Below, in pieces: positions 1 to 56,666 of a stretch of 56,666 nucleotides of DNA. This stretch comes from Deltaproteobacteria bacterium (GTDB lineage Bacteria; Bdellovibrionota; UBA1018; UBA923): positions 1-56,666 of the forward strand of contig JACQAW010000342.1 of assembly GCA_016194725.1 (NCBI GenBank), given 5' to 3'. The number at the start of each line of letters is the position of its first letter. Position 1 is the first letter of the stretch. The notes under the pieces are model-generated. The model did not search any database. It was not told the DNA's origin and worked only from the letters and a program-made list of their open reading frames with translations. Position numbers and translations under genes: made by a program.

Positions 1-517
1 CGGAATCAAAAACCCATGGGTGGCCAAGTGCGTCAAGACCGTCTATATCCAGGTCATGACCAACAACTCGCTCAAGGCGGGTATCGAGATTCCGTTCACC
101 ACCGCGTTGGCCAAGGAGTTCGAGAGCGGGGGCAAGGTGCGAGTGGTGGGCGACGAAAAAGAAGCTGATGCCATCGTCAAAGGCACGATTGCCTCATTCA
201 CCTCTGAGTTCAACCCATCGGGCTTGACCAGCGTTTCGTCGATTTCAAACTCGCTCGACGCGCAGGCGCTCAGTGACATGGTGGTGGCTTCGGAATACAT
301 CGCCACGGCCAACATTACCGTGCAGTTGATCAAACGCGATGGCCCCGTGCTGTGGACGCAAACTTTCTCGCGCCCCAAGGTTTACCCCGCGGGCAACCGC
401 TTCGGTTTGCAGGGCACGACCTCGGCGCTGATCGACGCCCCGGTGGAACAGCTGGCGCTGGTGGATATCGCGGGCTTCATTGCCAGCGATGTGCACGACA
501 CGATGTATGTTTGGTGA
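1..517 (+). CDS. lptE: LPS-assembly lipoprotein LptE-like, 5' end outside window
   Basis: The reading frame is open from base 2, and the ORF track lists 20..517. The alternating hydrophobic beta pattern (KTVYIQVMTNNS..., EADAIVKGTI...) and the position directly upstream of holA fit the conserved lptE-holA arrangement. No signal peptide lies inside the window. Confidence 0.5.
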   Translation, partial: GIKNPWVAKCVKTVYIQVMTNNSLKAGIEIPFTTALAKEFESGGKVRVVGDEKEADAIVKGTIASFTSEFNPSGLTSVSSISNSLDAQALSDMVVASEYIATANITVQLIKRDGPVLWTQTFSRPKVYPAGNRFGLQGTTSALIDAPVEQLALVDIAGFIASDVHDTMYVW

Positions 518-1361
518 CGAGCAAAATTTGACCTTTTGCGTGGACCGCATCGATGGCGCCACGGCCACGGGCAGTGACGTGCTTGAGGCAATTCAAAGCA
601 TGGGTCTTTTTGGAGGCGCCTCCGATGATCGGCGGCGGCTGGTGATTGTCCGCGAGGCCCAGCTTCTCAAAGAGCTTGATCCACTTGCGGACGCCGCGAT
701 GAACGCGGGAAAAGGCGCCAGTCCCTGGGGCGACAGCCTGCTTTTGCTCGTGGCGGAAAGTATCGACGGACGCCGCAAATTTCATCAGTGGCTGAAAAAG
801 CACGATCTGACGTTGGAGTTCAAACCCGCGCGCGATGCCGAGCTTGCGCAGTGGGTGGCCTATCTGACCAGGAAATGCGGTGCGAAGGTCGACGCCCAGG
901 CGGCCCAGATGCTGGCCGTGATGTCTGACGGTAGCCTGTATCGGCTGGCGCAGGAGATCGAAAAGGCGTGGCTGTATGCCGGCGGCACCGCCGGCGCCGA
1001 AATCACGGCCGAGCATATTTCGATGATCAGCACGAGCCAGATTACCCATGAAATGATCGAGCTGGTCCGCGCCGTGCTCGAAGGCAAACGCACGCGCGGC
1101 CTGCTGCTGAGCGAGAAGCTTATTCGTGCGCCCGAAGACGCGCTGGGGCTGGTTGGTTTTCTGACCTGGGCCATCAAAAACCCAGGCCGCGGTTTTACCG
1201 GAAACATCGCGGGCGGCGCCGGGCGCGCACGCAAGATGGTGCATGCTCTGGTGGAGCTGGATTTTCGTTTGAAGAGCTCGGGGCTGGATGCGAATGCTTT
1301 GGTGGAGCAGTTTGTTATTGAACAGACGGCGCTGTGTCTCCGGTCTGAATCTGCGACCTGA
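507..1361 (+). CDS. holA: DNA polymerase III subunit delta (HolA)
   Basis: ORF 480..1361. The ATG at 507 overlaps the lptE stop (TGA 515-517). SMGLFGG..RRLVIVREAQ, LTLEFKPARDAEL.QWV and LYRLAQEIEKAWLY resemble HolA domains I-III. The N-terminus is about 30 aa shorter than E. coli HolA, so the start is uncertain (480-507). Confidence 0.7.
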   Translation: MFGDEQNLTFCVDRIDGATATGSDVLEAIQSMGLFGGASDDRRRLVIVREAQLLKELDPLADAAMNAGKGASPWGDSLLLLVAESIDGRRKFHQWLKKHDLTLEFKPARDAELAQWVAYLTRKCGAKVDAQAAQMLAVMSDGSLYRLAQEIEKAWLYAGGTAGAEITAEHISMISTSQITHEMIELVRAVLEGKRTRGLLLSEKLIRAPEDALGLVGFLTWAIKNPGRGFTGNIAGGAGRARKMVHALVELDFRLKSSGLDANALVEQFVIEQTALCLRSESAT

Positions 1362-1382
1362 ACAGTTGCCTAGAAACGCAAA

Positions 1383-1414
1383 ATGGACGCAACTCCGCCT
1401 GGAGCTGCATCCAT
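1383..1414. terminator. Bidirectional hairpin between convergent holA and rpsT
   Basis: ATGGACGCAACTCC-GCCT-GGAGCTGCATCCAT pairs at 12 of 14 positions. T-rich tracts flank it on both strands. Confidence 0.5.
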
Positions 1415-1440
1415 TTCGATACTATCTAACCAAAAAAAAT

Positions 1441-1734
1441 TTACTTGCTGGCGCGAGCGGCTTCGGGCTTGAACTTCGCGTTCAAGGCAGCAGCCATGCG
1501 AGCAAGTTTGCGGCTGGCGCGTTCTTTAGGAAGCACGCCTTTGCTGACAGCTTTCTGCAGCACGCGGTCGGCAGCACTGAGCGCCTTGAGTGCATCTGCG
1601 CGGTTAGCTGCGCCGGTAACTCCGGTGAAAGACTTCTTGGCTTCAGTCTTGGTCTTTCCGCGAAGAGCGGTGTTGCGTGCACGGCGCTTGTCGTTTTGAC
1701 GAGCGCGTTTGATTGCGGACTTGTGGTTTGCCAC
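1441..1734 (-). CDS. rpsT: 30S ribosomal protein S20
   Basis: MANHKSAIKRARQNDKRRARN... is a typical S20 sequence. The start is GTG, preceded by a GGAGG Shine-Dalgarno. Confidence 0.95.
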   Translation of the reverse strand: MANHKSAIKRARQNDKRRARNTALRGKTKTEAKKSFTGVTGAANRADALKALSAADRVLQKAVSKGVLPKERASRKLARMAAALNAKFKPEAARASK

Positions 1735-1767
1735 TTATGCCTCCAAAAGCAAAATAATAGAACGCCT

Positions 1768-1796
1768 CTTGTACCGATGAATCTGTCTGATTTCAA
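1768..1796 (-). promoter_or_regulatory. Candidate sigma-70 promoter for rpsT (TTGAAA-17-TACAAG)
   Basis: Read on the minus strand in the AT-rich divergent intergenic region. It would give a 5' UTR of about 35 nt. Confidence 0.3.
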
Positions 1797-1809
1797 TAAC
1801 GAAAAATAC

Positions 1810-1838
1810 TTGACTTAAATAGTCTATTATTATATAAA
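1810..1838 (+). promoter_or_regulatory. Near-consensus sigma-70 promoter (TTGACT-17-TATAAA) abutting the ATG at 1845
   Basis: TTGACT lies at 1810-1815, followed by a 17-nt spacer and TATAAA at 1833-1838. The ATG at 1845 is 6 nt after the -10 element and has no SD, which predicts a leaderless mRNA. Confidence 0.4.
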
Positions 1839-1844
1839 TATGCG

Positions 1845-2465
1845 ATGAATTTTCCCAAGCTCACCGGCACCCGCGTCATTACCCTAGGATTACTCGCGGG
1901 TGCCGTGTTTGCCGCCGGTTTTGCTCCTAAAGGCCCTATCACACCTGACCTCTTGATTACGGGGCTGGCCGCTTTTGAAGACGGAACCCCGGTCGAGGCG
2001 CCCGTGCTGAGCTTTTCGGTAACCGCCGTGGGAAACGAACTTTTTAGCCATGCCCGTGGCTGCGCGCCAGTCCAAGGCCAGCGCCAGGGCTGGCTGCGCA
2101 AGGAGCTGAGCAGCAACTTTGGCGGGGCCTACCGCCTTGAGATCAGCTCGGAAGACTTTCTTTCAACCGATTCAAGCCGTTGCTCCAGCAGTGGCGGCAC
2201 GGTCGAGGCTATCGACCTGCTGCGACTCGAAGTTTCCATACCCACCGATTTCAAGGTCTGCGCCGCCTTTTGTCGCGCCAATCGCCCCTCGCACATGTCG
2301 TCGTGCCTTTCGGAGTGCACTACGGGCAACCGCCGGCTTTTGGGTACGAAAGTCGTTTTACGCGAGGAGCTGGCCAGCAGAAAAATGCCTCTGGGCCGCC
2401 ACATGAGTGGAATCAATGAGATAGCTGTCGTTTTTGATCACTACAGCGCGGCTGCGCAAAACTAG
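1845..2465 (+). CDS. Hypothetical secreted protein
   Basis: 206-aa ORF with an N-terminal hydrophobic segment (VITLGLLAGAVFAAGFA) and several Cys residues. I recognise no family. Confidence 0.45.
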   Translation: MNFPKLTGTRVITLGLLAGAVFAAGFAPKGPITPDLLITGLAAFEDGTPVEAPVLSFSVTAVGNELFSHARGCAPVQGQRQGWLRKELSSNFGGAYRLEISSEDFLSTDSSRCSSSGGTVEAIDLLRLEVSIPTDFKVCAAFCRANRPSHMSSCLSECTTGNRRLLGTKVVLREELASRKMPLGRHMSGINEIAVVFDHYSAAAQN

Positions 2466-2508
2466 TTTTATTGCTTACTTTGAATTGGCAGGTCGCCGTG
2501 TTACTGGC

Positions 2509-3888
2509 ATGCGCATGCGTATAATGGTGCGTTTTCTGAAGCGAATCTCGCTTACTCAGTGGATTTTTATTGGGCTGGTCGGCGGGTTTTTGATGGGTGT
2601 GTTTACGCCTCAGTTTGTTCCCATCATTAAACCTTTTCGCGATCTTTTTCTCCAAGGCATCAAGTGCATCATCGCTCCGTTAATCTTCTCGACGATCGTG
2701 ACGGGCATTGCCGGTGCCGGCAGCTTCAAACAGCTTGGCCTGATGGGCGCCCGCACCCTGATTTATTTTGAGGTCGTCACTACCCTGGCTCTGGCCGTGG
2801 GCTTGGCCGCCGTGAACCTGCTTCAGCCGGGTAGCGGTCTGCACATCGGCGGCTCGCTGCCCGAGGCCGCGGTTAAGGCTGCCGCAACCAAGATGAGTTT
2901 TGGCGGCTTCGTCGAACATCTGCTGCCCACCAATATTGCGGACGCAGTGGTGCGCGGCGACGTGCTGCAGATCGTGATCCTGTCGACGCTGTTTGCGTTT
3001 TCAGTGCTGGCCGTTGGCGAGCGGGCACGACCCATGGTGGCCCTTTGCGAAAGCCTGGCCGACATCATGTTCAAGTTCACCGGCTTCATCATGTACCTGG
3101 CACCGCTGGGCGTGGGCGCGGCTTTGGCCACCAGCCTGGCCGAGCATGGCTGGCAGGTCATTGTGCCGTTGCTCAAGCTGGTCGGCTCGCTGTACCTGGC
3201 TTTGGGCGCTTTTCTGGTGTTCGTGCTTTACCCGGTTTGCCGCCTGTTCAAGATTCCGGTGATCCCTTTCGTCAGACACGTCAAGGATGCCGTCATCCTG
3301 GCCTTTGCCACCACGTCGAGCGAATCGGCTTATCCCATGGCCCTGGCTCAGCTTGAAAGGTTCGGTGTTCCCCGCCGCATCTCAAGTTTTGTTTTGCCCA
3401 TGGGTTACAGCTTCAATTTGGACGGCTCGACATTGTACCTGGCGGTAGCCTCGGTTTTCGTGGCACAGGCCGCGGGTGTGCAGCTCACGCTAAGCCAGCA
3501 GCTGCTGATGATGGTGACGCTGATGCTGACCACCAAGGGCGTGGCCGCGGTGCCGCGGGCCTCGATTGTCGTGCTGTCGGGAACGTTGGTTGCCTTTAAC
3601 CTTCCCATCGAAGGCGTGGCACTGATTCTGGGCGTCGATGCATTCATGGATATGGCGCGCACGGCGGTGAATCTGCTGGGTAACTGCCTGGCAACCGCTG
3701 TGGTAGCCCGTTGCGAAGGAATCGTGCTTCCTGGTGTTCAGTCGGCGGCGGGCGTGCTTGGAACGAGTGCGGGCCCGGCCTCGGCCAAGATGGCGCCGGA
3801 GTACATGAGCAACATGGCGCTCGACCACGAGCTCGATGCGTTGTGGAACAATACTGAAGTGCTTACTCGCGAGCTGCCCTACGTTTGA
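2509..3888 (+). CDS. Dicarboxylate/amino acid:cation symporter (GltP/DctA family)
   Basis: ORF 2434..3888. The likely start is the ATG at 2509 (MRMRIMVRFLKRISLTQWIFIGL...). It is multi-TM and carries SSESAYPM and GYSFNLDGSTLY motifs typical of the DAACS family. Confidence 0.85.
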   Translation: MRMRIMVRFLKRISLTQWIFIGLVGGFLMGVFTPQFVPIIKPFRDLFLQGIKCIIAPLIFSTIVTGIAGAGSFKQLGLMGARTLIYFEVVTTLALAVGLAAVNLLQPGSGLHIGGSLPEAAVKAAATKMSFGGFVEHLLPTNIADAVVRGDVLQIVILSTLFAFSVLAVGERARPMVALCESLADIMFKFTGFIMYLAPLGVGAALATSLAEHGWQVIVPLLKLVGSLYLALGAFLVFVLYPVCRLFKIPVIPFVRHVKDAVILAFATTSSESAYPMALAQLERFGVPRRISSFVLPMGYSFNLDGSTLYLAVASVFVAQAAGVQLTLSQQLLMMVTLMLTTKGVAAVPRASIVVLSGTLVAFNLPIEGVALILGVDAFMDMARTAVNLLGNCLATAVVARCEGIVLPGVQSAAGVLGTSAGPASAKMAPEYMSNMALDHELDALWNNTEVLTRELPYV

Positions 3889-3898
3889 TATGGGGCTA

Positions 3899-3922
3899 AT
3901 CGGTTTATAAACCCAAACCGAT
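3899..3922. terminator. Hairpin between convergent symporter and cupredoxin genes
   Basis: ATCGGTTT-ATAAACCC-AAACCGAT forms an 8-bp stem. It lacks a clear U-tract. Confidence 0.3.
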
Positions 3923-3933
3923 CACAGACAAGT

Positions 3934-4278
3934 CTACTCGAGTACGACCAGCTGTCCGCCCACATGGGCAGGGTGCAGATGGCAGCGAAAAGGGAAGATG
4001 CCGGCTTTGTCGGCGGTGAACTTGATGACCTTGCCTTTTTCGTCTGGCGCCTCGACGATCTTGTACCCTTCGATGGTGAAGCCGTGCATGGTGCCTTTGC
4101 CCAGCCGGCTGGTGGCCGTGATTTCAACCTCGTCGCCTTTTTTTACGACCATGGTCGAGGGCAGCCACATTTTCACGCCGCTGACTTCGACCGTATTCAT
4201 GGCGAATTTACGCGTTTCGGCGTGAGCCATGGTGGAAAACAGGGCAAGCGCCGCGGTAGCAATGAGTTTCATTTTCAT
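3934..4278 (-). CDS. Cupredoxin-like copper-binding protein, secreted
   Basis: Signal peptide MKMKLIATAALALFSTMAHA. HGF...FRCHLHPAHVGG resembles the His...Cys-x-x-His ligand arrangement of plastocyanin/azurin-like domains. Its start overlaps the elbB stop by 4 nt. Confidence 0.6.
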   Translation of the reverse strand: MKMKLIATAALALFSTMAHAETRKFAMNTVEVSGVKMWLPSTMVVKKGDEVEITATSRLGKGTMHGFTIEGYKIVEAPDEKGKVIKFTADKAGIFPFRCHLHPAHVGGQLVVLE

Positions 4279-4943
4279 AATAGGCTTACAACCTCTTGGG
4301 TTAGTTTTTGAATGCCGGTGAATATTTCGTGCAAGGGGGCGTTGTCGTACATATAGGCCGGAGTAGTGACGATGCGATGAGCTTTATCGACGACGCAGGC
4401 GTCGGGCTTGCAAACGACGTGGCGGTGGCCCAGCTTGGTGATTTCCTGCGCGGCCTCGCCGTCGGCGCCCACGGTAAGCTCCAGCTTCTCGCCCTTGAAG
4501 GCCAGGGCTAAAATGGCTGGGGCTATGCAAACGGCGCCGATGGGTTTTTTTGCGGTATACATGGGTTCGAGCACCGCGAACAGCTCGGCGCAAACCACGC
4601 CCTTTGAGCCGGCGAGGGCAAAGTTGCAAAGGTTCTTGGCCGCACCAAAGCCTCCGGGCATGATGACGCCGTCGAACTCGCGCGGATTGAGCTGCGTCAG
4701 CGGAGCCACCTTGCCGCGTGCGATGCGCGCGCTCTCAACCAGCTGGTTTCGCGTTTCACCTTTGACGGGCTGACTGGTCAGGCAGTTCATGACGTCAGCC
4801 TGGGCGCTATCGGGCGCAAAGCATTGCACATCGACGACGTTGGAGTGCTGACTCAGGGCCCACAGCGTTCCCACGGCTTCGCGAATTTCGCTGCCGTCAA
4901 GGTAACCACTGCCACACAGGATTACGGCTACTTTTTTCTTCAT
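4275..4943 (-). CDS. elbB: Isoprenoid biosynthesis glyoxalase ElbB (DJ-1/PfpI superfamily)
   Basis: MKKKVAVILCGSGYLDGSEIREAV...VIMPGGFGAAKNL...GAVCIAP is highly characteristic of ElbB/ES1. Confidence 0.85.
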   Translation of the reverse strand: MKKKVAVILCGSGYLDGSEIREAVGTLWALSQHSNVVDVQCFAPDSAQADVMNCLTSQPVKGETRNQLVESARIARGKVAPLTQLNPREFDGVIMPGGFGAAKNLCNFALAGSKGVVCAELFAVLEPMYTAKKPIGAVCIAPAILALAFKGEKLELTVGADGEAAQEITKLGHRHVVCKPDACVVDKAHRIVTTPAYMYDNAPLHEIFTGIQKLTQEVVSLL

Positions 4944-4995
4944 GTGCTATAAAATCTCCCCGCTGTGGTCTAAAGTCAATGCCAGAGGGATTCCA

Positions 4996-5562
4996 GTGAG
5001 CAAGGCATTTACCAGGGAGACTGACGGCAATGATACGGATTCCGGCGATGACGCGTCATCGTCCGGGCCCGCGATTCCCAAGGGCGTTAAAAATTATATT
5101 ACACCCGTGGGCTTTGCGCGCCTGAAAGACGAGCTCAAGCGGTTGCTGCACACCGAAAGGCCCGAGCTGGTCAAGACCATCTCGTGGGCGGCGGGCAACG
5201 GCGACCGCTCTGAGAATGGCGACTATATCTACGGCAAGCGGCGGCTGCGCGAAATCGATCGCCGCATCCGATTCCTGGGCAAGCGCTTGGATGCGGCCGA
5301 GGTGGTCGACCCGAGCTCGCAGAAATCGGAGCGCATCGTTTTTGGCGCGACCGTGACGGTGTTGAACGAAGAGGGCGAGTCGCGAAAATACGTGATCGTC
5401 GGCATCGACGAAACCGACGCCCAGCGGGGCAGGGTGAGCTGGATTTCGCCGCTGGCCAAGGCGCTGCTGGGCGCCCAGGCAGGAGATGCCGTCCAGCTCA
5501 AGACGCCCAGGGGCGAGCAGGAACTGGAAATCCTGCGCGTGGATTACCTGCCTGTTGAATAA
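4996..5562 (+). CDS. greB: Transcription elongation factor GreB
   Basis: ORF 4942..5562. The likely GTG start at 4996 gives (M)SKAFTRE..., a common Gre-family N-terminus. WAAGNGDRSENGDYIYGKRRLREIDRRIRFL and the C-terminal SPLAKALLG are present. There is an acidic N-terminal extension. Confidence 0.85.
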   Translation: MSKAFTRETDGNDTDSGDDASSSGPAIPKGVKNYITPVGFARLKDELKRLLHTERPELVKTISWAAGNGDRSENGDYIYGKRRLREIDRRIRFLGKRLDAAEVVDPSSQKSERIVFGATVTVLNEEGESRKYVIVGIDETDAQRGRVSWISPLAKALLGAQAGDAVQLKTPRGEQELEILRVDYLPVE

Positions 5563-5653
5563 TACAGAGCGGAGCACGTTTTCATGTAGTATGCTTATGC
5601 CTCCTAAGCAAAAATTGCCCGGCCAGCCCCGGCCGTAATCTGTCGATAAGTAG

Positions 5654-7579
5654 TTGATGAAAATTTTCGTACTGTTGGGTCTGGGTGCATTTCTTGGGTC
5701 CTTGCCTGCCGCGCACGCGCGCTGGGCCACACCCGACGATTCGGAATGGGCCACCGAGAGCTACAAGCTCGACATCGACGTGCGAAAAGACGGCACCTTC
5801 AAGTCGACCACCGAGAGCTTGAACACGATATTGCGCGACGGCGCGCGCTCGATGTCGAACTACCGGCTGGGCTACAACTCGCGCGCCTCCAAGTTCAAAG
5901 TGCTTGAGGCTTCCACGATAAATCAGGGCACCACCTTTCAGGTCGACAGCGAGTTCATCGAAGACAAGCCGCAGGCCAGCCGCCTGAGCGGCTTTGACCA
6001 GATGAATCTGGTCGTGATCGCGTTTCCAAAAGTGCAGATCGGTTCGATGCTGCACGTGAAGTACGTCGAGGAACACAAAGAGGTGCCGTTTCCGAACCAT
6101 TATTCGGCGCGCTTCGAGTTCGGCCATAACTGGAACGTCAAGAAGTACGACATCCACCTGCGCTCGGAGATGCCGCTCAAGATCGAAAAGAACGACCCGC
6201 AAGGCAAGCTCGAGATCGTGCAGAGCAAAAAATCAGATGACGAGTATGAGCTGACGGTGAAGTTGAAATCGCCGCTGTACACCCATGCGATTGACGAGCC
6301 CTGGCCCTCGACCAGCCAGAAAGACGTAACCTGGGTGGTGGTGTCGAGCGCGAAAGACTATGCCGAGCTGGGCGACTCGCTGGCGGAAAAATACGATGCC
6401 GTGGTGAACGCCGAGCTGCCACCGTCGTATCAGAAAATACTGGAAGCGGCTAAAACGAAGAAGACGATGGTCGAGCGCCTCAATACGATTACCTCCGAGC
6501 TCAACACCGAGGTACGCTATATGGGCGACTGGCGGCCCATCGCCGGGGGGCATGTGCCACGCCCGCTTGAGGTGGTGGCGAAAACCAAGTTTGGCGACTG
6601 CAAGGATTTCGCGAGCGGCACGGTGGCGATCTTGCGCAAGCTGGGCGTGACGGCCGACGTGGCCTGGGTCGAGCGCAGCACCCAGCCCAGTCCGCTGCCG
6701 CCGCTGGCCTATACCGGCGCCTTCAACCACGCGATCGTGTGGGCCAGGGCCGAGGGGCGGGAGTGGTGGATTGACCCTACGAATTTTGCGAGCTTCGCGC
6801 AGGGAATATTCACGGACATCATCGACCGCAAGGCACTCATCGTGGAGCCCAAAGCTTCGCGCCTGGGAACGATTCCCGCCGGCCTGGCGCAGGATTCGCT
6901 GCGTGAGAATTCCTCGCGCGTCACTCTTGAGCCCAGCGGCGACGCCAAAATCGAAGCGGTGCTGAATTTCAAAGGGCGTGGGGCCGCGGGCTACACGGGT
7001 GCCTTGATGAAGCAATCCAAGGATCATGTCGACCACGCCATTATCACCGCGCTCGTGGAAGAGAATCGGCTGAAGTGGAGCCAAATCGACGCTTACGACC
7101 TGAACTCGCGCGTGACCGCCGATTTCAACATCAAGCTGCGTTGGGAAGAACAGCGCTATTCGATGCGCACAACGGTGGGACCCGCCTTCTACCTGGGGCA
7201 ACAGGATGTCGACCACCTGATTCGGCTCGAGACCAAGAAGCGGGTATCCGACCTTTTCCAGGGTCACCCCGACATTATTCAGGACACCGATTTTGTCGAC
7301 AACATCAAGCTGTTGGGCCAGAACGCGCCCGAGTGCTCGATTGACAGCCCCTGGGTCAAGGTTTCGCGAAAGATCACGCAAACCGCGCACGGCCTGAAAA
7401 TCGTCGATCGCCGCGAGGTGAAGACGAGCCTGATCAAGATCGAAGAGCTGAAGAGCCCGGCCTTTGAGAAGTTTCAGAAAAATCTTCAAAAGTGCTTTGA
7501 CCGCGTGGCGGTGGTTTATGCGCCCCTGAACTCGCTCCATCCGCGCGCGATATCGTCAGAGAATATCAGGCAAAAATGA
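5654..7579 (+). CDS. DUF3857-like plus transglutaminase-like domain protein, secreted
   Basis: Signal peptide present. It has a Cys-His-Asp core: FGDCKDFASGTVAILRKLGV, NHAIVWAR, WWIDPT. Confidence 0.6.
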   Translation: MMKIFVLLGLGAFLGSLPAAHARWATPDDSEWATESYKLDIDVRKDGTFKSTTESLNTILRDGARSMSNYRLGYNSRASKFKVLEASTINQGTTFQVDSEFIEDKPQASRLSGFDQMNLVVIAFPKVQIGSMLHVKYVEEHKEVPFPNHYSARFEFGHNWNVKKYDIHLRSEMPLKIEKNDPQGKLEIVQSKKSDDEYELTVKLKSPLYTHAIDEPWPSTSQKDVTWVVVSSAKDYAELGDSLAEKYDAVVNAELPPSYQKILEAAKTKKTMVERLNTITSELNTEVRYMGDWRPIAGGHVPRPLEVVAKTKFGDCKDFASGTVAILRKLGVTADVAWVERSTQPSPLPPLAYTGAFNHAIVWARAEGREWWIDPTNFASFAQGIFTDIIDRKALIVEPKASRLGTIPAGLAQDSLRENSSRVTLEPSGDAKIEAVLNFKGRGAAGYTGALMKQSKDHVDHAIITALVEENRLKWSQIDAYDLNSRVTADFNIKLRWEEQRYSMRTTVGPAFYLGQQDVDHLIRLETKKRVSDLFQGHPDIIQDTDFVDNIKLLGQNAPECSIDSPWVKVSRKITQTAHGLKIVDRREVKTSLIKIEELKSPAFEKFQKNLQKCFDRVAVVYAPLNSLHPRAISSENIRQK

Positions 7580-7646
7580 AATCGCGGCATGGCCTAAAGT
7601 TTTTGCCGAGTTCTACCGATAAGGTATTTGGGGGAACTCACGCTTT

Positions 7647-8420
7647 ATGGCGTCCTGGTATCTGGGCATAAATAACAAGTCTGTCGGGCCGCTCACGCGC
7701 GAGGATGTGCTGGCGCGTTTGCGCAGCGGGAATATTCCGCTCACCACCCTGGCGTGGCGCGAGGGGATGAAGAGCTGGGAGCCGCTCTCGAAAACCGAGC
7801 TGGCCCAGGCCGACGAGCCGGCGGTGCTGCCCCTGACCGCTGGCCAATACGGGGGCGTTTCAGTCGCGCCCGCCGTCCAGCCCGAGTTCGGCAGAGCGGA
7901 CGTGGCTTGCTACGCCGGTTTTGGGATTCGCGCCGTGGCTATGGCCGTCGACGGCGTGCTGTACGTTACTTTTGGCACGATGCTGGCCATCTGTTTTGGA
8001 ATTTTTCTGGGCTTTGCCATGTCGCTTCGCGGTTTTGAACCCGAGCGGATTTCAAGGGTGGCCAACGTCTTTGGCTTTTTTCTGAGTCTGGGCTTTGGAA
8101 TTTTCTACTATGGAATTTTGCAGGGCGTGCTGGGTGGCTCGCCGGGCAAATTGATCGTGGGTCTGCGGCTGGTGCGAGCTGACCTTGGACCCGTGACGGT
8201 TTGGCGCGCGCTGGCCCGCTATTTCGCGTTTCTCTTTGCGCTGGCACCCATGGGGCTGGGTCTGCTGTTTCTTGGCTTTCACCCCCGCAAGCAGGGGCTG
8301 CACGATCTGCTGGCCGGCACGGCGGTGGTGACGCGTGAGGGATTGGCTGCGATTAATAAATTGAACGCGGAATTACCCGCCGCCATCGGCACCGACGAGG
8401 CCATTAAAAAAGCTGCCTGA
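7647..8420 (+). CDS. GYF_2 (DUF4339)-RDD family membrane protein
   Basis: The N-terminal segment WYLGINNKSVGPLTREDV...WREGMKSWEPL is a GYF_2-type module. The C-terminal part has 3 TM helices with RDD-like features (GIRAVAMAVDGVLY...GLHDLLAGTAVV). Confidence 0.65.
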   Translation: MASWYLGINNKSVGPLTREDVLARLRSGNIPLTTLAWREGMKSWEPLSKTELAQADEPAVLPLTAGQYGGVSVAPAVQPEFGRADVACYAGFGIRAVAMAVDGVLYVTFGTMLAICFGIFLGFAMSLRGFEPERISRVANVFGFFLSLGFGIFYYGILQGVLGGSPGKLIVGLRLVRADLGPVTVWRALARYFAFLFALAPMGLGLLFLGFHPRKQGLHDLLAGTAVVTREGLAAINKLNAELPAAIGTDEAIKKAA

Positions 8421-8422
8421 GG

Positions 8423-9127
8423 TTAGGCTTGTGGTGGAGCTTCAGAGCCGGAGGATTCCGAGCTGTCCGGTTTTTTTTCCGCCGCAGCTTTTGGTGCGGT
8501 TTCAATGGGCTTGGCCAGCGGCTTGGGCAATGTCGCCGGATCAACCGGGCCCGTATTGAGCGGTGGGTGAGGCGGGCGGCGTTTGCGCGGTGGGCGCGAA
8601 TGTTTTGCTGGCTCTTCACCTGGTTTCGCGGTCGAAGCTCCGGGCTTTACGAAAATATCCACCTTAAGTGGATTATGAGGAACATTCACGGGTGCAGCGC
8701 GCTCGGGGCGTGGACCACGTCCGCCGCCTTCATTGCGTCCGCCACGGCCTTTGCCGCCGCCTTTGCCTTTGCCGCCACGTTTGCCGTCGCGTCCGCCGCC
8801 GTCACGGGAATCAAAACGCTTCTGGGCGCTTTGCGGTGGCGCGAAAAATTCAGCTAAAAAGTTCTTGTCGCCTTTGAGCAGCGCGCCTTTGGGTGCTGAC
8901 TTGCCTTCTTCGACCGCGAATACCACGACGCGTTTTAACCCCTCAGGACGTTCCTCGGCAACTTCGAGGGCTGCGAGGAAAAGGGTAAGCTTGTCCCCTT
9001 CAAGCTTCAGGGCTTCGCCCATAGCCGCGGGAAGCTCTTCCGCGGTCTTGCCGGCTGCCGTAAGCTCTTTTTTGGTGTTCATGGCGTTTTTCAGGCGGAA
9101 GGCATCGAATTCAGTCAGTGTTTTCAT
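8423..9127 (-). CDS. Hypothetical protein with Gly/Arg/Lys-rich (RGG-like) and Pro-rich tail
   Basis: ORF 8423..9214. The likely ATG at 9127 (MKTLTEF...) follows AAGGAAA. The N-terminal ~110 aa look folded, followed by DGGGRDGKRGGKGKGGGKGRGGRNEGGGRGPRP and a P/K-rich tail. Confidence 0.55.
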   Translation of the reverse strand: MKTLTEFDAFRLKNAMNTKKELTAAGKTAEELPAAMGEALKLEGDKLTLFLAALEVAEERPEGLKRVVVFAVEEGKSAPKGALLKGDKNFLAEFFAPPQSAQKRFDSRDGGGRDGKRGGKGKGGGKGRGGRNEGGGRGPRPERAAPVNVPHNPLKVDIFVKPGASTAKPGEEPAKHSRPPRKRRPPHPPLNTGPVDPATLPKPLAKPIETAPKAAAEKKPDSSESSGSEAPPQA

Positions 9128-9343
9128 AAATTTCCTTTGGATCTCTCTATATGCAGCACAATCCGCCAAACGTCCAGACTTTGTGGCACCATTTGCCCGG
9201 GGCAGTTCTGACACTGCAGCCTTGGCTGGCGGACCGGGTGGGACCGGAGTAAACTGGAAGCAGAAGCGGTTCTGCTGTCGGAAGCTGTTACAAGTTGCCG
9301 TTATTGTTTCAGGATTAAGGAACCGATGAGTTTTTAGACCAGT

Positions 9344-9359
9344 TGGTACAAATCCAGCA
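9344..9359 (+). promoter_or_regulatory. Weak sigma-54-like -24/-12 element (TGGTAC-N5-CAGCA)
   Basis: The GG-N10-GC spacing is correct and the element lies about 60 nt upstream of the pilin ATG at 9417. Several flanking positions differ from consensus. Confidence 0.2.
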
Positions 9360-9416
9360 ATCCAAGGACACGGGGTTGCAGCAGCTTTAAAACTTGCGGT
9401 GAATACGGAGATTCAA

Positions 9417-9896
9417 ATGAAAATGAGATTCGGTTTATTGGCAGCAGTGATCGCATTGGGTTACGTGTCGGGCGCGCATGCCGCGACTTCAGGGTCGGTG
9501 ACGATTCAAGGTACGGTGCCGACGGTGGTGGCCATTACGGTAACGGGTATCGCGCCATTCAATGCGCTGGACCTGACCACGACCCAAGCCAACTTGCCTG
9601 TTGCCGACGTCGTCGAGCAAAGCAATGACTCTCTGGGCTACAAGGTGACGATGAGCTCGACGAACGCCGGCTCGCTCAAGAACGGCTCACTGGGAAGCGT
9701 GGCCTACACGGCAAAGTACAACGGTACGACGGTCACGCTTAGCGCTACGCCTCAGCAAGTCACCAGCACCGGATCGACAACCGCTGTGGTGAACGCGACC
9801 AAGTCGCTGACGATTTCGTACACGGGAGCGGCTTCGGCGTCGTTGATGTCAGGTACGTACAGCGACACGCTGACGTTTACGATCGCCGCGAACTAG
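9417..9896 (+). CDS. SCPU (spore coat protein U)/Csu-type fimbrial subunit
   Basis: ORF 9399..9896. The likely ATG at 9417 follows GGAG. Signal peptide ...GYVSGAHA, an N-terminal donor-strand-like SGSVTIQGTVPTVVAITV, and a C-terminal GTYSDTLTFTIAAN signature. It lies next to a chaperone-usher locus. Confidence 0.7.
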   Translation: MKMRFGLLAAVIALGYVSGAHAATSGSVTIQGTVPTVVAITVTGIAPFNALDLTTTQANLPVADVVEQSNDSLGYKVTMSSTNAGSLKNGSLGSVAYTAKYNGTTVTLSATPQQVTSTGSTTAVVNATKSLTISYTGAASASLMSGTYSDTLTFTIAAN

Positions 9897-9899
9897 CCT

Positions 9900-10853
9900 C
9901 TACTCGGTAGTGGCTACGGTGACGGTGATGTTGTCGGAGTAGTTGCCGGCTATCTCGTCTTTGAGCGACCCGATGGTGATCGAGACCGGATTGACGGTTC
10001 CACTGGTTGTGGTTTGCCCGCTGCCCGTTGCAACCACCACCGGCCCGTTGGTCAGATTTTGAAATGCGGAGTTGACAGTCACCGCATAGGGAATCGTGGT
10101 TCGCACGTCCGGCGAGGTATGACGAAGCACGCCCTGGTTTTGCGAGGCGAACGTGACGGAAAATCCGGCGTTGGTGAGAATGCGGATGTCGAACGTGCGA
10201 ACGGCGTTCTCGGTCAGCGTACCGAAATCCAGCGATTGGGCCGTGGAGTTGGGGTCAAACCCCGCGCCCGTGCACACCAGCGAAAGCTGCACGTTGCGCG
10301 GTACTTCGGTCGACAACGAGACGCCCGCGGTCTGATCGGGCCCCGATAGCCCGCTGCTGGCGGTGCCGTTGAAAACGCTCACGACGTAACTGTCGAGGTA
10401 CGTGCCCGCCAGCTTCAGGCGCGGCGAAGTAGCCAGATTGTATGGGATCTGCAAAAAATAAGTCAGCGACTGCGATTGGTTGGCGCCGGTTCCAAAACTT
10501 CCGGTGATGGCATCGTTGGCGCTGGTAACGTCTGGCGCGTCTTTTAGAATATTGGTCAGCGAGGATTCCTTGTAGAGCTGGTAGTTCAGAGTGCTCGCGC
10601 CTGAGGTCATACGTCGGTTGTAGTCGCCCGCACCGCCCTTGGAAAACGTGACAACGAAATCGCAGGCATCGGTTTTCTGCTTGGTCACCGTGAAGTTGAT
10701 CTGCTGCGTGGGCAACGACGTGTTCCAGACCAGATTGACGTTGCTGACGTTCAGGCCCAGATGGCAGTTTCCGCCGAAAGCCGGTGCTGCGGCAAGCAGC
10801 AGGGCCAGTGTCGTGAGCGGCGCGATGATTCCTGGTTTTTCAATTCCCGTCAT
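9900..10853 (-). CDS. Two-domain SCPU fimbrial protein (CsuE-like tip or adhesin candidate)
   Basis: ORF 9900..10946. The likely ATG at 10853 lies 8 nt after the usher stop. Signal peptide present. Two tandem SCPU-like halves end in GTYLDSYVVSVF and GNYSDNITVTVATTE. Confidence 0.65.
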   Translation of the reverse strand: MTGIEKPGIIAPLTTLALLLAAAPAFGGNCHLGLNVSNVNLVWNTSLPTQQINFTVTKQKTDACDFVVTFSKGGAGDYNRRMTSGASTLNYQLYKESSLTNILKDAPDVTSANDAITGSFGTGANQSQSLTYFLQIPYNLATSPRLKLAGTYLDSYVVSVFNGTASSGLSGPDQTAGVSLSTEVPRNVQLSLVCTGAGFDPNSTAQSLDFGTLTENAVRTFDIRILTNAGFSVTFASQNQGVLRHTSPDVRTTIPYAVTVNSAFQNLTNGPVVVATGSGQTTTSGTVNPVSITIGSLKDEIAGNYSDNITVTVATTE

Positions 10854-10861
10854 ACCTGGTC

Positions 10862-13135
10862 CTATCTTAGCGGACGTGCAGTCAGACTGCCAATATCGTA
10901 AACACCCAACGCGGTATCCGGAATGGAAAATTCCAGGAGCGCCCATTTTTCGCTGAAAAATCGCAGTACATAGGTGCCGGGCTTGAAGCCCTCGACGCGA
11001 AACTTGCCCTTGCGGTTCGTAAATACGACGATCGGCTTGGCATTGGGGTCGCCTTTGAGCAGCGCTTCACCCGATTCCAGGGCAATGGGGACGTGACTGG
11101 CGTTGAACAGCACGCCCGCCAGCATGATTGCCGCGTCGGTGCCCGCGCGAATCAGCACTCCGCTTTTGTAGTCAGGCAGCAGCGCGTAATTTTCCTCGCC
11201 CAGCTCGAGTCCAGGCGGCAGGCGTGAAGGATCGAGATACAGGTGATAGTACTGGTAAGAGCGTATGTTGGACACGACGGCCGGGCCCAGGCAGTCGGCG
11301 CGCGAGTCGTAATATTCGTTGCTGTTGGGATTGACGTCGATGGTTTGCCCTTTGAGATGCTCGGCCACCGCCACGATGGCGAACGCGTCGGTGATGGGGC
11401 GTCCGATGGCGAACCGGCCCCCCGCAAAAGCAACCGAGGTGCCGGCCCTGAGATTTGTGGTCTGCTGCTGGTAGCCGGCATAGTTGGTCGTTAGATTGTG
11501 TGAGGCGCCCAGTGTGCCGCGGTTGCCCGTGTAATCGAGCGAGGCATCGGTTCGGTTGGCATCGGGTGCGCGTTCGAAAGAGGCACCCGCGCTGTAGCCG
11601 CCGACAAGCTGGGGTGAGTTGTAGTGCCATTCCACGCGCTGGGCCTTGCGCGCGGTATCTTCGCTGGCGGTGACGAAGTGGTTGCTTTCGGGCATGACCC
11701 AGGAGAGCAGAAAAAACAGGTCATTTTCACTCTGATCGGTCTGCGAGCGGCGGTGGGTCAGCGTGAGGCTGGCCTGCATGCCGCTCTTCCACGACTTCAC
11801 CAGCGCAAGCGAGCCCAGATAGTCGTTCACGGTGCCGGGGCCGCGGTTGAAGTCGTAGGTGCCGCTCAGGCGGGCATTGACCTCGGGCAGTACGGTTTGG
11901 CTATAGCCCGCCGTGAGATTGACGGCGGGAATCACGTTAGGCGCGATTGCATCGAAATCGGTGAGCTCGGCGAAATGCGCATCTTTGTATTCGACGCCAA
12001 AAAGCAGATTGCGTTGGGTGAAGCGAGGGCCGTTGTAATCGGTGTAGTTGTAGCGCAGCCGCCCGGCCAGCGCGCTCTTGTAGCCCGAAAGATGTCCGAT
12101 CGTGGGCTCAAGGCCCAGCGTGCCCCAGCGGTGGGCCTCGGTGACTTCGACGCCGCCCACGAGCTGCCGGTGATCGCCCTGGTAGTTCGCGCCCACGGTG
12201 AGCGTGTCGCTCAGTCCGTAGCGGTGAAAGATGGATACGGTAGGCAGGCTTGAGTTGTAGTCGCGGTGGTTGCCCACCTGGGTGGAAGGAAAGCCCACGC
12301 TGTAGGCCAGCTGATGTAGGCCCTTGGTGAGCAAATCCGCATCGGATACCCAGGGAAAGTTGAGCACTTCGACGCGGCCCACGTCGTCGGTGATCTCGAG
12401 GCGCACGAAGTTGATGCCGTTGCCCAAGGCCAGGCTCTTCAAATCCTGACGCCCGGCAGGTAGATAAAGAACCTGTGACTGAAAGCCATTGATGAAGACG
12501 ACGACCCGGGAAGGCGTTTTGAGAAAAATTTCGTTGCTGCTGAGCGGAATCGTAACCCGGTACGGCTGCAGCGTGAAGTTGCTGGCAAAAGTAAAGCCCG
12601 CCATGGGGCGAAAGTGCTGGTAGGTGCTGATGGGATAGCTGAGATCGCCGGCGGCGTATCGGATCGTGTGTGCGGGGTCGTCTTTGACCAGCCGTACGTC
12701 GCCGCGCGTGAAGGTGTGGTCTTGCTGGCTGGTATAATTCGAAGCCGCTTCGATGACCCACGATTTATAGTTCAAGGCGCCGTCCAGGTCGCTGCGAAAC
12801 GGGCGTCGTCCATCGGTTCCGTCGTTGTGGTGAAAGTTGAAGTCCTCGCCCACGCGCGTGTTCACGAAGCCGCTGAATGGGCTGGGCGCGAGCGCTTCGC
12901 CGATCTGGGGTGGAATTCCGCGGCCACTCAGATACACCAGATTGGTCTTGCGGATATCGGGTGGGACCTCGATACGCAGCTCGAGCGTGCTTTCGTCGAA
13001 TTTTGGCTTGAGCCCCACCGAAGTCAGGGCATCGGCGGCAAGTAAGCGTTCGCCCGTGCGGGGGTCGGCCACGAGATGCGCTGAAAGCTGATTGATGCGA
13101 TCGGCGCTGATCCAGTCTTTAAGATACTCGAGCAT
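10862..13135 (-). CDS. Fimbrial outer-membrane usher (body; signal peptide encoded in another frame upstream)
   Basis: 757-aa beta-rich ORF positioned between the chaperone and the tip subunit, with size and context typical of FimD/PapC-type ushers. It has no signal peptide of its own. The frame stays open upstream to a TAA inside the T10/A10 tract. Confidence 0.75.
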   Translation of the reverse strand: MLEYLKDWISADRINQLSAHLVADPRTGERLLAADALTSVGLKPKFDESTLELRIEVPPDIRKTNLVYLSGRGIPPQIGEALAPSPFSGFVNTRVGEDFNFHHNDGTDGRRPFRSDLDGALNYKSWVIEAASNYTSQQDHTFTRGDVRLVKDDPAHTIRYAAGDLSYPISTYQHFRPMAGFTFASNFTLQPYRVTIPLSSNEIFLKTPSRVVVFINGFQSQVLYLPAGRQDLKSLALGNGINFVRLEITDDVGRVEVLNFPWVSDADLLTKGLHQLAYSVGFPSTQVGNHRDYNSSLPTVSIFHRYGLSDTLTVGANYQGDHRQLVGGVEVTEAHRWGTLGLEPTIGHLSGYKSALAGRLRYNYTDYNGPRFTQRNLLFGVEYKDAHFAELTDFDAIAPNVIPAVNLTAGYSQTVLPEVNARLSGTYDFNRGPGTVNDYLGSLALVKSWKSGMQASLTLTHRRSQTDQSENDLFFLLSWVMPESNHFVTASEDTARKAQRVEWHYNSPQLVGGYSAGASFERAPDANRTDASLDYTGNRGTLGASHNLTTNYAGYQQQTTNLRAGTSVAFAGGRFAIGRPITDAFAIVAVAEHLKGQTIDVNPNSNEYYDSRADCLGPAVVSNIRSYQYYHLYLDPSRLPPGLELGEENYALLPDYKSGVLIRAGTDAAIMLAGVLFNASHVPIALESGEALLKGDPNAKPIVVFTNRKGKFRVEGFKPGTYVLRFFSEKWALLEFSIPDTALGVYDIGSLTARPLR

Positions 13136-13227
13136 CGCGGGCCCCTGAACCTTGAAGACATTTCGATCGGCTGAAGGAAAAATGAAAAGCTCGCCGCTCG
13201 GACGGTTTTCGATGAGAACCGGAACGA

Positions 13228-13371
13228 TTACCCGAGGGCTATCCGGCTTTTTTTTTTACTGAAGGCATTCCGAAAGGGGTCCTCGGCCGGTGGCGCGGTC
13301 AGCGCCAACACCGGCGTAAAGCAGAGCAACGCGCACGTCGCGAGGAGATGAGCGTTATTTTTTAATCTCAA
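13228..13371 (-). pseudogene. 5' fragment of the usher gene (signal peptide), out of frame with the usher body
   Basis: My own translation gives TTG(13371) RLKNNAHLLATCALLCFTPVLALTAPPAEDPFRNAFSKKK SRIALG*. The start overlaps the end of the chaperone gene. It joins the usher frame if the A-run has 11 or 8 residues instead of 10. Confidence 0.6.
13248..13257. repeat. T10 (A10 on the coding strand) homopolymer at the usher frame break
   Basis: Counted directly in ggcTTTTTTTTTTact. Confidence 0.9.
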
Positions 13372-14080
13372 GTTCCGCTTTCGACTTCAAGTTTTCGGCA
13401 GTGAGCTGCGCGGGCCAGGCAATTTCAAAGCGACGCTCGCCCCCCGCAAGCAGGTTCAGGCCGCTCAATGCCTTGGTGTCTTCGTCCTTGAGCTCGACGG
13501 AACCAATCCTGATCCTGGCCGAGTTGATGATCTGGTGGGCTGTGCCCAGATTGCCGACCGTGACGGCGAGCTTGTTTTTCACGTGCTCGAGCCTGATGAC
13601 CTCGATACGCGGCGAAGAGCCGCGCGGCGTAATGTATACCGCGCCCATGTAACGCAAAAGCATGCGAATGACGGCCTGGTCTTTTTTGTCGGGCTTATGC
13701 GTGTCGACCGGCAGCTGTTCGGCGATGATGCGGAAGGCGAGCTCTTTATCGGGTTTGGCATTACCGGCCCAGGTTACGCGCACGGTTCGTTTTTCGTTAC
13801 CGCCGAGGACGATTTGCGACGGATAAACGACGAAGTCATCGTCGGCGTCGGGGTTTTTTTCGACGCCCGCGGCGTTGACCTCGCGCGCGGCCATGGAAAC
13901 CTGGATCGCGAGCTTTTCGCCGCTGTTGTTATCTATCGTGAACGAGCGCGTGGCCCCCTTTCCATTTGGATCGAGCGAAACGGACATCGGGGCCAGGGAA
14001 AACGCGTGCGCGCTGGCGGCAGCCAGGAGCAGCAGGGGAAAAAACGCGATGCACGTCACGCGGGTGTTTTGAGCCGGCAC
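13355..14080 (-). CDS. Fimbrial periplasmic chaperone (PapD-like)
   Basis: Signal peptide ...AAASAHA. FSLAPMSVSLDPNGKGATRSFTIDNNSGEKLAIQVS and the later VVYPSQIVLGGNEKRTVRV fit the Ig-like chaperone fold pattern. Confidence 0.8.
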   Translation of the reverse strand: MPAQNTRVTCIAFFPLLLLAAASAHAFSLAPMSVSLDPNGKGATRSFTIDNNSGEKLAIQVSMAAREVNAAGVEKNPDADDDFVVYPSQIVLGGNEKRTVRVTWAGNAKPDKELAFRIIAEQLPVDTHKPDKKDQAVIRMLLRYMGAVYITPRGSSPRIEVIRLEHVKNKLAVTVGNLGTAHQIINSARIRIGSVELKDEDTKALSGLNLLAGGERRFEIAWPAQLTAENLKSKAELEIKK

Positions 14081-14115
14081 TTAACCGAGAGTATAGTCGG
14101 GATTTCAAGAGCTGT

Positions 14116-14631
14116 CTAATCTGCCGCGACGGAAAAGGTGATCGTATCGGTGTAGGTTCCGCGCGCGATTTTGGCCAGCTGGTCGGGAGTTTTGGTGACG
14201 AGATGAATTTTGAGAACGTGCACGGTACGGGTGCCGCCCGCGCGGAATCCGGCTTCAACCGTCCTGGGCCCGTTGGCCAGGTCCACGCTCGAGGTGTTGT
14301 AGGTCAGCGCGTAAGCCGGACCGGTTTCGCCCGCCCCTTTCAGGAGGCCGCTGTTTTTCGAGCCAATCGTGACCTGGAAGACGCCTGGTGCGTTATTGAC
14401 TTCGATGATGCGGGCCAGCTCGATATCCTCGTTGGCGGCCGCAAGCTCGGCGGCGGGTGAGCGGCCGTTGAGGGCATCGGTATCCACGATGGTCAGCGAG
14501 TGCAGCTCGGGTACGAAGCCAATGAGCGTCAGGCTGCCGTTGCTGGCGGCAATCGCGGCGGCGGCAGTAGCAATGGCCAGAACCACGAGGATGGAGAATG
14601 TTCCGAAAAATAATTTCTCACGCACGGTCAT
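14116..14631 (-). CDS. SCPU/Csu-type major fimbrial subunit
   Basis: ORF 14116..14649. Candidate starts are TTG 14649, ATG 14631 and GTG 14625. Signal peptide, donor-strand-like NGSLTLIGFVPELHSLTIV, and a C-terminal GTYTDTITFSVAAD. Confidence 0.7.
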   Translation of the reverse strand: MTVREKLFFGTFSILVVLAIATAAAAIAASNGSLTLIGFVPELHSLTIVDTDALNGRSPAAELAAANEDIELARIIEVNNAPGVFQVTIGSKNSGLLKGAGETGPAYALTYNTSSVDLANGPRTVEAGFRAGGTRTVHVLKIHLVTKTPDQLAKIARGTYTDTITFSVAAD

Positions 14632-14713
14632 GCCTTGCTGTATCGGCAATTTTGGCTGGTTTCTTGAGTTGGAAGCGCCAGGCCTGTGTGCGCGCTACAC
14701 TACCCAGGGGTGC

Positions 14714-16081
14714 CTACGGAATCGCGAGCTGGGAATTCGGGGCGAAGTCGTGCAGGCCGGGCTGGCCAATGTCGTAGTAGGTGCGGGTCGTGTAAGAATT
14801 CGGATCGGTGTAGTAGGTCACGACGGCTGCGAGCTTGGTGGGCAGGTTCATCACGTTCCAGAAGGTGGCTCCAAAACCCTGCGACCAGTATTCCGGATAG
14901 AGCGCACTGCTATAAAAGCTGGGCAGCTGCGTGGCCCGCATCCAGTTGCCCAGGATGCCCTGTGCGTACACCTGGTAGGTCACCATGCTGAACAGGGGAT
15001 CTTCGCGCGATTCGGTAAAGGTGGAAAGGCTCAGGTTGCGGCGCAAGGGATCGAAGAATACTTTCAAGCGGTAGTCGGCATACTGCACCTGCGCGTTATT
15101 GGTGGCGGGGGGCTTGGACCAGCCCGAGTGAATCACCAGCGCCTGTGTCGAAAAGATGCGATGATACGCAAAGCTGACGTGGCCGTAGCCGGCGGTGCCC
15201 CAGGCGGTGCCCCAGGAGTTCTTGATCAGAAAGCCGGTATCATCGTAACCGACGATCTCGACGGCGTGACCAGCCCATTCGTCCTGAGGCGAGAATTTTA
15301 CGAGCAGGATGTTTCCGCTTTCCTCCAAGGTCGGGTAGTCGGCGCGCAGGATCGCAATCGCCAGAGGCATGCGCACCACGCCCGTGGGCAGCCGGATCTC
15401 GACCAGCACGTGCTGGTCGAGGTCGATATTTCCGCGGGCCGACGGGTCGTTCCACTGCGAGGACTGAATAAGGTAACTCACGGGAATCGAACGCACCCAG
15501 TGGCCGGCGCGCCGGTCTTCGAGCGCGGCTTTGAGGACCTCGGGGTTTTGCACCTGGGGATAGTGAATCACCTCGGTGTCCGCGCCGATATGGTATTTTC
15601 CATAGGGCGTAGTGCGCAGAATTTCATTGTCGGTCACGCGCGCCTGGCAAAGAAAATCGAGCTGCGGCGAGGCGCCCGAAAAATGCGAGGTCACGGCACA
15701 GGCCAGATTCTGCTCGGGCGGCAGGCCGTCGTAAGGCATGAAACGTTCCGACGGAATGCCGTAGTTCTGCAGCACCGGAACATAATGTTCGAGCGCTTCG
15801 CCAGCGGTCACGAACCCGTTTTTCGGGCGCACGCCCAGGGTCAGAAAAGTTTTAACGTTCTGCTCGAGCTCGGTTTTTTTCATCACCGCATACAGGTACT
15901 GCGTGCTGAGCTGAGTGGGCATGCCGGGCATGGCTTCCATGGCGCCGGCTACTGCAAAAGCGGTGCACGTGCCGCGCCCAAGCTGGTTGCGCACGGGTGA
16001 CTGAAAGTCGCGGTTGTCGACGTTGGCCTGGGCCAGGCTGGCAAAAAGCGCGGCGGTGAATATCAGAGCAAGGGCCTTCAT
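14714..16081 (-). CDS. Papain-family (C1) cysteine peptidase with an unknown ~200-aa C-terminal domain, secreted
   Basis: Signal peptide present. Gln/Cys motif NQLGRGTCTAFAVAGA, His motif GHAVEIVGYD, and Asn motif IKNSWGTAWG. Confidence 0.8.
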   Translation of the reverse strand: MKALALIFTAALFASLAQANVDNRDFQSPVRNQLGRGTCTAFAVAGAMEAMPGMPTQLSTQYLYAVMKKTELEQNVKTFLTLGVRPKNGFVTAGEALEHYVPVLQNYGIPSERFMPYDGLPPEQNLACAVTSHFSGASPQLDFLCQARVTDNEILRTTPYGKYHIGADTEVIHYPQVQNPEVLKAALEDRRAGHWVRSIPVSYLIQSSQWNDPSARGNIDLDQHVLVEIRLPTGVVRMPLAIAILRADYPTLEESGNILLVKFSPQDEWAGHAVEIVGYDDTGFLIKNSWGTAWGTAGYGHVSFAYHRIFSTQALVIHSGWSKPPATNNAQVQYADYRLKVFFDPLRRNLSLSTFTESREDPLFSMVTYQVYAQGILGNWMRATQLPSFYSSALYPEYWSQGFGATFWNVMNLPTKLAAVVTYYTDPNSYTTRTYYDIGQPGLHDFAPNSQLAIP

Positions 16082-16132
16082 GGTGGACCCTGAATATCAC
16101 GTGAAATGACGCACTGCAATGTGGCAAAGGCT

Positions 16133-16774
16133 TTAATATTCCGATGGTTTGGCTGGGCTTAGGCAACAGCGAAACCCGGCTTCGTAGGTTCTGAACTTGC
16201 CTGGATGCGCCGGATTCACGAAGGCGCAGCTGGGGGGGGCGCCACCATAGCAGCCCGCCCAGTAGCAACCTTTGAGCACGTGCGCGAAATTATTGCGGTT
16301 GGGAAACGAGCGCGACACCCATTCCGCAGCGTTCCCCGTAAGGTCGTGGATTCCGTCTTGCGATACGCAGCCCGGGCGTGAGCCGCTGGGATCGGCCTGG
16401 TAAAGGCGCTCCACCTCGAGCTTGCCCTCGTGAGCGGGGTACTTCGCGATTTTCCCCCAGTTGGGCATGCGCCACTCCTTGTCGTCGTTGCAGACGCCCT
16501 TTTTGTAGCGGTTTCCATAGGGATATTTGCGGCCGGCTTCGCCTTGGCAGGCGCGCACCCATTCGGCTTCGCTGCACAGGCGTTTGCCGCGCGCCGAACA
16601 CCACTGCTCGCCCTCGGTGGCCCGGGCCGCGGTAATGGGGTTGACGCCGGCCTCGTTGGGCGCCTCAAAACGGTCCATGCAAAACCCTGCAACGGCCCCC
16701 ATGTCGTCGGGGCAATGCAGGGGCCCTGTGGGGGCAGCAAGGGCTACGGTAAACAACAGTAGTGCGGGCATCAT
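16133..16774 (-). CDS. Formylglycine-generating-enzyme (FGE/SUMF1) family protein, secreted
   Basis: ORF 16133..16879. The likely start is the ATG at 16774 or 16804, ahead of the signal peptide MMPALLLFTVALAAP. FCMDRFE, YPYGN, DLTGNAAEWV and GFRCC are FGE-sulfatase family features. Confidence 0.7.
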   Translation of the reverse strand: MMPALLLFTVALAAPTGPLHCPDDMGAVAGFCMDRFEAPNEAGVNPITAARATEGEQWCSARGKRLCSEAEWVRACQGEAGRKYPYGNRYKKGVCNDDKEWRMPNWGKIAKYPAHEGKLEVERLYQADPSGSRPGCVSQDGIHDLTGNAAEWVSRSFPNRNNFAHVLKGCYWAGCYGGAPPSCAFVNPAHPGKFRTYEAGFRCCLSPAKPSEY

Positions 16775-16847
16775 GGTTGCACCCGATAGCACAGTCGGCA
16801 GCATCTGCCTATCCAGCGGGGGCTGGGCGGTTACGAAGAGTATAGAG

Positions 16848-17756
16848 ATGAGTCTTGCCATCAAACTCGTAAACGTCACCCGGTCCTACGGCTCCAACCT
16901 GGCCTTGCGCGGAGTCTCGCTCGAGTTGGAGGCCGGAAACTTTTATATTCTTTTGGGTAAAAACGGGGCGGGCAAGTCGACCCTCATGCGGCTGCTCATG
17001 CGTTACGAGATGCCCGATACCGGCAGCGGAACGGTGCTGGGTCAGCCCATCGACAGCGAAAGCGACGCGTTCAACCTCGAGATCGGCTACGTGTCGGAGT
17101 CGCTCGATTATCACCTGCCGTTGCGCATGAACAAGCTCTTCTCATATTTCGCGGAAATATATCCGCGCTGGGACCGCGCGATTTTCGAAGGCATGCTGCG
17201 CGAGCTGCGCATCGATCTCAATAAACATTTCCGAGAACTTTCGCGCGGCCAGAAAATGCAGGTCGCATTTGCCGCCGCGGCGGCCATTCAGCCCAAGCTG
17301 CTCATCCTGGACGAAATCACGGCCGTGCTGGACGCCAACGCCCGCGCGTTTTTCATGGACTATCTGGGCCGCTTCACCCGCCAGGGCGGCACCGTGGTCA
17401 TGGCCACCAATATCGTGAGTGAGGTGCAGAACTACGCCAACCACATGATCCTGATGCATGACGGCCTCGTGAGCCTGGATGTGCCGGTGCGCGACTTGTC
17501 CAAGCTGTTTCTGAAGATTCGCCGCGCCCAGAACGAGCCGCATCCGATTTTCAACACCACCGATTGCGTCGAGGTGGCTTTGAACTCCGACGGTTCCACG
17601 TCGCACATCGTAAGTCGCGAGCTCTCGCAGAAGTTCGAGGTGCCTGAACGGCTGCACGACTATCGAGGCATCACGGCCGAGGAAATTTTCATCTACTTCA
17701 CGCGCGGGGGGTTTCACGACCAGCACCACTTCCTCGGTGAGGTAGACGTTGCATAG
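16848..17756 (+). CDS. ABC transporter ATP-binding protein
   Basis: ORF 16527..17756. The ATG at 16848 gives MSLAIKLVNVTRSYG. Walker A GKNGAGKST, signature LSRGQKMQV, and Walker B LLILDE. Confidence 0.9.
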   Translation: MSLAIKLVNVTRSYGSNLALRGVSLELEAGNFYILLGKNGAGKSTLMRLLMRYEMPDTGSGTVLGQPIDSESDAFNLEIGYVSESLDYHLPLRMNKLFSYFAEIYPRWDRAIFEGMLRELRIDLNKHFRELSRGQKMQVAFAAAAAIQPKLLILDEITAVLDANARAFFMDYLGRFTRQGGTVVMATNIVSEVQNYANHMILMHDGLVSLDVPVRDLSKLFLKIRRAQNEPHPIFNTTDCVEVALNSDGSTSHIVSRELSQKFEVPERLHDYRGITAEEIFIYFTRGGFHDQHHFLGEVDVA

Positions 17757-19359
17757 CCTGTTTCGGCTTTTCAGCCATATCATCCTTAAAGTCACCGCCC
17801 TGTACGTCGTCGTGTCGTTCGTGGGAATCCTGGCGCTCGACAAACTATTCGGCGGCTACGAGTTCTACCTGGGCATGCTGGTGTTCATCGGACCGTTGCT
17901 GGCCTGGGGTTTGACGTTCATGCTGGTGCCGAAAAATCTGGACTGGATTCTGGCCTTGCCCATCTCGAAACGCAACGTGCTGGCCTTGCACTACATGACC
18001 AGCGTGTTCGCCTCGGTGGTGATTTTCATGGCGTCGCTGGTGGTGCTGGTGATGCTGGTATTCATCAAGCGTGACGTGCACGTCATGGACCTGACCCACG
18101 TGCACCACGTAGCCGCCGCGGCGCCCACTCAGCTTTTGCGCGATCAGCTGGAGCCCATTCTGGCTGGTATCGATATTTACGGATGGATGACGGCGCTGCT
18201 GATGATTTCATTTTTTCACGCGCTGTCGATGAGCATCTCGCGGCCGGCCACGACCAAGCGATTTTACATCAACTTGTGGAACGCGGCCAATCCGCTCGTG
18301 CGCTGGAGCGTGCGCACGGGCTGGGTGGCGTTTATAGCGCTGGCGGCGGTGTTTCGCGAATATTTTCTTTCACCCTTCGGAATTTTCGTCATCGCCACGC
18401 TGCTTTTTCTTTTCATGACCACGGTGAACACGTCCAATGCGCTGGGTTTGGGAAAACGGCAGCGCAGCCGCTGGATTGCCGTGGCGGCCGGAGTTGCCGG
18501 CGTGCAGATCATCTTCCTTTTTTCGCATGCCATGAGCGGCGTGCGTTCGGAGTCGTTTGACCGGCGCGTGGCCAGCGTCATGTTCCTGGGCCCGTTCAGC
18601 GGCGGCATGGCCAAGGCCGACCTGGCCCACCTGCTCGAGGCGGGCATCAACAACGAGCGAGTCGAGGAGCTGGGCGAGCTTTATCGCAAGCGGTTCTGGC
18701 ACAAGATGAAAATCAAGGCCACGGCCGACTACGATCTGAACTTTCTGCGTGCCATCGAGTCCAAGAAGGCTTTTCAGGATGTGGTCAGCATCCTGCGGCT
18801 TTTCGACGCCAGTGATTTCAATGGCCGCGACATCAAAGCGGTGTTTGCCAAGCTGCAGCCGCTGATGAACGACTGCCGTTGCGAGTTCTACGGCTATGAC
18901 TTGCTTGCGGCGAAGTTTGACGTGGGGGATGCGCGCGAGCTGCTGGCTACCGGCCAGGAGGCGGCCGTGCAGTTTGTTTTGCTGTGGGCTCGCTATCATG
19001 CCAGCCGGAGTGACGTGGCGCTGGTGAGCGCGATTGAAAAAGGATTTACGGGTTACAGCGATCGGGCCAAGCTTTCGGCGCTGATGACCCTGTCGGTACT
19101 GCGCGGAGTGCACGTCACGTTCAACGAATGGCTTGGCGGGCGAAAGGGGCGCACAGTGTCTTCGGCCGTGGATTGCAGCACCTGGCAGCCCAAGCCCGTT
19201 GCCGAGCTTACCGCTGCTGACGCCCCGGCCTTGAATCAGTGCATTCGCCGCCGCGCCGAAACCGCTCAGGCCAGTGAAATCGAAGCAGCGGGCTGGATAG
19301 AGCCGCCTTTCGACATCAAAACCCGAGCCACGATCAGGAAGGTTTTTCGCATCAAATGA
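17749..19359 (+). CDS. Membrane protein: ~270-aa multi-TM (ABC-2-permease-like) N-half plus ~260-aa unknown soluble C-half
   Basis: The TTG start overlaps the ATPase stop by 8 nt. It has about 6 hydrophobic helices followed by a helical soluble domain that I do not recognise. Confidence 0.6.
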   Translation: MHSLFRLFSHIILKVTALYVVVSFVGILALDKLFGGYEFYLGMLVFIGPLLAWGLTFMLVPKNLDWILALPISKRNVLALHYMTSVFASVVIFMASLVVLVMLVFIKRDVHVMDLTHVHHVAAAAPTQLLRDQLEPILAGIDIYGWMTALLMISFFHALSMSISRPATTKRFYINLWNAANPLVRWSVRTGWVAFIALAAVFREYFLSPFGIFVIATLLFLFMTTVNTSNALGLGKRQRSRWIAVAAGVAGVQIIFLFSHAMSGVRSESFDRRVASVMFLGPFSGGMAKADLAHLLEAGINNERVEELGELYRKRFWHKMKIKATADYDLNFLRAIESKKAFQDVVSILRLFDASDFNGRDIKAVFAKLQPLMNDCRCEFYGYDLLAAKFDVGDARELLATGQEAAVQFVLLWARYHASRSDVALVSAIEKGFTGYSDRAKLSALMTLSVLRGVHVTFNEWLGGRKGRTVSSAVDCSTWQPKPVAELTAADAPALNQCIRRRAETAQASEIEAAGWIEPPFDIKTRATIRKVFRIK

Positions 19360-20003
19360 TTCTGCAAAACATCGTGGAGCGTCTCAAGGCTTACACCACC
19401 GCCGCCTCGAGCCTGGGATTGGACCTATATTTCCGGGTCGAGACCCGGGGTACGGTATCGGTTGAAACGCTGGGTACTCCAGCTGAGTTTTCGGACCGCT
19501 ACGCGCCGGTGGCGTGGTTTGGGCTGCCACCGATTTTAAGGCAGTTCAATATCGGCGCGAATGACGTTTTTGTCGATCTGGGTTGTGGCAAAGGGCGCGC
19601 GCTGTTCGTTGCGGCGCGGTTTCCTTTTGCGAGAGTTATCGGGGTTGAGCTGGCGGAGTCCCTTGCGGTTGCGGCGCGCAGAAACTGCGAAAGTTTTCTG
19701 CGGCGGCGCAATGTGCCGTGTCGGGAGATACAAATCGTGCACGTCGATGCCGCCGAGTTCGAAATTCCCGCCGATGCGACAGTGGTGTTTCTGTTCAATC
19801 CGTTTCGTGACGTTCCGCTGGACCGGGTTTTACAGAATCTGCGGGCCTCGGTTTTCATGAATCCGCGAACGCTGCGGATCATTTATCACGATCCTGTTTT
19901 TCATAAGAAGGTGCTGGCGGCATTGGCGGATCTGGTGAGCCGGGCCGTTGTTCGCGATGACTATGTGGTTTACGAGCTGCAGGGGCCGGAGACGACCCCG
20001 TGA
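19356..20003 (+). CDS. Class I SAM-dependent methyltransferase
   Basis: ATGA overlap with the upstream gene. Motif I VFVDLGCGKGRALF and post-I VIGVELAE. Confidence 0.7.
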   Translation: MILQNIVERLKAYTTAASSLGLDLYFRVETRGTVSVETLGTPAEFSDRYAPVAWFGLPPILRQFNIGANDVFVDLGCGKGRALFVAARFPFARVIGVELAESLAVAARRNCESFLRRRNVPCREIQIVHVDAAEFEIPADATVVFLFNPFRDVPLDRVLQNLRASVFMNPRTLRIIYHDPVFHKKVLAALADLVSRAVVRDDYVVYELQGPETTP

Positions 20004-20265
20004 CCTGTAATCGTGTACCGGTACCCGCGCCCGCACCAGAGCCCGTAACTGATCCGGTTGTGGGTACTGGCCACACTTTAATGGACTTTGGACTTCGATT
20101 TGAGCTCTTTGGCCTACGCCACTCGCTCACTGGCCAGTTTCGTTTTCTGTTTACCGAGTTGACAGCTAACTCATCGGATGACTAGTTTTCGGTAGTCAGC
20201 CCCCTGGAATCTCGTAGTTTTTGGCTGGTTCCAAGACCGGCATTCCGATTGCAAAGTAACATCCC

Positions 20266-20889
20266 ATGACTTTGCGGAACTTTGTCTTGGCCTTATCCCT
20301 GGTTTTTGGTCTGAGCCACGCGGCTTTGGCCAACAGCACTGATGATCCCTGTGCCGGTATCCGGCTGGGGTTTCATGAGTCGATTGCGGGACAGGGTTTT
20401 TTGGGAGTTCTGACTCCGAAAACCAGTGCGAATCTGGTGCGCCGGGCGCTTGAACGCAATATCGAGCTTGCCAAGCCCGGACCCCAAAACGAAATTTTTA
20501 CGAGCACTCCCGTCGCGTTTGACTGGGCGGCGGTTTGCAAGTTTGCCAAAGCCCGGAACCTCGGCGTTCTGTGGGTGGGCTGCCATGCGGATACCGAGGA
20601 AGATTCGGGCGAGTATTACGGCAGCCTGGCCACCTCGAAGGACAAGGTGGGGCTGATTAAAGCCGAATGCGTGGTTTCGACCTGGAACAGCTCCAAAAAA
20701 CCCAGCTGGTCCAAGCTGGTCGACACCGCTCTTTTTCATTCGGGCGGGGACCAGAAGACGATTTATCCCCGTGAATCCGAATCCGATGGCGACCGCTACG
20801 ACCAGCTGAAAAAAGAAGACGTCAGGCTTGAGTTGTATGTTCAGTCGCTCAACCACAGCGTCGAGCTTTTCAACTACGACCAGAGATAA
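20266..20889 (+). CDS. Hypothetical secreted protein
   Basis: Signal peptide MTLRNFVLALSLVFGLSHAALA. No family recognised. Confidence 0.5.
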   Translation: MTLRNFVLALSLVFGLSHAALANSTDDPCAGIRLGFHESIAGQGFLGVLTPKTSANLVRRALERNIELAKPGPQNEIFTSTPVAFDWAAVCKFAKARNLGVLWVGCHADTEEDSGEYYGSLATSKDKVGLIKAECVVSTWNSSKKPSWSKLVDTALFHSGGDQKTIYPRESESDGDRYDQLKKEDVRLELYVQSLNHSVELFNYDQR

Positions 20890-20991
20890 GTGCGCGGTAC
20901 TTAAAATAATAGCTTTTTTGTCAAGATTTCAATGGAACTAATCCCCGACTCCGGTTAGAAGGCCCCCGAGTAGCATTAAGGGGATTGGTTC

Positions 20992-22437
20992 ATGCGCTTC
21001 AAAACATGGCTAGGCATCGCGGCTCTGGCGTTGCTCGTTTCCGGATTTGAGCAGCCTGCCCGCGCTGAAACCACTGCGCAGTGGATTGCCGCCCAGACTC
21101 GCAAGTCCTGCGAAAGTCTTTTCACCAATATTTCGCCGCCGGGAACCGCGCGCGGAACGGTTGTGGCATCGCCTTCGAAAAAAGATCCCAACTATTTCTT
21201 CCACTGGATTCGCGATGCCGCGCTGACGATGAACGCGGTCATGGGCAGGTATGAAAGCGCACCCAAAGAAAGTGAGCGCGTCCAAGCTCGCGCCGCGATG
21301 TTGGAGTACGTTGACCTGTCGCGCGCCAATCAGCTTTACTCGTCGGTGCCAGGCGAGCCGAAGTTTGAAGTCGACGGTCATCCGTTCACGGGCCCGTGGG
21401 GCCGACCGCAGAATGATGGTCCCGCGCTGCGCGCAATCACGCTGGTGCGCCTGGCTGAGAAACTCATGGGCGAGGGGGCCGGTTCGTATGTCCGCGAACG
21501 CCTTTACGACGGCAAGCTGCCGTCGGATTCGGTGATCAAAACCGATCTGGAGTTCGTGGCCCACCACTGGCGTGAAGCTTCGATAGATCTCTGGGAAGAG
21601 GTCAGGGGACTGCATTTCTACACCCGTGCCGTACAGCGCCGCTCGTTGCTTGATGGCGCGCGCCTGGCTGAGCGGCTTGGCGACGGCGGCGCCGCGCGGT
21701 TTTACCTCGAGCAGGCCGCGCTGATCGAAGCCGAGCTGGCAAAGCATTGGGACGGCGGCCGGGGCTACGTGGTCGCGACTTTGGATTACGAGGGCGGCGA
21801 TCGCGGAAAAAATTCCAATCTCGACAGCGCCGTTGTTCTGGGAGTGCTGCACAGCACGGCCCCCGGTGACGCGTTCATGTCGCCCGCGCGCGATATCTAT
21901 CTGGCGACCGCCGAAAAAATTCGCCAGGCTTTTGAGCGCGAATATGCCGTCAACAGAAGGAAAGCTGATTTTGACGGTAATCGCATCGAGGCCGCGATTG
22001 GCCGCTACCCCGAGGATGTTTACGACGGCGTGAGCCTGGATAAGAAAGGCAACCCCTGGGTGCTGGCCACCAGTGCGTTTGCCGAGTACTGCTACCGGGT
22101 GGCGCTTGCGTGTTTCGAGCAGGGCTCAGTGCAAATCACCAAGCTGGGTTTACCCTTCTTGCAGGCCATGGTCCCAGGCGTGAGCTTGCATGCAGGCGAG
22201 ACGCTTCAGCGCTCTGATCCACGCTTTGCCGCTCTGCTGAGTGGCTTGCGCGAGTCGGGCGATTCCTTCTTGCGTCGTACCAAGCTGCATGGCAATCCCG
22301 ATGGCGCGCTGTCCGAGCAGATCAACCGCGACAATGGCTATATGCAAGGCGCCCACGACCTGACCTGGAGCTACGCCAGCTTCATTAGCGCAAGCCAGCA
22401 GCGCGAGCAGCTGATGAAGGCTGCCGGAAGTCCCTGA
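20992..22437 (+). CDS. Glucoamylase, glycoside hydrolase family 15 (catalytic domain only), secreted
   Basis: Signal peptide present. NYFFHWIRDAALTM, PWGRPQNDGPALRA and IDLWEEVRGLHFYT match the GH15 catalytic signatures. Confidence 0.85.
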   Translation: MRFKTWLGIAALALLVSGFEQPARAETTAQWIAAQTRKSCESLFTNISPPGTARGTVVASPSKKDPNYFFHWIRDAALTMNAVMGRYESAPKESERVQARAAMLEYVDLSRANQLYSSVPGEPKFEVDGHPFTGPWGRPQNDGPALRAITLVRLAEKLMGEGAGSYVRERLYDGKLPSDSVIKTDLEFVAHHWREASIDLWEEVRGLHFYTRAVQRRSLLDGARLAERLGDGGAARFYLEQAALIEAELAKHWDGGRGYVVATLDYEGGDRGKNSNLDSAVVLGVLHSTAPGDAFMSPARDIYLATAEKIRQAFEREYAVNRRKADFDGNRIEAAIGRYPEDVYDGVSLDKKGNPWVLATSAFAEYCYRVALACFEQGSVQITKLGLPFLQAMVPGVSLHAGETLQRSDPRFAALLSGLRESGDSFLRRTKLHGNPDGALSEQINRDNGYMQGAHDLTWSYASFISASQQREQLMKAAGSP

Positions 22438-23473
22438 ACCGATCAGCAGCCGCGAGTAGCTCACGAAGGACCCCGGGGTGCGCCATGCTCAAATGCCCGG
22501 CGTCAGAAACCAGGTGCAGCTCCAAACGAGGGGCCGCCGCCTTGAGGTCCCAGGCCGACACATGCGGGCAAATCATGTCGTAGCGCCCGGCCACGACGAC
22601 AATCGGAATGTCGCGCAGGCGATCGGCGTGCGCGAGCAGCTCATTGTTTTTGGGCGACAGAAAGCTGCCATGGGCCATGTAGTGCGCTTCGATGAGCGCG
22701 CGGCGCAGATATAAGTCATCGAGCTCGGCATTCGTGTGCTGCTCTGCTGGCTGCGGCAGCAGCGTGGCGGTGACGTCTTCATACAGCGTCCAGCGCCGAA
22801 CCGCTTCGCGCCGGATAATCGCGTCTTTGGAGTGGAGCCGCACGAGATACGCTTTCACCAGATCGCCGCGTTCACGCTTTGGAATGAAGTTCGCGAACTC
22901 AGCGAACGCATCGGGAAACACCATGCTCACGCCACCGGGTTTGTAGCTCCAGTCGAGCTCGCTTGGGCGGGAGAGAAACACGCCCCAGGTGATGATTTCG
23001 GTGACCCGCTCCGGGTAGGCTTCGGCATACGCCAGCGCGAGCGTGCTGCCCCACGAGCCGCCGAAGAGCTGCCATTTTTCCACGCCCAGGTGTTTGCGCA
23101 GAAGCTCCAGATGTTTGACCAGCTCCCAGGTGGTGTTTTCTTTCAGAAGGTCCGCGCTTTGGCTTTTTCCTGCACCGGCCTGGTCAAACAGGATGATTCG
23201 GTAAGCGGTCGGATCAAAAAACCTGCGCTGCTTGGGTTTGGTGCCCGAGCCCGGACCGCCATGCAGGAACACGACGGGTTTGCCCGCCGGATTGCCGGAC
23301 TCCTCGAAGTAGAGCGTGTGGTTTTCTGAAACCTTTAAAAAGCCCGTTCGATTGGGCATGGCGATGTCGGGGTAGAAGGGGTCGGGTGCGGCAGCGGGCT
23401 TTGGGACCGTGGAGCACGAAACAACCGCAATTGGAGCAAGGAGCGCAAGGGCGAGCAAGATGATTTTTGGCAT
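22385..23473 (-). CDS. pip: Prolyl aminopeptidase (proline iminopeptidase) with lipoprotein-type signal
   Basis: ORF 22385..23791. The ATG at 23473 gives MPKIILLALALLAPIAVVSCS. FLHGGPGSG, GGSWGSTLAL and the overall alpha/beta hydrolase pattern are typical of Pip. Confidence 0.8.
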   Translation of the reverse strand: MPKIILLALALLAPIAVVSCSTVPKPAAAPDPFYPDIAMPNRTGFLKVSENHTLYFEESGNPAGKPVVFLHGGPGSGTKPKQRRFFDPTAYRIILFDQAGAGKSQSADLLKENTTWELVKHLELLRKHLGVEKWQLFGGSWGSTLALAYAEAYPERVTEIITWGVFLSRPSELDWSYKPGGVSMVFPDAFAEFANFIPKRERGDLVKAYLVRLHSKDAIIRREAVRRWTLYEDVTATLLPQPAEQHTNAELDDLYLRRALIEAHYMAHGSFLSPKNNELLAHADRLRDIPIVVVAGRYDMICPHVSAWDLKAAAPRLELHLVSDAGHLSMAHPGVLRELLAAADRFRDFRQPSSAARAAGLR

Positions 23474-23531
23474 GCGGCCATCATAACAACGCCGGCTCAA
23501 ATTGAAACCGCATTCACCCGATAAGTAGGCC

Positions 23532-24983
23532 ATGGCTGGCGATCGCAATTTACACAAGCTCTTGAACACAATCGTGAATTCCTTTGTCGAGCTTTGCGCC
23601 TGTGATGGTGGTTCGATTTTTACGCTGCGCAAAGGACTGGACGGCAAGGACGTGCTGGTTTTTGAAAACATGGTCACTCGCAGCATCAAGATCGAAGAGG
23701 TGCCGGAACACCTCGTAAATCTTAGATTTACCTTGGACGAGGATACCCTGGTGAGCCGTACGGCAAAAACTCGCCTGCCCCAGCGTGCCAACTTTAACCC
23801 GGCAGCCGGTGCCGAGGCCAGGGTTGACCACGTTTTGAACTATGCAACCTACAATATGATGTCGGCGCCGCTGATTACGCCGCGCGGGGACCTGGTAGGC
23901 GTGGTTCAGCTCGTGAACAAGCTGCCTTATCCTTCGCGCCCGTCGGCGGGCACCACGCCCGACTTCGATCAGCGCGACGAGCGCATGTTCAACATCGTGG
24001 CCGCGCAAGCTGCGCTGGCTATCGAGAACAGCCTGCTGCTCGAAGAGCAGGAACGGCTGCTGGACGGCTTCGTGAACGCATGCGTGACCGCCATCGAAGA
24101 ACGCGATCCAGTGACGTCGGGCCATTCCACGCGCGTTTCGGACTACACGGTTGCGTTGGGCGACGCCATTTCGCGCACCGAAACCGGTCCCCTCAAAGGC
24201 GTGTATTTCACGCCCACGCAGCTGCGCGAGATTCGCTATGCGGCCATGCTGCATGACATCGGAAAAATTTCGGTCAAAGAAGACGTCCTCAATAAGGAAA
24301 AGAAACTGCACGGCTGGCAGCTCGAGGTGATTCGCATGCGCCTGAAGCTGATGCGCTCGAATCTCAAACTTCGCCAGCAGGCTACGAAAGAAGACCTGAC
24401 CGAAATTAGCCGCAAGCTCGACAACGCCTGGAAAATGATCACCGACGCCAATGAGCCCAACGTGCTTCCGGCGGCCGTGAACAGCGCGCTGCAAGACCTG
24501 AGCAGCATCGAGGTCGAGATCGAAGACGGCGAGGTGCTCACCGCGCTGACCAAGGAAGAAGGCTTCAAGCTTTCGATTCAAAAAGGTTCGCTGACCACCG
24601 ATGAGCGCCTGGAAATCGAACGGCACGTGACCAATACGTTTCAGATTCTGAAAATGGTGCCCTGGAGCCGGGGCTTGGAGCTGGTGCCCGAGATCGCTTA
24701 TCGCCACCATGAAAAGCTGGATGGCACGGGCTACCCGTGCAAATGCCCGGCGGCCGACATTCCCGTGCAGAGCCGCCTGCTCACCATTACCGATATCTAT
24801 GACGCCCTGACGGCCGACGACCGCCCCTACAAACGCGCCATGCCGACTGAACGCGCGCTGGATATCTTAGGCATGGAAGTAAAACACGGAAAGCTCGATT
24901 CCGATTGTTTCAAGGTTTTCGTCGAAGCGCGGATCTTTGAAGTCTGCCAGAAGCATAAAAAAGCGCATCTCAAAGCGGCCTAA
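23532..24983 (+). CDS. GAF domain - HD-GYP domain protein (putative c-di-GMP phosphodiesterase)
   Basis: N-terminal GAF-like region. HD-GYP features are HSTRVSDY, AAMLHDIGK and HHEKLDGTGYP. An insert of about 90 aa follows the HDIGK helix. Confidence 0.8.
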   Translation: MAGDRNLHKLLNTIVNSFVELCACDGGSIFTLRKGLDGKDVLVFENMVTRSIKIEEVPEHLVNLRFTLDEDTLVSRTAKTRLPQRANFNPAAGAEARVDHVLNYATYNMMSAPLITPRGDLVGVVQLVNKLPYPSRPSAGTTPDFDQRDERMFNIVAAQAALAIENSLLLEEQERLLDGFVNACVTAIEERDPVTSGHSTRVSDYTVALGDAISRTETGPLKGVYFTPTQLREIRYAAMLHDIGKISVKEDVLNKEKKLHGWQLEVIRMRLKLMRSNLKLRQQATKEDLTEISRKLDNAWKMITDANEPNVLPAAVNSALQDLSSIEVEIEDGEVLTALTKEEGFKLSIQKGSLTTDERLEIERHVTNTFQILKMVPWSRGLELVPEIAYRHHEKLDGTGYPCKCPAADIPVQSRLLTITDIYDALTADDRPYKRAMPTERALDILGMEVKHGKLDSDCFKVFVEARIFEVCQKHKKAHLKAA

Positions 24984-25924
24984 ATTCGGGTCAGGAAATG
25001 CCAGAGCGCGTAGTCCAGCCAGCGGCGAGTACCCAGCGGTGTTTTAAGGGCCGATAAATAGCCCATGTGCCCGCCCGACTCTTCGACGTGCAGGTGCACG
25101 CTCGGGGATAGCGGGGCCATCAGGTAGTCGCGGTAGTCGATGAACGGGTCGTCTTTGGCCGTGAGCAGCACCGTGGGCGTTTGAATCTCATTGAGAACGC
25201 CCAGGGTGGAGCAGGTGGCGTAGTAGTGGTCGCGGTCGCGAAATCCGCTGGCCGGCGCCGTATACAGCGCATCGAAGTCGCGAATGGTGGCCAGCCGGGG
25301 CACGCGTTTTCTTGCGGCGGGATTTGCGATCTGCGCGCGGCAGTCGTGCACGAAGCGCAGGTCGTAGATGCGATTTAACCCGGTCTTGAGCGCAAGCGAG
25401 GTTTTTTCGAGCGCAATGGGCGCATTGACCGCAATGGCAGCGTTGGGTTTGGTCGTGCCTCGGCGGCCACTGAGCAAAAGGAGCAGCGCGTTTCCGCTGA
25501 GTGAAAACCCGATTGCCACGTGTTTTTTTCGGGGATGAAGCTTGCGTCCGAACTGCAGCGCCGCCGAAAGGTCTTCGGCCCGGCCCGAATGGTAAGGCTC
25601 GTGCGCCAGCCCGTAACCCAGGCCGGCGCCGCGATGGTTGACGAGAAAAACGCTGTAGCCAAGCCGGGCGCACACGGCCGCCGTGCGGCCCATATAGCTG
25701 GCATCGGTGTCGCCGCTCAGGCCATGAAAAACATAAACGACGGTGTTGCCCGCGCCTTCATGATAAACCGCGACCAGGCTATCGCCGCCCGTCAGCGGAA
25801 TGGTGAGCTGTTTTCCGGACGCAGCAAACGCGGGCGAGGGCAGCAGATGTCCCATGATGGTCTGCGCGTGCCCGCTTCGGGCCCAGGAAGGAGGAATGCA
25901 GGGAATGAGGTCGTGGCTCGGCAT
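24980..25924 (-). CDS. Alpha/beta hydrolase (YheT/ABHD-like)
   Basis: VFHGLSGDTDASY, NHRGAG and nucleophile elbow GFSLSGN. Confidence 0.7.
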   Translation of the reverse strand: MPSHDLIPCIPPSWARSGHAQTIMGHLLPSPAFAASGKQLTIPLTGGDSLVAVYHEGAGNTVVYVFHGLSGDTDASYMGRTAAVCARLGYSVFLVNHRGAGLGYGLAHEPYHSGRAEDLSAALQFGRKLHPRKKHVAIGFSLSGNALLLLLSGRRGTTKPNAAIAVNAPIALEKTSLALKTGLNRIYDLRFVHDCRAQIANPAARKRVPRLATIRDFDALYTAPASGFRDRDHYYATCSTLGVLNEIQTPTVLLTAKDDPFIDYRDYLMAPLSPSVHLHVEESGGHMGYLSALKTPLGTRRWLDYALWHFLTRI

Positions 25925-25927
25925 GCC

Positions 25928-26668
25928 CTAGGGAGTGTACTGCACGCCAAGGTACATTGTAAAACCGGGCTCGTCACCCGAGGGAGTGCGCAGCGTATGG
26001 CCGGCGGATAGCAGCAACTTGAACCGCTTCGAAAAGGTGACGCGCGCGCCTACACGGGCTTCCAGCTCGTCCTCATGAAAATCAACCCGCGCCAGGCCAT
26101 GCAGCTCGCCCATGATTTCGACGCGGCTCGAAACCTGGTATCCCAGCGCAAAGGCATAGAGCAGCTGCGGCAGCTGTCCTGAGATAAAATTTATTCCAGC
26201 TTCGCCCATGACCTCAAAGCCTTTGATGTTTTTAAATACCTCAACGGGCAGCAGCAGCTGCACCGGGGCTTTGGTATTACCGTCGGCGGGCGCAACAGGG
26301 CTATTGAACCTAAACTGCGGATAGATCGAAACGGCGATGCCCGTTTTTTCCTCGTCCACGAAGCGCCATTTGACACCCACCTTGCTATAGCCCACACCGT
26401 ATCGGATGGCTTCGCCAAGTACGCGAATCAGGTCGCCCTCGCTTTCAAACTTGAGCTGAATGCGTTCGCCCAGGCCGTAGTTGAAATCCAGCGCGGGCAG
26501 GCCATAGGTTTGGCGCGAGTGGGTGATTTCGGTGGTCAGCGCGCCATTGATTTCCCACTTGCCGTCGCCGGGCGTGCCCGGGTCGTCGATCGCAAGCGGC
26601 GGGCCGCCCTGCGCGAAAGCGCTGGCGGAAAGTAGGGTGGCTGAAATGCTGGCAATAAACCCCTGCAT
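25928..26668 (-). CDS. Outer-membrane channel of the MetA-pathway/phenol-degradation-like family
   Basis: Signal peptide present. IDDPGTPGDGKWEIN near the N-terminus and alternating beta-strand periodicity. Confidence 0.45.
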   Translation of the reverse strand: MQGFIASISATLLSASAFAQGGPPLAIDDPGTPGDGKWEINGALTTEITHSRQTYGLPALDFNYGLGERIQLKFESEGDLIRVLGEAIRYGVGYSKVGVKWRFVDEEKTGIAVSIYPQFRFNSPVAPADGNTKAPVQLLLPVEVFKNIKGFEVMGEAGINFISGQLPQLLYAFALGYQVSSRVEIMGELHGLARVDFHEDELEARVGARVTFSKRFKLLLSAGHTLRTPSGDEPGFTMYLGVQYTP

Positions 26669-26722
26669 GGCAGGCAGCTCATACCCTAAATCCTGCTTGA
26701 ATGCTGGCGAACTTTGGGCGCT

Positions 26723-27013
26723 TTATGCGCGTGCGGCAGCGGTGCTGCGCCCAGAGCTCTTGCGCGTGGTTTTTTTGCCTGAAGTTTTGCGGCTATAGCC
26801 CGCGGCGGCGGCGGCAGCCGTGGTGAATTCGGCAAGATAGGCCTCGGCCCGGCGGGTAAAGGCCGCTCTCTGCCTGCTGGCATCGGCCTTGGCGTCTTTG
26901 AAAGCTTTGGTCGCGGCCTTGGTGGTTTTACGCACTTCAGACGTGGCTTTCTTTTTGAGCGTTTTGGCGAACTTCTCAAACCGGGCCGTGTACTTGTTCG
27001 TGAATTTGGACAT
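26723..27013 (-). CDS. Small Lys/Ala-rich basic protein (histone-H1-like or phasin-like composition), hypothetical
   Basis: A strong AGGAGG SD lies 7 nt upstream of the ATG. The 96-aa product is highly basic and low in complexity. Confidence 0.5.
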   Translation of the reverse strand: MSKFTNKYTARFEKFAKTLKKKATSEVRKTTKAATKAFKDAKADASRQRAAFTRRAEAYLAEFTTAAAAAAGYSRKTSGKKTTRKSSGRSTAAARA

Positions 27014-27098
27014 AAATAAATCCTCCTAGCGTATCGCTCTTAACGTTATACGTGGGCGACAAGACCTAGTTCAAGTATTAACTAGTACTTATTAGTAT

Positions 27099-28853
27099 TT
27101 AGTAGGATTCACCGGCAAAGTTGACCCGGTGGTATTTAATGAACGTGCCCAGAAACGCGTCGTCGGTAAAGGCATGGTTTTGGACCCAGGGCTGGGTGAG
27201 CTGGTTGTCAATACGGGTCAGCAGTGGCACATAGGGCAGGTCTTCATCCATGATCTGCTGAAAGCGGTGAATCTTGGCCATTCGCGGTTTCCCGTTCGAA
27301 AGTGCTGCAATCTCGTCACCCAGGCGGTCTACCTCGGGGTTTTTGTACCCCGCCGTATTGCCACCCACCCCGATGGACTGCGACACGGCCCGGCCCAGCG
27401 AGTCGTCGGCATCGGGAAAGGAGGTGATGAAGCCCAGCGTGCTCACCCCGAATTTCATCAGATTCAAGCGCTGCACCAGCACGGGAAACGTGAGGGCCTC
27501 AAGCTCGAGCGGGATTCCAGCTTCTCGCAGCTGCTGGGCCACGAGCTCGAAGAACTGGCGCTGCTCACTTTCGCTGGTTACCGAGAAGTTCAGCGCGGGC
27601 AACCCCTTGCCCTCGGCAAAGCCGGCCTTGGCCAGCAGCGCTTTGCTCAGCGAAAGATTTCGCCTGCCCCAGCGGCTCTTGAAGCCCGGGTCAAAGCCGT
27701 ACATGTTCGAGGCGATGATGGACTCGAGCTGCACCGCCTGTCCTGAAAAAAGCCGTTCGATGATTTTGGGAATGTCGAGGGCCAGGGCGAACGCCTGGCG
27801 CAGCTCTTTTTTCCGGCCCCACACCGCATCGAGCATGTTGAAGATGAACACGCGCGCCTCTTTGTGCGGCTCGCGTTCGAGGTGCAGACCGCGCGCCGCG
27901 ATGTCGGCCACCAGACCGCCTTTGGCATCGAGCACCACCGGAATATTGTCGCGAGTCAGCGTGGTCATGTCCAGCTGGCCCGCCATGAACTTGAGCCAGC
28001 GGGGCTGAGCCTCGGGCAGAATTTCAAAGACGACCTTGTCCACGAACGGCAGCGCGTGGTTGGCATCGGCCAGCAGCCCCCGCTTGCGGCTATCGGCATT
28101 GCCATCGGCGGGGTACAGGCGATGGTGGTAGTTCGGGTTTTTTACGCCCACGATTTTGGAATGCAGCTCGACCTCGCGCGCTAAAAACGGGCCCGTGCCC
28201 ACGGGGTGCGTGGCAAACTTGTCGCCGTAAAATTCCACGCACTCGCGCGCGATGATCGAGGTGCGGCTGTCGGTCAGCTCATCTGCCAGGCGCGGATGCG
28301 GGCGAGTGAGCCTGAGCTCGACCGAGTAGAGGCCAGTGGTGCGCACCCCTGAAATCGTGGCGGCCTTGCCCGCGTAAAAGTCGTCGATGCCCTCGATGAT
28401 GTGCTCGAACGTGTCGAAGTACGGCGAGTGAAGCCCGCGCGTGGCCATGCGCTCGAACATGTAAACCACGTCGGCCGAGGTCATCTCGCGGCCCTTGCCG
28501 TGGGTGGCGGCAAAGCAGGGGTCGTCGTGAAAAAAAACTTTCTTGCGCAGCTGTACCGTGAAGCGCTTGAAGTCGGCACTCGTGGTCGGCAGCTTTTCGG
28601 CCAGCCCCGGCGTCAGCTGATAAGGGCGCTTGAGGTAATGGTATTCGAAAAGCGTTTCGTAAAAAAGCTGAGTGGCCTGCCGGCTGTACAGCTCGCCCGC
28701 GGCCGTGGGGTCAAGCGTGGTGAGCTTCGCCGTCAGGGCAACCCGAAACTCATTGTGCTCGGCTACCATTGGAAGACTTGGCGCCGCGTGCAGGGCTACG
28801 AGTGGCATTAGAGCGAGCAGCGCCAGCAGTGCCATATTTCTTCCGGGATTCAA
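27099..28853 (-). CDS. ABC transporter substrate-binding protein, family 5 (peptide/nickel type)
   Basis: Signal peptide present. The length and motifs (LTTLDP, YSRQATQLFYETL, NPNYHH) are typical of OppA/DppA-like SBPs. Confidence 0.75.
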   Translation of the reverse strand: MNPGRNMALLALLALMPLVALHAAPSLPMVAEHNEFRVALTAKLTTLDPTAAGELYSRQATQLFYETLFEYHYLKRPYQLTPGLAEKLPTTSADFKRFTVQLRKKVFFHDDPCFAATHGKGREMTSADVVYMFERMATRGLHSPYFDTFEHIIEGIDDFYAGKAATISGVRTTGLYSVELRLTRPHPRLADELTDSRTSIIARECVEFYGDKFATHPVGTGPFLAREVELHSKIVGVKNPNYHHRLYPADGNADSRKRGLLADANHALPFVDKVVFEILPEAQPRWLKFMAGQLDMTTLTRDNIPVVLDAKGGLVADIAARGLHLEREPHKEARVFIFNMLDAVWGRKKELRQAFALALDIPKIIERLFSGQAVQLESIIASNMYGFDPGFKSRWGRRNLSLSKALLAKAGFAEGKGLPALNFSVTSESEQRQFFELVAQQLREAGIPLELEALTFPVLVQRLNLMKFGVSTLGFITSFPDADDSLGRAVSQSIGVGGNTAGYKNPEVDRLGDEIAALSNGKPRMAKIHRFQQIMDEDLPYVPLLTRIDNQLTQPWVQNHAFTDDAFLGTFIKYHRVNFAGESY

Positions 28854-28858
28854 CGCGA

Positions 28859-29263
28859 TTAGGCGTCCTTGCCTATGGTCAGCTTGCCCGCGCCATTGCC
28901 ATAAACGAGAAGCAGACCACCCATGATGGCCAGGTTTTTGAGCACCGAAACGACCTGCTCCTGACTGGCCACGTTCAGCCCGCTGGTGAAGGCCGCCTTG
29001 AAATGAAAGATATAGGTAACCGGAATCATGAAGGCAAACAGGATCAAAGCCCCCAGGCGAGCCCGAAACCCCGACGCCAGGCTAAGCCCGCAGCCCAGCT
29101 CGATGAGCACCGCCGCATAAAGAAAAAAAGGCGCGGCCGGCATGCCGGCCGCCGACATATGAGAAACCGTGCTTTCATAATTCCCAATCTTTGAGATGCC
29201 CGAAAGTATGAAAATCAGCGCTAACAGCAGCCTGCCTAAAAGTGAGCTCAAAGTCTGGGCCAT
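28859..29263 (-). CDS. DoxX family membrane protein
   Basis: LGRLLLALIFILSGISKI... with 4 TM helices matches the DoxX pattern. Confidence 0.75.
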   Translation of the reverse strand: MAQTLSSLLGRLLLALIFILSGISKIGNYESTVSHMSAAGMPAAPFFLYAAVLIELGCGLSLASGFRARLGALILFAFMIPVTYIFHFKAAFTSGLNVASQEQVVSVLKNLAIMGGLLLVYGNGAGKLTIGKDA

Positions 29264-29403
29264 GCGTTGGGTCCCCCCTGTTGTGCGATATCATTCGATG
29301 CGTTGCTTCCAGTCTAACAGGACAAGGTGTAATTGAAAATACCGCAAGACATCATAAGCCGGGGCCGTTATAAATAGGGCCTACCTTCGATCTCATCTCA
29401 AGT

Positions 29404-29489
29404 GCCGGGGTGGCGGAATTGGTAGACGCACAGGACTTAAAATCCTGGGCCTGGAAACGGGCGTATGAGTTCGATTCTCATCCTCGGCA
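29404..29489 (+). tRNA. tRNA-Leu (anticodon UAA), class II with long variable arm; CCA encoded at 29490-29492
   Basis: Acceptor stem GCCGGGG/CCTCGGC, anticodon stem-loop CAGGA-CTTAAAA-TCCTG, variable arm GGCCTGGAAACGGGC, and T-arm ATGAG-TTCGATT-CTCAT. Confidence 0.9.
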
Positions 29490-29556
29490 CCATTTTATGA
29501 GTTCTATTTTTGGTCTAAAAACGTAAACGAACGTAATTAAACAATGAGTTTTCCCT
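29467..29556 (+). repeat. Direct repeat copy 1 (attL-like): tRNA T-arm and 3' end plus about 65 nt downstream
   Basis: Aligns with 37402-37496. The core ATGAGTTCTATTTTTGGTCTAAAAA differs from the second copy by one T. Confidence 0.7.
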
Positions 29557-29767
29557 GAGTTTAGGCCCGTTCCAGCACCTCTTCCTGTCTCGAATTGGCT
29601 CGACCCGGCCTGAGTTGGCTAAAAGCTGGCTAAGGTTTGGCTAAGAGTTCGAGAGCCCAAAGTCACCCAAAACCAATGCGCGAAACACCACCACTCACGG
29701 GATAGTCCCGCGTGCCAGGTGCCAGTGGTGTTTCGCGCCAAAGGGCTTTGTCCAACAGGAGGCACAT

Positions 29768-29938
29768 ATGGATATCGGAAAACTCATTGGCAAGCTCATC
29801 ACGGTTGCTCTCGTTCTTGCAACGGCGGGAACGCTCTACGAAGTCACGATCGCGCTCAAAGAGGCCGCGCTCGATACGCAGAGGCATGGAATGGTGTCGT
29901 TGGGCGCGTTCAATCGACGGCTCGAACGAGGGCGTTAA
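29768..29938 (+). CDS. Small (56 aa) single-TM protein, below the ORF-track length cut-off
   Basis: AGGAGG lies 5 nt upstream of the ATG. The product is MDIGKLIGKLITVALVLATAGTLYEVTIALKEAALDTQRHGMVSLGAFNRRLERGR. A perfect 12-bp terminator hairpin follows immediately. Confidence 0.55.
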   Translation: MDIGKLIGKLITVALVLATAGTLYEVTIALKEAALDTQRHGMVSLGAFNRRLERGR

Positions 29939-29945
29939 TTTTAAA

Positions 29946-29979
29946 CGTGTGCGGCGGAGAACTCTCCCCGCCGCACACG
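29946..29979 (+). terminator. Intrinsic terminator
   Basis: CGTGTGCGGCGG-loop-CCGCCGCACACG forms a 12-bp perfect stem, followed by TTGTTTACTTATT. Confidence 0.7.
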
Positions 29980-30030
29980 TTGTTTACTTATTGAAGTCGG
30001 TTAGCTAATATATTTTTTCAAAATATGAAA

Positions 30031-30058
30031 AGCCGACAGCCGACAGCCGACAGCCGAC
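30031..30058. repeat. Heptanucleotide tandem repeat (AGCCGAC)x4
   Basis: Four perfect copies plus a partial GCC. It sits between an AT-rich promoter-like stretch (TTAGCT-17-TATGAA) and the GGAG SD of the ORF at 30080. Confidence 0.9.
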
Positions 30059-30079
30059 GCCAAGCCCATTGGAGACTCT

Positions 30080-30322
30080 ATGGCTCGGCTAGAGGATGCA
30101 ATCGGGAAGCTCTATCAGTGGCAATACGGCATTCGTGATCCGAACGACTTCACTTTTCAGCTTTTCACCCTGCTCCAGATGGCCAGTCCCAGCGAGTTTG
30201 AAAAACTTGCAACCGCATACCCTGACGAAGCGAAAGCCTTCAAGCTTTGGTACCAGTCTAGTGATCCGGTAGAATTTTTTAAAAATCACGGCGTTTGGAA
30301 AGGACCGCGCTTCAAGGATTGA
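30080..30322 (+). CDS. Hypothetical 80-aa protein
   Basis: GGAG SD upstream and an ordinary-looking protein composition. No family recognised. Confidence 0.45.
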   Translation: MARLEDAIGKLYQWQYGIRDPNDFTFQLFTLLQMASPSEFEKLATAYPDEAKAFKLWYQSSDPVEFFKNHGVWKGPRFKD

Positions 30323-30346
30323 GCCCCGCGCGCTCTATTTGTGACG

Positions 30347-30372
30347 AAAAGACGCAGTTACGTCTATTTTTT
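30347..30372. terminator. Hairpin AGACG-CAGTTA-CGTCT with A-run and T-run flanks (bidirectional terminator candidate)
   Basis: It lies 25 nt after the stop of the 80-aa ORF and is followed by a T6 run. Confidence 0.5.
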
Positions 30373-30433
30373 CAAACCACTGCATTCGCAGGAATATCAA
30401 CAACTTATATTTAAAACGCCTCAACAAAATCCG

Positions 30434-30462
30434 GAAACAGACGCAAATACGTCTGTTTTTTT
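30434..30462. terminator. Second, related hairpin ACAGACG-CAAATA-CGTCTGT plus a T-run
   Basis: 7-bp stem followed by T7. It shares the GACGCA..TACGTC core with the first hairpin. Confidence 0.5.
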
Positions 30463-30628
30463 CTTTTTCGCCCCTCTTCCCCTCTATGTAAATATCTGAT
30501 AATCCCTTTTGCGTTCAATCCTTTAGCCCTCATCTTGGGGAGCCGCGAACTTTTGGCTCAAGGGTTGCTGATGGTCTGTCCCGAATCGCGGAGCGATTTG
30601 GAATTGCCGTCAGTGAGAGAGGAACAAG

Positions 30629-31198
30629 ATGAGGGAGTCCATTGCAGAAATTTTCGCCATCGCAAAAAGCAGTAGGTTCACGGCCTACGAGCAGGGCGTG
30701 CTCGTGCATCTTCCAACTGGCGAAAACGTCACCGTAAAAATCGAACGCACCACCAAATCGCTGCGCCCCGTGGGCCTTCGTTTCTCGACGTTTGCATTCG
30801 TGACGGAAGTAAGCGCGGGCGCTGCTCGCGGTTTTGGTTACGGAGAAGCACCCACCCAACTTATCGCCCTCCAAAAAAGTATCGCCGAGGGTGTCGAGCG
30901 CGCTATTTATAAGGCACTCAAGGGCACCCCCCACGGAACGCCGAACTCGAATGGATGGGCGGCCCATATCAACCGGGAGCGCGCCGTCGAGTCTGCGGTT
31001 GACGAGCTTGCCGAGAGAGATGCAGTGCTCGTGCATTGGCTTCGCAAGATTCCAATGAAAGAAATTACGCCCGCGACCTGGCCGATCCGCATCGTGCGTT
31101 GGACGCAGACGGAACTTTTCCTCTCTCCCAAGTTCAATCAACTGCGCGTAGCCGACGCCGAGTTCTCGCGCGAGCTTACTGAGTTTGTCACCGATTGA
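30629..31198 (+). pseudogene. YcaO-like domain gene, 3'-truncated (tail is antisense of an AbiEii stub)
   Basis: ARGFGYGEAPTQLIALQKSIAEGVERA and SNGWAAHINRERAVESAVDELAERDAVLVHWL resemble the two N-terminal YcaO motifs (GxG...A..E..ER and sxGxAaH...A...ExxERDa..xW). At 189 aa it is less than half a normal YcaO. Confidence 0.35.
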
Positions 31199-31225
31199 TC
31201 GCGCCTGATTCTTGAGTTTGGTCAT
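31091..31225 (-). pseudogene. AbiEii/AbiGii-type toxin gene remnant (first ~45 codons only)
   Basis: Its ATG overlaps the AbiEi stop (ATGA). MTKLKNQARSIGDKLSKLARELGVGYAQLIELGREEKFRL resembles AbiEii N-termini. Downstream the frame becomes Arg-rich antisense of the plus-strand ORF, and no nucleotidyltransferase motifs are seen. Confidence 0.4.
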
Positions 31226-31854
31226 GCCGCTTGTCCTTCTGGCGCGATGGCCTCCCAATGACGCTCGACGAATTTCTCGAGCCCGAGCGCTTTTGCTTGA
31301 GCATGAATCTTCTGAAGCGTCGTTCGTTTCTCGGCAACTGCCGTTCGCGTCGCACGAAGCGCGACCCTTAGCCCCATTTTTGAGGCATACCGAAAAGTCT
31401 CAACAAGAGTTCGTTCAAGATTGGTGATTCGGTAAGTCCCATGGTCTTCAACCCCCTTGCGAGGATTAGTTTTTGTACGAATACAGCGGTACCGATGATC
31501 GTTGGCTTTTACGCTATAGGGAGTCATCATCCAGACGCGCTGCGGGACTTGCTCAATAAGCCCGTGATGAAAAAGGGCTGTCATGCCGCCGACTACCGAA
31601 TCAGGGCCAAGCTTCTCGCAGGCAACCACGTAATCTTGTTCCTCGGGCTTGATCGTCGAGTCGGGGTGCATGTACAGGCCGGCTCCCAGTCGCACGACCT
31701 GATTTGCCGCGACAAGCCGCGAAAGTGTAGGTTGGGAGATGCCAAGCCGCCTTGCATCGCCAATGCGAAATACGCCCATCTTCTTGAGCTGAGGAAGAAG
31801 TTTTGCGACTCTTAGAGGGCGGCCTCGTTTGGGCTTCGATCGACTCTTTTTCAT
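31222..31854 (-). CDS. Type IV toxin-antitoxin system AbiEi-family antitoxin
   Basis: N-terminal wHTH (FRIGDARRLGISQPTLSRLVAANQVVRLGAGLY) and a C-terminal AbiEi_4-like region (GGMTALFHHGL...). Confidence 0.7.
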   Translation of the reverse strand: MKKSRSKPKRGRPLRVAKLLPQLKKMGVFRIGDARRLGISQPTLSRLVAANQVVRLGAGLYMHPDSTIKPEEQDYVVACEKLGPDSVVGGMTALFHHGLIEQVPQRVWMMTPYSVKANDHRYRCIRTKTNPRKGVEDHGTYRITNLERTLVETFRYASKMGLRVALRATRTAVAEKRTTLQKIHAQAKALGLEKFVERHWEAIAPEGQAA

Positions 31855-31939
31855 CCAGCTATTCCTTCAAATAATTATGAATATAAGTAACCAAAAAGTC
31901 AAGTTTTTGTACTTTTCTATTCATAATAATAGAGAAACC

Positions 31940-32814
31940 CTAAAAATGAAAAAGTGCCGAGGACTCCTCCTCGGCACCCGTTCTTTGACAAACAATGACT
32001 GATCCGAAAAAGGCCACGATTCCGTTCCTCGCGGAGACGACTGTCGAAAACCTCCTAACGCCATCAGTTATTATCGAATGAGCACGCTTCGGGAGTTTAA
32101 AGAACTGCTGAATCGCGTTCTTCCCGCCCCAGAAGTAGATCGGCGCCCCGCGTGGATTTTCGAGCACCTCGTCGATCATTGATACTCCGAACGAGGCATC
32201 ATCATTGGATCTTGAGCGCATTCCTTCACCCCACTTTTCGTGAAGCCGGTTGCCGAAAGATCTTGAATTTACGAAGTACCAGACCATCGAAATCTCGGAT
32301 CTTGCGTGGTAGGCACGAAAGATTTTCTCGTAGCGACTGAGTTTCTTGGGATGAAGCTCGCACTCCACTGCAATCGCCCGCACCTTTCCGGTGTGGGTCG
32401 TTGCCGAGAAGATCGCGTCCGGTATCAGGGATCTCGTCTCGTCGCCGCTTCTTCGATGCGAATAAAGACGTCGCCTCATGCTCCGATCCAGCACCCAGTT
32501 TTCGTCAAGACCCAAGCTTTCCAAGGCCATGCGGATATCGGTCAACTGCACGTCGTGATCGAGGTTTAGGCGATTGATGCGAGGTAGCCTTTCCCCTTCA
32601 CCTGCCTCTTCTTCGCCTTGAACGCCCAGGCACCAGGAACAGCTCCCTGGATGCGCCTGATCCATTGCCCCTGCTCAAGTTTTCTTAGGCGCCGAAGGAG
32701 TGTCGTTTTGCGTATACCCGGGAAGGCCGTTTTCTCTACCTGGCGTGTTGAAAGTACGCCGTAGCGATCAAGCCGGTCCAAAAGCTCGCGGTCGCGAGTC
32801 GTTAATGTCGTCAT
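31940..32814 (-). pseudogene. Replication-relaxation (Replic_Relax) family gene, frameshifted
   Basis: The 82-aa ORF (32566..32814, LTTRDRELLDRLDRYGVLSTRQV...LLRRLRKLEQGQWIRR) matches the N-terminal wHTH. The 241-aa ORF (31940..32665, LDHDVQLTD...LIPDAIF...AVECELHPKKLSRYEKIF) matches the C-terminal nuclease-like core. The two frames overlap at 32566-32665. Confidence 0.55.
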
Positions 32815-32816
32815 GG

Positions 32817-33380
32817 TTAGTACCTCCTTTCCATTTGATTAAGCGCTCGCTCGATCGCAGATTGTCCCTTGATGGCAGAGTCAGCGGGCTTTGGTTTTGG
32901 CGGTTTGGGAGTAGGTTCTTCTTCATTTGGGTCAGGCAACCGCGATTCTAGTTCATCGATTTTCATGTGGAGCATCGAGACCTCATCGGCGAACGGGCGC
33001 ACTGCCTCTGAGAACTCCCAGCGCCTGGCAAAAAGCTCCCTCGTCTTGATTTCGAGCTCGGTTAGACGGTCCTCGATGACCTTGCGGTATTCATCTTCTT
33101 TCTTTTTCTTCTTCTGGAAATACTCGTTCACCTTGACTGTGACGATCATGACGGCCCAGATTAAGAGCCCGCCGCCCAGGACGTAAGGAATAGCCTGCCA
33201 CACCGCCGATACGGCGCTACAGATCAAATCCCAAAGCCCTGGCGGCTGCGGACCACGGAGAACAGCATGGGCGGTTTCAGGATAAAAGATCGGAATGCAT
33301 TGAATGACGGAATAGACAATAGCCACCGCAAGGGCAGCCAGGAGTAGGATGTCTCCCATAGGGTAAACGTCTCCCTTCAC
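32817..33380 (-). CDS. Membrane protein (2-3 TM helices) with cytoplasmic coiled-coil and Pro/Lys-rich tail, hypothetical
   Basis: ORF 32817..33380. The ATG at 33359 after AAGGGAGA is the more likely start. The stop lies 2 nt before the Replic_Relax start. Confidence 0.55.
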   Translation of the reverse strand: MKGDVYPMGDILLLAALAVAIVYSVIQCIPIFYPETAHAVLRGPQPPGLWDLICSAVSAVWQAIPYVLGGGLLIWAVMIVTVKVNEYFQKKKKKEDEYRKVIEDRLTELEIKTRELFARRWEFSEAVRPFADEVSMLHMKIDELESRLPDPNEEEPTPKPPKPKPADSAIKGQSAIERALNQMERRY

Positions 33381-33660
33381 CGGATTTTCAGGAGAAAACC
33401 GGGGTGGATGGTTTTTAGATTTCAGAACCAGCCTGGAAAACGCCTAGAAGTGCGAACACGCAATGTATGTGCATTCGCACATGTTTGATATAACGGTGAC
33501 CGGCCAAGCGCAATAATTTTATTTCTTTTTAATTTCAAATGGTTGTGAATTCTGGGCCGTTTTCAACCTGCCGAACGCGCCTTCCAGTCGATTCACGAAG
33601 GAATTCCGCGCCCTCGATCTGAAGGAACCATTAACAATTCGCGCGGCTTGTTTTGATTCT

Positions 33661-36327
33661 CTACTCATCGATAGGTGTCTTTTTGAGAAGGGCCGAGTGA
33701 ACCGACACTTCGATCTCCTCGCGAAACCGGGTACAGGCGGCGCTGGTCCGAAATACGGCACGTAATTTTCCGAGCAGGCTCCGCCATTGAGGGGAATGGA
33801 CGGAATCCGCGCCCGTGTCCTCGTAACGAGACTCGATCAAGACAGCCATATTCCGGAACGACTCGTCGGACTCAAGCCCGCGTGCGAACACTGTGAGCCC
33901 TTCATTTTGGATACGCGCACTCAGGGCCTCGCTGGCGGCGATCGCATCCGAATGCCTACCGGGTTCTCTTAATTTCAGGTCTATCAGGAGGTTGAGAGCT
34001 TGAATCGCCCCGAGACCTCCTCCCTCGGGCTGCTTGCTCATAGTGGGATTGTCGGGCGGACGCGGGTTGACAAACCTGGGTGGAGGCCGTGACCATGGGT
34101 CATTCCCCACGATCGGATTCAGGAGCTGGACTTCTTTGGCGGACGGCTGTCCGGCCTTGAGCAGGTTGCCGGCTTCGGCAATCTTAATTTCCGGGTGTTG
34201 AAGAAGCGCATTGACCAAGACCTCGGTCGTAGACTCCACGACAGGGGCGCCATCCTTCAGGAGTGCCCCGAACCGTTCGAAGACGGCAAACACGTCCAGC
34301 AAACCTCTTCCGCCGTCGGGCCCTTGATTGAGCGCTGCAAACAAGGGGATCGGGTCCTTCTTGGTCGAGGCGCTGAGACGCTCGCGGCTTTCGAACAGAG
34401 TCCGGATTTCCGGCAGCCGCTCCGCTTCGCGGCGCTCGATTTTATTCAAAGCATTCCAGCTTATGCCGCCTTCAAGCGTGGTCTCAACTACACCGACTGC
34501 TGCAAGAGCATAGCCCAGCCGACTCAAAGCCTTGAGTGACTCCCGATCCCTGAGATTTTCTGGGTCGTCGAACGCCCTGAGCGCCCCCGAGCGCCGGACC
34601 TCATTGACCGCGCCAGTGAGATCCGCTCGTGCCAGTTCATTCAGAAATCGCCTTCGCTCCTTCGGATCCGGGATTCGATCGAAGATTTTTCGATCCGCCG
34701 CTTTAAGACTCACACCGTCCCCTGTGAAAAGGACCCGAGCAACGTCTTTTTCCCACAAGGGGATGCTTGGGTGCCTCAGCCACTCATCGCTGCCTTGGAG
34801 CGCGGGCGCGGAATTATTTTGGGTGCCAGGTTGGGCCGAGACGCTCCCGGTGGTCATGCTGCCGGCGAAAAGCTTGGCGAGATCTGGAACATCGTAGTCC
34901 TTCGCGTTTTCCACCCGCTGAGTCGCGTAGAAAGGCTCCTCGCCGGACTCTGGGGGCAGGTCGCCTTTTGGATCGTAAGCATGCTCCGACAGAGGAGGAC
35001 GGCCTTCCTGTCCTCCGCGCGCCTTAACCTGACTCGCGTATCTGGTCAGGGCTTTCCGTTCATTTTCGCTCGGAGGCGCATCCGCTTTCTTGTAGAGCAG
35101 GCTCTTGTCATCGACCTCGCGGTTGCCGTGGTTCCATGCATCGTCATTGAGCACGAGCGAGGCGTCGTAAAGCTCGGATTTGATCCCTCTGACCCTCATG
35201 TTGTGGCGAAGATCCAGGACCGAGTTGTCGCGCGTATCATAGAGCACGGCCTGCTGGTGATCCCCGAAAGCTTGCACTTTGAGCTTGAGGTAGTCAGGGA
35301 GATGATTCCCCACGACGGCCGCGACGATCGCGATATTGAGTTTTGCCCCGCCTTCGCAGTCGATACCGTCTCCTTGAAGCGCGTCGATGATTCTCTTGGT
35401 CCGCCGATCGGGTGGCAAAGGGATAAGAGAGGCGTACCGGTGAGTGAAGTCCTGGTTGACCTGAGCCATCATTCGCTGGATTCGGATCTCCACGGGCTCC
35501 CCGGGATTCTGATTGAAGAGGGCTCGGTACTGCCGCAGCTGATGCTCATAAAGCCGAAAATACTCCTCGTCCTTTTCAGGATTGCGATCCCTTGCGGCGC
35601 GGTCGCGCAGTTCGGAATGAATAAGGAGCTCGCCGGCGGCCGCGAGATCCGAGAGCTTAGATCCATCCACGCCGGATCTGATTAGCGCGGCTGCCTTGCC
35701 ACTGATCTGAGTCTCGACCCGGGAGAGAACAGCTCGATCCATGAGTGGGCGCGGGGCTTTTTTTCCGGCCCCCTCTTTTTTTGCGCCGTCTTTCGCTCCG
35801 TCGGCGGTGGAGTTTTCGCCGTCGGGTAGGCTGGCTACGGCGCCTTGGATTTCGTTGAATTCCTGAGCTTGATCCGTAGTCATGACCTCCAATCGCGGGC
35901 GTTCGCACGCCACCCGATACTCCGAAGGCACCATCGCAAAACCGCGACAGACTGCGGGCTCTGTCGTGAAACCGCCCCTGCGGATCTGCCGATAGTTCTC
36001 GAGCCATCCCCGGTTGCGGTCTTCGATTGCGACGATTTTCTCGCATTCATCCCGCGAAAGCGGGAAATGCAACTTCGGAACCATGGCTCGTGTGGTCTTC
36101 AACTGCAGGTCCAGCGTCCGCTCAAGCGCTCTCGTGCAGCCCCCCAGCGAGTCAACCCACGGGAATCGAGCCTGCCTGAGCTCAGCGAACTCCGACTCGA
36201 TCGTGGAAAGCTCAGTCGCCAGCGCCGCCTGGTCGGAAAAAAGGCATGAGTCCGCGCGAACACCGCTGACGGATGCCAGAAAAAGCGCAAAACTGAGTGC
36301 TGGCAGGACGAGGAGGTCGCATCGCAT
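33661..36327 (-). CDS. Large (888 aa) secreted hypothetical protein with a possible Cys-His-Asp (transglutaminase/papain-like) core
   Basis: ORF 33661..36399. The ATG at 36327 gives the signal peptide MRCDLLVLPALSFALFLASVSGVRA. GIDCEGGAKLNIAIV...FGDHQQAVLYDTRDNSVLDL is arranged like a C...H...D triad. The rest is unrecognised. Confidence 0.6.
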   Translation of the reverse strand: MRCDLLVLPALSFALFLASVSGVRADSCLFSDQAALATELSTIESEFAELRQARFPWVDSLGGCTRALERTLDLQLKTTRAMVPKLHFPLSRDECEKIVAIEDRNRGWLENYRQIRRGGFTTEPAVCRGFAMVPSEYRVACERPRLEVMTTDQAQEFNEIQGAVASLPDGENSTADGAKDGAKKEGAGKKAPRPLMDRAVLSRVETQISGKAAALIRSGVDGSKLSDLAAAGELLIHSELRDRAARDRNPEKDEEYFRLYEHQLRQYRALFNQNPGEPVEIRIQRMMAQVNQDFTHRYASLIPLPPDRRTKRIIDALQGDGIDCEGGAKLNIAIVAAVVGNHLPDYLKLKVQAFGDHQQAVLYDTRDNSVLDLRHNMRVRGIKSELYDASLVLNDDAWNHGNREVDDKSLLYKKADAPPSENERKALTRYASQVKARGGQEGRPPLSEHAYDPKGDLPPESGEEPFYATQRVENAKDYDVPDLAKLFAGSMTTGSVSAQPGTQNNSAPALQGSDEWLRHPSIPLWEKDVARVLFTGDGVSLKAADRKIFDRIPDPKERRRFLNELARADLTGAVNEVRRSGALRAFDDPENLRDRESLKALSRLGYALAAVGVVETTLEGGISWNALNKIERREAERLPEIRTLFESRERLSASTKKDPIPLFAALNQGPDGGRGLLDVFAVFERFGALLKDGAPVVESTTEVLVNALLQHPEIKIAEAGNLLKAGQPSAKEVQLLNPIVGNDPWSRPPPRFVNPRPPDNPTMSKQPEGGGLGAIQALNLLIDLKLREPGRHSDAIAASEALSARIQNEGLTVFARGLESDESFRNMAVLIESRYEDTGADSVHSPQWRSLLGKLRAVFRTSAACTRFREEIEVSVHSALLKKTPIDE

Positions 36328-36526
36328 CTCTACTCGTATCGGAAGAACAGAAGGGAACCTGGAACCTAAGCGGGCATCACTGCGGAGCGTCATTTCCACG
36401 TTTAGTTCTTAGGCCCTAAAATACTAGCTTTCGACGAGAGAATCGCCCATTGAAGTGAGCGGAAACCGGGCGATACTTCGAATTCACGGTGTTTCAAAGC
36501 AACGCGCGGGATAACGGCGCTTTCGG

Positions 36527-36823
36527 TCAGGATGCTTTTTCCAAAATGATCCTCGTTCGGAGCTTGAAGGGCTTCAAGAGTTGGTCGAGGGTTTCCGGCT
36601 TAAGGCTTCTACGGCCTTTGACAAAGGCGACAAGATTGGACGACGGTACGCCGGTAAGTGCCGCGAATTCCTTCACGCCCATGATCTGAATGGTCTGCCG
36701 AAGCGCGTCTTCCGCGCTCAAGCCGTCATCGCCCACCATGAGCGATGCAATGAACTCTCGGGCGTAGGCGGGGCGTCGCAGCCGCTGACTCAGTTCTTCG
36801 TTGTAACTAGCCGTTCTTCGCAC
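36527..36823 (-). CDS. higA: HigA-family addiction-module antidote protein (HTH)
   Basis: The GTG at 36823 follows a GGAGGG SD located inside the toxin 3' end. ...AEDALRQTIQIMGVKEFAALTGVPSSNLVAFVKGRRSLKPETLDQLLKPFKLR fits the TIGR02684-like antidote pattern. Confidence 0.7.
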   Translation of the reverse strand: MRRTASYNEELSQRLRRPAYAREFIASLMVGDDGLSAEDALRQTIQIMGVKEFAALTGVPSSNLVAFVKGRRSLKPETLDQLLKPFKLRTRIILEKAS

Positions 36824-37148
36824 GGTAATCCCTCCAATATTCGATTGCTTGCTGGATATCCTGATTCTGCCGCCTCTTCGTACCACCGAGAAGAAGCACG
36901 ATGATCTGGCCGCCAAACTGCCCGAAATAGACTCGATATCCCGGCCCATAGTCGATCACGATCTCGAAGACGCCCTGGCCTACCGGCTTGACGTTCTTCG
37001 TGGCTCCGCGCGCTGCCCGAATCACATAGGCATCGATCTTGGCCTGCGTGGTCCAATCCAGTTCGTGGAGCCATTCGTTAAAAGGCTCTATTCCCGCCGC
37101 TGTCTGATATTTTTTGATCTCTCTCACGGGTAATTCCAAAATTATCAA
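36807..37148 (-). CDS. higB: RelE/ParE-superfamily (HigB-like) addiction-module killer protein
   Basis: IEPFNEWLHELD...KIDAYVIRAARG...VKPVGQGVFEIVIDYGPGYRVYFGQFGGQIIVLLLGGTKRRQNQDIQQAIEYW is the classic TIGR02683-type pattern. The start is uncertain (TTG 37148 or GTG 37127). Confidence 0.75.
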   Translation of the reverse strand: MIILELPVREIKKYQTAAGIEPFNEWLHELDWTTQAKIDAYVIRAARGATKNVKPVGQGVFEIVIDYGPGYRVYFGQFGGQIIVLLLGGTKRRQNQDIQQAIEYWRDYRAKNG

Positions 37149-37401
37149 ATTTTATAACTTTAGGCAAGCGCGGATTTCATTTCAAAAATACCTGATTTTA
37201 CAGGCGATCTGTGCCGGCTGCCTACTTCGTTCGTGCCTTGGCTTTGAATCTAACAAACGCTTCGCAGGCCCCGATCACGTCAGCGACCCCTTGGGTTCCG
37301 CCGTAACGCGCTACCAAGCCGCGCAGCTCTATTTGGTTTAGGCCCTTCGGCTCTGGGTAAGCCTCGAATTCTGCGACCAACACTGCGTCATGGCTCCAAG
37401 G

Positions 37402-37496
37402 GAGTTCGTCTACTTTCCAGCTCTCCGCACCATCTAATGAGTTCTATTTTGGTCTAAAAAAAAGTAAGCAAACGTAAACAAACAACGAGTTTCCAG
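37402..37496 (+). repeat. Direct repeat copy 2 (attR-like) with a degraded tRNA 3' end
   Basis: GAGTTCG...CTCTCCGCACCA compares with tRNA GAGTTCGATTCTCATCCTCGGCACCA. It is followed by ATGAGTTCTATTTTGGTCTAAAAA...GTAAGCAAACGTAAACAAACAACGAGTTTCC. Confidence 0.7.
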
Positions 37497-37551
37497 CATG
37501 GGCGGCCCAGATCGGCCGTGCTACAATGACTAAGAACGGGGGGAAGGTTTC

Positions 37552-37998
37552 ATGACCAAATTTATTCTTCTGGCTTTTGTTTTGTTAGTTACCTCGGTGG
37601 CACATGCCGATGCGACAGCAAATTCCACGGATGTAAATCGAGCAGCGGGAGGCGTTGCCGTCCGTCAAAATGGATCACAGCCAGGAGTTGACAGCTCAAT
37701 TTCAGTTCAGGCCGACGACGTCGTGATGTTTAACGCCAAGACCAAGATTATCCATTGTTCCAGCTGTAGATGGGCAAAGGCGTGCACAGTAAATTGCGTG
37801 ACCGGCAAATACTCGGAAGCGGTACAACAGGGTGGCCGTCCCTGCAAAGTTTGCAAACTGCGATGCAACACGGATAAAGGCAAAAAAAACACTCCTCTGG
37901 AGAAGCAGAGCGAACGTACCGATCCAAAACAGATCGAAGCACCAGGCGATCACATTAATCCGCCAGGAGCGGCTCCTGATTCCATAGAGATACATTGA
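37552..37998 (+). CDS. Secreted protein with an Ada-like Cys4 zinc-binding motif
   Basis: Signal peptide present. KIIHCSSCRWAKACTVNCVTGKYSEAVQQGGRPCKVC matches the YH..C...(n)...A...G.RPC..C motif. Confidence 0.45.
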   Translation: MTKFILLAFVLLVTSVAHADATANSTDVNRAAGGVAVRQNGSQPGVDSSISVQADDVVMFNAKTKIIHCSSCRWAKACTVNCVTGKYSEAVQQGGRPCKVCKLRCNTDKGKKNTPLEKQSERTDPKQIEAPGDHINPPGAAPDSIEIH

Positions 37999-38262
37999 TT
38001 GCGCTATGATCGACGATCAAACCGCTGATGCCCAGCACGTTTGGTGGAGCCAAATTGCGTCCGCCGAAATACATTCAAAAAGCCACATAGTCCCATCGAC
38101 ATTTTTTCGCAACAGGCTTTGGGCCTGAGCAAGAGCAGCGAATGGGTTTTAATGACGCCATACGGCATCCTGAATGGGTGGCGTCGCCAATAAGGTGCCA
38201 TTTTTATTCGTGCAACCAGCCACTACCTTGCCTTAAGCTAAGGCCTAACCTAAGGGGGGTTC

Positions 38263-38538
38263 ATGAAAATATTTAAACTCAGTCTCGCGGCAATCTCGAT
38301 TTGTTCATTCTCAGTTCTGGGCGCAACCGCCCATGCGAAAGTTTCGCAGGGCTGGGCTGTTTGCAAAAAGGATATCAAGAAATTTTGCAAGAAAGGCGTC
38401 GCTGACGACCAGGCTGCATTCCAATGTCTCGAGAGCCATGAAAAGCAGCTTTCGAAATCCTGCTTCGCATTTAATGAGGCTTATGAAAAAGAGCACGAAA
38501 AGTCTGAGAGTTCAGAAAAGGCCGGTACTCACGAGTAA
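38263..38538 (+). CDS. Small secreted cysteine-rich-repeat protein
   Basis: Signal peptide present. The CKKDIKKFCKKGV...FQCLESHEKQLSKSC spacing fits a C..D...C....C L...LS..C repeat. A GGGGG SD lies upstream. Confidence 0.45.
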   Translation: MKIFKLSLAAISICSFSVLGATAHAKVSQGWAVCKKDIKKFCKKGVADDQAAFQCLESHEKQLSKSCFAFNEAYEKEHEKSESSEKAGTHE

Positions 38539-38586
38539 GGCCGGCCACCTCTTCCAGGGAACTCCGGGCGCAGGTAAAATGGCCGC

Positions 38587-39573
38587 CTAACGCAAGATGC
38601 GTTCACAAAGCGGCAGTGGCTGCGGGTCCACTCCCACGGGAGCCTTCATGAAGGAGGCTTTCAGGAAATTCCAGACCCGCCGTGAAAGTGTGAGGCCAAG
38701 CAGCTTGCGCACGCTTTTGCCCTGGAGCAGAGTTCCGATTTCCTTGGTCGTGCCGTCGGGCAGGGTAATCCTGGTTACGACTTCGAGGTCTTCCTCGTAT
38801 TTTTTTGAGATGCGCTCGCGCCACGAGCGGTCTTCGGCGAGTGTTGCGAGGTGCCGCGCCCAGGCAGCGGCGACGTCGTCGGGCATGACCTTTTTTTCCA
38901 GTATATCTTTGAGCGTCGTTTCCCAGGTCACCTCGTGCTCGATTTCGCCGAACTTGAGGCGCAGGCTGAGCCGGGTGTCTGCGAGGTCGGGCACTTCGAT
39001 GGGCGCGCCGAACTTTTCGACCCAGTCGCCGGTCGTGTCGAGCGGCTCTTCGGACTCGAGAAAGATGTAGCCGGTGTTGCGCTGGCGAGCCAGGAACATG
39101 CCATCGCGTTCGACGTATCCGGAGGTCAGCATGCTGAAGCGCGAAATGCCGGGAATCGAGGCAATCTGCTTGAGAAGCTTCCAGCGGGCATACGCCTGCC
39201 TGACTTTAAGGTCGGCGAAGGTGTTTCGCAGGACCATGGCGGGAAACTTCACGGCCTCGTAGCCGACAAACGAAAGAATGGCCAGGGGCTCCTGCGTGCG
39301 CCCGTAAAGCGCTGCCGTATAACCAAATGCCATCGCGCCGACGATAAGCGGGTGCACCACTCGGGCAACTTTTCCGAGCTGGACGTCACTGGTTATGGGC
39401 TTCGACAAGAGGTAATAGTGCGCCTTCTTCTCGGCGCCAAAGCAGAGCGTCGAAAGCGCGAGACCCAGAATTACGACTGTGGTTGCGAGCCGAGCGTAAC
39501 ACGTCGAAACCATATTCTTCTTTATCGACGGATTGCCGGGGCTCCACCAGAGATATGAAATCGAGGCGGTCAA
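38587..39573 (-). CDS. Hypothetical membrane-anchored protein
   Basis: 328-aa ORF with 2-3 N-terminal hydrophobic helices. The start is uncertain (39573 or ATG 39513). No family recognised. Confidence 0.45.
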   Translation of the reverse strand: MTASISYLWWSPGNPSIKKNMVSTCYARLATTVVILGLALSTLCFGAEKKAHYYLLSKPITSDVQLGKVARVVHPLIVGAMAFGYTAALYGRTQEPLAILSFVGYEAVKFPAMVLRNTFADLKVRQAYARWKLLKQIASIPGISRFSMLTSGYVERDGMFLARQRNTGYIFLESEEPLDTTGDWVEKFGAPIEVPDLADTRLSLRLKFGEIEHEVTWETTLKDILEKKVMPDDVAAAWARHLATLAEDRSWRERISKKYEEDLEVVTRITLPDGTTKEIGTLLQGKSVRKLLGLTLSRRVWNFLKASFMKAPVGVDPQPLPLCERILR

Positions 39574-39592
39574 TTTTGCCGGGTATGGCTTA

Positions 39593-40411
39593 TTAAATTG
39601 GAAAGGCGCCGCCAGGGGTTCGGCTCTTATCGGTGACGTCGAGCACGAAGCTGGTTACGCCCATGAGCGTTCCGTCAGGCGTGCGCACGGGATAGGAGTT
39701 GAATATCTGATGAAACGGCCCAAACACCAGCTCGTAGCCGAGCAGCGGCTTGCCGGTCTTTATTACGAGATCAACGACCTCTTCGACAGCATCGGCCATT
39801 TGCGGGGGCACCATTTCACGGACTTTTTTTCCTGGATAAAGCGCCGGATCGCGGCCCGAGGGCCGGGTCAGCGCACGGTTTACTTTTATGTAACGGCAGT
39901 CCAGGTCGACGACCACGAAACCAAACGGCGCGGAGTCCAGCGCCTCATCAAGAACCATTCTTCCGAACCGCTGTTTCTGATAGCGTCTGGCATCGCGAAT
40001 AAGAATAGTCGCGCGCTCGGCAAGCCCCCGCGCGAGCAGTACATCGTCGTCAGAGTAACGAGTCCCACCGGCTTCGCGCCCAAGCAGCAGCTCACCGATC
40101 TCAGACCCAACTGCCGCCAATGGCACGACGAGATAATTTTCCAGCCCGTGGTTGCCCTCGGAATGCAGCGACTCCGCGATTTTGAACAGCTCGTTGTTTC
40201 GAGACCCATCGAAGTGGGCGCAGGAGACCACGTCCAGCTGTTGGTCATCATCGGAGTTCAACCGTACGATGCAGTAGTCGCCAACCCGGTTGGCCAGCTC
40301 CCGCGCCACGGCTTCTACGGCCTGGTCGTAGTTGAGCGCAACCTCGGCAAAACTGCGCGAAGCCTCGGCGAGATTGCGCCAATAGGAAAGACGTTTTGGG
40401 TCTGAATTCAT
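39593..40411 (-). CDS. GAF-like plus PAS domain sensor protein without a recognisable output domain
   Basis: The N-half is GAF-like (YLVVPLAAVGSEIGELLLGR). The C-half is PAS-like (APFGFVVVDLDCRYIKVNRAL...PVRTPDGTLMGVTSFVLDVTDK). Confidence 0.55.
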   Translation of the reverse strand: MNSDPKRLSYWRNLAEASRSFAEVALNYDQAVEAVARELANRVGDYCIVRLNSDDDQQLDVVSCAHFDGSRNNELFKIAESLHSEGNHGLENYLVVPLAAVGSEIGELLLGREAGGTRYSDDDVLLARGLAERATILIRDARRYQKQRFGRMVLDEALDSAPFGFVVVDLDCRYIKVNRALTRPSGRDPALYPGKKVREMVPPQMADAVEEVVDLVIKTGKPLLGYELVFGPFHQIFNSYPVRTPDGTLMGVTSFVLDVTDKSRTPGGAFPI

Positions 40412-40474
40412 TGGGCTGAAAATTCTACGAAGTCAGCGGCTTGTCAATGTTTCGTCGCCGCGTTATCGTAAGGC

Positions 40475-40939
40475 ATGCACAAAAAACTTGCGGCGGTCAC
40501 CATTCTGCTAGGGCTCTTCGGGGTCGCTTGGGTCGTATCGGGGGCAGAGGTCAAGCCCACTCTGGAGCATTGGTTTTTCATCAGCGCGCCCGAGGATCAC
40601 CTCAAAGAGAAGATTCATGTCGTCGGTGGCCGCACGTATACGGTAAAAGTAAACCAGGACTTTGGGTGCTACTTCGCCTTTCAACCCGGAAAACCGCACC
40701 GTCTCGTCGCCGAGCTCAGAGTGCCGAATTCACCTGAGAGGTTCCTTACGCACCTGGGCAAGTTGACCATCTCGCCCGACCACAAAACCGTGACCGTCGA
40801 GCTGGATATCGATGCCACGAAAGGCTCGGCGGGGTTTTTCTGGGGCATCGGCCCAGGCGACCCTCAGGGGCGCTATGCGTTTCTATGCAAACTCGATGGC
40901 GCAACCACTGAGAAATTCAAGCTCAAAGTCATAAAGTGA
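40475..40939 (+). CDS. Hypothetical secreted protein
   Basis: Signal peptide MHKKLAAVTILLGLFGVAWVVSGA, followed by beta-rich sequence. Confidence 0.5.
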   Translation: MHKKLAAVTILLGLFGVAWVVSGAEVKPTLEHWFFISAPEDHLKEKIHVVGGRTYTVKVNQDFGCYFAFQPGKPHRLVAELRVPNSPERFLTHLGKLTISPDHKTVTVELDIDATKGSAGFFWGIGPGDPQGRYAFLCKLDGATTEKFKLKVIK

Positions 40940-40980
40940 GAGGATGATCATCGTTCCTCCGTCGAAGCGGCGTGCGATCA

Positions 40981-41934
40981 TTAGGATTGCGCCAGGTACG
41001 CATCCAGCTGGTCCAGTGACCCCGTCCAGCCCTGAGTCAGGCCGCCGCGAGCCTTGATGAACGTCTCAAGCTCTTCGCGTGTCGTGGCGTTATGCACTTC
41101 CCAGGTAATGGTGATGCGCGTGCGATTGGCGCCTTCTTGGGCAAACTGGACAGTGGTCAGCATCGTTTCCGGCCAGGTGGGCGACATGGGGTGGCGAGCG
41201 ACTTTCTCGTTTTCGTCGCAGAACTGCTGGGCATAAACAATACGGTTCGGGCGCGAAAGTTCGCGGTACTCGGTGCGGCCGTACATCTTGACGCCCGGGC
41301 TCATGGGCATGCAGTAAAACGAGCTGCCACCTGGTGTAATATCCGCGCGGAGAAACTCCATTTTACCGCCGCCAGGAGCCAGCCACTTCGCCAGGTGGTT
41401 TGGCTGGGACCAGACGTCAAACATCAGCTCGATCGGGGCATCAAAGGTTCGATTGATGACGAACTGCTCTTTGCCCCCGGTTTCTTTTGCCAGATATTCC
41501 GCCAGACGGTCCCAGGTTGCGTCGCCGCCGGCCTTCTTGATGAACTTGCGAGTCTCTTCGGCTGCCTCGGGCGTGGCCAGAGCCATGGTCAGCTCCATTT
41601 TGGTTTTGCCCTTGAGCTCGGAAAACAGGACCGTGACTCTGAAGAGCGCCGGCTTGTCGTCGCTGCCGCCATGGTCGTAAACGAGGCGCGAGTATTTCTC
41701 GACCTCGAGGTATTTGGCCGTGTTCGGGTAGTCGGTGCCATCGGGCCCGTGCATGGTGTAGCGCCAGTGGCCGCCCACTTTCAGCTCCTTGCTGTGGGTG
41801 GTGAGCGTAAACCCGCGTGGCCCCCACCACTGGGCGACCTGCTTGGGGTCGGTCCAGGCGTCCCATACGGTTTTAACCGGTGCATCGTAAATTCGGGTAA
41901 GCTCGATCTCGTTGGATTTATTTTTTGCGGCCAT
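40981..41934 (-). CDS. Tandem SRPBCC (AHSA1/START-like) domain protein
   Basis: Two repeats of the pattern TR.(Y/F)DAP...(V/M)(W/F)D(A/V)W(T/S).P..(V/L)A.W..P.G., namely TRIYDAPVKTVWDAWTDPKQVAQWWGPRGF and NRTFDAPIELMFDVWSQPNHLAKWLAPGG. Confidence 0.75.
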   Translation of the reverse strand: MAAKNKSNEIELTRIYDAPVKTVWDAWTDPKQVAQWWGPRGFTLTTHSKELKVGGHWRYTMHGPDGTDYPNTAKYLEVEKYSRLVYDHGGSDDKPALFRVTVLFSELKGKTKMELTMALATPEAAEETRKFIKKAGGDATWDRLAEYLAKETGGKEQFVINRTFDAPIELMFDVWSQPNHLAKWLAPGGGKMEFLRADITPGGSSFYCMPMSPGVKMYGRTEYRELSRPNRIVYAQQFCDENEKVARHPMSPTWPETMLTTVQFAQEGANRTRITITWEVHNATTREELETFIKARGGLTQGWTGSLDQLDAYLAQS

Positions 41935-42357
41935 GTTGTTTTCCCTTCTTCTTTTTTTCTTTGGCGGTAACTGTTTTCAGATAATCGTCGAGGCGGTCGA
42001 GGCTTTCTTCCCAGAAGCTGCGGTAGTGCTCCACCCAGCCCGCAATTTCTTTGAGGGGCCCGGCCTCGCAATGAGAACCGGAGCCTCGGCACCGAATTCG
42101 GCGGCCGGAAGCTGATACGGTTCAATTTTCCAGGCCTTCTGCTCAAGCTGGCTCAGATAGCCCACGCATTGCTCGTTGTTGAACTCGTCGCTTCCCAGCT
42201 GCTGCACCACGGTCTACGCCGCCTCGAGAATGCCCGTTTCAAAATCGGGCGAAGTCAAGGACCGCGAAGCCGCGGGGTGGCGGGGAGCCGGCGCGGCGCA
42301 ATTGGTAATTGCAGCCGCTATGAACAGCGCGAACAGGACGTGACGAGTTGGTTTCAC
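41918..42357 (-). pseudogene. Degraded ArsR-like regulator gene (in-frame TAG plus a frame switch)
   Basis: The C-terminal tail PLKEIAGWVEHYRSFWEESLDRLDDYLKTV (my translation, ending at 41918 and overlapping the SRPBCC start) is typical of ArsR regulators paired with SRPBCC genes. It lies in a different frame from the upstream ORF 41977..42210. That ORF is in turn separated by a single TAG (42214-42216) from ...SLTSPDFETGILEAA. Confidence 0.35.
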
Positions 42358-42475
42358 GATTACTTTTCGACGGATCGGACGCGAAGTTATAACAAATGCT
42401 CGGGCGGGGCAAACTTTGCCGGGGTTTGGGTGTAGGTGGTTTGTATTATGATGGAATGGAAGTTGGGGGAGCGGA

Positions 42476-44788
42476 ATGCGTTTGAGGAGCTTGGTTTTTC
42501 CGGGCATTGTCATACTGCTGTCGGCTTGGGGCTGGGCCTGTACGCGTCCGGGCGCGAGCTACCGCGACCTCGCTTCGGCTGCACCCGCCGAGCTCCCTTG
42601 GGAGGTACGGGGCGCTCACGGCGAGATGCTGCTGCCCGACGTGTTCTATGCCGAAGCCTCGCAAAACGAGCAGGTCATGCCGCTTTCGTTCGACGTGGCG
42701 GGTGGGCGCCGCTATCAGATCGATCGCCTGATTTACCCGACGATTGGCAATCCGAACCTCGTTTCGAAAGCCAGCGCGCAGGATGTTTTGGAAGTGGTGC
42801 TGCGCCTCGAGGAGACGTACCTATCGAGCGAGCTATCGTATTACCTCGTCAGCCGCGAGAAAAGAGAAGTCGCCACCGAAGCGGCCACCGCACTTAAAGA
42901 GGCCGATGGGCACGAGGTCATCAAGATCACGCCGACGACAAAACAGGTCGACGCGCAGGACCCGGACATGCCCGAAGCCTTCAAGCGGCGGCACACGGTG
43001 CGCGCGGTGTTCGGCAAAGAGGCCCTGCAAGCTGTCGGGCCTGGCCTGTACGACCTTCGCTTCGAAGCGGCACAGGAAGGCCAGCCTGCACTTTACGAGT
43101 ATCAGTACAATGCCGTGCGCATCTTTGACGAAAATTATTCCACCGAGCATTATTCGATCATCAATATTACCGACACTCAGGTGAGCCTGCACTCTCATTT
43201 CACCGACAGGACGCTTGAGCCGCTGGAACGCTTCGTGCGCTATGTGAACGGCTCGCAGGAGCCAGCTATTCGTGATGCGGCATTTATCACGTTCAGCGGC
43301 GATCTGCACAACGGCGGATCGCCGGGTACGATCAAGCCCAGAGACGTGGCGCAAACCTACAATCGAGAGGCAGCGGTGATCTTGAAAACGCTGAAGCTTC
43401 TCAAGTTTCCGGTGTTCCTGATTCCGGGCAACCATGACGGGTATGCGTCGATGGGTCACCCGCCCCGAGGGATTTTTGGCGGCCTGGAACGCGCCTTGTT
43501 TGAAACGTTGGATCAGACCGTGACGAAAGCCGCTTCGCACGAGTGGCCGGGATTCACGCTCGAGAAATTCCAACGCTTCGTCGCCGCTACCGAGAAACTT
43601 CCGGGTGGAAGGCACGTCGATCTTTTCGCGGGCCGCTACGCCCGCAAGGCCGCGAGCAACGGCTGGAGTGACTGGACCGAGATTCCGGAGGCCGAGCGAA
43701 ACCTGGTGCTCTACGACGGCTTTTATCAGTGGAGGCGCACCTATGGGCCACTCTATTACTCGTGGAATTTCGGAAGGAATCATTTCGCGGCCATCAACAC
43801 CTATGAGCTTCGCCAGCACTGGCGCTCGGGCTGGGGCATGTACACGATCAATTATGGCGGCAGCATGTCCAGACCCCAGCTGGCCTGGCTGAAGCGTGAT
43901 TTGGCGGTGGCGCAGGCGCAGGAGCGGGATATCACGCTGATGTCGCACCACGACCCGCGCGGCGGGCATCGTGGAAAAGGGTATCCTTATTACTTCAATC
44001 TGGTGAATTACCACGGGCTCGAAAGCAGCGCCTGGAGTTTTCTGGCCCAGGACCATCTTGACCCAATCATTTGCAAAAAAATTCCGAGCTGGATTACGGG
44101 CAAGAAGTTCGCCCTGGGCTGCGCCCACGATGGGCTTCAGGAGTGGATGCGCGCTGACAGCGAGTTTGAGTGCGAGGGCGCGGCAGTGCAGCCGGGCGGA
44201 AATTGCGGGGCGGTGTGGGACTCCGGGCATGCGTTAATCGACCTCATAGCCGCGACCGCGAACCTGCGCACTGTGCTTTCAGGCCATACCCACGCCAACT
44301 CAACCGAGGTGCTGCAGCCCGGCGCGGAGTTGGTGCCCAAGGCGTCGCAGCTCGATGAGTCCACGAGAAAGGTATTCGCGTCGCTGGAAACCGCCGATCC
44401 GGGGCGCGAAGAGGTGGTCAGCGCCAAGTCAGGTGCGGACCTGGCCAATGGCGAGGGCGAGGATTTTAAAAGTATCCTTGCCCAGCCGAACCGCGAGCTG
44501 GCCATTATTCGCTCGACTACCAGCTCAGCTATCGTGAACCAGCTGTATCAGAAACGAAACAACATGGGGTTTTCTGTTTTTACCGTTGTGCCCAGGCCCG
44601 ACGACCGGCGCGGGTACTCGGCGGCCCAGATAAATGAAGTCGATTTATATGTGTACGTGCCGCCCATGAAAACCCCGGGCGGGTCGAACCTATTCGATCA
44701 CATCGGGCGCTACCAGCTGGCCCGCGACCAGGCCTGGCACGTCGGCGGTAAGGAAAACCCCCTGACGAATCTGTTTCGGGAGAAGTGA
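42476..44788 (+). CDS. Calcineurin-like metallophosphoesterase, large lipoprotein
   Basis: Lipobox-like LLSAWGWAC. Motifs are NITDTQ, GDLHNGG, PGNHDGY, MSHHDP and SGHTHAN. Confidence 0.75.
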   Translation: MRLRSLVFPGIVILLSAWGWACTRPGASYRDLASAAPAELPWEVRGAHGEMLLPDVFYAEASQNEQVMPLSFDVAGGRRYQIDRLIYPTIGNPNLVSKASAQDVLEVVLRLEETYLSSELSYYLVSREKREVATEAATALKEADGHEVIKITPTTKQVDAQDPDMPEAFKRRHTVRAVFGKEALQAVGPGLYDLRFEAAQEGQPALYEYQYNAVRIFDENYSTEHYSIINITDTQVSLHSHFTDRTLEPLERFVRYVNGSQEPAIRDAAFITFSGDLHNGGSPGTIKPRDVAQTYNREAAVILKTLKLLKFPVFLIPGNHDGYASMGHPPRGIFGGLERALFETLDQTVTKAASHEWPGFTLEKFQRFVAATEKLPGGRHVDLFAGRYARKAASNGWSDWTEIPEAERNLVLYDGFYQWRRTYGPLYYSWNFGRNHFAAINTYELRQHWRSGWGMYTINYGGSMSRPQLAWLKRDLAVAQAQERDITLMSHHDPRGGHRGKGYPYYFNLVNYHGLESSAWSFLAQDHLDPIICKKIPSWITGKKFALGCAHDGLQEWMRADSEFECEGAAVQPGGNCGAVWDSGHALIDLIAATANLRTVLSGHTHANSTEVLQPGAELVPKASQLDESTRKVFASLETADPGREEVVSAKSGADLANGEGEDFKSILAQPNRELAIIRSTTSSAIVNQLYQKRNNMGFSVFTVVPRPDDRRGYSAAQINEVDLYVYVPPMKTPGGSNLFDHIGRYQLARDQAWHVGGKENPLTNLFREK

Positions 44789-44866
44789 TTCGAGCAGCGC
44801 TCGGTGCGCGCACTGGGCTAACGCTGCCGCCTATTCATCGGCAAGCTCGCACGCTACAATATCGGG

Positions 44867-45628
44867 GTGCATTTCCTGGTCATGGCTCTGGTGAGCCTGG
44901 CAACATCAACGGGTGCCGATAATACGGCCCCCTGGTCTCACGCCGAGTACGGTGCGGGCAACTACGGGGGAACGTCGCTGATTGCCGATTCCGGCATCCG
45001 CAATCTGCGCAAGCGTCATCCCGACCAGTTTCGGGCGTTGTTCGATCAGCTGGACGCGCTCGTCGCCGCCAAAGGCCCGCGCGGGGTTTTTTTCGTCAAC
45101 GACGTCATTGCCGAGCATGCGCTTTACGCGGTCGTCAAGCTGGCCGCATATGCCCAGGCCAGGCAATACACGCAGGTCGAAATTCGTTCGCTGCCCGGCG
45201 ACTTCACCCAGATCGCGCTGCCCACGGTAAACACCGCCCACCTGAGAAATCCGGAGCCGAACTTTCTGATCAACTCCCCGGCCGAAGCGCTGCAGCGCCT
45301 GGCAAACTCGTCTGAAGGCGGGCTGGACGTGACAAGCTACGTGGCTCCGCGCGTATGGAACCGCAACAAAAACAGCGAAGCCATCCTGGACGTCACCCGG
45401 ACTCAGGAAAGCGCGCCGCCTTACATTTATCCCGATGGCACGGTCATTGGCCCGAAGCAGTATGTCGACGGCCCTCATGCCGTTTACAACGTACGCCGCA
45501 AAGAGAAGCTTCCCGAACCGCGTGCGGGCACGCCTCTGGGCCGCGCCTTCAAGCCGGGCGAAGGGTGTGATTGGATCTTGCGGGGAGTGCTGAGCGAAGC
45601 ACGGCTTGGCGCCGGGCTAAAAGAATAG
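44867..45628 (+). CDS. Hypothetical protein
   Basis: 253-aa ORF with ordinary composition. The start is uncertain (GTG 44867 or ATG 44882). Confidence 0.4.
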   Translation: MHFLVMALVSLATSTGADNTAPWSHAEYGAGNYGGTSLIADSGIRNLRKRHPDQFRALFDQLDALVAAKGPRGVFFVNDVIAEHALYAVVKLAAYAQARQYTQVEIRSLPGDFTQIALPTVNTAHLRNPEPNFLINSPAEALQRLANSSEGGLDVTSYVAPRVWNRNKNSEAILDVTRTQESAPPYIYPDGTVIGPKQYVDGPHAVYNVRRKEKLPEPRAGTPLGRAFKPGEGCDWILRGVLSEARLGAGLKE

Positions 45629-46390
45629 CAGCTGCGCGCCGCCCGAAAGTGAAGGCGTGGCGCCTTTGTTATTGATTACCGGGCCCGCGATGATTCCCAC
45701 GCGCAGGGTGTTGTGTGCGACACCGGACCCCGTTGGAATTTCAAGTGTCACGCCGCCAGCGGGCTGAACGGCTCCCGAGGCTCCGAGCGGAGTGGAGACG
45801 ACATGAAATGCGGTTCTGCTGAGAGCCACCAAGGTGACTCCCGAAGAGCCCAGCGCAACTCGGGCAAACTGAAAGTCAGCTCCGGATCTTGTCATAAAGG
45901 CGCCGCCTTCGGAAACCGCCTTTCCGAAAATTTCGACGACGCCGCCAAAGGCGATCTTTCCTTCGGCGGAATTGCCGTTCTTTTGGCCGCTCGCGATGAT
46001 CGAGGCCGCGGCGGTGTCGGACTTTCCGATTTCGACCACGTAGAAGGGACCGGCTGCCGCGCTGTTAGCTTCCCCCAGGGCGGTTTTGTCGACCTCGGCA
46101 GCTGGGAAGTCCACGTGCGCAATTTTATGCACTCTGAAACTGGACAGGCCCGACTGGCCGACAATCGGGGCTGTCTCCACCCACACAGGCGTCATGGCGT
46201 ATTGGCCTGCGTAGGGTCCTTGCGGGGTTTCTCGCAGCCGGAGCATGAGCAGGCGCGTGCCGAAGAGGTTCAAGTTGGGGAGTGAAAAAGAGGGCGGAGG
46301 CACGCAATCGGTGCCAGTTTCGTCCGCGCGCGCTTGGCCTGTGCCAAGGCTCAGGGCTATCATGCAAATCAGCCAAATCGGGTTTTTCAT
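45617..46390 (-). CDS. Hypothetical secreted beta-rich protein ending in Phe (OM beta-barrel-like)
   Basis: Signal peptide MKNPIWLICMIALSLGTGQARA. The C-terminal part is Gly/Ala/Ser/Val-rich and ends ...GGAQLLFF. Confidence 0.45.
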   Translation of the reverse strand: MKNPIWLICMIALSLGTGQARADETGTDCVPPPSFSLPNLNLFGTRLLMLRLRETPQGPYAGQYAMTPVWVETAPIVGQSGLSSFRVHKIAHVDFPAAEVDKTALGEANSAAAGPFYVVEIGKSDTAAASIIASGQKNGNSAEGKIAFGGVVEIFGKAVSEGGAFMTRSGADFQFARVALGSSGVTLVALSRTAFHVVSTPLGASGAVQPAGGVTLEIPTGSGVAHNTLRVGIIAGPVINNKGATPSLSGGAQLLFF

Positions 46391-46556
46391 CTCTCGAGGT
46401 CATAATCATGCAAATTCGGGACTCGTTTTTCACGGTCGCGAGGATTGAATTCATTGGCATTGCGGCGCCGGAACTGTACAGCCGCGCGAGCTCGCCTGAA
46501 ACTTCAACATGGCCGCCGGTGCTTGAAATTCGGCAGCCGCGGGGAATGGCGCGGCG

Positions 46557-47201
46557 TTACTTACGCGAGTTTTTAACCAGATCGCCGGCGCGCAGAGTGA
46601 ATCGCTTCTTTCCACTCAGGATCTTGAGCTGCTCAGGCGCATTGGGCGCTCCGGACAGGGTAAGCCGGGTGCCATCGTGAGTGGCGCTGTTTTGGGGCAG
46701 CTTGATCTCAGGGCGGGCCGTGATTTTATTCGTACCTAGCGGCAGCGCCACATCTTCCCAATGCTCGGTATCGCCCGTGCCGATTTTTGAGCAGTGAAAG
46801 ACCAGCTTGTTGTCTTGTACCGCAAGCCGATCAAACGAGTTGCAGTTGGCCGTATCCACTTTGTTCCAGGATTTCTTTTCCAGGTCGTATACGTCCACCA
46901 GCGCATTGTCGCCTTGCTCGAGCGTCCACTGCGTCACTATGTACAGCTGGCGTTCGGAGGGCAGGATGGCGACGATTTCGCGGTTTTTCAAGTCCTTGGG
47001 AAGCTTGAGGGGCCTTGCTTTCAGGCTCTTGGCATCGATACGAAACAGGTAAGACGAAAGCTCTTCGCCCTTCTTGGCCACCTTGACGCCGGCATAAGAC
47101 TCACCGCTTTGGCCCGAGGCCAGCGCGGTAAAGCTGGATTGAGCCAGCGCCAGGCCGGGTTGCAGGCAAAGCAGCAATGCGATCAGAAGATGGTTAGTCA
47201 T
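46557..47201 (-). CDS. Hypothetical secreted protein
   Basis: ORF 46557..47459. The ATG at 47201 gives the signal peptide MTNHLLIALLLCLQPGLALA and overlaps the deacetylase stop by 8 nt. Confidence 0.5.
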   Translation of the reverse strand: MTNHLLIALLLCLQPGLALAQSSFTALASGQSGESYAGVKVAKKGEELSSYLFRIDAKSLKARPLKLPKDLKNREIVAILPSERQLYIVTQWTLEQGDNALVDVYDLEKKSWNKVDTANCNSFDRLAVQDNKLVFHCSKIGTGDTEHWEDVALPLGTNKITARPEIKLPQNSATHDGTRLTLSGAPNAPEQLKILSGKKRFTLRAGDLVKNSRK

Positions 47202-48090
47202 TTTTTTTCTCCGCCTTCTGGTCGGCGACACACTTTTTAATAGCTTCGATTTGCTTGTCCTGCGGCAATACCGCGGAGCCCGGCGGCGTACACGTGTTGG
47301 CCTGCACCGGAGAATTTGGATTGTAGCTCTGGGCGGCTTCGGGAACAAAGGTGTCCAGCCCCACCAGCTCGTGGCCGGCGGCGCGAATGATTTTGATCCA
47401 CTCCGCGATATGGGCGGCCGTATGAGGTTGCGCATCGTGAAACAACGCGACTCCACCATGCGACTGGCAGATTTGATATAGCACGCTGTTGATTAGATTT
47501 GGCCAGGTCGAGACCTTCCAGTCCTGCGAGTCGATGTCCCACAGGACGTGGGTGAAACCCGCTTTGTGAATCGTATTCATGATCTGGGCATTTTTTGCTT
47601 TGCCGGCAGGCGTATGTGCGGCAAAGCCCCCGTCGCCATAGGGTAGCCGCAAAATCGGCGCCAGGTAGTCGCCGATGAGCGGGACCGAGCGCGTGATGTT
47701 TTTTGTCATTTCCTCTTGGGTCATTTTCGTGTGCGGCAGATGCGAATAGGTGTGCGAGCCCACGTAGAATCCGGCCGCCCGCTCCTCGCGCAGCAGCTGC
47801 CATTCCTTGGAACTCTTGTCGCCCGCGTTGAAATGATCGCCAAGCACGAAAAAGGTGGCCGGCGTATCGGTATCTTGGAGGGTCTTGATCACCTGGGGGG
47901 TTGAGCGCGGATTCGGGCCGTCATCGAAGGTCAGCGCTACCTTATAGGTTTTGCCATCGGGACACCCACCCGGCAAATGGGGCTGAGGGTGGGGTGCAGG
48001 AGGTTTTGCCAGGGCATTATTTGCCCCTGCAGCGAACCCCAGGCCAAGATACAGTAAAGCGACGATTGAAGTTGTTTTGAGTTGGCGCAT
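47194..48090 (-). CDS. Polysaccharide deacetylase (NodB homology domain), secreted
   Basis: Signal peptide present. Motifs are TFDDGPNP, GSHTYSH and RLPYG. Confidence 0.8.
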   Translation of the reverse strand: MRQLKTTSIVALLYLGLGFAAGANNALAKPPAPHPQPHLPGGCPDGKTYKVALTFDDGPNPRSTPQVIKTLQDTDTPATFFVLGDHFNAGDKSSKEWQLLREERAAGFYVGSHTYSHLPHTKMTQEEMTKNITRSVPLIGDYLAPILRLPYGDGGFAAHTPAGKAKNAQIMNTIHKAGFTHVLWDIDSQDWKVSTWPNLINSVLYQICQSHGGVALFHDAQPHTAAHIAEWIKIIRAAGHELVGLDTFVPEAAQSYNPNSPVQANTCTPPGSAVLPQDKQIEAIKKCVADQKAEKKND

Positions 48091-48167
48091 TCCGCTGGAT
48101 TACTCGGCGGAATGTGGCGGAAACTTGAGTTCGTCTCCTGAGCTCGTCACCTGGGCGGCGGACAAAG

Positions 48168-48800
48168 GTGCGCAAAATATATCGCCCGCTCAGGAAGCGT
48201 AGTATGGTTAAGTCTGTGGGACACCAAAGCCAGAATTCAACCGATGCTGCAAAGTGGGCTGACCTGGATGAGATACGGGACCAGATCAATCGCGCGGCCT
48301 ACCTTTCCATTCCACGCTTGCCCTTGATTCCGTATATTCTGAGTGGGTTGTTTTTCGTCGCTATTATCGAGCTAACGCGACGAGCCGCGTATGAGCTGGT
48401 TTTTGAGTTCATCCTGGGCTCTATTTTGCTTTTTGTGTCGCAGCAGCTTATTCGCCGCATCCAAAACCTGCACAAGTTGAAAGTGGATGGTCCGCTGAAC
48501 GCCTCGGTTCTTTGGGGCATGAACGCCCCCACTCTGGGCATCTTGCAAAGCATAATGGAGATGCGGGGCCAGCGTGTAAGCGAATTTCCAATTCAGCAGA
48601 ATGCCTTATTGGTCATTGCGCTCATTTTGCTGCCGTCTTTTGACCGCGGCGATCGCAACTCAATTTATGGCGGGGTGATACTGAGAGTGTTTTTCGGCGT
48701 GGCCTATCTTGCGATGAAGAAATGGGAAGACTCCCGCAATCAGGGCGATAGCTGGCGCAATGCGGCCCGGGCCATTCGCGAAGTCATAAGAAGAATGTAG
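48168..48800 (+). CDS. Hypothetical membrane protein
   Basis: About 4 hydrophobic helices. Start uncertain. Confidence 0.4.
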   Translation: MRKIYRPLRKRSMVKSVGHQSQNSTDAAKWADLDEIRDQINRAAYLSIPRLPLIPYILSGLFFVAIIELTRRAAYELVFEFILGSILLFVSQQLIRRIQNLHKLKVDGPLNASVLWGMNAPTLGILQSIMEMRGQRVSEFPIQQNALLVIALILLPSFDRGDRNSIYGGVILRVFFGVAYLAMKKWEDSRNQGDSWRNAARAIREVIRRM

Positions 48801-48862
48801 TCAACGGCCTGCGGCGGCCAGCCTGCGCAGGGGGTTTGAGACCAAGGCCGTGGGTTCCGAGG

Positions 48863-49807
48863 TCAGTGCTTCCTGGCGGGCATGACGTCAAACGTCCACG
48901 TCAGGCTGACTTTTCCGGCCAGCGAGCGCTCCATGACCTGGCTGCCGGTTGCCGAGCCATCAATGTTTTTCATTGGTGCGTCGATGTCGACCATCTCGGC
49001 TCCGATGCCCAGGCGAGCTGACTGTTCGCCCGTGGTGAACTTCACGCCGAGCTCCGCGTTCATGTACAGCTCCGAGCCCGCACCCACTCCCGGTGCAGTC
49101 TGCCGCGAGGTGGTGGGCGACGTAGGCGTGGTTTTGGGTTCGATGGGGTTGGTGCTGAGCAGGCCCACTTCGGCTTTGGCGTCAATGGACCAGTGATCGT
49201 TGATGCGGCCCCTGACGTACATGCTCGGAAAAAGCCCCGCGCCGCCGATGCCGGTTTGGCGGTCGGCCAGCCGGCCCAGAAAGGAGGTGGGGCCGCTGCC
49301 TTCGATTCCAATGGTGCCCACGGAAAGAATCAGCCCGGCATCGATGACATTGTTGGTGAAAGCCGAGCCCACAACCACGGTACCCGCTTTAAAGGCAACA
49401 AGCGGGGTCATGTCGGCATTCAGGCCGCCCAGCACCGGGTACAGAATTCTCCAGTTCGGATTTTTGACAAAGGGCATGTGCCGCGAGTCATTCCAGCTCA
49501 CCGAGCCGAGAATCCTCGCTCCGGTGCCTGCCGCATTGGACATGGCTCCGATGTCGACGTGCGCGCGGCCCACCGAGCCGTCATTGCCGGTGATCGTGAG
49601 TGTTGCGCCTGCGGTGGCGCCACCATTGGTTGCGGTGACGGCGCCGGGCGCGGAGTTGTCGGTCACGGCCAGGCCCATGGCCTCGACGGCCACGGCGGTA
49701 GCGGCGGCGCCAGCCGGGTTTGGTGGCAGCAGAAATATCGATAAGCACGCCAAGGCCAAATGAATTCGCATTGGGGCAAGAGAGAGCAAGCGCGGTGCCA
49801 CGCGCAA
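48863..49807 (-). CDS. Hypothetical secreted Gly/Ala/Thr-rich beta-rich protein (OM-like)
   Basis: Signal peptide around MRIHLALACLSIFLL (alternative start 49771). The sequence alternates in a beta pattern. Confidence 0.4.
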   Translation of the reverse strand: MRVAPRLLSLAPMRIHLALACLSIFLLPPNPAGAAATAVAVEAMGLAVTDNSAPGAVTATNGGATAGATLTITGNDGSVGRAHVDIGAMSNAAGTGARILGSVSWNDSRHMPFVKNPNWRILYPVLGGLNADMTPLVAFKAGTVVVGSAFTNNVIDAGLILSVGTIGIEGSGPTSFLGRLADRQTGIGGAGLFPSMYVRGRINDHWSIDAKAEVGLLSTNPIEPKTTPTSPTTSRQTAPGVGAGSELYMNAELGVKFTTGEQSARLGIGAEMVDIDAPMKNIDGSATGSQVMERSLAGKVSLTWTFDVMPARKH

Positions 49808-49902
49808 GACCAGTGGTTATGAAGGCTTATCCGAGCGAAGCGGGTGCGGGTTGAAGATACTCTGGGCAGACGCTCAAACTATCACCGCACCGGTGCTGGG
49901 AA

Positions 49903-50826
49903 TCAAGCAGGTCGCAGAACCGCCACCGCCTGACGAATCTGTGTCAGAAGCCCGGGTGAGGCTTCGAGAAAATCAAGCAGATCGAAATTCATGAGCTTGA
50001 AAATGCGCGTCCGAATTCCAAACTCATACTTCAAAAAAAATGGAATGGTTTTCATCCGAAAGGCGGGGTCGAGAAATAAGGTGACGCGGGCGCCAGCCTG
50101 GATGCGCCGGCGTGCCTGCGGGCTGCGTGGCCAGTCGGCGAGGGCAAGGTGCGCGAGGCGGCGGATGTCGGCCGTTTTCAGGCTTTCGTAAAAAAAATTC
50201 ACCATCAGAAATGAAAGATAAATCAGTATCGTCGCCTGCGACCAGCCCAGCTCGGCCGCCAGGTCGGTTAGAATCGCGCGCTCGGTGGGGTTGCACACCC
50301 AGTAGCTGTTCCAATTGTGGAATTGGCAATGCAGGGGCGTGTCGGCCGCGGCAGCGGCGAAGGCGTCCGCGGTGTTGGCGAGGCACTCGCCCAGCAGCGA
50401 GCGCAGCACGATATCGCGATCTTCGGTGAGACCAAGACCGGCGCACGCGCGTTTCGTAAAAACCGCGTCGGCAATGCAGTGCGCGGACTCATGCAGCAGG
50501 TAGTTGGGCCTGACCGCGAAGTCCGCGGCGCCGAAAGCGCGCGGGCGCTTTTTTTCGAGCCTGACAATGGAGGAGACGTTGTCGAAATAAGGAATTCGGC
50601 GTGCCCGTAAAATTCGTCCCAGAGCCAGTAGCGGAGCCTGCTGGTAATCGCAGAAATCGCGGGTGTCGAAACGAACGCCCGAGTCGAGAGCAGCGTCGCG
50701 AACGGAACGGAAAACCGGATTGTTAAAATACAAGAAACCATCGCCCAGGTTTCTCTTCAATGGAGTTTGGTTGCGATACTTTTGGTGAGCCTTGAGTGCG
50801 TCGCGGAATAGAACACCTTTGTGCAT
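49903..50826 (-). CDS. Hypothetical protein with an HExxH motif (LLHESAHC)
   Basis: 307-aa ORF with a single HESAH motif. I recognise no other metalloprotease features. Confidence 0.4.
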   Translation of the reverse strand: MHKGVLFRDALKAHQKYRNQTPLKRNLGDGFLYFNNPVFRSVRDAALDSGVRFDTRDFCDYQQAPLLALGRILRARRIPYFDNVSSIVRLEKKRPRAFGAADFAVRPNYLLHESAHCIADAVFTKRACAGLGLTEDRDIVLRSLLGECLANTADAFAAAAADTPLHCQFHNWNSYWVCNPTERAILTDLAAELGWSQATILIYLSFLMVNFFYESLKTADIRRLAHLALADWPRSPQARRRIQAGARVTLFLDPAFRMKTIPFFLKYEFGIRTRIFKLMNFDLLDFLEASPGLLTQIRQAVAVLRPA

Positions 50827-51008
50827 GGCTTGATTCTACACTTCGGGATTGCGACGGCGAGCTCTTCGTGACAAATCCTTCATTTTTTTTATATTGTGTG
50901 TCGATCTTGAGCTCCTGTGAGCTTGGTGTAAGAACCCAATGAACTGGCCATAAATGTCATTTCATATGCAGCACTCAATGCTTCAGACTTTGAGCTGGAG
51001 AGAGCTGC

Positions 51009-53123
51009 ATGAAAAATGTAATGGCCCTGGCCTTGTGGCCCTGCTTGTTTTTGGTCGCGGTGTTGACCCAGTCTCGGGAATCGCGCGCGGACGACTGCGC
51101 CGCCTGCGACAAATACCTCGCGCTGATACCCCAATATTCTCTGGCCGAGCAGGCCGCAAATATCGGCACGCTGGCCCTGCATGCGCAGGGCGACGCGCCG
51201 GGGGTGGACCAGAAGCTGGCCGACGCGCTGGTGCGCCAGCTCAAAGCCGACACGCGCATCGCCCCCGAATGCCTGAAGTATGTGCTCTCAAAAGTACCGG
51301 CCGGGCCGCCCGTATCCGTTGTCGTGACTGGCACGCTTGGCGGCGCTCCGACGCTTTTTTCGCAGTCCGGCGATTACGCAGGCGGGTTGATGGGCGCGTT
51401 TCAGGGAATGCTGTCGCATTACAACCCCTGTTCGAATGCCAAGCCGGCGGACTATTCGGGCTGCGTGGCGGCCAACGGACCCGCGGCTTATCAGGCGTTT
51501 TCGCAGCGACTCGCGCAGGCAAGCGCTCAGGATCTGATTACCGAACTCGGCGGCTACAACTTTACGGTCACCGCGGCGGACGTGACGTTGCTCAAAGCCT
51601 ATGGCGCCGCGATCAACACCGGCTCGGGCGCGGCGCTCAGCGCCTGGGCGGCCGGTCCTGGCAAGCAGCTATCGACCGACCAGTTTCTCAACGTCACCCA
51701 GATGCTGGGCTGGACCATGAACGCCTATTACGGCAATGCGCGCGCGGACGGAAAGGGCCCCGAGACTCATGGCATCGTGAGCGTCGACCAGGCACTCGCG
51801 TCGATTCACAACAACTCGATGTACATGATCATGAATCAGAGCGATCCGGCTGCAGCAACGCTTGGCTCGTTCACCACGATTTGCCGTGATGCCGCCGTCG
51901 TGCAAGCCCAGTTTCTGCAAGCACGCGGGTTCCCAAACAGCTATACGGTGACTTACTTTTCGAATACGGGATCACACGTGGACGTCGTCACCCAAGACCC
52001 GGCCAACGCGCAGAAGCTTTACCTGATCAATTGGTACGGCCGCACCACGCGCGAGGGTATCGACGGCCCCCAGAGCCTGTATCAGGGCTCGGGTATGGGA
52101 ATTCCCGATTACACCACGAACTACGTGATTTCGGCCCCCGACGGCCATAACGTAGTCGACGTGCCCAGCGAGATGGGCAAGTTCCTGAATCTTGCCGCGG
52201 GCGGCGACCCGCATACCTATGACCAGCTCAGCCGGCCCACGAGCTCGATTCTGGCCGCGACGGTTTCGCCCGACGCGCGCGGGCTCGTGCAGCTGCGCGC
52301 GATTTACGGCAGCGACGGCGAAGGCGCGAAATACACGGGCGTCGCGACCTCGGTGCGTTGGGGCCAGGGCACCCGTTTTCCGGGCCAGGCTGGCGCTTTC
52401 CTGGGACAGCAGTTTCGTCCAGCCGCGGTCGCGGGACGCGACGACAACGGCACCGTGGCTCTGGCCTTTGCGCAGGTGGAACAACATGCAGTGACCTCGC
52501 CGGTGGCTATAGCCCCCAACGTCACGGGCGTGATCGATGTGCATCTGGCGGCTCTGGGTGCGCTGTCGCAGGTGACAAGCGGACCGGACTACGTGGGCGG
52601 AATGGACCTTTCGTCTTCGCTCAAAAACAATTTCAATGCCCAGGGTGACCAACGACTCGGCGTGGAGTCGCGCATTGATCAAACGGCATTTGGAGATCGC
52701 ATCAAAGCCCAGTACGTCGCTGGGGCTTCGGCGATGTTCGGGGCCTCGGACGTTCGCAATATCGACCCGGGGGCCGTGACGCTGGTTCCGCTCAACGCGT
52801 ATCTGGGTGCCCGAGCCACTTTGGATCTGGGTCCGTTTTCAATTATTGGGCAGTCCATGCTGGTGGTCGACCAGCTGGGCGCGCGCAATGTCGTCGAAGC
52901 CGGCGTGGTGTCGCGCATGCTCGCGGCCACGGTTTACGAGTCGGGACGCGTGACCCATGGTACGGCGCTGATTCAGGACAGCTCGATTCGCCGGGTGGGC
53001 GTGTCGCTTACCGTGGTGCCTGCCAAGGCTCTGCGCATCGGATTAACGGGTGAAACTCCCATCGAAGGCGCAAATCCACTGGCGGCAGCGCGCATCATTG
53101 GAACCGCGGGCGTGACGTATTAA
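51009..53123 (+). CDS. Large secreted protein: Cys-His-Asp (transglutaminase-like) central region plus beta-rich C-terminal ~300 aa
   Basis: Signal peptide present. TICRDAAVVQAQFLQARGF...GSHVDVVTQDP resembles a TGase-like core. The C-terminal third shows alternating beta periodicity and ends GTAGVTY. Confidence 0.5.
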   Translation: MKNVMALALWPCLFLVAVLTQSRESRADDCAACDKYLALIPQYSLAEQAANIGTLALHAQGDAPGVDQKLADALVRQLKADTRIAPECLKYVLSKVPAGPPVSVVVTGTLGGAPTLFSQSGDYAGGLMGAFQGMLSHYNPCSNAKPADYSGCVAANGPAAYQAFSQRLAQASAQDLITELGGYNFTVTAADVTLLKAYGAAINTGSGAALSAWAAGPGKQLSTDQFLNVTQMLGWTMNAYYGNARADGKGPETHGIVSVDQALASIHNNSMYMIMNQSDPAAATLGSFTTICRDAAVVQAQFLQARGFPNSYTVTYFSNTGSHVDVVTQDPANAQKLYLINWYGRTTREGIDGPQSLYQGSGMGIPDYTTNYVISAPDGHNVVDVPSEMGKFLNLAAGGDPHTYDQLSRPTSSILAATVSPDARGLVQLRAIYGSDGEGAKYTGVATSVRWGQGTRFPGQAGAFLGQQFRPAAVAGRDDNGTVALAFAQVEQHAVTSPVAIAPNVTGVIDVHLAALGALSQVTSGPDYVGGMDLSSSLKNNFNAQGDQRLGVESRIDQTAFGDRIKAQYVAGASAMFGASDVRNIDPGAVTLVPLNAYLGARATLDLGPFSIIGQSMLVVDQLGARNVVEAGVVSRMLAATVYESGRVTHGTALIQDSSIRRVGVSLTVVPAKALRIGLTGETPIEGANPLAAARIIGTAGVTY

Positions 53124-53244
53124 ATGGAATACATTGACAAGCGCACTATTCTGACCGTTGCCGTGCTGACGGCATTAGCCGCGATTTTGCTGAGCGTGAA
53201 AGCGGACGCGGCGCCGGCTCACGCCGCCCGGCCCGGCACGACAC

Positions 53245-53775
53245 TCAACGCAAGCGTTCGGCCGCGGGCAAACCCAGCTCACGGCGATACCAGCAGCCTT
53301 CGGAGATGATCGTGCGTGCCAGGGCCGCGGTATCGGTTCTGCGGCGCGCAGGCGTAGCGGTGCTGGAGCAGGCTTTGGCCAAACCGCGAATATCCTTGCT
53401 CAGGCGAAAGGCGATTTTCTGCGCGTTTGTGCAGCTGCGCACGATGACGTTCTGGGAAGCGAGGATGTCGCAATAGGCGGCCACGCTGGCAATCAGGTCT
53501 TTGCCCGAGCTGATTCCGCTATAAGCCGCACCCAGGCCGCAGCCGTGGTCGCTGGCCAGGGCGGCATCAAGGTCGCGCGGTTGATTGAGCGCCATGGCTT
53601 CGTTCTTAAAAGCCAGGTCGGAAAGCACCACCGCCGATTGCGCGGGGCTGGCCGCCGCCGCCGATTGCACGGCCGCGGGAGCGCCGCCGTCGCCGGTGGG
53701 CTTGGACCCTGAGCACCCTTGAGCGAATACCACCGCGCTGGCCACGAGCAGGTAGTTCCATCGATTTTTCAGCAT
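53245..53775 (-). CDS. Cys-rich lipoprotein, hypothetical
   Basis: Lipobox VVFAQGC. Multiple Cys residues. Confidence 0.5.
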   Translation of the reverse strand: MLKNRWNYLLVASAVVFAQGCSGSKPTGDGGAPAAVQSAAAASPAQSAVVLSDLAFKNEAMALNQPRDLDAALASDHGCGLGAAYSGISSGKDLIASVAAYCDILASQNVIVRSCTNAQKIAFRLSKDIRGLAKACSSTATPARRRTDTAALARTIISEGCWYRRELGLPAAERLR

Positions 53776-53920
53776 AAAGCCTCCGTATAAATAAAATACG
53801 TTTGCATAGGTAGCAAATAGCGTACCGCCGGCCTTGTGCGGAGAATGGGGATCGGCGTCATGATGTACCGCGTCTTTTTTACAATATCGGTGTCAATATG
53901 ACAGCCCGAACCACCTGATT

Positions 53921-54868
53921 TCAAGGGGTTACTTGCGTGCGGTGTGCAGCTGCGCCAGTACGGCGCCTCGGACTTTTTCGTCCAAACCTTCGATGTTTTC
54001 GATGAAGCGAATCGCGCTGGAGAGCAGAATCGCGGCCTGCGGCGCCGGTACCGTGCCGGCGACCGTCGTGCGTGGTGGGAATATTGGCGCTGTTGTCGGC
54101 CATTTTCGACGCCGCGATTTCCAGCCCAAACCATTTATCGATTTGATTTTTGAGCGAAGCGGGGGCATCGATATACGTGCAGCCCACCAGCTGGGCGGTT
54201 TTGCGCGCGACCTCAAGCTTCAGCGATACCGTTTCGTTCCCCCGTACCAGATTGCCCGTCATCCGGGCGCCAGGCTCCGGCCAGGCCACGGTGATGTCGT
54301 TCACGAAGGCAATGCCCGACACCGACAGGTTGGCGACTTTGTAGCTGACAGGTTTCGGCAAATCCAGGCGCTGAAAGGATACACCATGCAAAGGCAGCAT
54401 TCGCACCCGCACCGGGCGCAGCACCCGGCGGGTTTGCTGATTATTTGGGGCCGACGCCGAAGCGTTTGCGGGGGCGTCGGCTCGGGGGGTGTGCCCGCTT
54501 TTCTTTTTCAGCTCCTCGAGCGTGTAGGGTGGAACCTCCTGGGTGAAGGTGAAAAAGAAAAACTGCTCGCCCGCCTCGATAACGCTGCAGTCCTTGATGT
54601 CGATGCGGGTGCCCTTGGTCGCCTTTACGCCGTTGACCACGGTGCCATTGGTGCTGCCCAGGTCTTCGACCGACGCGGCCTGCACGCCGGCCCCCGCCAC
54701 GTGAAGGCGAAAGTGCTGGCGGCTCAAACGGCCGTCTTGCGGAAAGTTAAGATCGCCTGAGGTGCGCCCAATGACGTGCTGGTCGCGCACGGAATAGAAC
54801 TTCGCGAGCATCATGTCGTAAAGAAACGGCCCCGGATCGCGGGCAAGTATCGAAGCACTCATCTCCAT
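53921..54868 (-). CDS. FHA domain - PilZ domain protein (3' end probably frameshifted; alternative stop at 53929)
   Basis: FHA features are GRTSGDLNFPQDGRLSRQHFRL...GSTNGTVVNG. PilZ features are RRVLRPVR...NLSVSGIAF. Confidence 0.7.
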   Translation of the reverse strand: MEMSASILARDPGPFLYDMMLAKFYSVRDQHVIGRTSGDLNFPQDGRLSRQHFRLHVAGAGVQAASVEDLGSTNGTVVNGVKATKGTRIDIKDCSVIEAGEQFFFFTFTQEVPPYTLEELKKKSGHTPRADAPANASASAPNNQQTRRVLRPVRVRMLPLHGVSFQRLDLPKPVSYKVANLSVSGIAFVNDITVAWPEPGARMTGNLVRGNETVSLKLEVARKTAQLVGCTYIDAPASLKNQIDKWFGLEIAASKMADNSANIPTTHDGRRHGTGAAGRDSALQRDSLHRKHRRFGRKSPRRRTGAAAHRTQVTP

Positions 54869-54981
54869 TCATTGTAGCCAGCCAGGCGTCGGTGGTCAAA
54901 TGTCGAAAAAGTGCGCGGACGGCGTTAGGCAACGTGGCACGGGCGTTGCTCTGGTTTCAGCATCGAAAGGCGGGAAGTTGC

Positions 54982-55632
54982 ATGTTCAAACGGATGAACT
55001 CAGTTGGGCCACGGGTCCTGGTGGTTGGAATTCTGGCGGCGGTTTTTGCGTCGGGCTGTACCTCGCCTGAGAAGCGCACGGGCATTGGCGCCGGGGTGGG
55101 TGCGGGCACGGGAGCGATCATAGGCGGACTGGGCGCCGGCTGGAAAGGCGCGGCAATTGGCGCGGCAGCGGGAGCCGCGACGGGTGCTGCAGTGGGCAAT
55201 TATCTCGACAAACAGGCCAAGGAGCTGGCGGAGGTGGCGGCAACGAGACGAGTTAAAGATGGAATTCTCGTCGATCTCAAAAGCGATCTGTTGTTTGACG
55301 TCGGCAGCTCGCAGGTTAAGCCCAAAGCAAGACAGCAGCTGCAGCAGCTGGGGCAGATTCTGGTGAAATATCCTGACGACCGGATTCGCGTCGAGGGTTT
55401 TACCGACAGCACCGGGACGGCCACCTTGAACGAGGTGCTTTCGCGTCAGCGCGCCGATTCGGTGCGCGAAATTTTGCAGTCCCAGGGCGTGCGGAGCGAT
55501 CAGATTCTTGTCTTTGGCTACGGCGAGAGCAGGCCCATCGCCAGTAACACCTCGCCTACGGGACGTCAGCTGAATCGGCGGGTCGACCTGATCATCGATG
55601 TGCCTCAGGGGCGTGTTCCCGCGAGCAAATAG
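54982..55632 (+). CDS. OmpA-family lipoprotein with a glycine-zipper segment
   Basis: ORF 54892..55632. The ATG at 54982 gives MFKRMNSVGPRVLVVGILAAVFASGC. It has a GAGVGAGTGAIIGGLGAG zipper, and the OmpA_C-like region reads RVEGFTDSTGTATLNEVLSRQRADSV. Confidence 0.8.
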   Translation: MFKRMNSVGPRVLVVGILAAVFASGCTSPEKRTGIGAGVGAGTGAIIGGLGAGWKGAAIGAAAGAATGAAVGNYLDKQAKELAEVAATRRVKDGILVDLKSDLLFDVGSSQVKPKARQQLQQLGQILVKYPDDRIRVEGFTDSTGTATLNEVLSRQRADSVREILQSQGVRSDQILVFGYGESRPIASNTSPTGRQLNRRVDLIIDVPQGRVPASK

Positions 55633-55740
55633 AACTCCCGAACGTTCGCGAGCGGGCAGCTTGCCTGCACCCGCGCCCTGGCTCAACGCAATCCGCTGTG
55701 GCGACTAGAGGCTGCTAGCACGCTTGACTTACCCTGGTGC

Positions 55741-56475
55741 TTGAGAAAATCTTGGCTGGTGATTTCCATTTCGCCACAGATAGAGCCGTTTCCCGCCACT
55801 CTTTCAGGCCTGGCCCGGGGTTATGCGGCACTGCTTCCGCTTGCCGCCGCGGAGTCGGAGTCTCTCGCCCAGCTTGGTATTGCGTGTCCGGAGTCGCTGC
55901 GCAAGGCCGTGGCCAAACGTCAAAATGAGTTTCTCGCTGGCCGTTACTGTGCGTATCGGGCCCTGGCTCAGCTGACCCCCGACCAGCTTTCATCGATTGG
56001 AATTGGCGAAGACTACGCGCCGGTTTGGCCGAAGGGGTTCGTGGGTTCGATTACCCATACCCGAGGCTACGTTGCCGCGGCGGTGGCGCGCGCGGCTGAT
56101 CGGTGCGGAATCGGCATCGACGTCGAGCAGGTCATGGCGCAGGAGAAGGCCACCAACCTTTGCCAGCACATCCTTACCGATGAGGAGTGGCGCAGATTCG
56201 AAAACGCCGGCGCGTTCAGCGTGGGCGAGCTGGTCAGCCTGGTGTTCTCGGCCAAGGAAAGCGTTTACAAATGCCTGCGGCCGCTGACTGGAAAGTATTT
56301 TGGATTTCAGGCGGCTGAGCTGTTCGAGCTCAGCCGCGAGAGCGGCACGTTCAAAGTGCGACTGCTCAAATCGGTGGGTGGCGGCTTTGAGCCAGGCTGG
56401 TGTGGCAGCGGACGCTTCGCGCTGACGAGCTCGCGTGTGTTCACCGCGGTTGAGCTGGTGAGCAATGCGGGCTAG
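55741..56475 (+). CDS. 4'-phosphopantetheinyl transferase (EntD/Sfp type)
   Basis: Motifs are FLAGRYCA, GSITHT, GIDVE and FSAKESVYK. TTG start per the ORF track. Confidence 0.75.
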   Translation: MRKSWLVISISPQIEPFPATLSGLARGYAALLPLAAAESESLAQLGIACPESLRKAVAKRQNEFLAGRYCAYRALAQLTPDQLSSIGIGEDYAPVWPKGFVGSITHTRGYVAAAVARAADRCGIGIDVEQVMAQEKATNLCQHILTDEEWRRFENAGAFSVGELVSLVFSAKESVYKCLRPLTGKYFGFQAAELFELSRESGTFKVRLLKSVGGGFEPGWCGSGRFALTSSRVFTAVELVSNAG

Positions 56476-56666
56476 CTGTTCATGAAAAAATGCGTGCTCA
56501 GCACGAATGCCGATGCGGCAAAGCAGTAATAGCCGAACCAGCGCCAGCGGCCCTGATCAATCCAGCTCGAAACCCAGCGCAGCGCAAGCAGCCCCGCGCC
56601 GAAGCTGAACACCATTCCAACCAGGCCGGGCAGCAGCAGCTCGGGCAACGTGGCGCCCGACAACGC
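56472..56666 (-). CDS. uppP: Undecaprenyl-diphosphate phosphatase (UppP/BacA), C-terminal part; gene continues beyond the window
   Basis: ...GLVGMVFSFGAGLLALRWVSSWIDQGRWRWFGYYCFAASAFVL resembles the last two BacA helices. The frame is open to the window edge. Confidence 0.5.
   Translation of the reverse strand, partial: ALSGATLPELLLPGLVGMVFSFGAGLLALRWVSSWIDQGRWRWFGYYCFAASAFVLSTHFFMNS

Follow-up and report, generated by a model that had tools for sequence, protein, structure and literature searches.

The window, i.e. the whole stretch of 56,666 nucleotides that was analysed, carries a chaperone-usher operon on its minus strand. The usher gene of this operon is split between two reading frames at a run of ten A residues. 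The features of the operon are as follows.

14116..14649, minus strand: probable major pilin subunit, 177 aa, secreted, first gene of the operon (assigned from position and size)
13355..14080, minus strand: PapD-like periplasmic chaperone (Pfam PapD_N, E = 1.6e-9)
13228..13371, minus strand: zero-frame ORF of 47 codons with a TTG start at 13371 (ORF inspection)
13303..13371, minus strand: predicted Sec signal peptide MRLKNNAHLLATCALLCFTPVLA (assigned by inspection)
13261..13281, minus strand: tail motif D-P-F-x-x-A-F, directly before the Lys cluster encoded by the tract (conservation)
13248..13257, minus strand: putative slippery tract, A10 in mRNA sense, T10 on the plus strand (direct sequence check)
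10862..13255, minus strand: usher body in the -1 frame, 797 codons, open from within the tract (Pfam Usher PF00577 and fold model)
13145..13231, minus strand: first three strands (beta1-beta3) of the N-terminal domain of the usher, residues 9-37 of the model (AlphaFold2 model)
9900..10853, minus strand: SCPU-domain subunit, candidate tip subunit or adhesin (Pfam SCPU, E = 1.4e-10)

The product of the first gene showed no Pfam match at E <= 0.01; the two small subunit-like ORFs gave none. Aligned by eye, this product matched over its full length the product of an ORF at the same position in a related locus (L001, ORF 246..761). The chaperone gene stops at 13355-13357, and its final codons (encoding ELEIKK and the stop) include the TTG start of the usher gene, which lies 12-14 nt ahead of that stop. 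A start codon overlapping the chaperone end was also found in L001-L007 (TTG in six loci, ATG in L006), a layout that would suit translational coupling. The SCPU gene probably starts at ATG 10853, 8 nt past the usher stop, while the mechanical ORF listing starts it at 10946. It is also the next gene after the usher in L001, L003-L007, L031-L033, L035 and L036, and the order of PapD_N chaperone, usher and SCPU subunit is common to at least 10 related loci. The SCPU subunit (PF05229) together with the usher fold supports the original prediction, which had labelled the gene an archaic SCPU-type usher. An Rfam scan of the window at gathering thresholds returned a tRNA only.

The usher matched Pfam Usher PF00577 with 48.8 bits (gathering cut-off 27.1, E = 6.5e-13) over profile positions 4-535 of 549. 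Its AlphaFold2 model had a pLDDT of 82.3 and a pTM of 0.68, and the top full-length Foldseek matches of this model were FimD (3rfz, E = 2e-34, TM 0.61), 9bog, 6e14 and PapC (7lhh). A sequence search of the PDB with the usher family profile gave no match; it was the fold search that found FimD and PapC. The models thus support assignment of the protein as a chaperone-usher outer-membrane usher of the FimD/PapC fold, with an N-terminal domain, a barrel with plug and C-terminal domains. That its signal peptide stands in a separate frame is the anomaly under study and is no argument against this assignment.

The arrangement around the tract was inspected codon by codon. TTG 13371 opens MRLKNNAHLLATCALLCFTPVLA followed by LTAPPAEDPFRNAFSKKK, i.e. 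the signal peptide and the zero-frame tail up to the tract. By inspection, the signal peptide has a basic n-region, a hydrophobic h-region and the cleavage motif V-L-A. It is followed by the N-terminal tail of the mature usher (DPFRNAF, then KKK). The zero frame reads the tract as AGT AAA AAA AAA AGC, which holds the heptamer A_AAA_AAA, and continues for six unconserved codons (SRIALG) to a stop at 13228-13230. The -1 frame reads the same bases as TAA AAA AAA AAG CCG. The usher frame opens here at 13255 (KKKPDSPRVIVPVLIENRPSGELFIF...) and stays open to the stop at 10862-10864. As encoded, a continuous signal peptide plus mature usher is absent; it arises only with one extra A or a -1 slip. The needed change is -1, and A11 in place of A10 gives a fusion ORF of 836 aa. 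The predicted protein across the junction after a slip is ...AFSKKKKPDSPRVIVPV..., and the predicted peptide spanning both frames is ...NAFSKKKKPDSPR. Every detail of the anatomy first described for this locus was confirmed, namely the A10/T10 site, the TTG at 13371, the split frames and the stop six codons on. It was likewise correct that the frames would be fused by A11, by A8, by a -1 slip or by an A added to the RNA.

The annotated usher ORF (757 aa, ATG 13135) has no signal peptide. In the AlphaFold2 model the N-terminal domain begins with strands E9-15, E18-27 and E34-37, and the block-mean pLDDT of residues 11-40 is about 86-90. These strands lie upstream of ATG 13135, so the database ORF is without them as well as without the signal peptide. 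ATG 13135 was therefore rejected as the true start. Re-initiation past the zero-frame stop was rejected too, since its product would be without the signal peptide and strand beta1. Start codons near the zero-frame stop do occur in some loci (in L003, a GTG overlapping the TGA). In the same model, the tract falls in an unstructured N-terminal tail ahead of beta1, and a variable number of Lys residues should be tolerated at this position.

Tract length was compared in orthologous loci, as had been proposed with the original prediction. Our results showed that nine loci from separate metagenome records share an uninterrupted A-run (A9, A10 or A12) in the same codon position. These were the window (an NCBI MAG contig), L001 (MEGAHIT k141), L003-L006 (four different SRA runs, Logan), L007 (ENA k141), L018 (JGI) and L019 (GenBank WGS); the sources include the libraries SRR31724269, SRR28285719, SRR33270662 and SRR22105554, the assembly record ERZ27297509, JGI Ga0209988 and SMUY01. 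The run is A10 in the window, L001 and L005, A9 in L003, L004, L007, L018 and L019, and A12 in L006. Amino-acid identity across these loci ranges between 84% and about 30%. In 9/9 of them the usher body is shifted to the -1 frame with respect to the signal peptide, the zero-frame stop follows the run after 3-21 codons in the eight other loci, in the layout of the window, and one added A produces an uninterrupted ORF of 819-875 aa in each. Equivalent signal peptides are present in 9/9 repaired ORFs. In the DNA alignment (A2), 9 invariant columns in a row occur at the A9 core and nowhere else. The -1 offset is kept although the tract length (9, 10, 12) and the length of the following linker vary, so the out-of-frame relation itself is the conserved feature. 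Only two independent origins stand behind the nine loci, one for a clade of seven and one for a pair (L018, L019). A count of nine carries weight only when set against models with fast re-randomisation of the state.

The relatives without the split were also inspected. Out-of-frame loci and in-frame relatives alike keep the tail motif in the form D-[PL]-[FY]-x-x-[AV]-F, and many distant family members have in frame a looser version, hydrophobic-x-x-[AVI]-F with KKK(K)(K) directly behind it. In-frame relatives of similar G+C use mixed Lys codons (AAG AAA AAA AAT in L017, AAG AAG AAA AAA in L035, AAG AAG AAA AAG in L036, CAA AAA AAG in L020). Lys codons are about 50% AAA in these genomes, and the three to four consecutive Lys codons are all AAA in every out-of-frame lineage; the chance of this is about 1e-6 if the lineages are independent. 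Across the site, L018 is exactly 1 nt shorter than the in-frame L017, and its repaired product aligns to L017 without gaps. This comparison suggests an origin by a 1-nt deletion in the Lys run. Among 19 in-frame relatives, 18 have an A-run of at most 8 or no run, and where these have a Lys cluster it mixes AAA and AAG codons. The remaining one, the AT-rich L034, carries an in-frame A9; a long run is thus not exclusive to the out-of-frame state, and the proposal that in-frame relatives never reach A9 was dropped. In the distant relative L033 the signal peptide and usher body are out of frame at the junction without a slippery run, which means that plain frameshifts or errors do occur there.

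The run is the longest homopolymer of the window. By composition, its presence is unremarkable: dinucleotide shuffles of the 56.7 kb gave 1.02 A9 matches on average, with at least 2 in 26 of the 100 shuffles. The significance of the run therefore comes from its position and its conservation in relatives. The genomes have a G+C content of 42-60%, and the usher tract is the sole A/T run of 9 or more inside a gene in each locus examined.

We considered whether the split marks a dead gene, in which a one-base deletion in the run of Lys codons inactivated the usher and left the operon non-functional. The gene is formally disrupted, its database annotation begins at an internal ATG, and the out-of-frame state does look like a 1-nt deletion relative to an in-frame relative (L018 versus L017). 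Yet both halves are under purifying selection. With each half in its own frame, dN/dS was 0.12-0.20 downstream and 0.09-0.39 upstream. The comparison of the window with L001 has a dS of about 1.0, already near saturation, and a dN/dS of 0.12 for the usher body; the other clade members are saturated. Across the nine lineages, about 790 downstream codons stay open at this low dN/dS over a dS from 0.12 to above 2, the frame of the signal peptide is conserved too, and neither secondary frameshifts nor further stops are seen. In the inspected loci (window, L001, L003-L007, L018), the ORFs of the chaperone and of the flanking subunits are intact. The gene is therefore not a pseudogene; this selection analysis effectively refutes that reading, which we regard as extremely improbable. 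It had also been suggested that orthologues split without any homopolymer would point to a fixed pseudogene; the split seen in 9/9 loci comes with the homopolymer, which speaks against a pseudogene.

Long homopolymers are a classic site of indel errors, and all of the sequences are metagenome assemblies compared at the assembly level. The real genomes would then have A(n+1) and an intact usher, with every assembly under-calling the run by one base. The unexplained frame break of L033 fits such a view. For this to hold, the same one-base under-call in the same direction would have to occur in nine separate records from at least four pipelines and at three tract lengths. That the split recurs across all of these records speaks strongly against a one-off assembly error. 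L001 and L007 have record names (k141) that indicate MEGAHIT, which was taken as short-read. The assembly of the window was also checked at its other runs of 7-8 bases. Intact long open frames span 19 of these 27 runs, and two long same-strand frames abut at none of the 7 unspanned runs; a generally homopolymer-error-ridden assembly was thus rejected. We consider an artefact very unlikely. Even in that case, an A10-A13 run that is pure, in frame and strictly conserved while synonymous sites are saturated would have to count as a slippery element under selection.

Phase variation was also evaluated. Here the A-run would be a contingency tract, cells with A(n+1) would be piliated and ON, and the assembled A(n) would be the majority OFF genotype. 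Several observations agree with this: A9-A12 is hypermutable in DNA, the simple repeat lies inside the ORF of a surface-structure gene, the tract length differs among lineages (9, 10, 12), and selection for mutability would likewise maintain the purity of the tract. Surface-organelle components are also typical targets of phase variation (background in PMC3711429). However, of the two possible OFF frames, 9/9 populations occupy the same one, and 0/9 are ON. The chance of 9/9 in the same state is about (1/3)^9 at equal frequencies, or about 0.04 if 70% of populations are in that state. Within each close pair the tract length is the same (A10 for the window and L001, A9 for L018 and L019), and the length differences between lineages preserve the frame relation, where free switching predicts otherwise. 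No in-frame (ON) allele or longer variant of the tract-bearing lineages was found among database proteins in searches of 5.8 billion protein clusters, and a profile of 8 sequences returned no further proteins from these clusters. The exhaustive search of representatives folds the clade into one representative, and the scan of genome contigs returned L001 alone. Phase variation as the explanation of the locus is thus unlikely, but less so than an artefact. The hypermutable A10 could additionally switch at the DNA level. Of the three alternatives raised, without a choice among them, when the split was first noticed, the slippage site gained support from the 9/9 conservation, the phase switch was weakened, and the one-off assembly error was strongly disfavoured.

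We therefore favour a reading in which expression of the usher depends on slippage, mainly transcriptional, that throttles the usher and probably the downstream tip subunit, and we give it a probability of about 0.62. The poly-A run would be a conserved slippage-dependent recoding site at the junction of signal peptide and mature usher. Standard decoding from the weak TTG would give 47 aa only, consisting of the signal peptide, about 18 residues of tail and the 6 unconserved residues, and the export-competent 836-aa usher would come only from the fraction of events with a slip. There are two possible routes, and both would yield the same protein. RNA polymerase may insert a single non-templated A and so turn A10 into A11 (A8 and A14 would have the same effect), or the ribosome may slip -1 on A_AAA_AAA. 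The run would act as a fixed throttle that holds the usher far below the major subunit and the chaperone encoded upstream. Loss of translation on the 2.4-kb usher mRNA would probably also lower the downstream SCPU tip subunit. We infer the occurrence of slippage, the slipping enzyme, its efficiency and the stoichiometric purpose from sequence comparison.

Which enzyme slips was judged from the tract and its surroundings. Programmed -1 ribosomal frameshifting as the main route would have the tRNA-Lys pair slip on A_AAA_AAA, or on A_AAA_AAG in L018 and L019. A canonical X_XXY_YYZ heptamer stands in the zero-frame phase in 9/9 loci (A_AAA_AAA in the clade of seven, A_AAA_AAG in the pair), -1 is the canonical direction, and A_AAA_AAG has been tied to high frameshifting efficiency in E. 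coli (PMC4066793). At the same time, no conserved downstream hairpin or pseudoknot and no visible upstream SD-like stimulator accompany the heptamer. RNAalifold predicted 0 pairs on the alignment of the tract plus 90 nt. Eight single folds of the 60 nt downstream were no better than shuffles (z -1.1 to +1.3, with a borderline -2.06 for L018), and no SD-like or GGAGG-like motif was seen by eye in the aligned 15-25 nt upstream (alignment A2). An argument of this kind, from missing stimulators, was also made for tssM1. Some proven frameshift sites, for example IS1, have no stimulators, so the missing stimulator only lowers the ribosomal claim. The tract length also bears on this question. All out-of-frame tracts have at least 9 A's although frameshifting needs 7, A7 or A8 occurs in no out-of-frame lineage, and long A-runs slip during transcription anyway. 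A9-A11 are lengths at which bacterial RNA polymerase slippage is known, as in the A9 of T. thermophilus dnaX (PMC1088944). These features weakly favour a slip of RNA polymerase over one of the ribosome, and ribosomal frameshifting as the main route appears rather doubtful, slightly more so than phase variation.

A more speculative form of the slippage reading is a two-output device. The N-terminal tail region of FimD-type ushers docks chaperone-subunit complexes. Unslipped decoding might release a periplasmic peptide of roughly 24 residues (e.g. LTAPPAEDPFRNAFSKKKSRIALG) that bears the family-wide F-x-x-x-F-KKK tail motif of the usher N-terminus. Once free, this peptide could act on chaperone-subunit complexes by competition or by priming. 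Polymerase slippage, and so possibly growth rate or NTP pools, would set how much peptide is made per usher, and this ratio would tune the number of pili and, via polarity, the supply of tip adhesin. We hold this to be a long shot. If true, it would represent new regulatory logic for chaperone-usher pili and the first recoding module with an export signal in one frame and its cargo in another.

The closest known cases are tssM1 of Citrobacter rodentium and the Shigella genes spa13 and mxiE. For tssM1, transcriptional frameshifting was reported (Gueguen et al. 2014), and it was also found for tssM of Yersinia pseudotuberculosis (PMC4256274). As in the usher, an A-run with no frameshift stimulator nearby interrupts a structural gene of a secretion machine that spans the envelope. 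Slippage at its A11 is about 20%, extra non-templated A's restoring the frame in about that share of products, and the arrangement is kept in a second genus (PMC4256274). In contrast to the usher, tssM1 has its site close to the 3' end and requires both of its products, the short one and the long one. The usher site is at codon 39-42, and with a zero-frame product of only a signal peptide and a short tail, no logic of two products is apparent. The machines also differ (T6SS versus chaperone-usher), and for the usher slippage is a prediction from sequence comparison.

In the T3SS of Shigella flexneri, slippage in mxiE and spa13 likewise joins two overlapping ORFs into a functional longer protein (PMC5009743; mxiE, PMC1088944), with a yield of 25-30% for spa13 (PMC5009743). 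The mxiE run consists of U's in the mRNA, whereas the usher run consists of A's. Both Shigella genes belong to a plasmid-borne virulence regulon of one genus, and the usher site splits an export signal from the mature protein. The dnaX genes share the slippery sequences (A9 in T. thermophilus; A_AAA_AAG in E. coli, as in L018/L019) and illustrate that slippage by the polymerase and slippage by the ribosome can fulfil one and the same role (PMC1088944, PMC3711429). Unlike in the usher, the slipped product of dnaX is the shorter one, at a ratio of about 1:1, and E. coli dnaX has strong SD and hairpin stimulators, of which none were found at the usher site. In insect endosymbionts, in the cases cited in PMC5009743, poly(A) one-base indels occur in essential genes and 12-50% of transcripts are corrected through polymerase infidelity. 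Those cases, as described there, are scattered over many genes in AT-rich, drift-dominated genomes, whereas the usher state occurs in genomes of 42-60% G+C and is conserved across deep divergence.

Fimbrial phase variation resembles the usher locus in that a simple repeat controls pilus production. The hif promoter of Haemophilus varies through TA repeats. The fim promoter of Bordetella varies through a poly-C tract (PMC10172299). Such tracts are located in promoters or subunit genes, and their ON and OFF lengths coexist among isolates, whereas the usher tract is inside the usher ORF and was seen in a single out-of-frame state. Myxococcus SCPU (Mcu) systems have the same archaic operon grammar as our locus. 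To our knowledge, no frameshift or slippage site has been reported in csuD. The archaic (sigma) pili, such as Acinetobacter Csu, share with the usher locus the set of pilin(s), PapD-like chaperone, usher and SCPU subunit as well as the FimD/PapC-fold usher (PMC9452303, PMC4654587). A literature search on usher and fimbrial genes with slippage, frameshifting, realignment or homopolymeric tracts found no report of recoding in an usher gene, and the GeneTack paper does not mention ushers. A built-in slippage throttle for an archaic-type pilus was thus, as far as we found, previously unreported.

The usher clade comes from uncultured bacteria labelled Deltaproteobacteria or Bdellovibrionota. At present, annotation pipelines place the starts of these ushers internally, which gives ORFs of 757, 724 or 789 aa, among others, that have neither the signal peptide nor strands beta1-beta3 of the N-terminal domain; recoding-aware annotation is needed. 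For measuring slippage in uncultured Bdellovibrionota-like bacteria the locus offers a clean natural system, since its pure A9, A10 and A12 variants have in-frame relatives with mixed codons for comparison. Among Gram-negative bacteria, the most widespread route of pilus assembly is the chaperone-usher pathway. If our reading is confirmed, this pathway would join the short list of bacterial secretion and assembly machines with components made via conserved polymerase or ribosome slippage, next to the Shigella T3SS and the T6SS of Citrobacter and Yersinia. It would also provide a compact way to set stoichiometry within one operon, with the subunit and chaperone encoded before the run and the single-copy usher and tip after it.

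We read the minus strand of the window directly around the chaperone-usher junction. The elements of the operon are as follows.

14116-14649, minus: secreted 177-aa ORF at the head of the operon (ORF reading)
13355-14080, minus: PapD_N chaperone (Pfam)
13257-13248, minus: run of ten A's (sequence read directly)
13255 down to 10862, minus: usher body, KKKPDSPRVIVPVLIENRPSGELFIF..., -1 frame, 797 codons open
9900-10946, minus: SCPU-domain subunit (Pfam)

At the run the strand reads ...GCC TTC AGT AAA AAA AAA AGC CGG ATA GCC CTC GGG TAA. Translation from TTG 13371, which lies 12-14 nt ahead of the stop of the PapD-like chaperone, gives MRLKNNAHLLATCALLCFTPVLA and then LTAPPAEDPFRNAFSKKKSRIALG up to the stop codon, and this product combines a basic n-region with a hydrophobic core and a V-L-A cleavage motif. 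In the -1 frame, a TAA is made with the T preceding the run. The public protein P0001 (757 aa, 'fimbrial biogenesis outer membrane usher protein') was annotated from an internal ATG at 13135. Adding one A to the run produced a continuous ORF of 836 aa, as the original prediction had expected for 11 A's, and its account of the A10 tract, the signal peptide opened at TTG 13371 and the usher open in another frame was correct in every factual statement. No homopolymer in the window is longer than this run. On composition alone an A9 or A10 is unremarkable in 56.7 kb, so the meaning of the run must come from its context.

The Usher domain was matched in the repaired protein, that is the usher rejoined to its own signal peptide (Pfam, E = 6.5e-13). 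The AlphaFold2 model of the usher frame (pLDDT 82, pTM 0.68) matched full-length FimD and PapC (Foldseek E = 2e-34, TM about 0.6). Together with the Pfam matches in the operon, this result identified the gene as a genuine usher belonging to an SCPU-type ('archaic') system. The annotated ATG is downstream of strands beta1-beta3 of the N-terminal domain (model residues 9-37), so that a piece of a folded domain is missing from the database protein in addition to the export signal. The lysine cluster encoded by the run falls in an unstructured tail just ahead of beta1 in the model.

The mechanical SCPU ORF from ATG 10946 (minus) overlaps the usher end by 85 nt. Its real start is probably ATG 10853, 8 nt past the usher stop; comparison with the closest relative, L001 (7-nt gap), suggests this start, with a signal peptide opening MTGIEKPGIIAPLTTLALLLAAAPAFG. 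Just past the SCPU gene and convergent to the operon is a 165-aa secreted pilin-like ORF (9399-9896, plus) with no Pfam match, and a gene of 159-176 aa has the same position and orientation in L003-L007 and L032. Some other neighbours (7647-8420, plus; 14714-16081 and 16133-16879, minus) recur beside relatives' operons. A GYF_2 and RDD membrane protein near the operon is also found in L004, a secreted papain-family (Peptidase_C1) protein precedes the window operon, and an FGE-sulfatase-family gene is upstream of the operon in L003. ARAGORN detected tRNA-Gln(TTG) at 20365-20447 and tRNA-Leu(TAA) at 29404-29492 (both plus) in the window; a Rfam gathering scan reported tRNA-Leu alone.

Relatives were sought in a 5.8-billion-cluster protein collection, a genome collection and JGI metagenomes, and their DNA was then recovered. 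The chaperone-usher junction was readable in 29 loci. Nine of them, the window included, share a pure poly-A run at this site: A10 in the window, L001 and L005, A9 in L003, L004, L007, L018 and L019, and A12 in L006. L001 and L003-L007 are 52-84% identical to the window in amino acids and form with it a clade of seven, while L018 and L019, a second clade, are about 30% identical. The two clades are the only independent origins sampled. All nine loci have the usher body in the -1 frame relative to the signal peptide, and a single added A gives each an ORF of 819-875 aa; past the run, the zero frame continues for just 3-21 unconserved codons. The source organisms are uncultured and carry the NCBI labels 'Deltaproteobacteria bacterium' and 'Bdellovibrionota'. 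L001 (JBBRLF010000349.1) is a 5.3-kb contig filed under a 'candidate division WWE3' MAG; its operon, 84% identical in protein to that of the window's 'Deltaproteobacteria' MAG, encodes a Gram-negative outer-membrane system, and the WWE3 label is probably a binning error.

The split could be an assembly artefact in which the run was under-called by one base. This would require the same error at three tract lengths in nine separate metagenome records from at least four assembly pipelines. The window's other runs of 7-8 bases are spanned by intact ORFs or have no abutting frames. We consider such an artefact highly improbable, and if it were real, the conserved, pure, in-frame A10-A13 would still amount to a selected slippery element.

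The selection data excluded a pseudogene. Between the window and L001 dS is about 1.0, and it is saturated against L003 and L006; the usher frame has a dN/dS of 0.12-0.20 and the signal-peptide frame one of 0.09-0.39. When the seven clade members are aligned as DNA, mean column identity is 61%, and the A9 core is the sole run of nine invariant columns. Five of these loci encode only about 45-50% of their Lys residues with AAA, and L006 and L007 66-78%; with the lineages taken as independent, the chance that all seven have three or four AAA codons in a row is about 1e-6. The frame relation holds constant despite tract lengths of 9, 10 and 12 and a varying linker (up to two codons longer in L003).

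An in-frame junction was found in 19 loci; L002, L031 and L032 belong here and had simply been annotated from a start further downstream. Where a Lys cluster is present in these loci, its codons are mixed: AAG AAA AAA AAT in L017, CAA AAA AAG in L020, AAG AGA AAA in L021, AAG AAG AAA AAA in L035 and AAG AAG AAA AAG in L036. The exception is the AT-rich L034 (Logan ERR14822404, 612-629; 39% G+C), where AAA AAG AAA AAA AAA contains an in-frame A9. Long runs thus also occur in in-frame ushers, and the one in L034 may itself lead to losses by slippage. An exhaustive HMMER search returned 991 representatives at E <= 1e-30. The F-x-x-x-F tail motif with KKK(K)(K) after it recurs widely among these proteins, usually in frame, which marks the Lys cluster as an ancestral feature of the protein and as the material from which the run arose. 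Across the site the in-frame relative L017 has exactly one nucleotide more than L018, and repaired L018 (AFGKKK-ESST-QLLTVP) aligns with L017 (AFGKKK-NNVS-QLLTVP) without gaps. The simplest history would be a 1-nt deletion in the A-rich Lys cluster, followed by purifying selection that kept the run pure because it rescues expression.

Two side observations concern other ushers. In the soil contig L033 (ENA ERZ924444, k127_150451, 2385-2420; P0017, a distant relative at 32% identity) the usher body is again -1 to the signal peptide, at the junction GACGAGGGCGCGAGAAGCTTTTC, where no homopolymer or slippery heptamer was found; this unexplained singleton may reflect a pseudogene, a faulty assembly or another cause. 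The related calls P0021 and P0022 (574 aa, from Logan contigs) end prematurely in odd basic C-terminal tails (..FFFSSRRPFQKPISTLRQ..), which suggests a second, different mid-gene frameshift or a contig problem.

DNA-level phase variation of the run predicts ON (in-frame) and both OFF states mixed among lineages and close relatives. However, all nine run-bearing loci share one OFF frame, no ON allele of these ushers was found in the databases searched, and tract lengths are identical within both close pairs. Phase variation is thus an unlikely explanation, although a run this mutable may occasionally switch at the DNA level as well. The original prediction had named a phase switch, a slippage site or an assembly error; the nine-locus comparison, of the kind it had proposed for orthologous loci, favours slippage and places the other two lower. 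Judged from comparative evidence, the best-supported of the four readings, with a probability of about 0.62, takes the out-of-frame genotype to be the functional form and to be expressed by slippage.

Either RNA polymerase would add one non-templated A, or the ribosome would shift -1 on A_AAA_AAA (A_AAA_AAG in L018 and L019), and both routes lead to the same protein. We favour the polymerase as the likelier slipping enzyme, because every out-of-frame tract has at least nine A's though a heptamer suffices for frameshifting, because neither a conserved structure downstream of the run nor an SD-like stimulator upstream of it was found, and because A9-A11 are lengths with demonstrated transcriptional slippage in bacteria. 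Such slippage was shown for the A9 of T. thermophilus dnaX (PMC1088944), at about 20% for the A11 of C. rodentium tssM1 (PMC4256274) and at 25-30% for Shigella spa13 (PMC5009743).

Literature searches combining ushers, chaperone-usher systems or fimbriae with transcriptional slippage, realignment, programmed frameshifting or homopolymeric tracts found nothing relevant, and ushers are not mentioned in the large GeneTack survey of conserved frame transitions. The class of mechanism is already well known, and the usher would join it as a further case. What is distinctive is that the proposed recoding site parts an export signal from its cargo.

The usher start codon overlaps the chaperone end in L001-L007 (TTG in six, ATG in L006). 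A weak TTG buried in the last chaperone codons would start the usher, and a slip would then be required. Most ribosomes would stop six codons past the run and leave the 2.4-kb usher message largely untranslated, which could reduce expression of the downstream SCPU gene through polarity, as reported for spa13/spa32 and mxiE (PMC5009743). Placed at codons 39-42, this throttle would cost just a 47-residue peptide. The run lies on the border between genes for 'many-copy' components and those for the 'single-copy' usher and SCPU subunit. In L018, a perfect hairpin (GGCGCATCTCAA...TTGAGATGCGCC) followed by T9 (1476-1542) comes directly after the gene for the major subunit (970-1461), ahead of the next genes of the operon. 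It resembles an intrinsic terminator or attenuator and may be a further stoichiometry-setting device, at a different boundary. A pilus has one usher, one tip and very many rod subunits, and the weak start combined with the slip would hold usher output well under the levels of the major subunit and chaperone, whose genes lie upstream.

Follow-up and report, generated by a model that had tools for sequence, protein, structure and literature searches.

The ~8-kb interval 29493-37421 of a contig from an uncultured Bdellovibrionota/Oligoflexia-like metagenome-assembled genome (MAG) is likely what is left, after decay, of an integrative and probably mobilizable element of the cis-mobilizable (CIME) type, which would have used the 3' end of a tRNA-Leu(UAA) gene as its integration target. 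Positions refer to the window, i.e., the whole stretch of 56,666 nucleotides that was analysed. Worn-out remnants of mobile elements are common in bacterial genomes, and the island is an ordinary one that belongs to an already known kind of element and changes no concept. It does mark tRNA-Leu(UAA) as a hotspot of repeated insertion in an uncultured lineage about which little is known, and it offers a clean case of an integrated element decaying to an att-flanked cargo block that a toxin-antitoxin pair would hold in place. Because integrase-based predictors would miss such an island, it should also be useful for MAG annotation and in benchmarks of island prediction. An initial annotation, made from the letters and their open reading frames (ORFs), had described an old, recombinase-less tRNA element with decayed cargo. 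The repeats, the synteny break at the tRNA edge and the broken genes bear out this description; insertion by an integrase, the order of decay and present immobility are what we infer from them.

A direct repeat of the tRNA-Leu(UAA) 3' end

The features that delimit the interval are as follows.

29404-29492, plus strand: intact tRNA-Leu(UAA), called as tRNA-Leu(taa) by ARAGORN and matched by Rfam RF00005 (59.1 bits)
29467-29556, plus strand: proximal direct repeat (attL-like), comprising T-arm, acceptor 3' end, CCA and 64 nt beyond
37402-37496, plus strand: distal copy of the repeat (attR-like), in which the tRNA T-arm and acceptor end are degraded
37497-38560, plus strand: low-GC tail past the distal repeat (GC 49.8%, GC3 0.46-0.50)

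Global alignment of the two repeat copies gave 75 identical positions in 98 columns (86% of the ungapped columns). The local alignment score was 79, compared with a mean of 15.2 (sd 2.4) and a maximum of 28 for 2000 dinucleotide-preserving shuffles. The tRNA-end pair was the highest-ranking direct repeat (family D1) between 28.5 and 39 kb, and a scan of both strands of the full contig revealed exactly these two copies. The initial annotation had noted a repeat in direct orientation that runs from the tRNA T-arm into downstream sequence, as well as a second copy with a degraded tRNA 3' end. Both observations were confirmed by the computed alignment, the distal copy retaining GAGTTCG...CTCCGCACCA of the T-arm and acceptor end; the accompanying estimate of 58 matches over ~70 downstream positions gave way to 52 of 66 columns 3' of the CCA. 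Exact identity between the copies extends over at most 14 nt, the indels fall in the T-loop/acceptor region, and the bulk of the repeat is non-tRNA sequence reaching ~64 nt past the tRNA.

Since the contig derives from a MAG, we considered whether the repeat might have arisen by chance or through chimeric assembly of the metagenome. This is extremely improbable, as the score lies ~26 sd above the shuffles and the left flank and parts of the right one match relatives at similar nucleotide identity (71-79% for the relative L001 on the left, 70-76% for L052 on the right). Moreover, the repeat would be unable to cause a misjoin, because its 14-nt exact match is shorter than any assembler k-mer.

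Relatives, base composition and the right boundary

The nearest relative, L001, was collinear with the window from 16160 to 29492. Its synteny ended at the last base of the tRNA, 29492, and was followed by unrelated sequence without any island gene up to the end of the L001 contig, 1.1 kb past the tRNA. In L001, the T-loop/acceptor end of its own tRNA recurred perfectly over 15 nt at a distance of 253 nt downstream, and this independent tRNA-end repeat marked tRNA-Leu(UAA) as a site of recurrent insertion in the lineage. On the right, L052 was syntenic with the window only from 39620 and had in common only a PAS gene (39.6-40.4 kb) and a metallophosphoesterase gene (42.5-44.8 kb), the nearest homologue of the latter (65% identical) lying on the L052 contig. 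The contig ends of L001 and L052 did not overlap. When genome contigs were scanned with a single query, the adjacent gene for a substrate-binding protein (SBP), no relative emerged; with an alignment of 16 SBP sequences as the query, 50 loci were found, and the order SBP-DoxX-tRNA-Leu was kept only on the L001/L002 contig among the 23 closest Bdellovibrionota-like loci, which were scanned for tRNAs. An empty site joining tRNA-Leu directly to the gene at 37552, as anticipated by the initial annotation, did not turn up among the relatives found via either flank.

GC content was 54.4% in the island, 58.6% in the left flank and 59.4% in the right flank, and GC3 ranged from 0.54 to 0.66 in island genes and from 0.69 to 0.78 in flanking genes. 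The enclosed DNA had been called visibly more AT-rich, and the enrichment is real; however, it amounts to only 4-5 points and excepts the gene for a 912-aa protein (GC 0.589, near flank-like), so that this wording was overstated. The GC3 minimum (0.46-0.50) falls beyond the repeats, at 37552-38538. Two genes of the low-GC tail (37552-37998 and 38263-38538) encode small Cys-rich proteins with hydrophobic N-termini. The tail, which had no counterpart in L001 or L052, may be a remnant that accreted earlier. Since GC3 stays atypical as far as ~38560, some 1 kb beyond the distal repeat, the island's right boundary is ambiguous, and this anomaly together with the onset of L052 synteny only at 39620 means that the distal repeat may not be the true outer edge. 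Viewed as a tRNA-associated genomic island, the interval adjoins the 3' end of an intact tRNA, has foreign-type genes beginning <300 nt away and lies between repeats that take in the tRNA 3' end; its composition differs modestly from the core, with the right edge of the anomaly (~38560) off the repeat, and it lacks an integrase.

The same boundary data could be read differently, with the tRNA 3' end and its downstream sequence having been duplicated locally and 29.5-39.6 kb being a fast-evolving, lineage-specific region instead of an att-bounded insertion. Low GC3 and loss of synteny reaching past the distal repeat would fit such a duplication, as would the failure to find an empty site and the mostly non-tRNA makeup of the repeat. 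On the other hand, the repeat unit starts inside the tRNA, the variable region begins, to the base, where the tRNA ends, L001 independently shows a repeat of the tRNA end at this site, and the interval is full of mobile-element-type genes and gene wrecks. We therefore judged a local duplication to be quite improbable.

Cargo genes and recombination functions

Between the repeats, we distinguished the following features.

29615-29644, plus strand: three YTGGCTAA motifs, exactly 11 bp apart, ~125-150 bp inside the island
29768-29938, plus strand: ORF for a 56-aa hydrophobic peptide, with an AGGAGG ribosome-binding site
30031-30058, plus strand: perfect tandem array of four AGCCGAC units (TRF score 56, 100% matches), directly 5' of the 80-aa ORF
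30080-30322, plus strand: 80-aa ORF, its sole match being phage family phrog_15317 of unknown function (E 3e-5)
30629-31198, plus strand: truncated SagD/YcaO-like gene, with the N-terminal ~160-189 aa left of a domain of ~325-377 positions
31100-31225 (left limit approximate), minus strand: putative AbiEii 5' stub, its ATG overlapping the AbiEi stop (ATGA)
31222-31854, minus strand: intact orphan AbiEi, the AbiE antitoxin/regulator (PF13338, PF09407; PADLOC AbiEi E 1e-31, full length)
31940-32814, minus strand: frameshifted MobC/Replic_Relax gene with an HTH and a PD-(D/E)XK-type domain, frameshift near 32620-32640
31954-31978, no strand assigned: bidirectional terminator hairpin, one arm equalling the tRNA 3' end at 14/15 positions
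32817-33380, minus strand: 187-aa ORF, hydrophobic at the N-terminus and charged (K/E-rich) over its C-terminal half
33661-36399, minus strand: gene for the 912-aa cargo protein, which seems to start with a signal sequence and has a putative transglutaminase-like Cys-His core in its centre
36527-36949, minus strand: HigA-like HTH antitoxin ORF (HTH_3 E 0.0055; phrog_4268 transcriptional repressor E 0.004)
36807-37148, minus strand: intact HigB-like toxin of the RelE/ParE family (PF05973, TIGR02683, phrog_3445)

Three island genes are demonstrably or probably broken. The truncated YcaO-like gene and the frameshifted Replic_Relax gene of the initial annotation were both recovered, and AbiEi proved to be full length. 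The YcaO fragment matched PF02624 (E 1.4e-7, profile positions 111-158) and TIGR03604 (E 1.8e-9) and was also detected in the six-frame scan. The N-terminal piece of the Replic_Relax gene alone gave E 0.0035; with the frames joined, the PF13814 score rose to 27.4 bits, exceeding the gathering score (GA, 25.3) and covering positions 2-170 of the 191 in the profile, and NCBIfam MobC_subf matched at E 5e-8. The third gene, which had been called an AbiEii stub, runs convergent to the YcaO fragment and abuts it. It matched no HMM (Pfam; PADLOC even at E<=10), and its putative identity derives from its position and the ATGA overlap with AbiEi. A full-length, two-domain AbiEi followed by an ORF with this typical overlap resembles the AbiEi/AbiEii systems (type IV toxin-antitoxin/abortive infection), but since the AbiEii nucleotidyltransferase is undetectable here, the AbiE system is incomplete.

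The HigBA pair stood in part. The toxin scored 100.2 bits against TIGR02683, above the curated cutoff of 62.85, and matched the toxin family phrog_3445 at E 1e-23. The gene order is that of HigBA type II modules (TIGR02683, "upstream of HI1419"), with the RelE/ParE toxin gene first and a small HTH gene second; unlike in these modules, the antitoxin ORF matched HTH models weakly, below every curated family cutoff. The true start of this ORF is probably near 36810, past the toxin stop, and toxin and HTH partner together are probably an addiction module that stabilises the block.

Neither the 56-aa ORF (searches including PADLOC and PHROGs) nor the 187-aa ORF (Pfam, PADLOC, NCBIfam and PHROGs) matched any family; downstream of the former, inverted repeat I5 (17 nt, 94% complementary) makes up a strong hairpin at 29944-29981. 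Within the terminator hairpin, 31964-31978 resembles an att site; were it a third one, internal to the island, the island would consist of two elements in tandem. We rejected this as unproven, the score of 25-26 reaching only the top ~1% of the contig background.

In a six-frame Pfam scan of 29400-38701 (E<=0.1), no integrase, resolvase or transposase was detected, nor did PADLOC, NCBIfam or PHROGs reveal a recombinase among the island ORFs. The large ORFs of the remaining contig contained none either. The initial annotation, which had found no tyrosine or serine recombinase in any frame, was correct in this respect. A relaxase or Rep initiator was likewise not recognised in the island (Pfam and six-frame Pfam; for the relaxase also NCBIfam). 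The core pattern of the repeat had 0 matches in metagenome contigs and 0 in viral contigs, and the tRNA 3' 26-mer had 0 in viral contigs. The Replic_Relax protein gave no tblastn match in 72,556 plasmids and none in metagenome contigs. Against plasmids, the sole match of the island DNA was the toxin gene, which weakly resembled toxin genes of Sphingomonas plasmids; there was no match in 50,697 phage records. PHROGs searches of the island ORFs returned only the toxin, the weak repressor, a weak match of AbiEi to phrog_8715 (E 0.0099) and the one family of unknown function. The island does not qualify as a prophage remnant, having no phage structural, replication or lysis genes. A related element carrying an integrase was not found in the metagenome, viral, plasmid or phage searches.

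The three YTGGCTAA motifs had no further matches on the whole contig, and by their spacing and position may form a protein-binding array, either arm-type or iteron-like. No arm-type sites or equivalent motif cluster were found near the distal repeat.

With iterons in mind, the interval might be an integrated small mobilizable plasmid that bore a fragment homologous to the tRNA-Leu 3' region and entered by a single homologous (Campbell-type) crossover, which would have duplicated this fragment without an integrase ever having been involved. Replic_Relax has been tied to plasmid replication and relaxation (PMC3424549), and a plasmid would accommodate this "replication-relaxation" gene together with two toxin-antitoxin-type modules. 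It would also be in keeping with the iteron-like arrays (AGCCGAC x4 and the phased YTGGCTAA x3), the weak toxin match to Sphingomonas plasmids, and the lack of an integrase or integrase pseudogene, for which there is scant non-coding space. However, neither Rep initiator nor relaxase was recognised, the Replic_Relax protein lacked counterparts in the plasmids searched, and a repeat beginning within a tRNA T-arm is characteristic of att sites. The 14-nt exact match is also far too short for a RecA-mediated crossover, so that plasmid integration would likewise require long later divergence. Overall, we consider it unlikely, if somewhat less so than a local duplication.

Retention of both att-like repeats, with the phased candidate binding array adjoining the proximal one, raises the question of whether the element is still mobile, i.e., an integrase-free, att-flanked block of the CIME or satellite type for whose movement an integrase from another part of the genome, or from an incoming element, would be responsible. 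Mobilisation in cis and in trans is documented for CIMEs (PMC5704250), the cis route being opened when an ICE or IME integrates at one of the att sites. Here, however, the repeats differ at 14-23% of positions, their indels are located precisely where crossover would occur, the 56.7-kb contig is without an integrase and the mobilisation gene is frameshifted, all of which makes continued mobility quite improbable. The same low likelihood attaches to an extended version, in which the YTGGCTAA motifs would be recombinase or accessory sites and the block would spread an undescribed, secreted transglutaminase-like Cys-His family among uncultured Bdellovibrionota-like bacteria.

Proposed element decay, related systems and the 912-aa protein

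We favour a decayed tRNA-targeting element over these alternatives. The repeats are non-random, start inside the tRNA and are confined to two copies. The island adjoins an intact tRNA, has lower GC3 than its flanks, contains broken genes and is free of recombinases. AbiEi, the RelE/ParE toxin and MobC/Replic_Relax are cargo typical of mobile elements, the YTGGCTAA motifs lie at a distance inside the island where arm-type sites would be expected, collinearity with L001 breaks off at the tRNA, and the tRNA-end repeat of L001 shows repeated use of the site. Several observations count against an element: no genome with an empty site was found, and the anomaly in composition and synteny continues past the distal repeat. 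A repeat that is mostly non-tRNA, 77-86% identical and interrupted by T-loop indels is unusual for simple attL/attR sites. In addition, no integrase-bearing relative of the element was found, and the 912-aa gene has near host-like GC.

According to the proposed course of events, site-specific recombination once placed the element into the 3' end of tRNA-Leu(UAA). The element would have brought its own T-arm, acceptor end and downstream sequence, and because it carried this copy of the tRNA end, insertion would have rebuilt a working tRNA and left the second copy distally (attL-like and attR-like, respectively). The recombination module (integrase and excisionase) and any relaxase would later have been deleted outright. 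One deletion may have taken the 3' portions of both the AbiEii and the YcaO-like gene, which converge, a frameshift would have arisen in the MobC/Replic_Relax accessory gene, and the repeat copies would have drifted to their present ~77-86% identity. Left over would be the HigB-like toxin with its HTH partner, the orphan AbiEi regulator, a few small genes and the large secreted cargo protein.

CIMEs were first described in Streptococcus thermophilus. Like these cis-mobilizable elements, as defined in a review of integrative mobilizable elements (IMEs) (PMC5704250), the island has attL- and attR-type repeats at the 3' end of its target gene, is devoid of integration and transfer genes, and resembles the product of a deletion in an ICE or IME. 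Both att-like repeats are retained, though diverged; recombinase and relaxase are missing and the MobC-like gene is frameshifted, their former presence being presumed. Other remnants may lie in tandem with a CIME, and such a neighbour could be represented by the low-GC tail at 37.5-38.6 kb. Unlike in CIMEs, the att copies have diverged with indels, which makes att function doubtful; furthermore, the host is an uncultured Bdellovibrionota/Oligoflexia-like MAG instead of a Firmicute, and no partner ICE or IME is known.

The island also shares features with tRNA islands that have P4-type tyrosine integrases, namely insertion at a tRNA 3' end that regenerates the tRNA, a repeat starting from the T-arm, atypical composition, and toxin-antitoxin and defence-type cargo. 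In contrast to those islands, it has no integrase gene or pseudogene, and its repeat extends ~64 nt past the tRNA and is mostly non-tRNA. The sublocation of att sites within tRNA genes was reportedly treated by Williams in 2002 (Nucleic Acids Res 30:866). With IMEs the island has in common its small size (8 kb), the tRNA target and a MobC/Replic_Relax gene of the relaxosome-accessory type. IMEs possess their own integrase and mobilisation function, whereas here the integrase is absent, no relaxase was recognised and the MobC-like gene is frameshifted, and the island is thus not an IME.

The most interesting by-product of the analysis is the 912-aa protein, which appears to be secreted (the signal sequence was judged by eye) and belongs to a very rare family of about ten known members with a probable transglutaminase-like core. 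A search of 5.8e9 proteins returned only the protein itself; ten remote relatives, none with a Pfam domain, were found among 1.84e9 representatives. C348 and H381 are invariant in the family. A full-length structure model was discarded (pLDDT 54), and a model of the central domain reached pLDDT 78, the remainder being unmodelled. A profile search of PDB sequences gave nothing. Foldseek comparison of the domain model ranked LapG, menin, TGase and PNGase highest (E >= 0.017, TM 0.31-0.44), LapG structures being the best PDB matches. In the predicted fold, the core Cys is positioned at a helix N-terminus and followed by a His-bearing beta-sheet, as in LapG and the bacterial transglutaminase-like cysteine proteinases, and the catalytic core is thus probably transglutaminase-like. 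Unlike LapG, the protein is five times larger, has no sequence match in Pfam or PDB and gave weak Foldseek matches.

Direct repeats at tRNA-Leu(UAA)

The tRNA-Leu(UAA) gene was intact at 29404-29492 according to ARAGORN and Rfam, and a segment that starts in its T-arm and stops 64 nt beyond the CCA end (29467-29556) was repeated in the same orientation at 37402-37496. This pair was the top direct repeat of the region. Global alignment showed identity in 75 of 98 columns (86% of the ungapped columns) and, in the portion 3' of the CCA, in 52 of 66. The local score of 79 compared with 15.2±2.4 (maximum, 28) for 2,000 dinucleotide-preserving shuffles, and a scan of the whole contig on both strands revealed no third copy. 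The tRNA-linked repeats proposed in the initial annotation thus stood out from shuffled controls, in two copies only. Since the distal copy retained GAGTTCG and CTCCGCACCA with extra bases in between, it corresponds to a degraded T-arm and acceptor end. The post-CCA core TATGAGTTCTATT was similar to the T-arm sequence TATGAGTTCGATT, a composite layout common to both copies. Chance similarity or an assembly artefact would be a far-fetched source of the repeats; the two copies share no exact match longer than 14 nt, and relatives match the left flank at a nucleotide identity similar to that of the PAS and metallophosphoesterase genes on the right, both of which speak against an artefact.

Three copies of YTGGCTAA, the only ones on the contig, were located 125 to 150 bp inside the proximal repeat (29615, 29626, and 29637; span 29615-29644, + strand), spaced exactly 11 bp apart. 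The three motifs make a good candidate for a phased array of protein-binding sites, of either the arm or the iteron type, and nothing comparable was found near the distal repeat. A terminator hairpin at 31954-31978 agreed with the tRNA end in 14 of 15 nt. Were this an att site inside the island, the island would be two elements in tandem; the match was statistically indistinguishable from background, however, and this candidate was rejected.

Gene content and probable loss of mobility functions

Features of the island and its right margin
29768-29981 (including terminator), + strand: ORF for a 56-aa hydrophobic peptide with a strong AGGAGG ribosome-binding site, followed by a terminator with a 17-bp stem
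30031-30058, + strand: four perfect tandem copies of AGCCGAC, directly upstream of an 80-aa ORF
30629-31198, + strand: N-terminal half of a SagD/YcaO-like gene (PF02624, E = 1.4e-7; TIGR03604, E = 1.8e-9)
31222-31854, − strand: AbiEi, full length (Pfam; PADLOC, E = 1e-31)
32814-32566 and 32665-31940, − strand: replication-relaxation (Replic_Relax)/MobC gene, one gene in two ORFs, frameshifted near 32620-32640
33661-36399, − strand: 912-aa ORF whose N-terminus looks by eye like a signal sequence
36807-37148, − strand: HigB-like toxin (TIGR02683, 100.2 bits, above the curated cutoff)
37552-38538, + strand: two small genes whose Cys-rich products (148 and 91 aa) each have a hydrophobic N-terminus

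The AbiEi gene, the truncated YcaO-like gene, and the frameshifted Replic_Relax gene were all recovered as initially annotated. When joined, the two ORFs covered positions 2-170 of the 191-position Replic_Relax profile with 27.4 bits, which exceeds its gathering score, and also matched the NCBIfam "MobC family replication-relaxation" model (E = 5e-8). Of the annotated HigBA pair, the toxin was well supported, and its downstream partner gave only weak helix-turn-helix (HTH) matches. The supposed AbiEii stub opened with the ATGA overlap with AbiEi expected of an AbiEii gene, but had no AbiEii match in Pfam or PADLOC, even when its first 60 residues were searched at E ≤ 10. This ORF and the YcaO-like fragment converge on opposite strands; a single deletion of the 3' parts of the two genes would explain both wrecks. 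The 56-aa ORF could encode a small membrane toxin or peptide, and the AGCCGAC repeats could be an operator or iterons.

To search for a recombinase, 29400-38701 was translated in six frames, with stops replaced by X, and scanned against Pfam at E ≤ 0.1. The scan yielded the YcaO fragment, Gp49/HigB, AbiEi, and a weak Cys-rich repeat, but no recombinase, in agreement with the initial annotation. Since the non-coding gaps of the island were all at most about 300 nt, the integrase is absent and not merely pseudogenised. None was found among the large ORFs elsewhere on the contig or in the gene table of the syntenic relative either. We consider it likely that the island derives from an integrative element that targeted the tRNA, then lost the functions for recombination and transfer but kept both att-derived repeats. 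Its anatomy fits the published definition of a cis-mobilizable element (CIME), in which these functions are lost and the att repeats kept (PMC5704250), and it is a decayed genomic island of an ordinary, already known kind. The HigB-type module would plausibly explain the persistence of the block. That a CIME might still be mobilisable in trans appears quite improbable, since the repeats diverged by 14-23%, with indels where crossover would fall, which speaks against present mobility. The same differences would be seen if the att of the incoming element had differed from that of the chromosome from the start.

The Replic_Relax family, in which an HTH is fused to a PD-(D/E)XK domain, has been connected with the replication and relaxation of plasmids (PMC3424549), and the MobC-like pseudogene points to an ancestry of the decayed element among integrative and mobilizable elements or mobilizable plasmids. 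Entry of a plasmid by homologous crossover is an unlikely origin of the block. In PLSDB, the toxin gene was the sole match to the island DNA, and Replic_Relax had no match in plasmids or metagenomes. Island DNA did not match phage records, and a PHROGs scan added no phage-like content to its ORFs. The att core was found in neither JGI metagenome nor IMG/VR contigs, nor the tRNA 3' end in IMG/VR.

Probable insertion site and extent of the island

Homologues of the substrate-binding protein (SBP) encoded left of tRNA-Leu came from Oligoflexia, Bdellovibrionales, and Bacteriovoracaceae MAGs, which places the host among uncultured Bdellovibrionota-like bacteria. In the closest relative, contig L001 (JBBRLF010000086.1, GCA_038231515.1), the SBP was 73% identical, and the contig was collinear with 16160-29492 at 71-79% nucleotide identity, the final aligned base being the tRNA 3' end. 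Its 1.1 kb past the tRNA had no match to the island or to the right flank. Among 22 further tRNA-scanned loci (50 SBP loci in the set), none kept the SBP-tRNA-Leu arrangement. The nearest right-side relative, L052, shared only the PAS (from 39620) and metallophosphoesterase genes, and 37497-39620 was unmatched throughout. Since L001 diverges at the tRNA and L052 is syntenic only from 39620, an empty site was neither shown nor excluded. By comparison with relatives, the variable stretch extended from 29493 to about 39600. A local duplication within a fast-evolving region is a rather improbable source of the repeats.

GC content was 54.4% in the island, compared with 58.6% and 59.4% in the left and right flanks, and GC3 was 0.54-0.66 in island genes versus 0.69-0.78 in flanking genes. 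The AT richness noted initially therefore held for the block as a whole, though to a modest degree, but not for the 912-aa gene, whose GC (0.589) was near the host value. The most atypical composition was found outside the distal repeat, in the gene pair at 37552-38538 (GC3 of 0.46-0.50, the lowest on the contig), which had no counterpart in L001 or L052 and may be an older accreted remnant. The anomaly thus runs from the tRNA to near 38560 instead of 37497, and the right boundary is uncertain. The initial reading of an old tRNA-targeting element that lost mobility remains the best available.

Of the 89 positions of the tRNA gene, 10 differed between the window (29404-29492) and L001 (1093-1181); 9 of these differences lay in the 3' half, in the variable arm and in the T-stem, where the changes were fully compensated (ATGAG/CTCAT versus ACCGG/CCGGT). 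Such differences may reflect replacement of the 3' half by an element-borne copy; ordinary compensatory evolution explains them too. In L001, 15 nt of the tRNA T-loop/acceptor sequence also recurred without mismatch 253 nt downstream (847-861 and 1100-1114), an independent (mini att) scar at the same tRNA site. Between DoxX and SBP, L001 carried a cupredoxin/COX2-like gene (1772-2188) missing from the window (28853-28859). GCA_038231515.1 is labeled "candidate division WWE3 bacterium"; given the collinearity of its contig with the Bdellovibrionota-like window, the label or the MAG binning is probably wrong.

The 912-aa cargo protein

The 912-aa protein had no relatives in a word-indexed search of 5.8 billion proteins; searching 1.84 billion representatives exhaustively with HMMER brought up only ten remote ones, all devoid of Pfam domains. 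Cys348 and His381 were invariant in this family. In an AlphaFold model of residues 225-460 (pLDDT, 78; pTM, 0.78), the Cys starts a helix and the His lies on the following sheet. The best Foldseek matches in the PDB were all transglutaminase-like (LapG, menin, a TGase, PNGase, and Rad4), with weak scores (E of 0.017 and above; TM, 0.31-0.44). Because of this geometry and these fold matches, a secreted protein with a transglutaminase-like cysteine protease core resembling the LapG type is a reasonable but unproven prediction.

To the left of the island, the contig also carried a chaperone-usher type operon at 9900-14080 (− strand), comprising a PapD_N chaperone, an usher, and an SCPU/spore-coat-U-like subunit.
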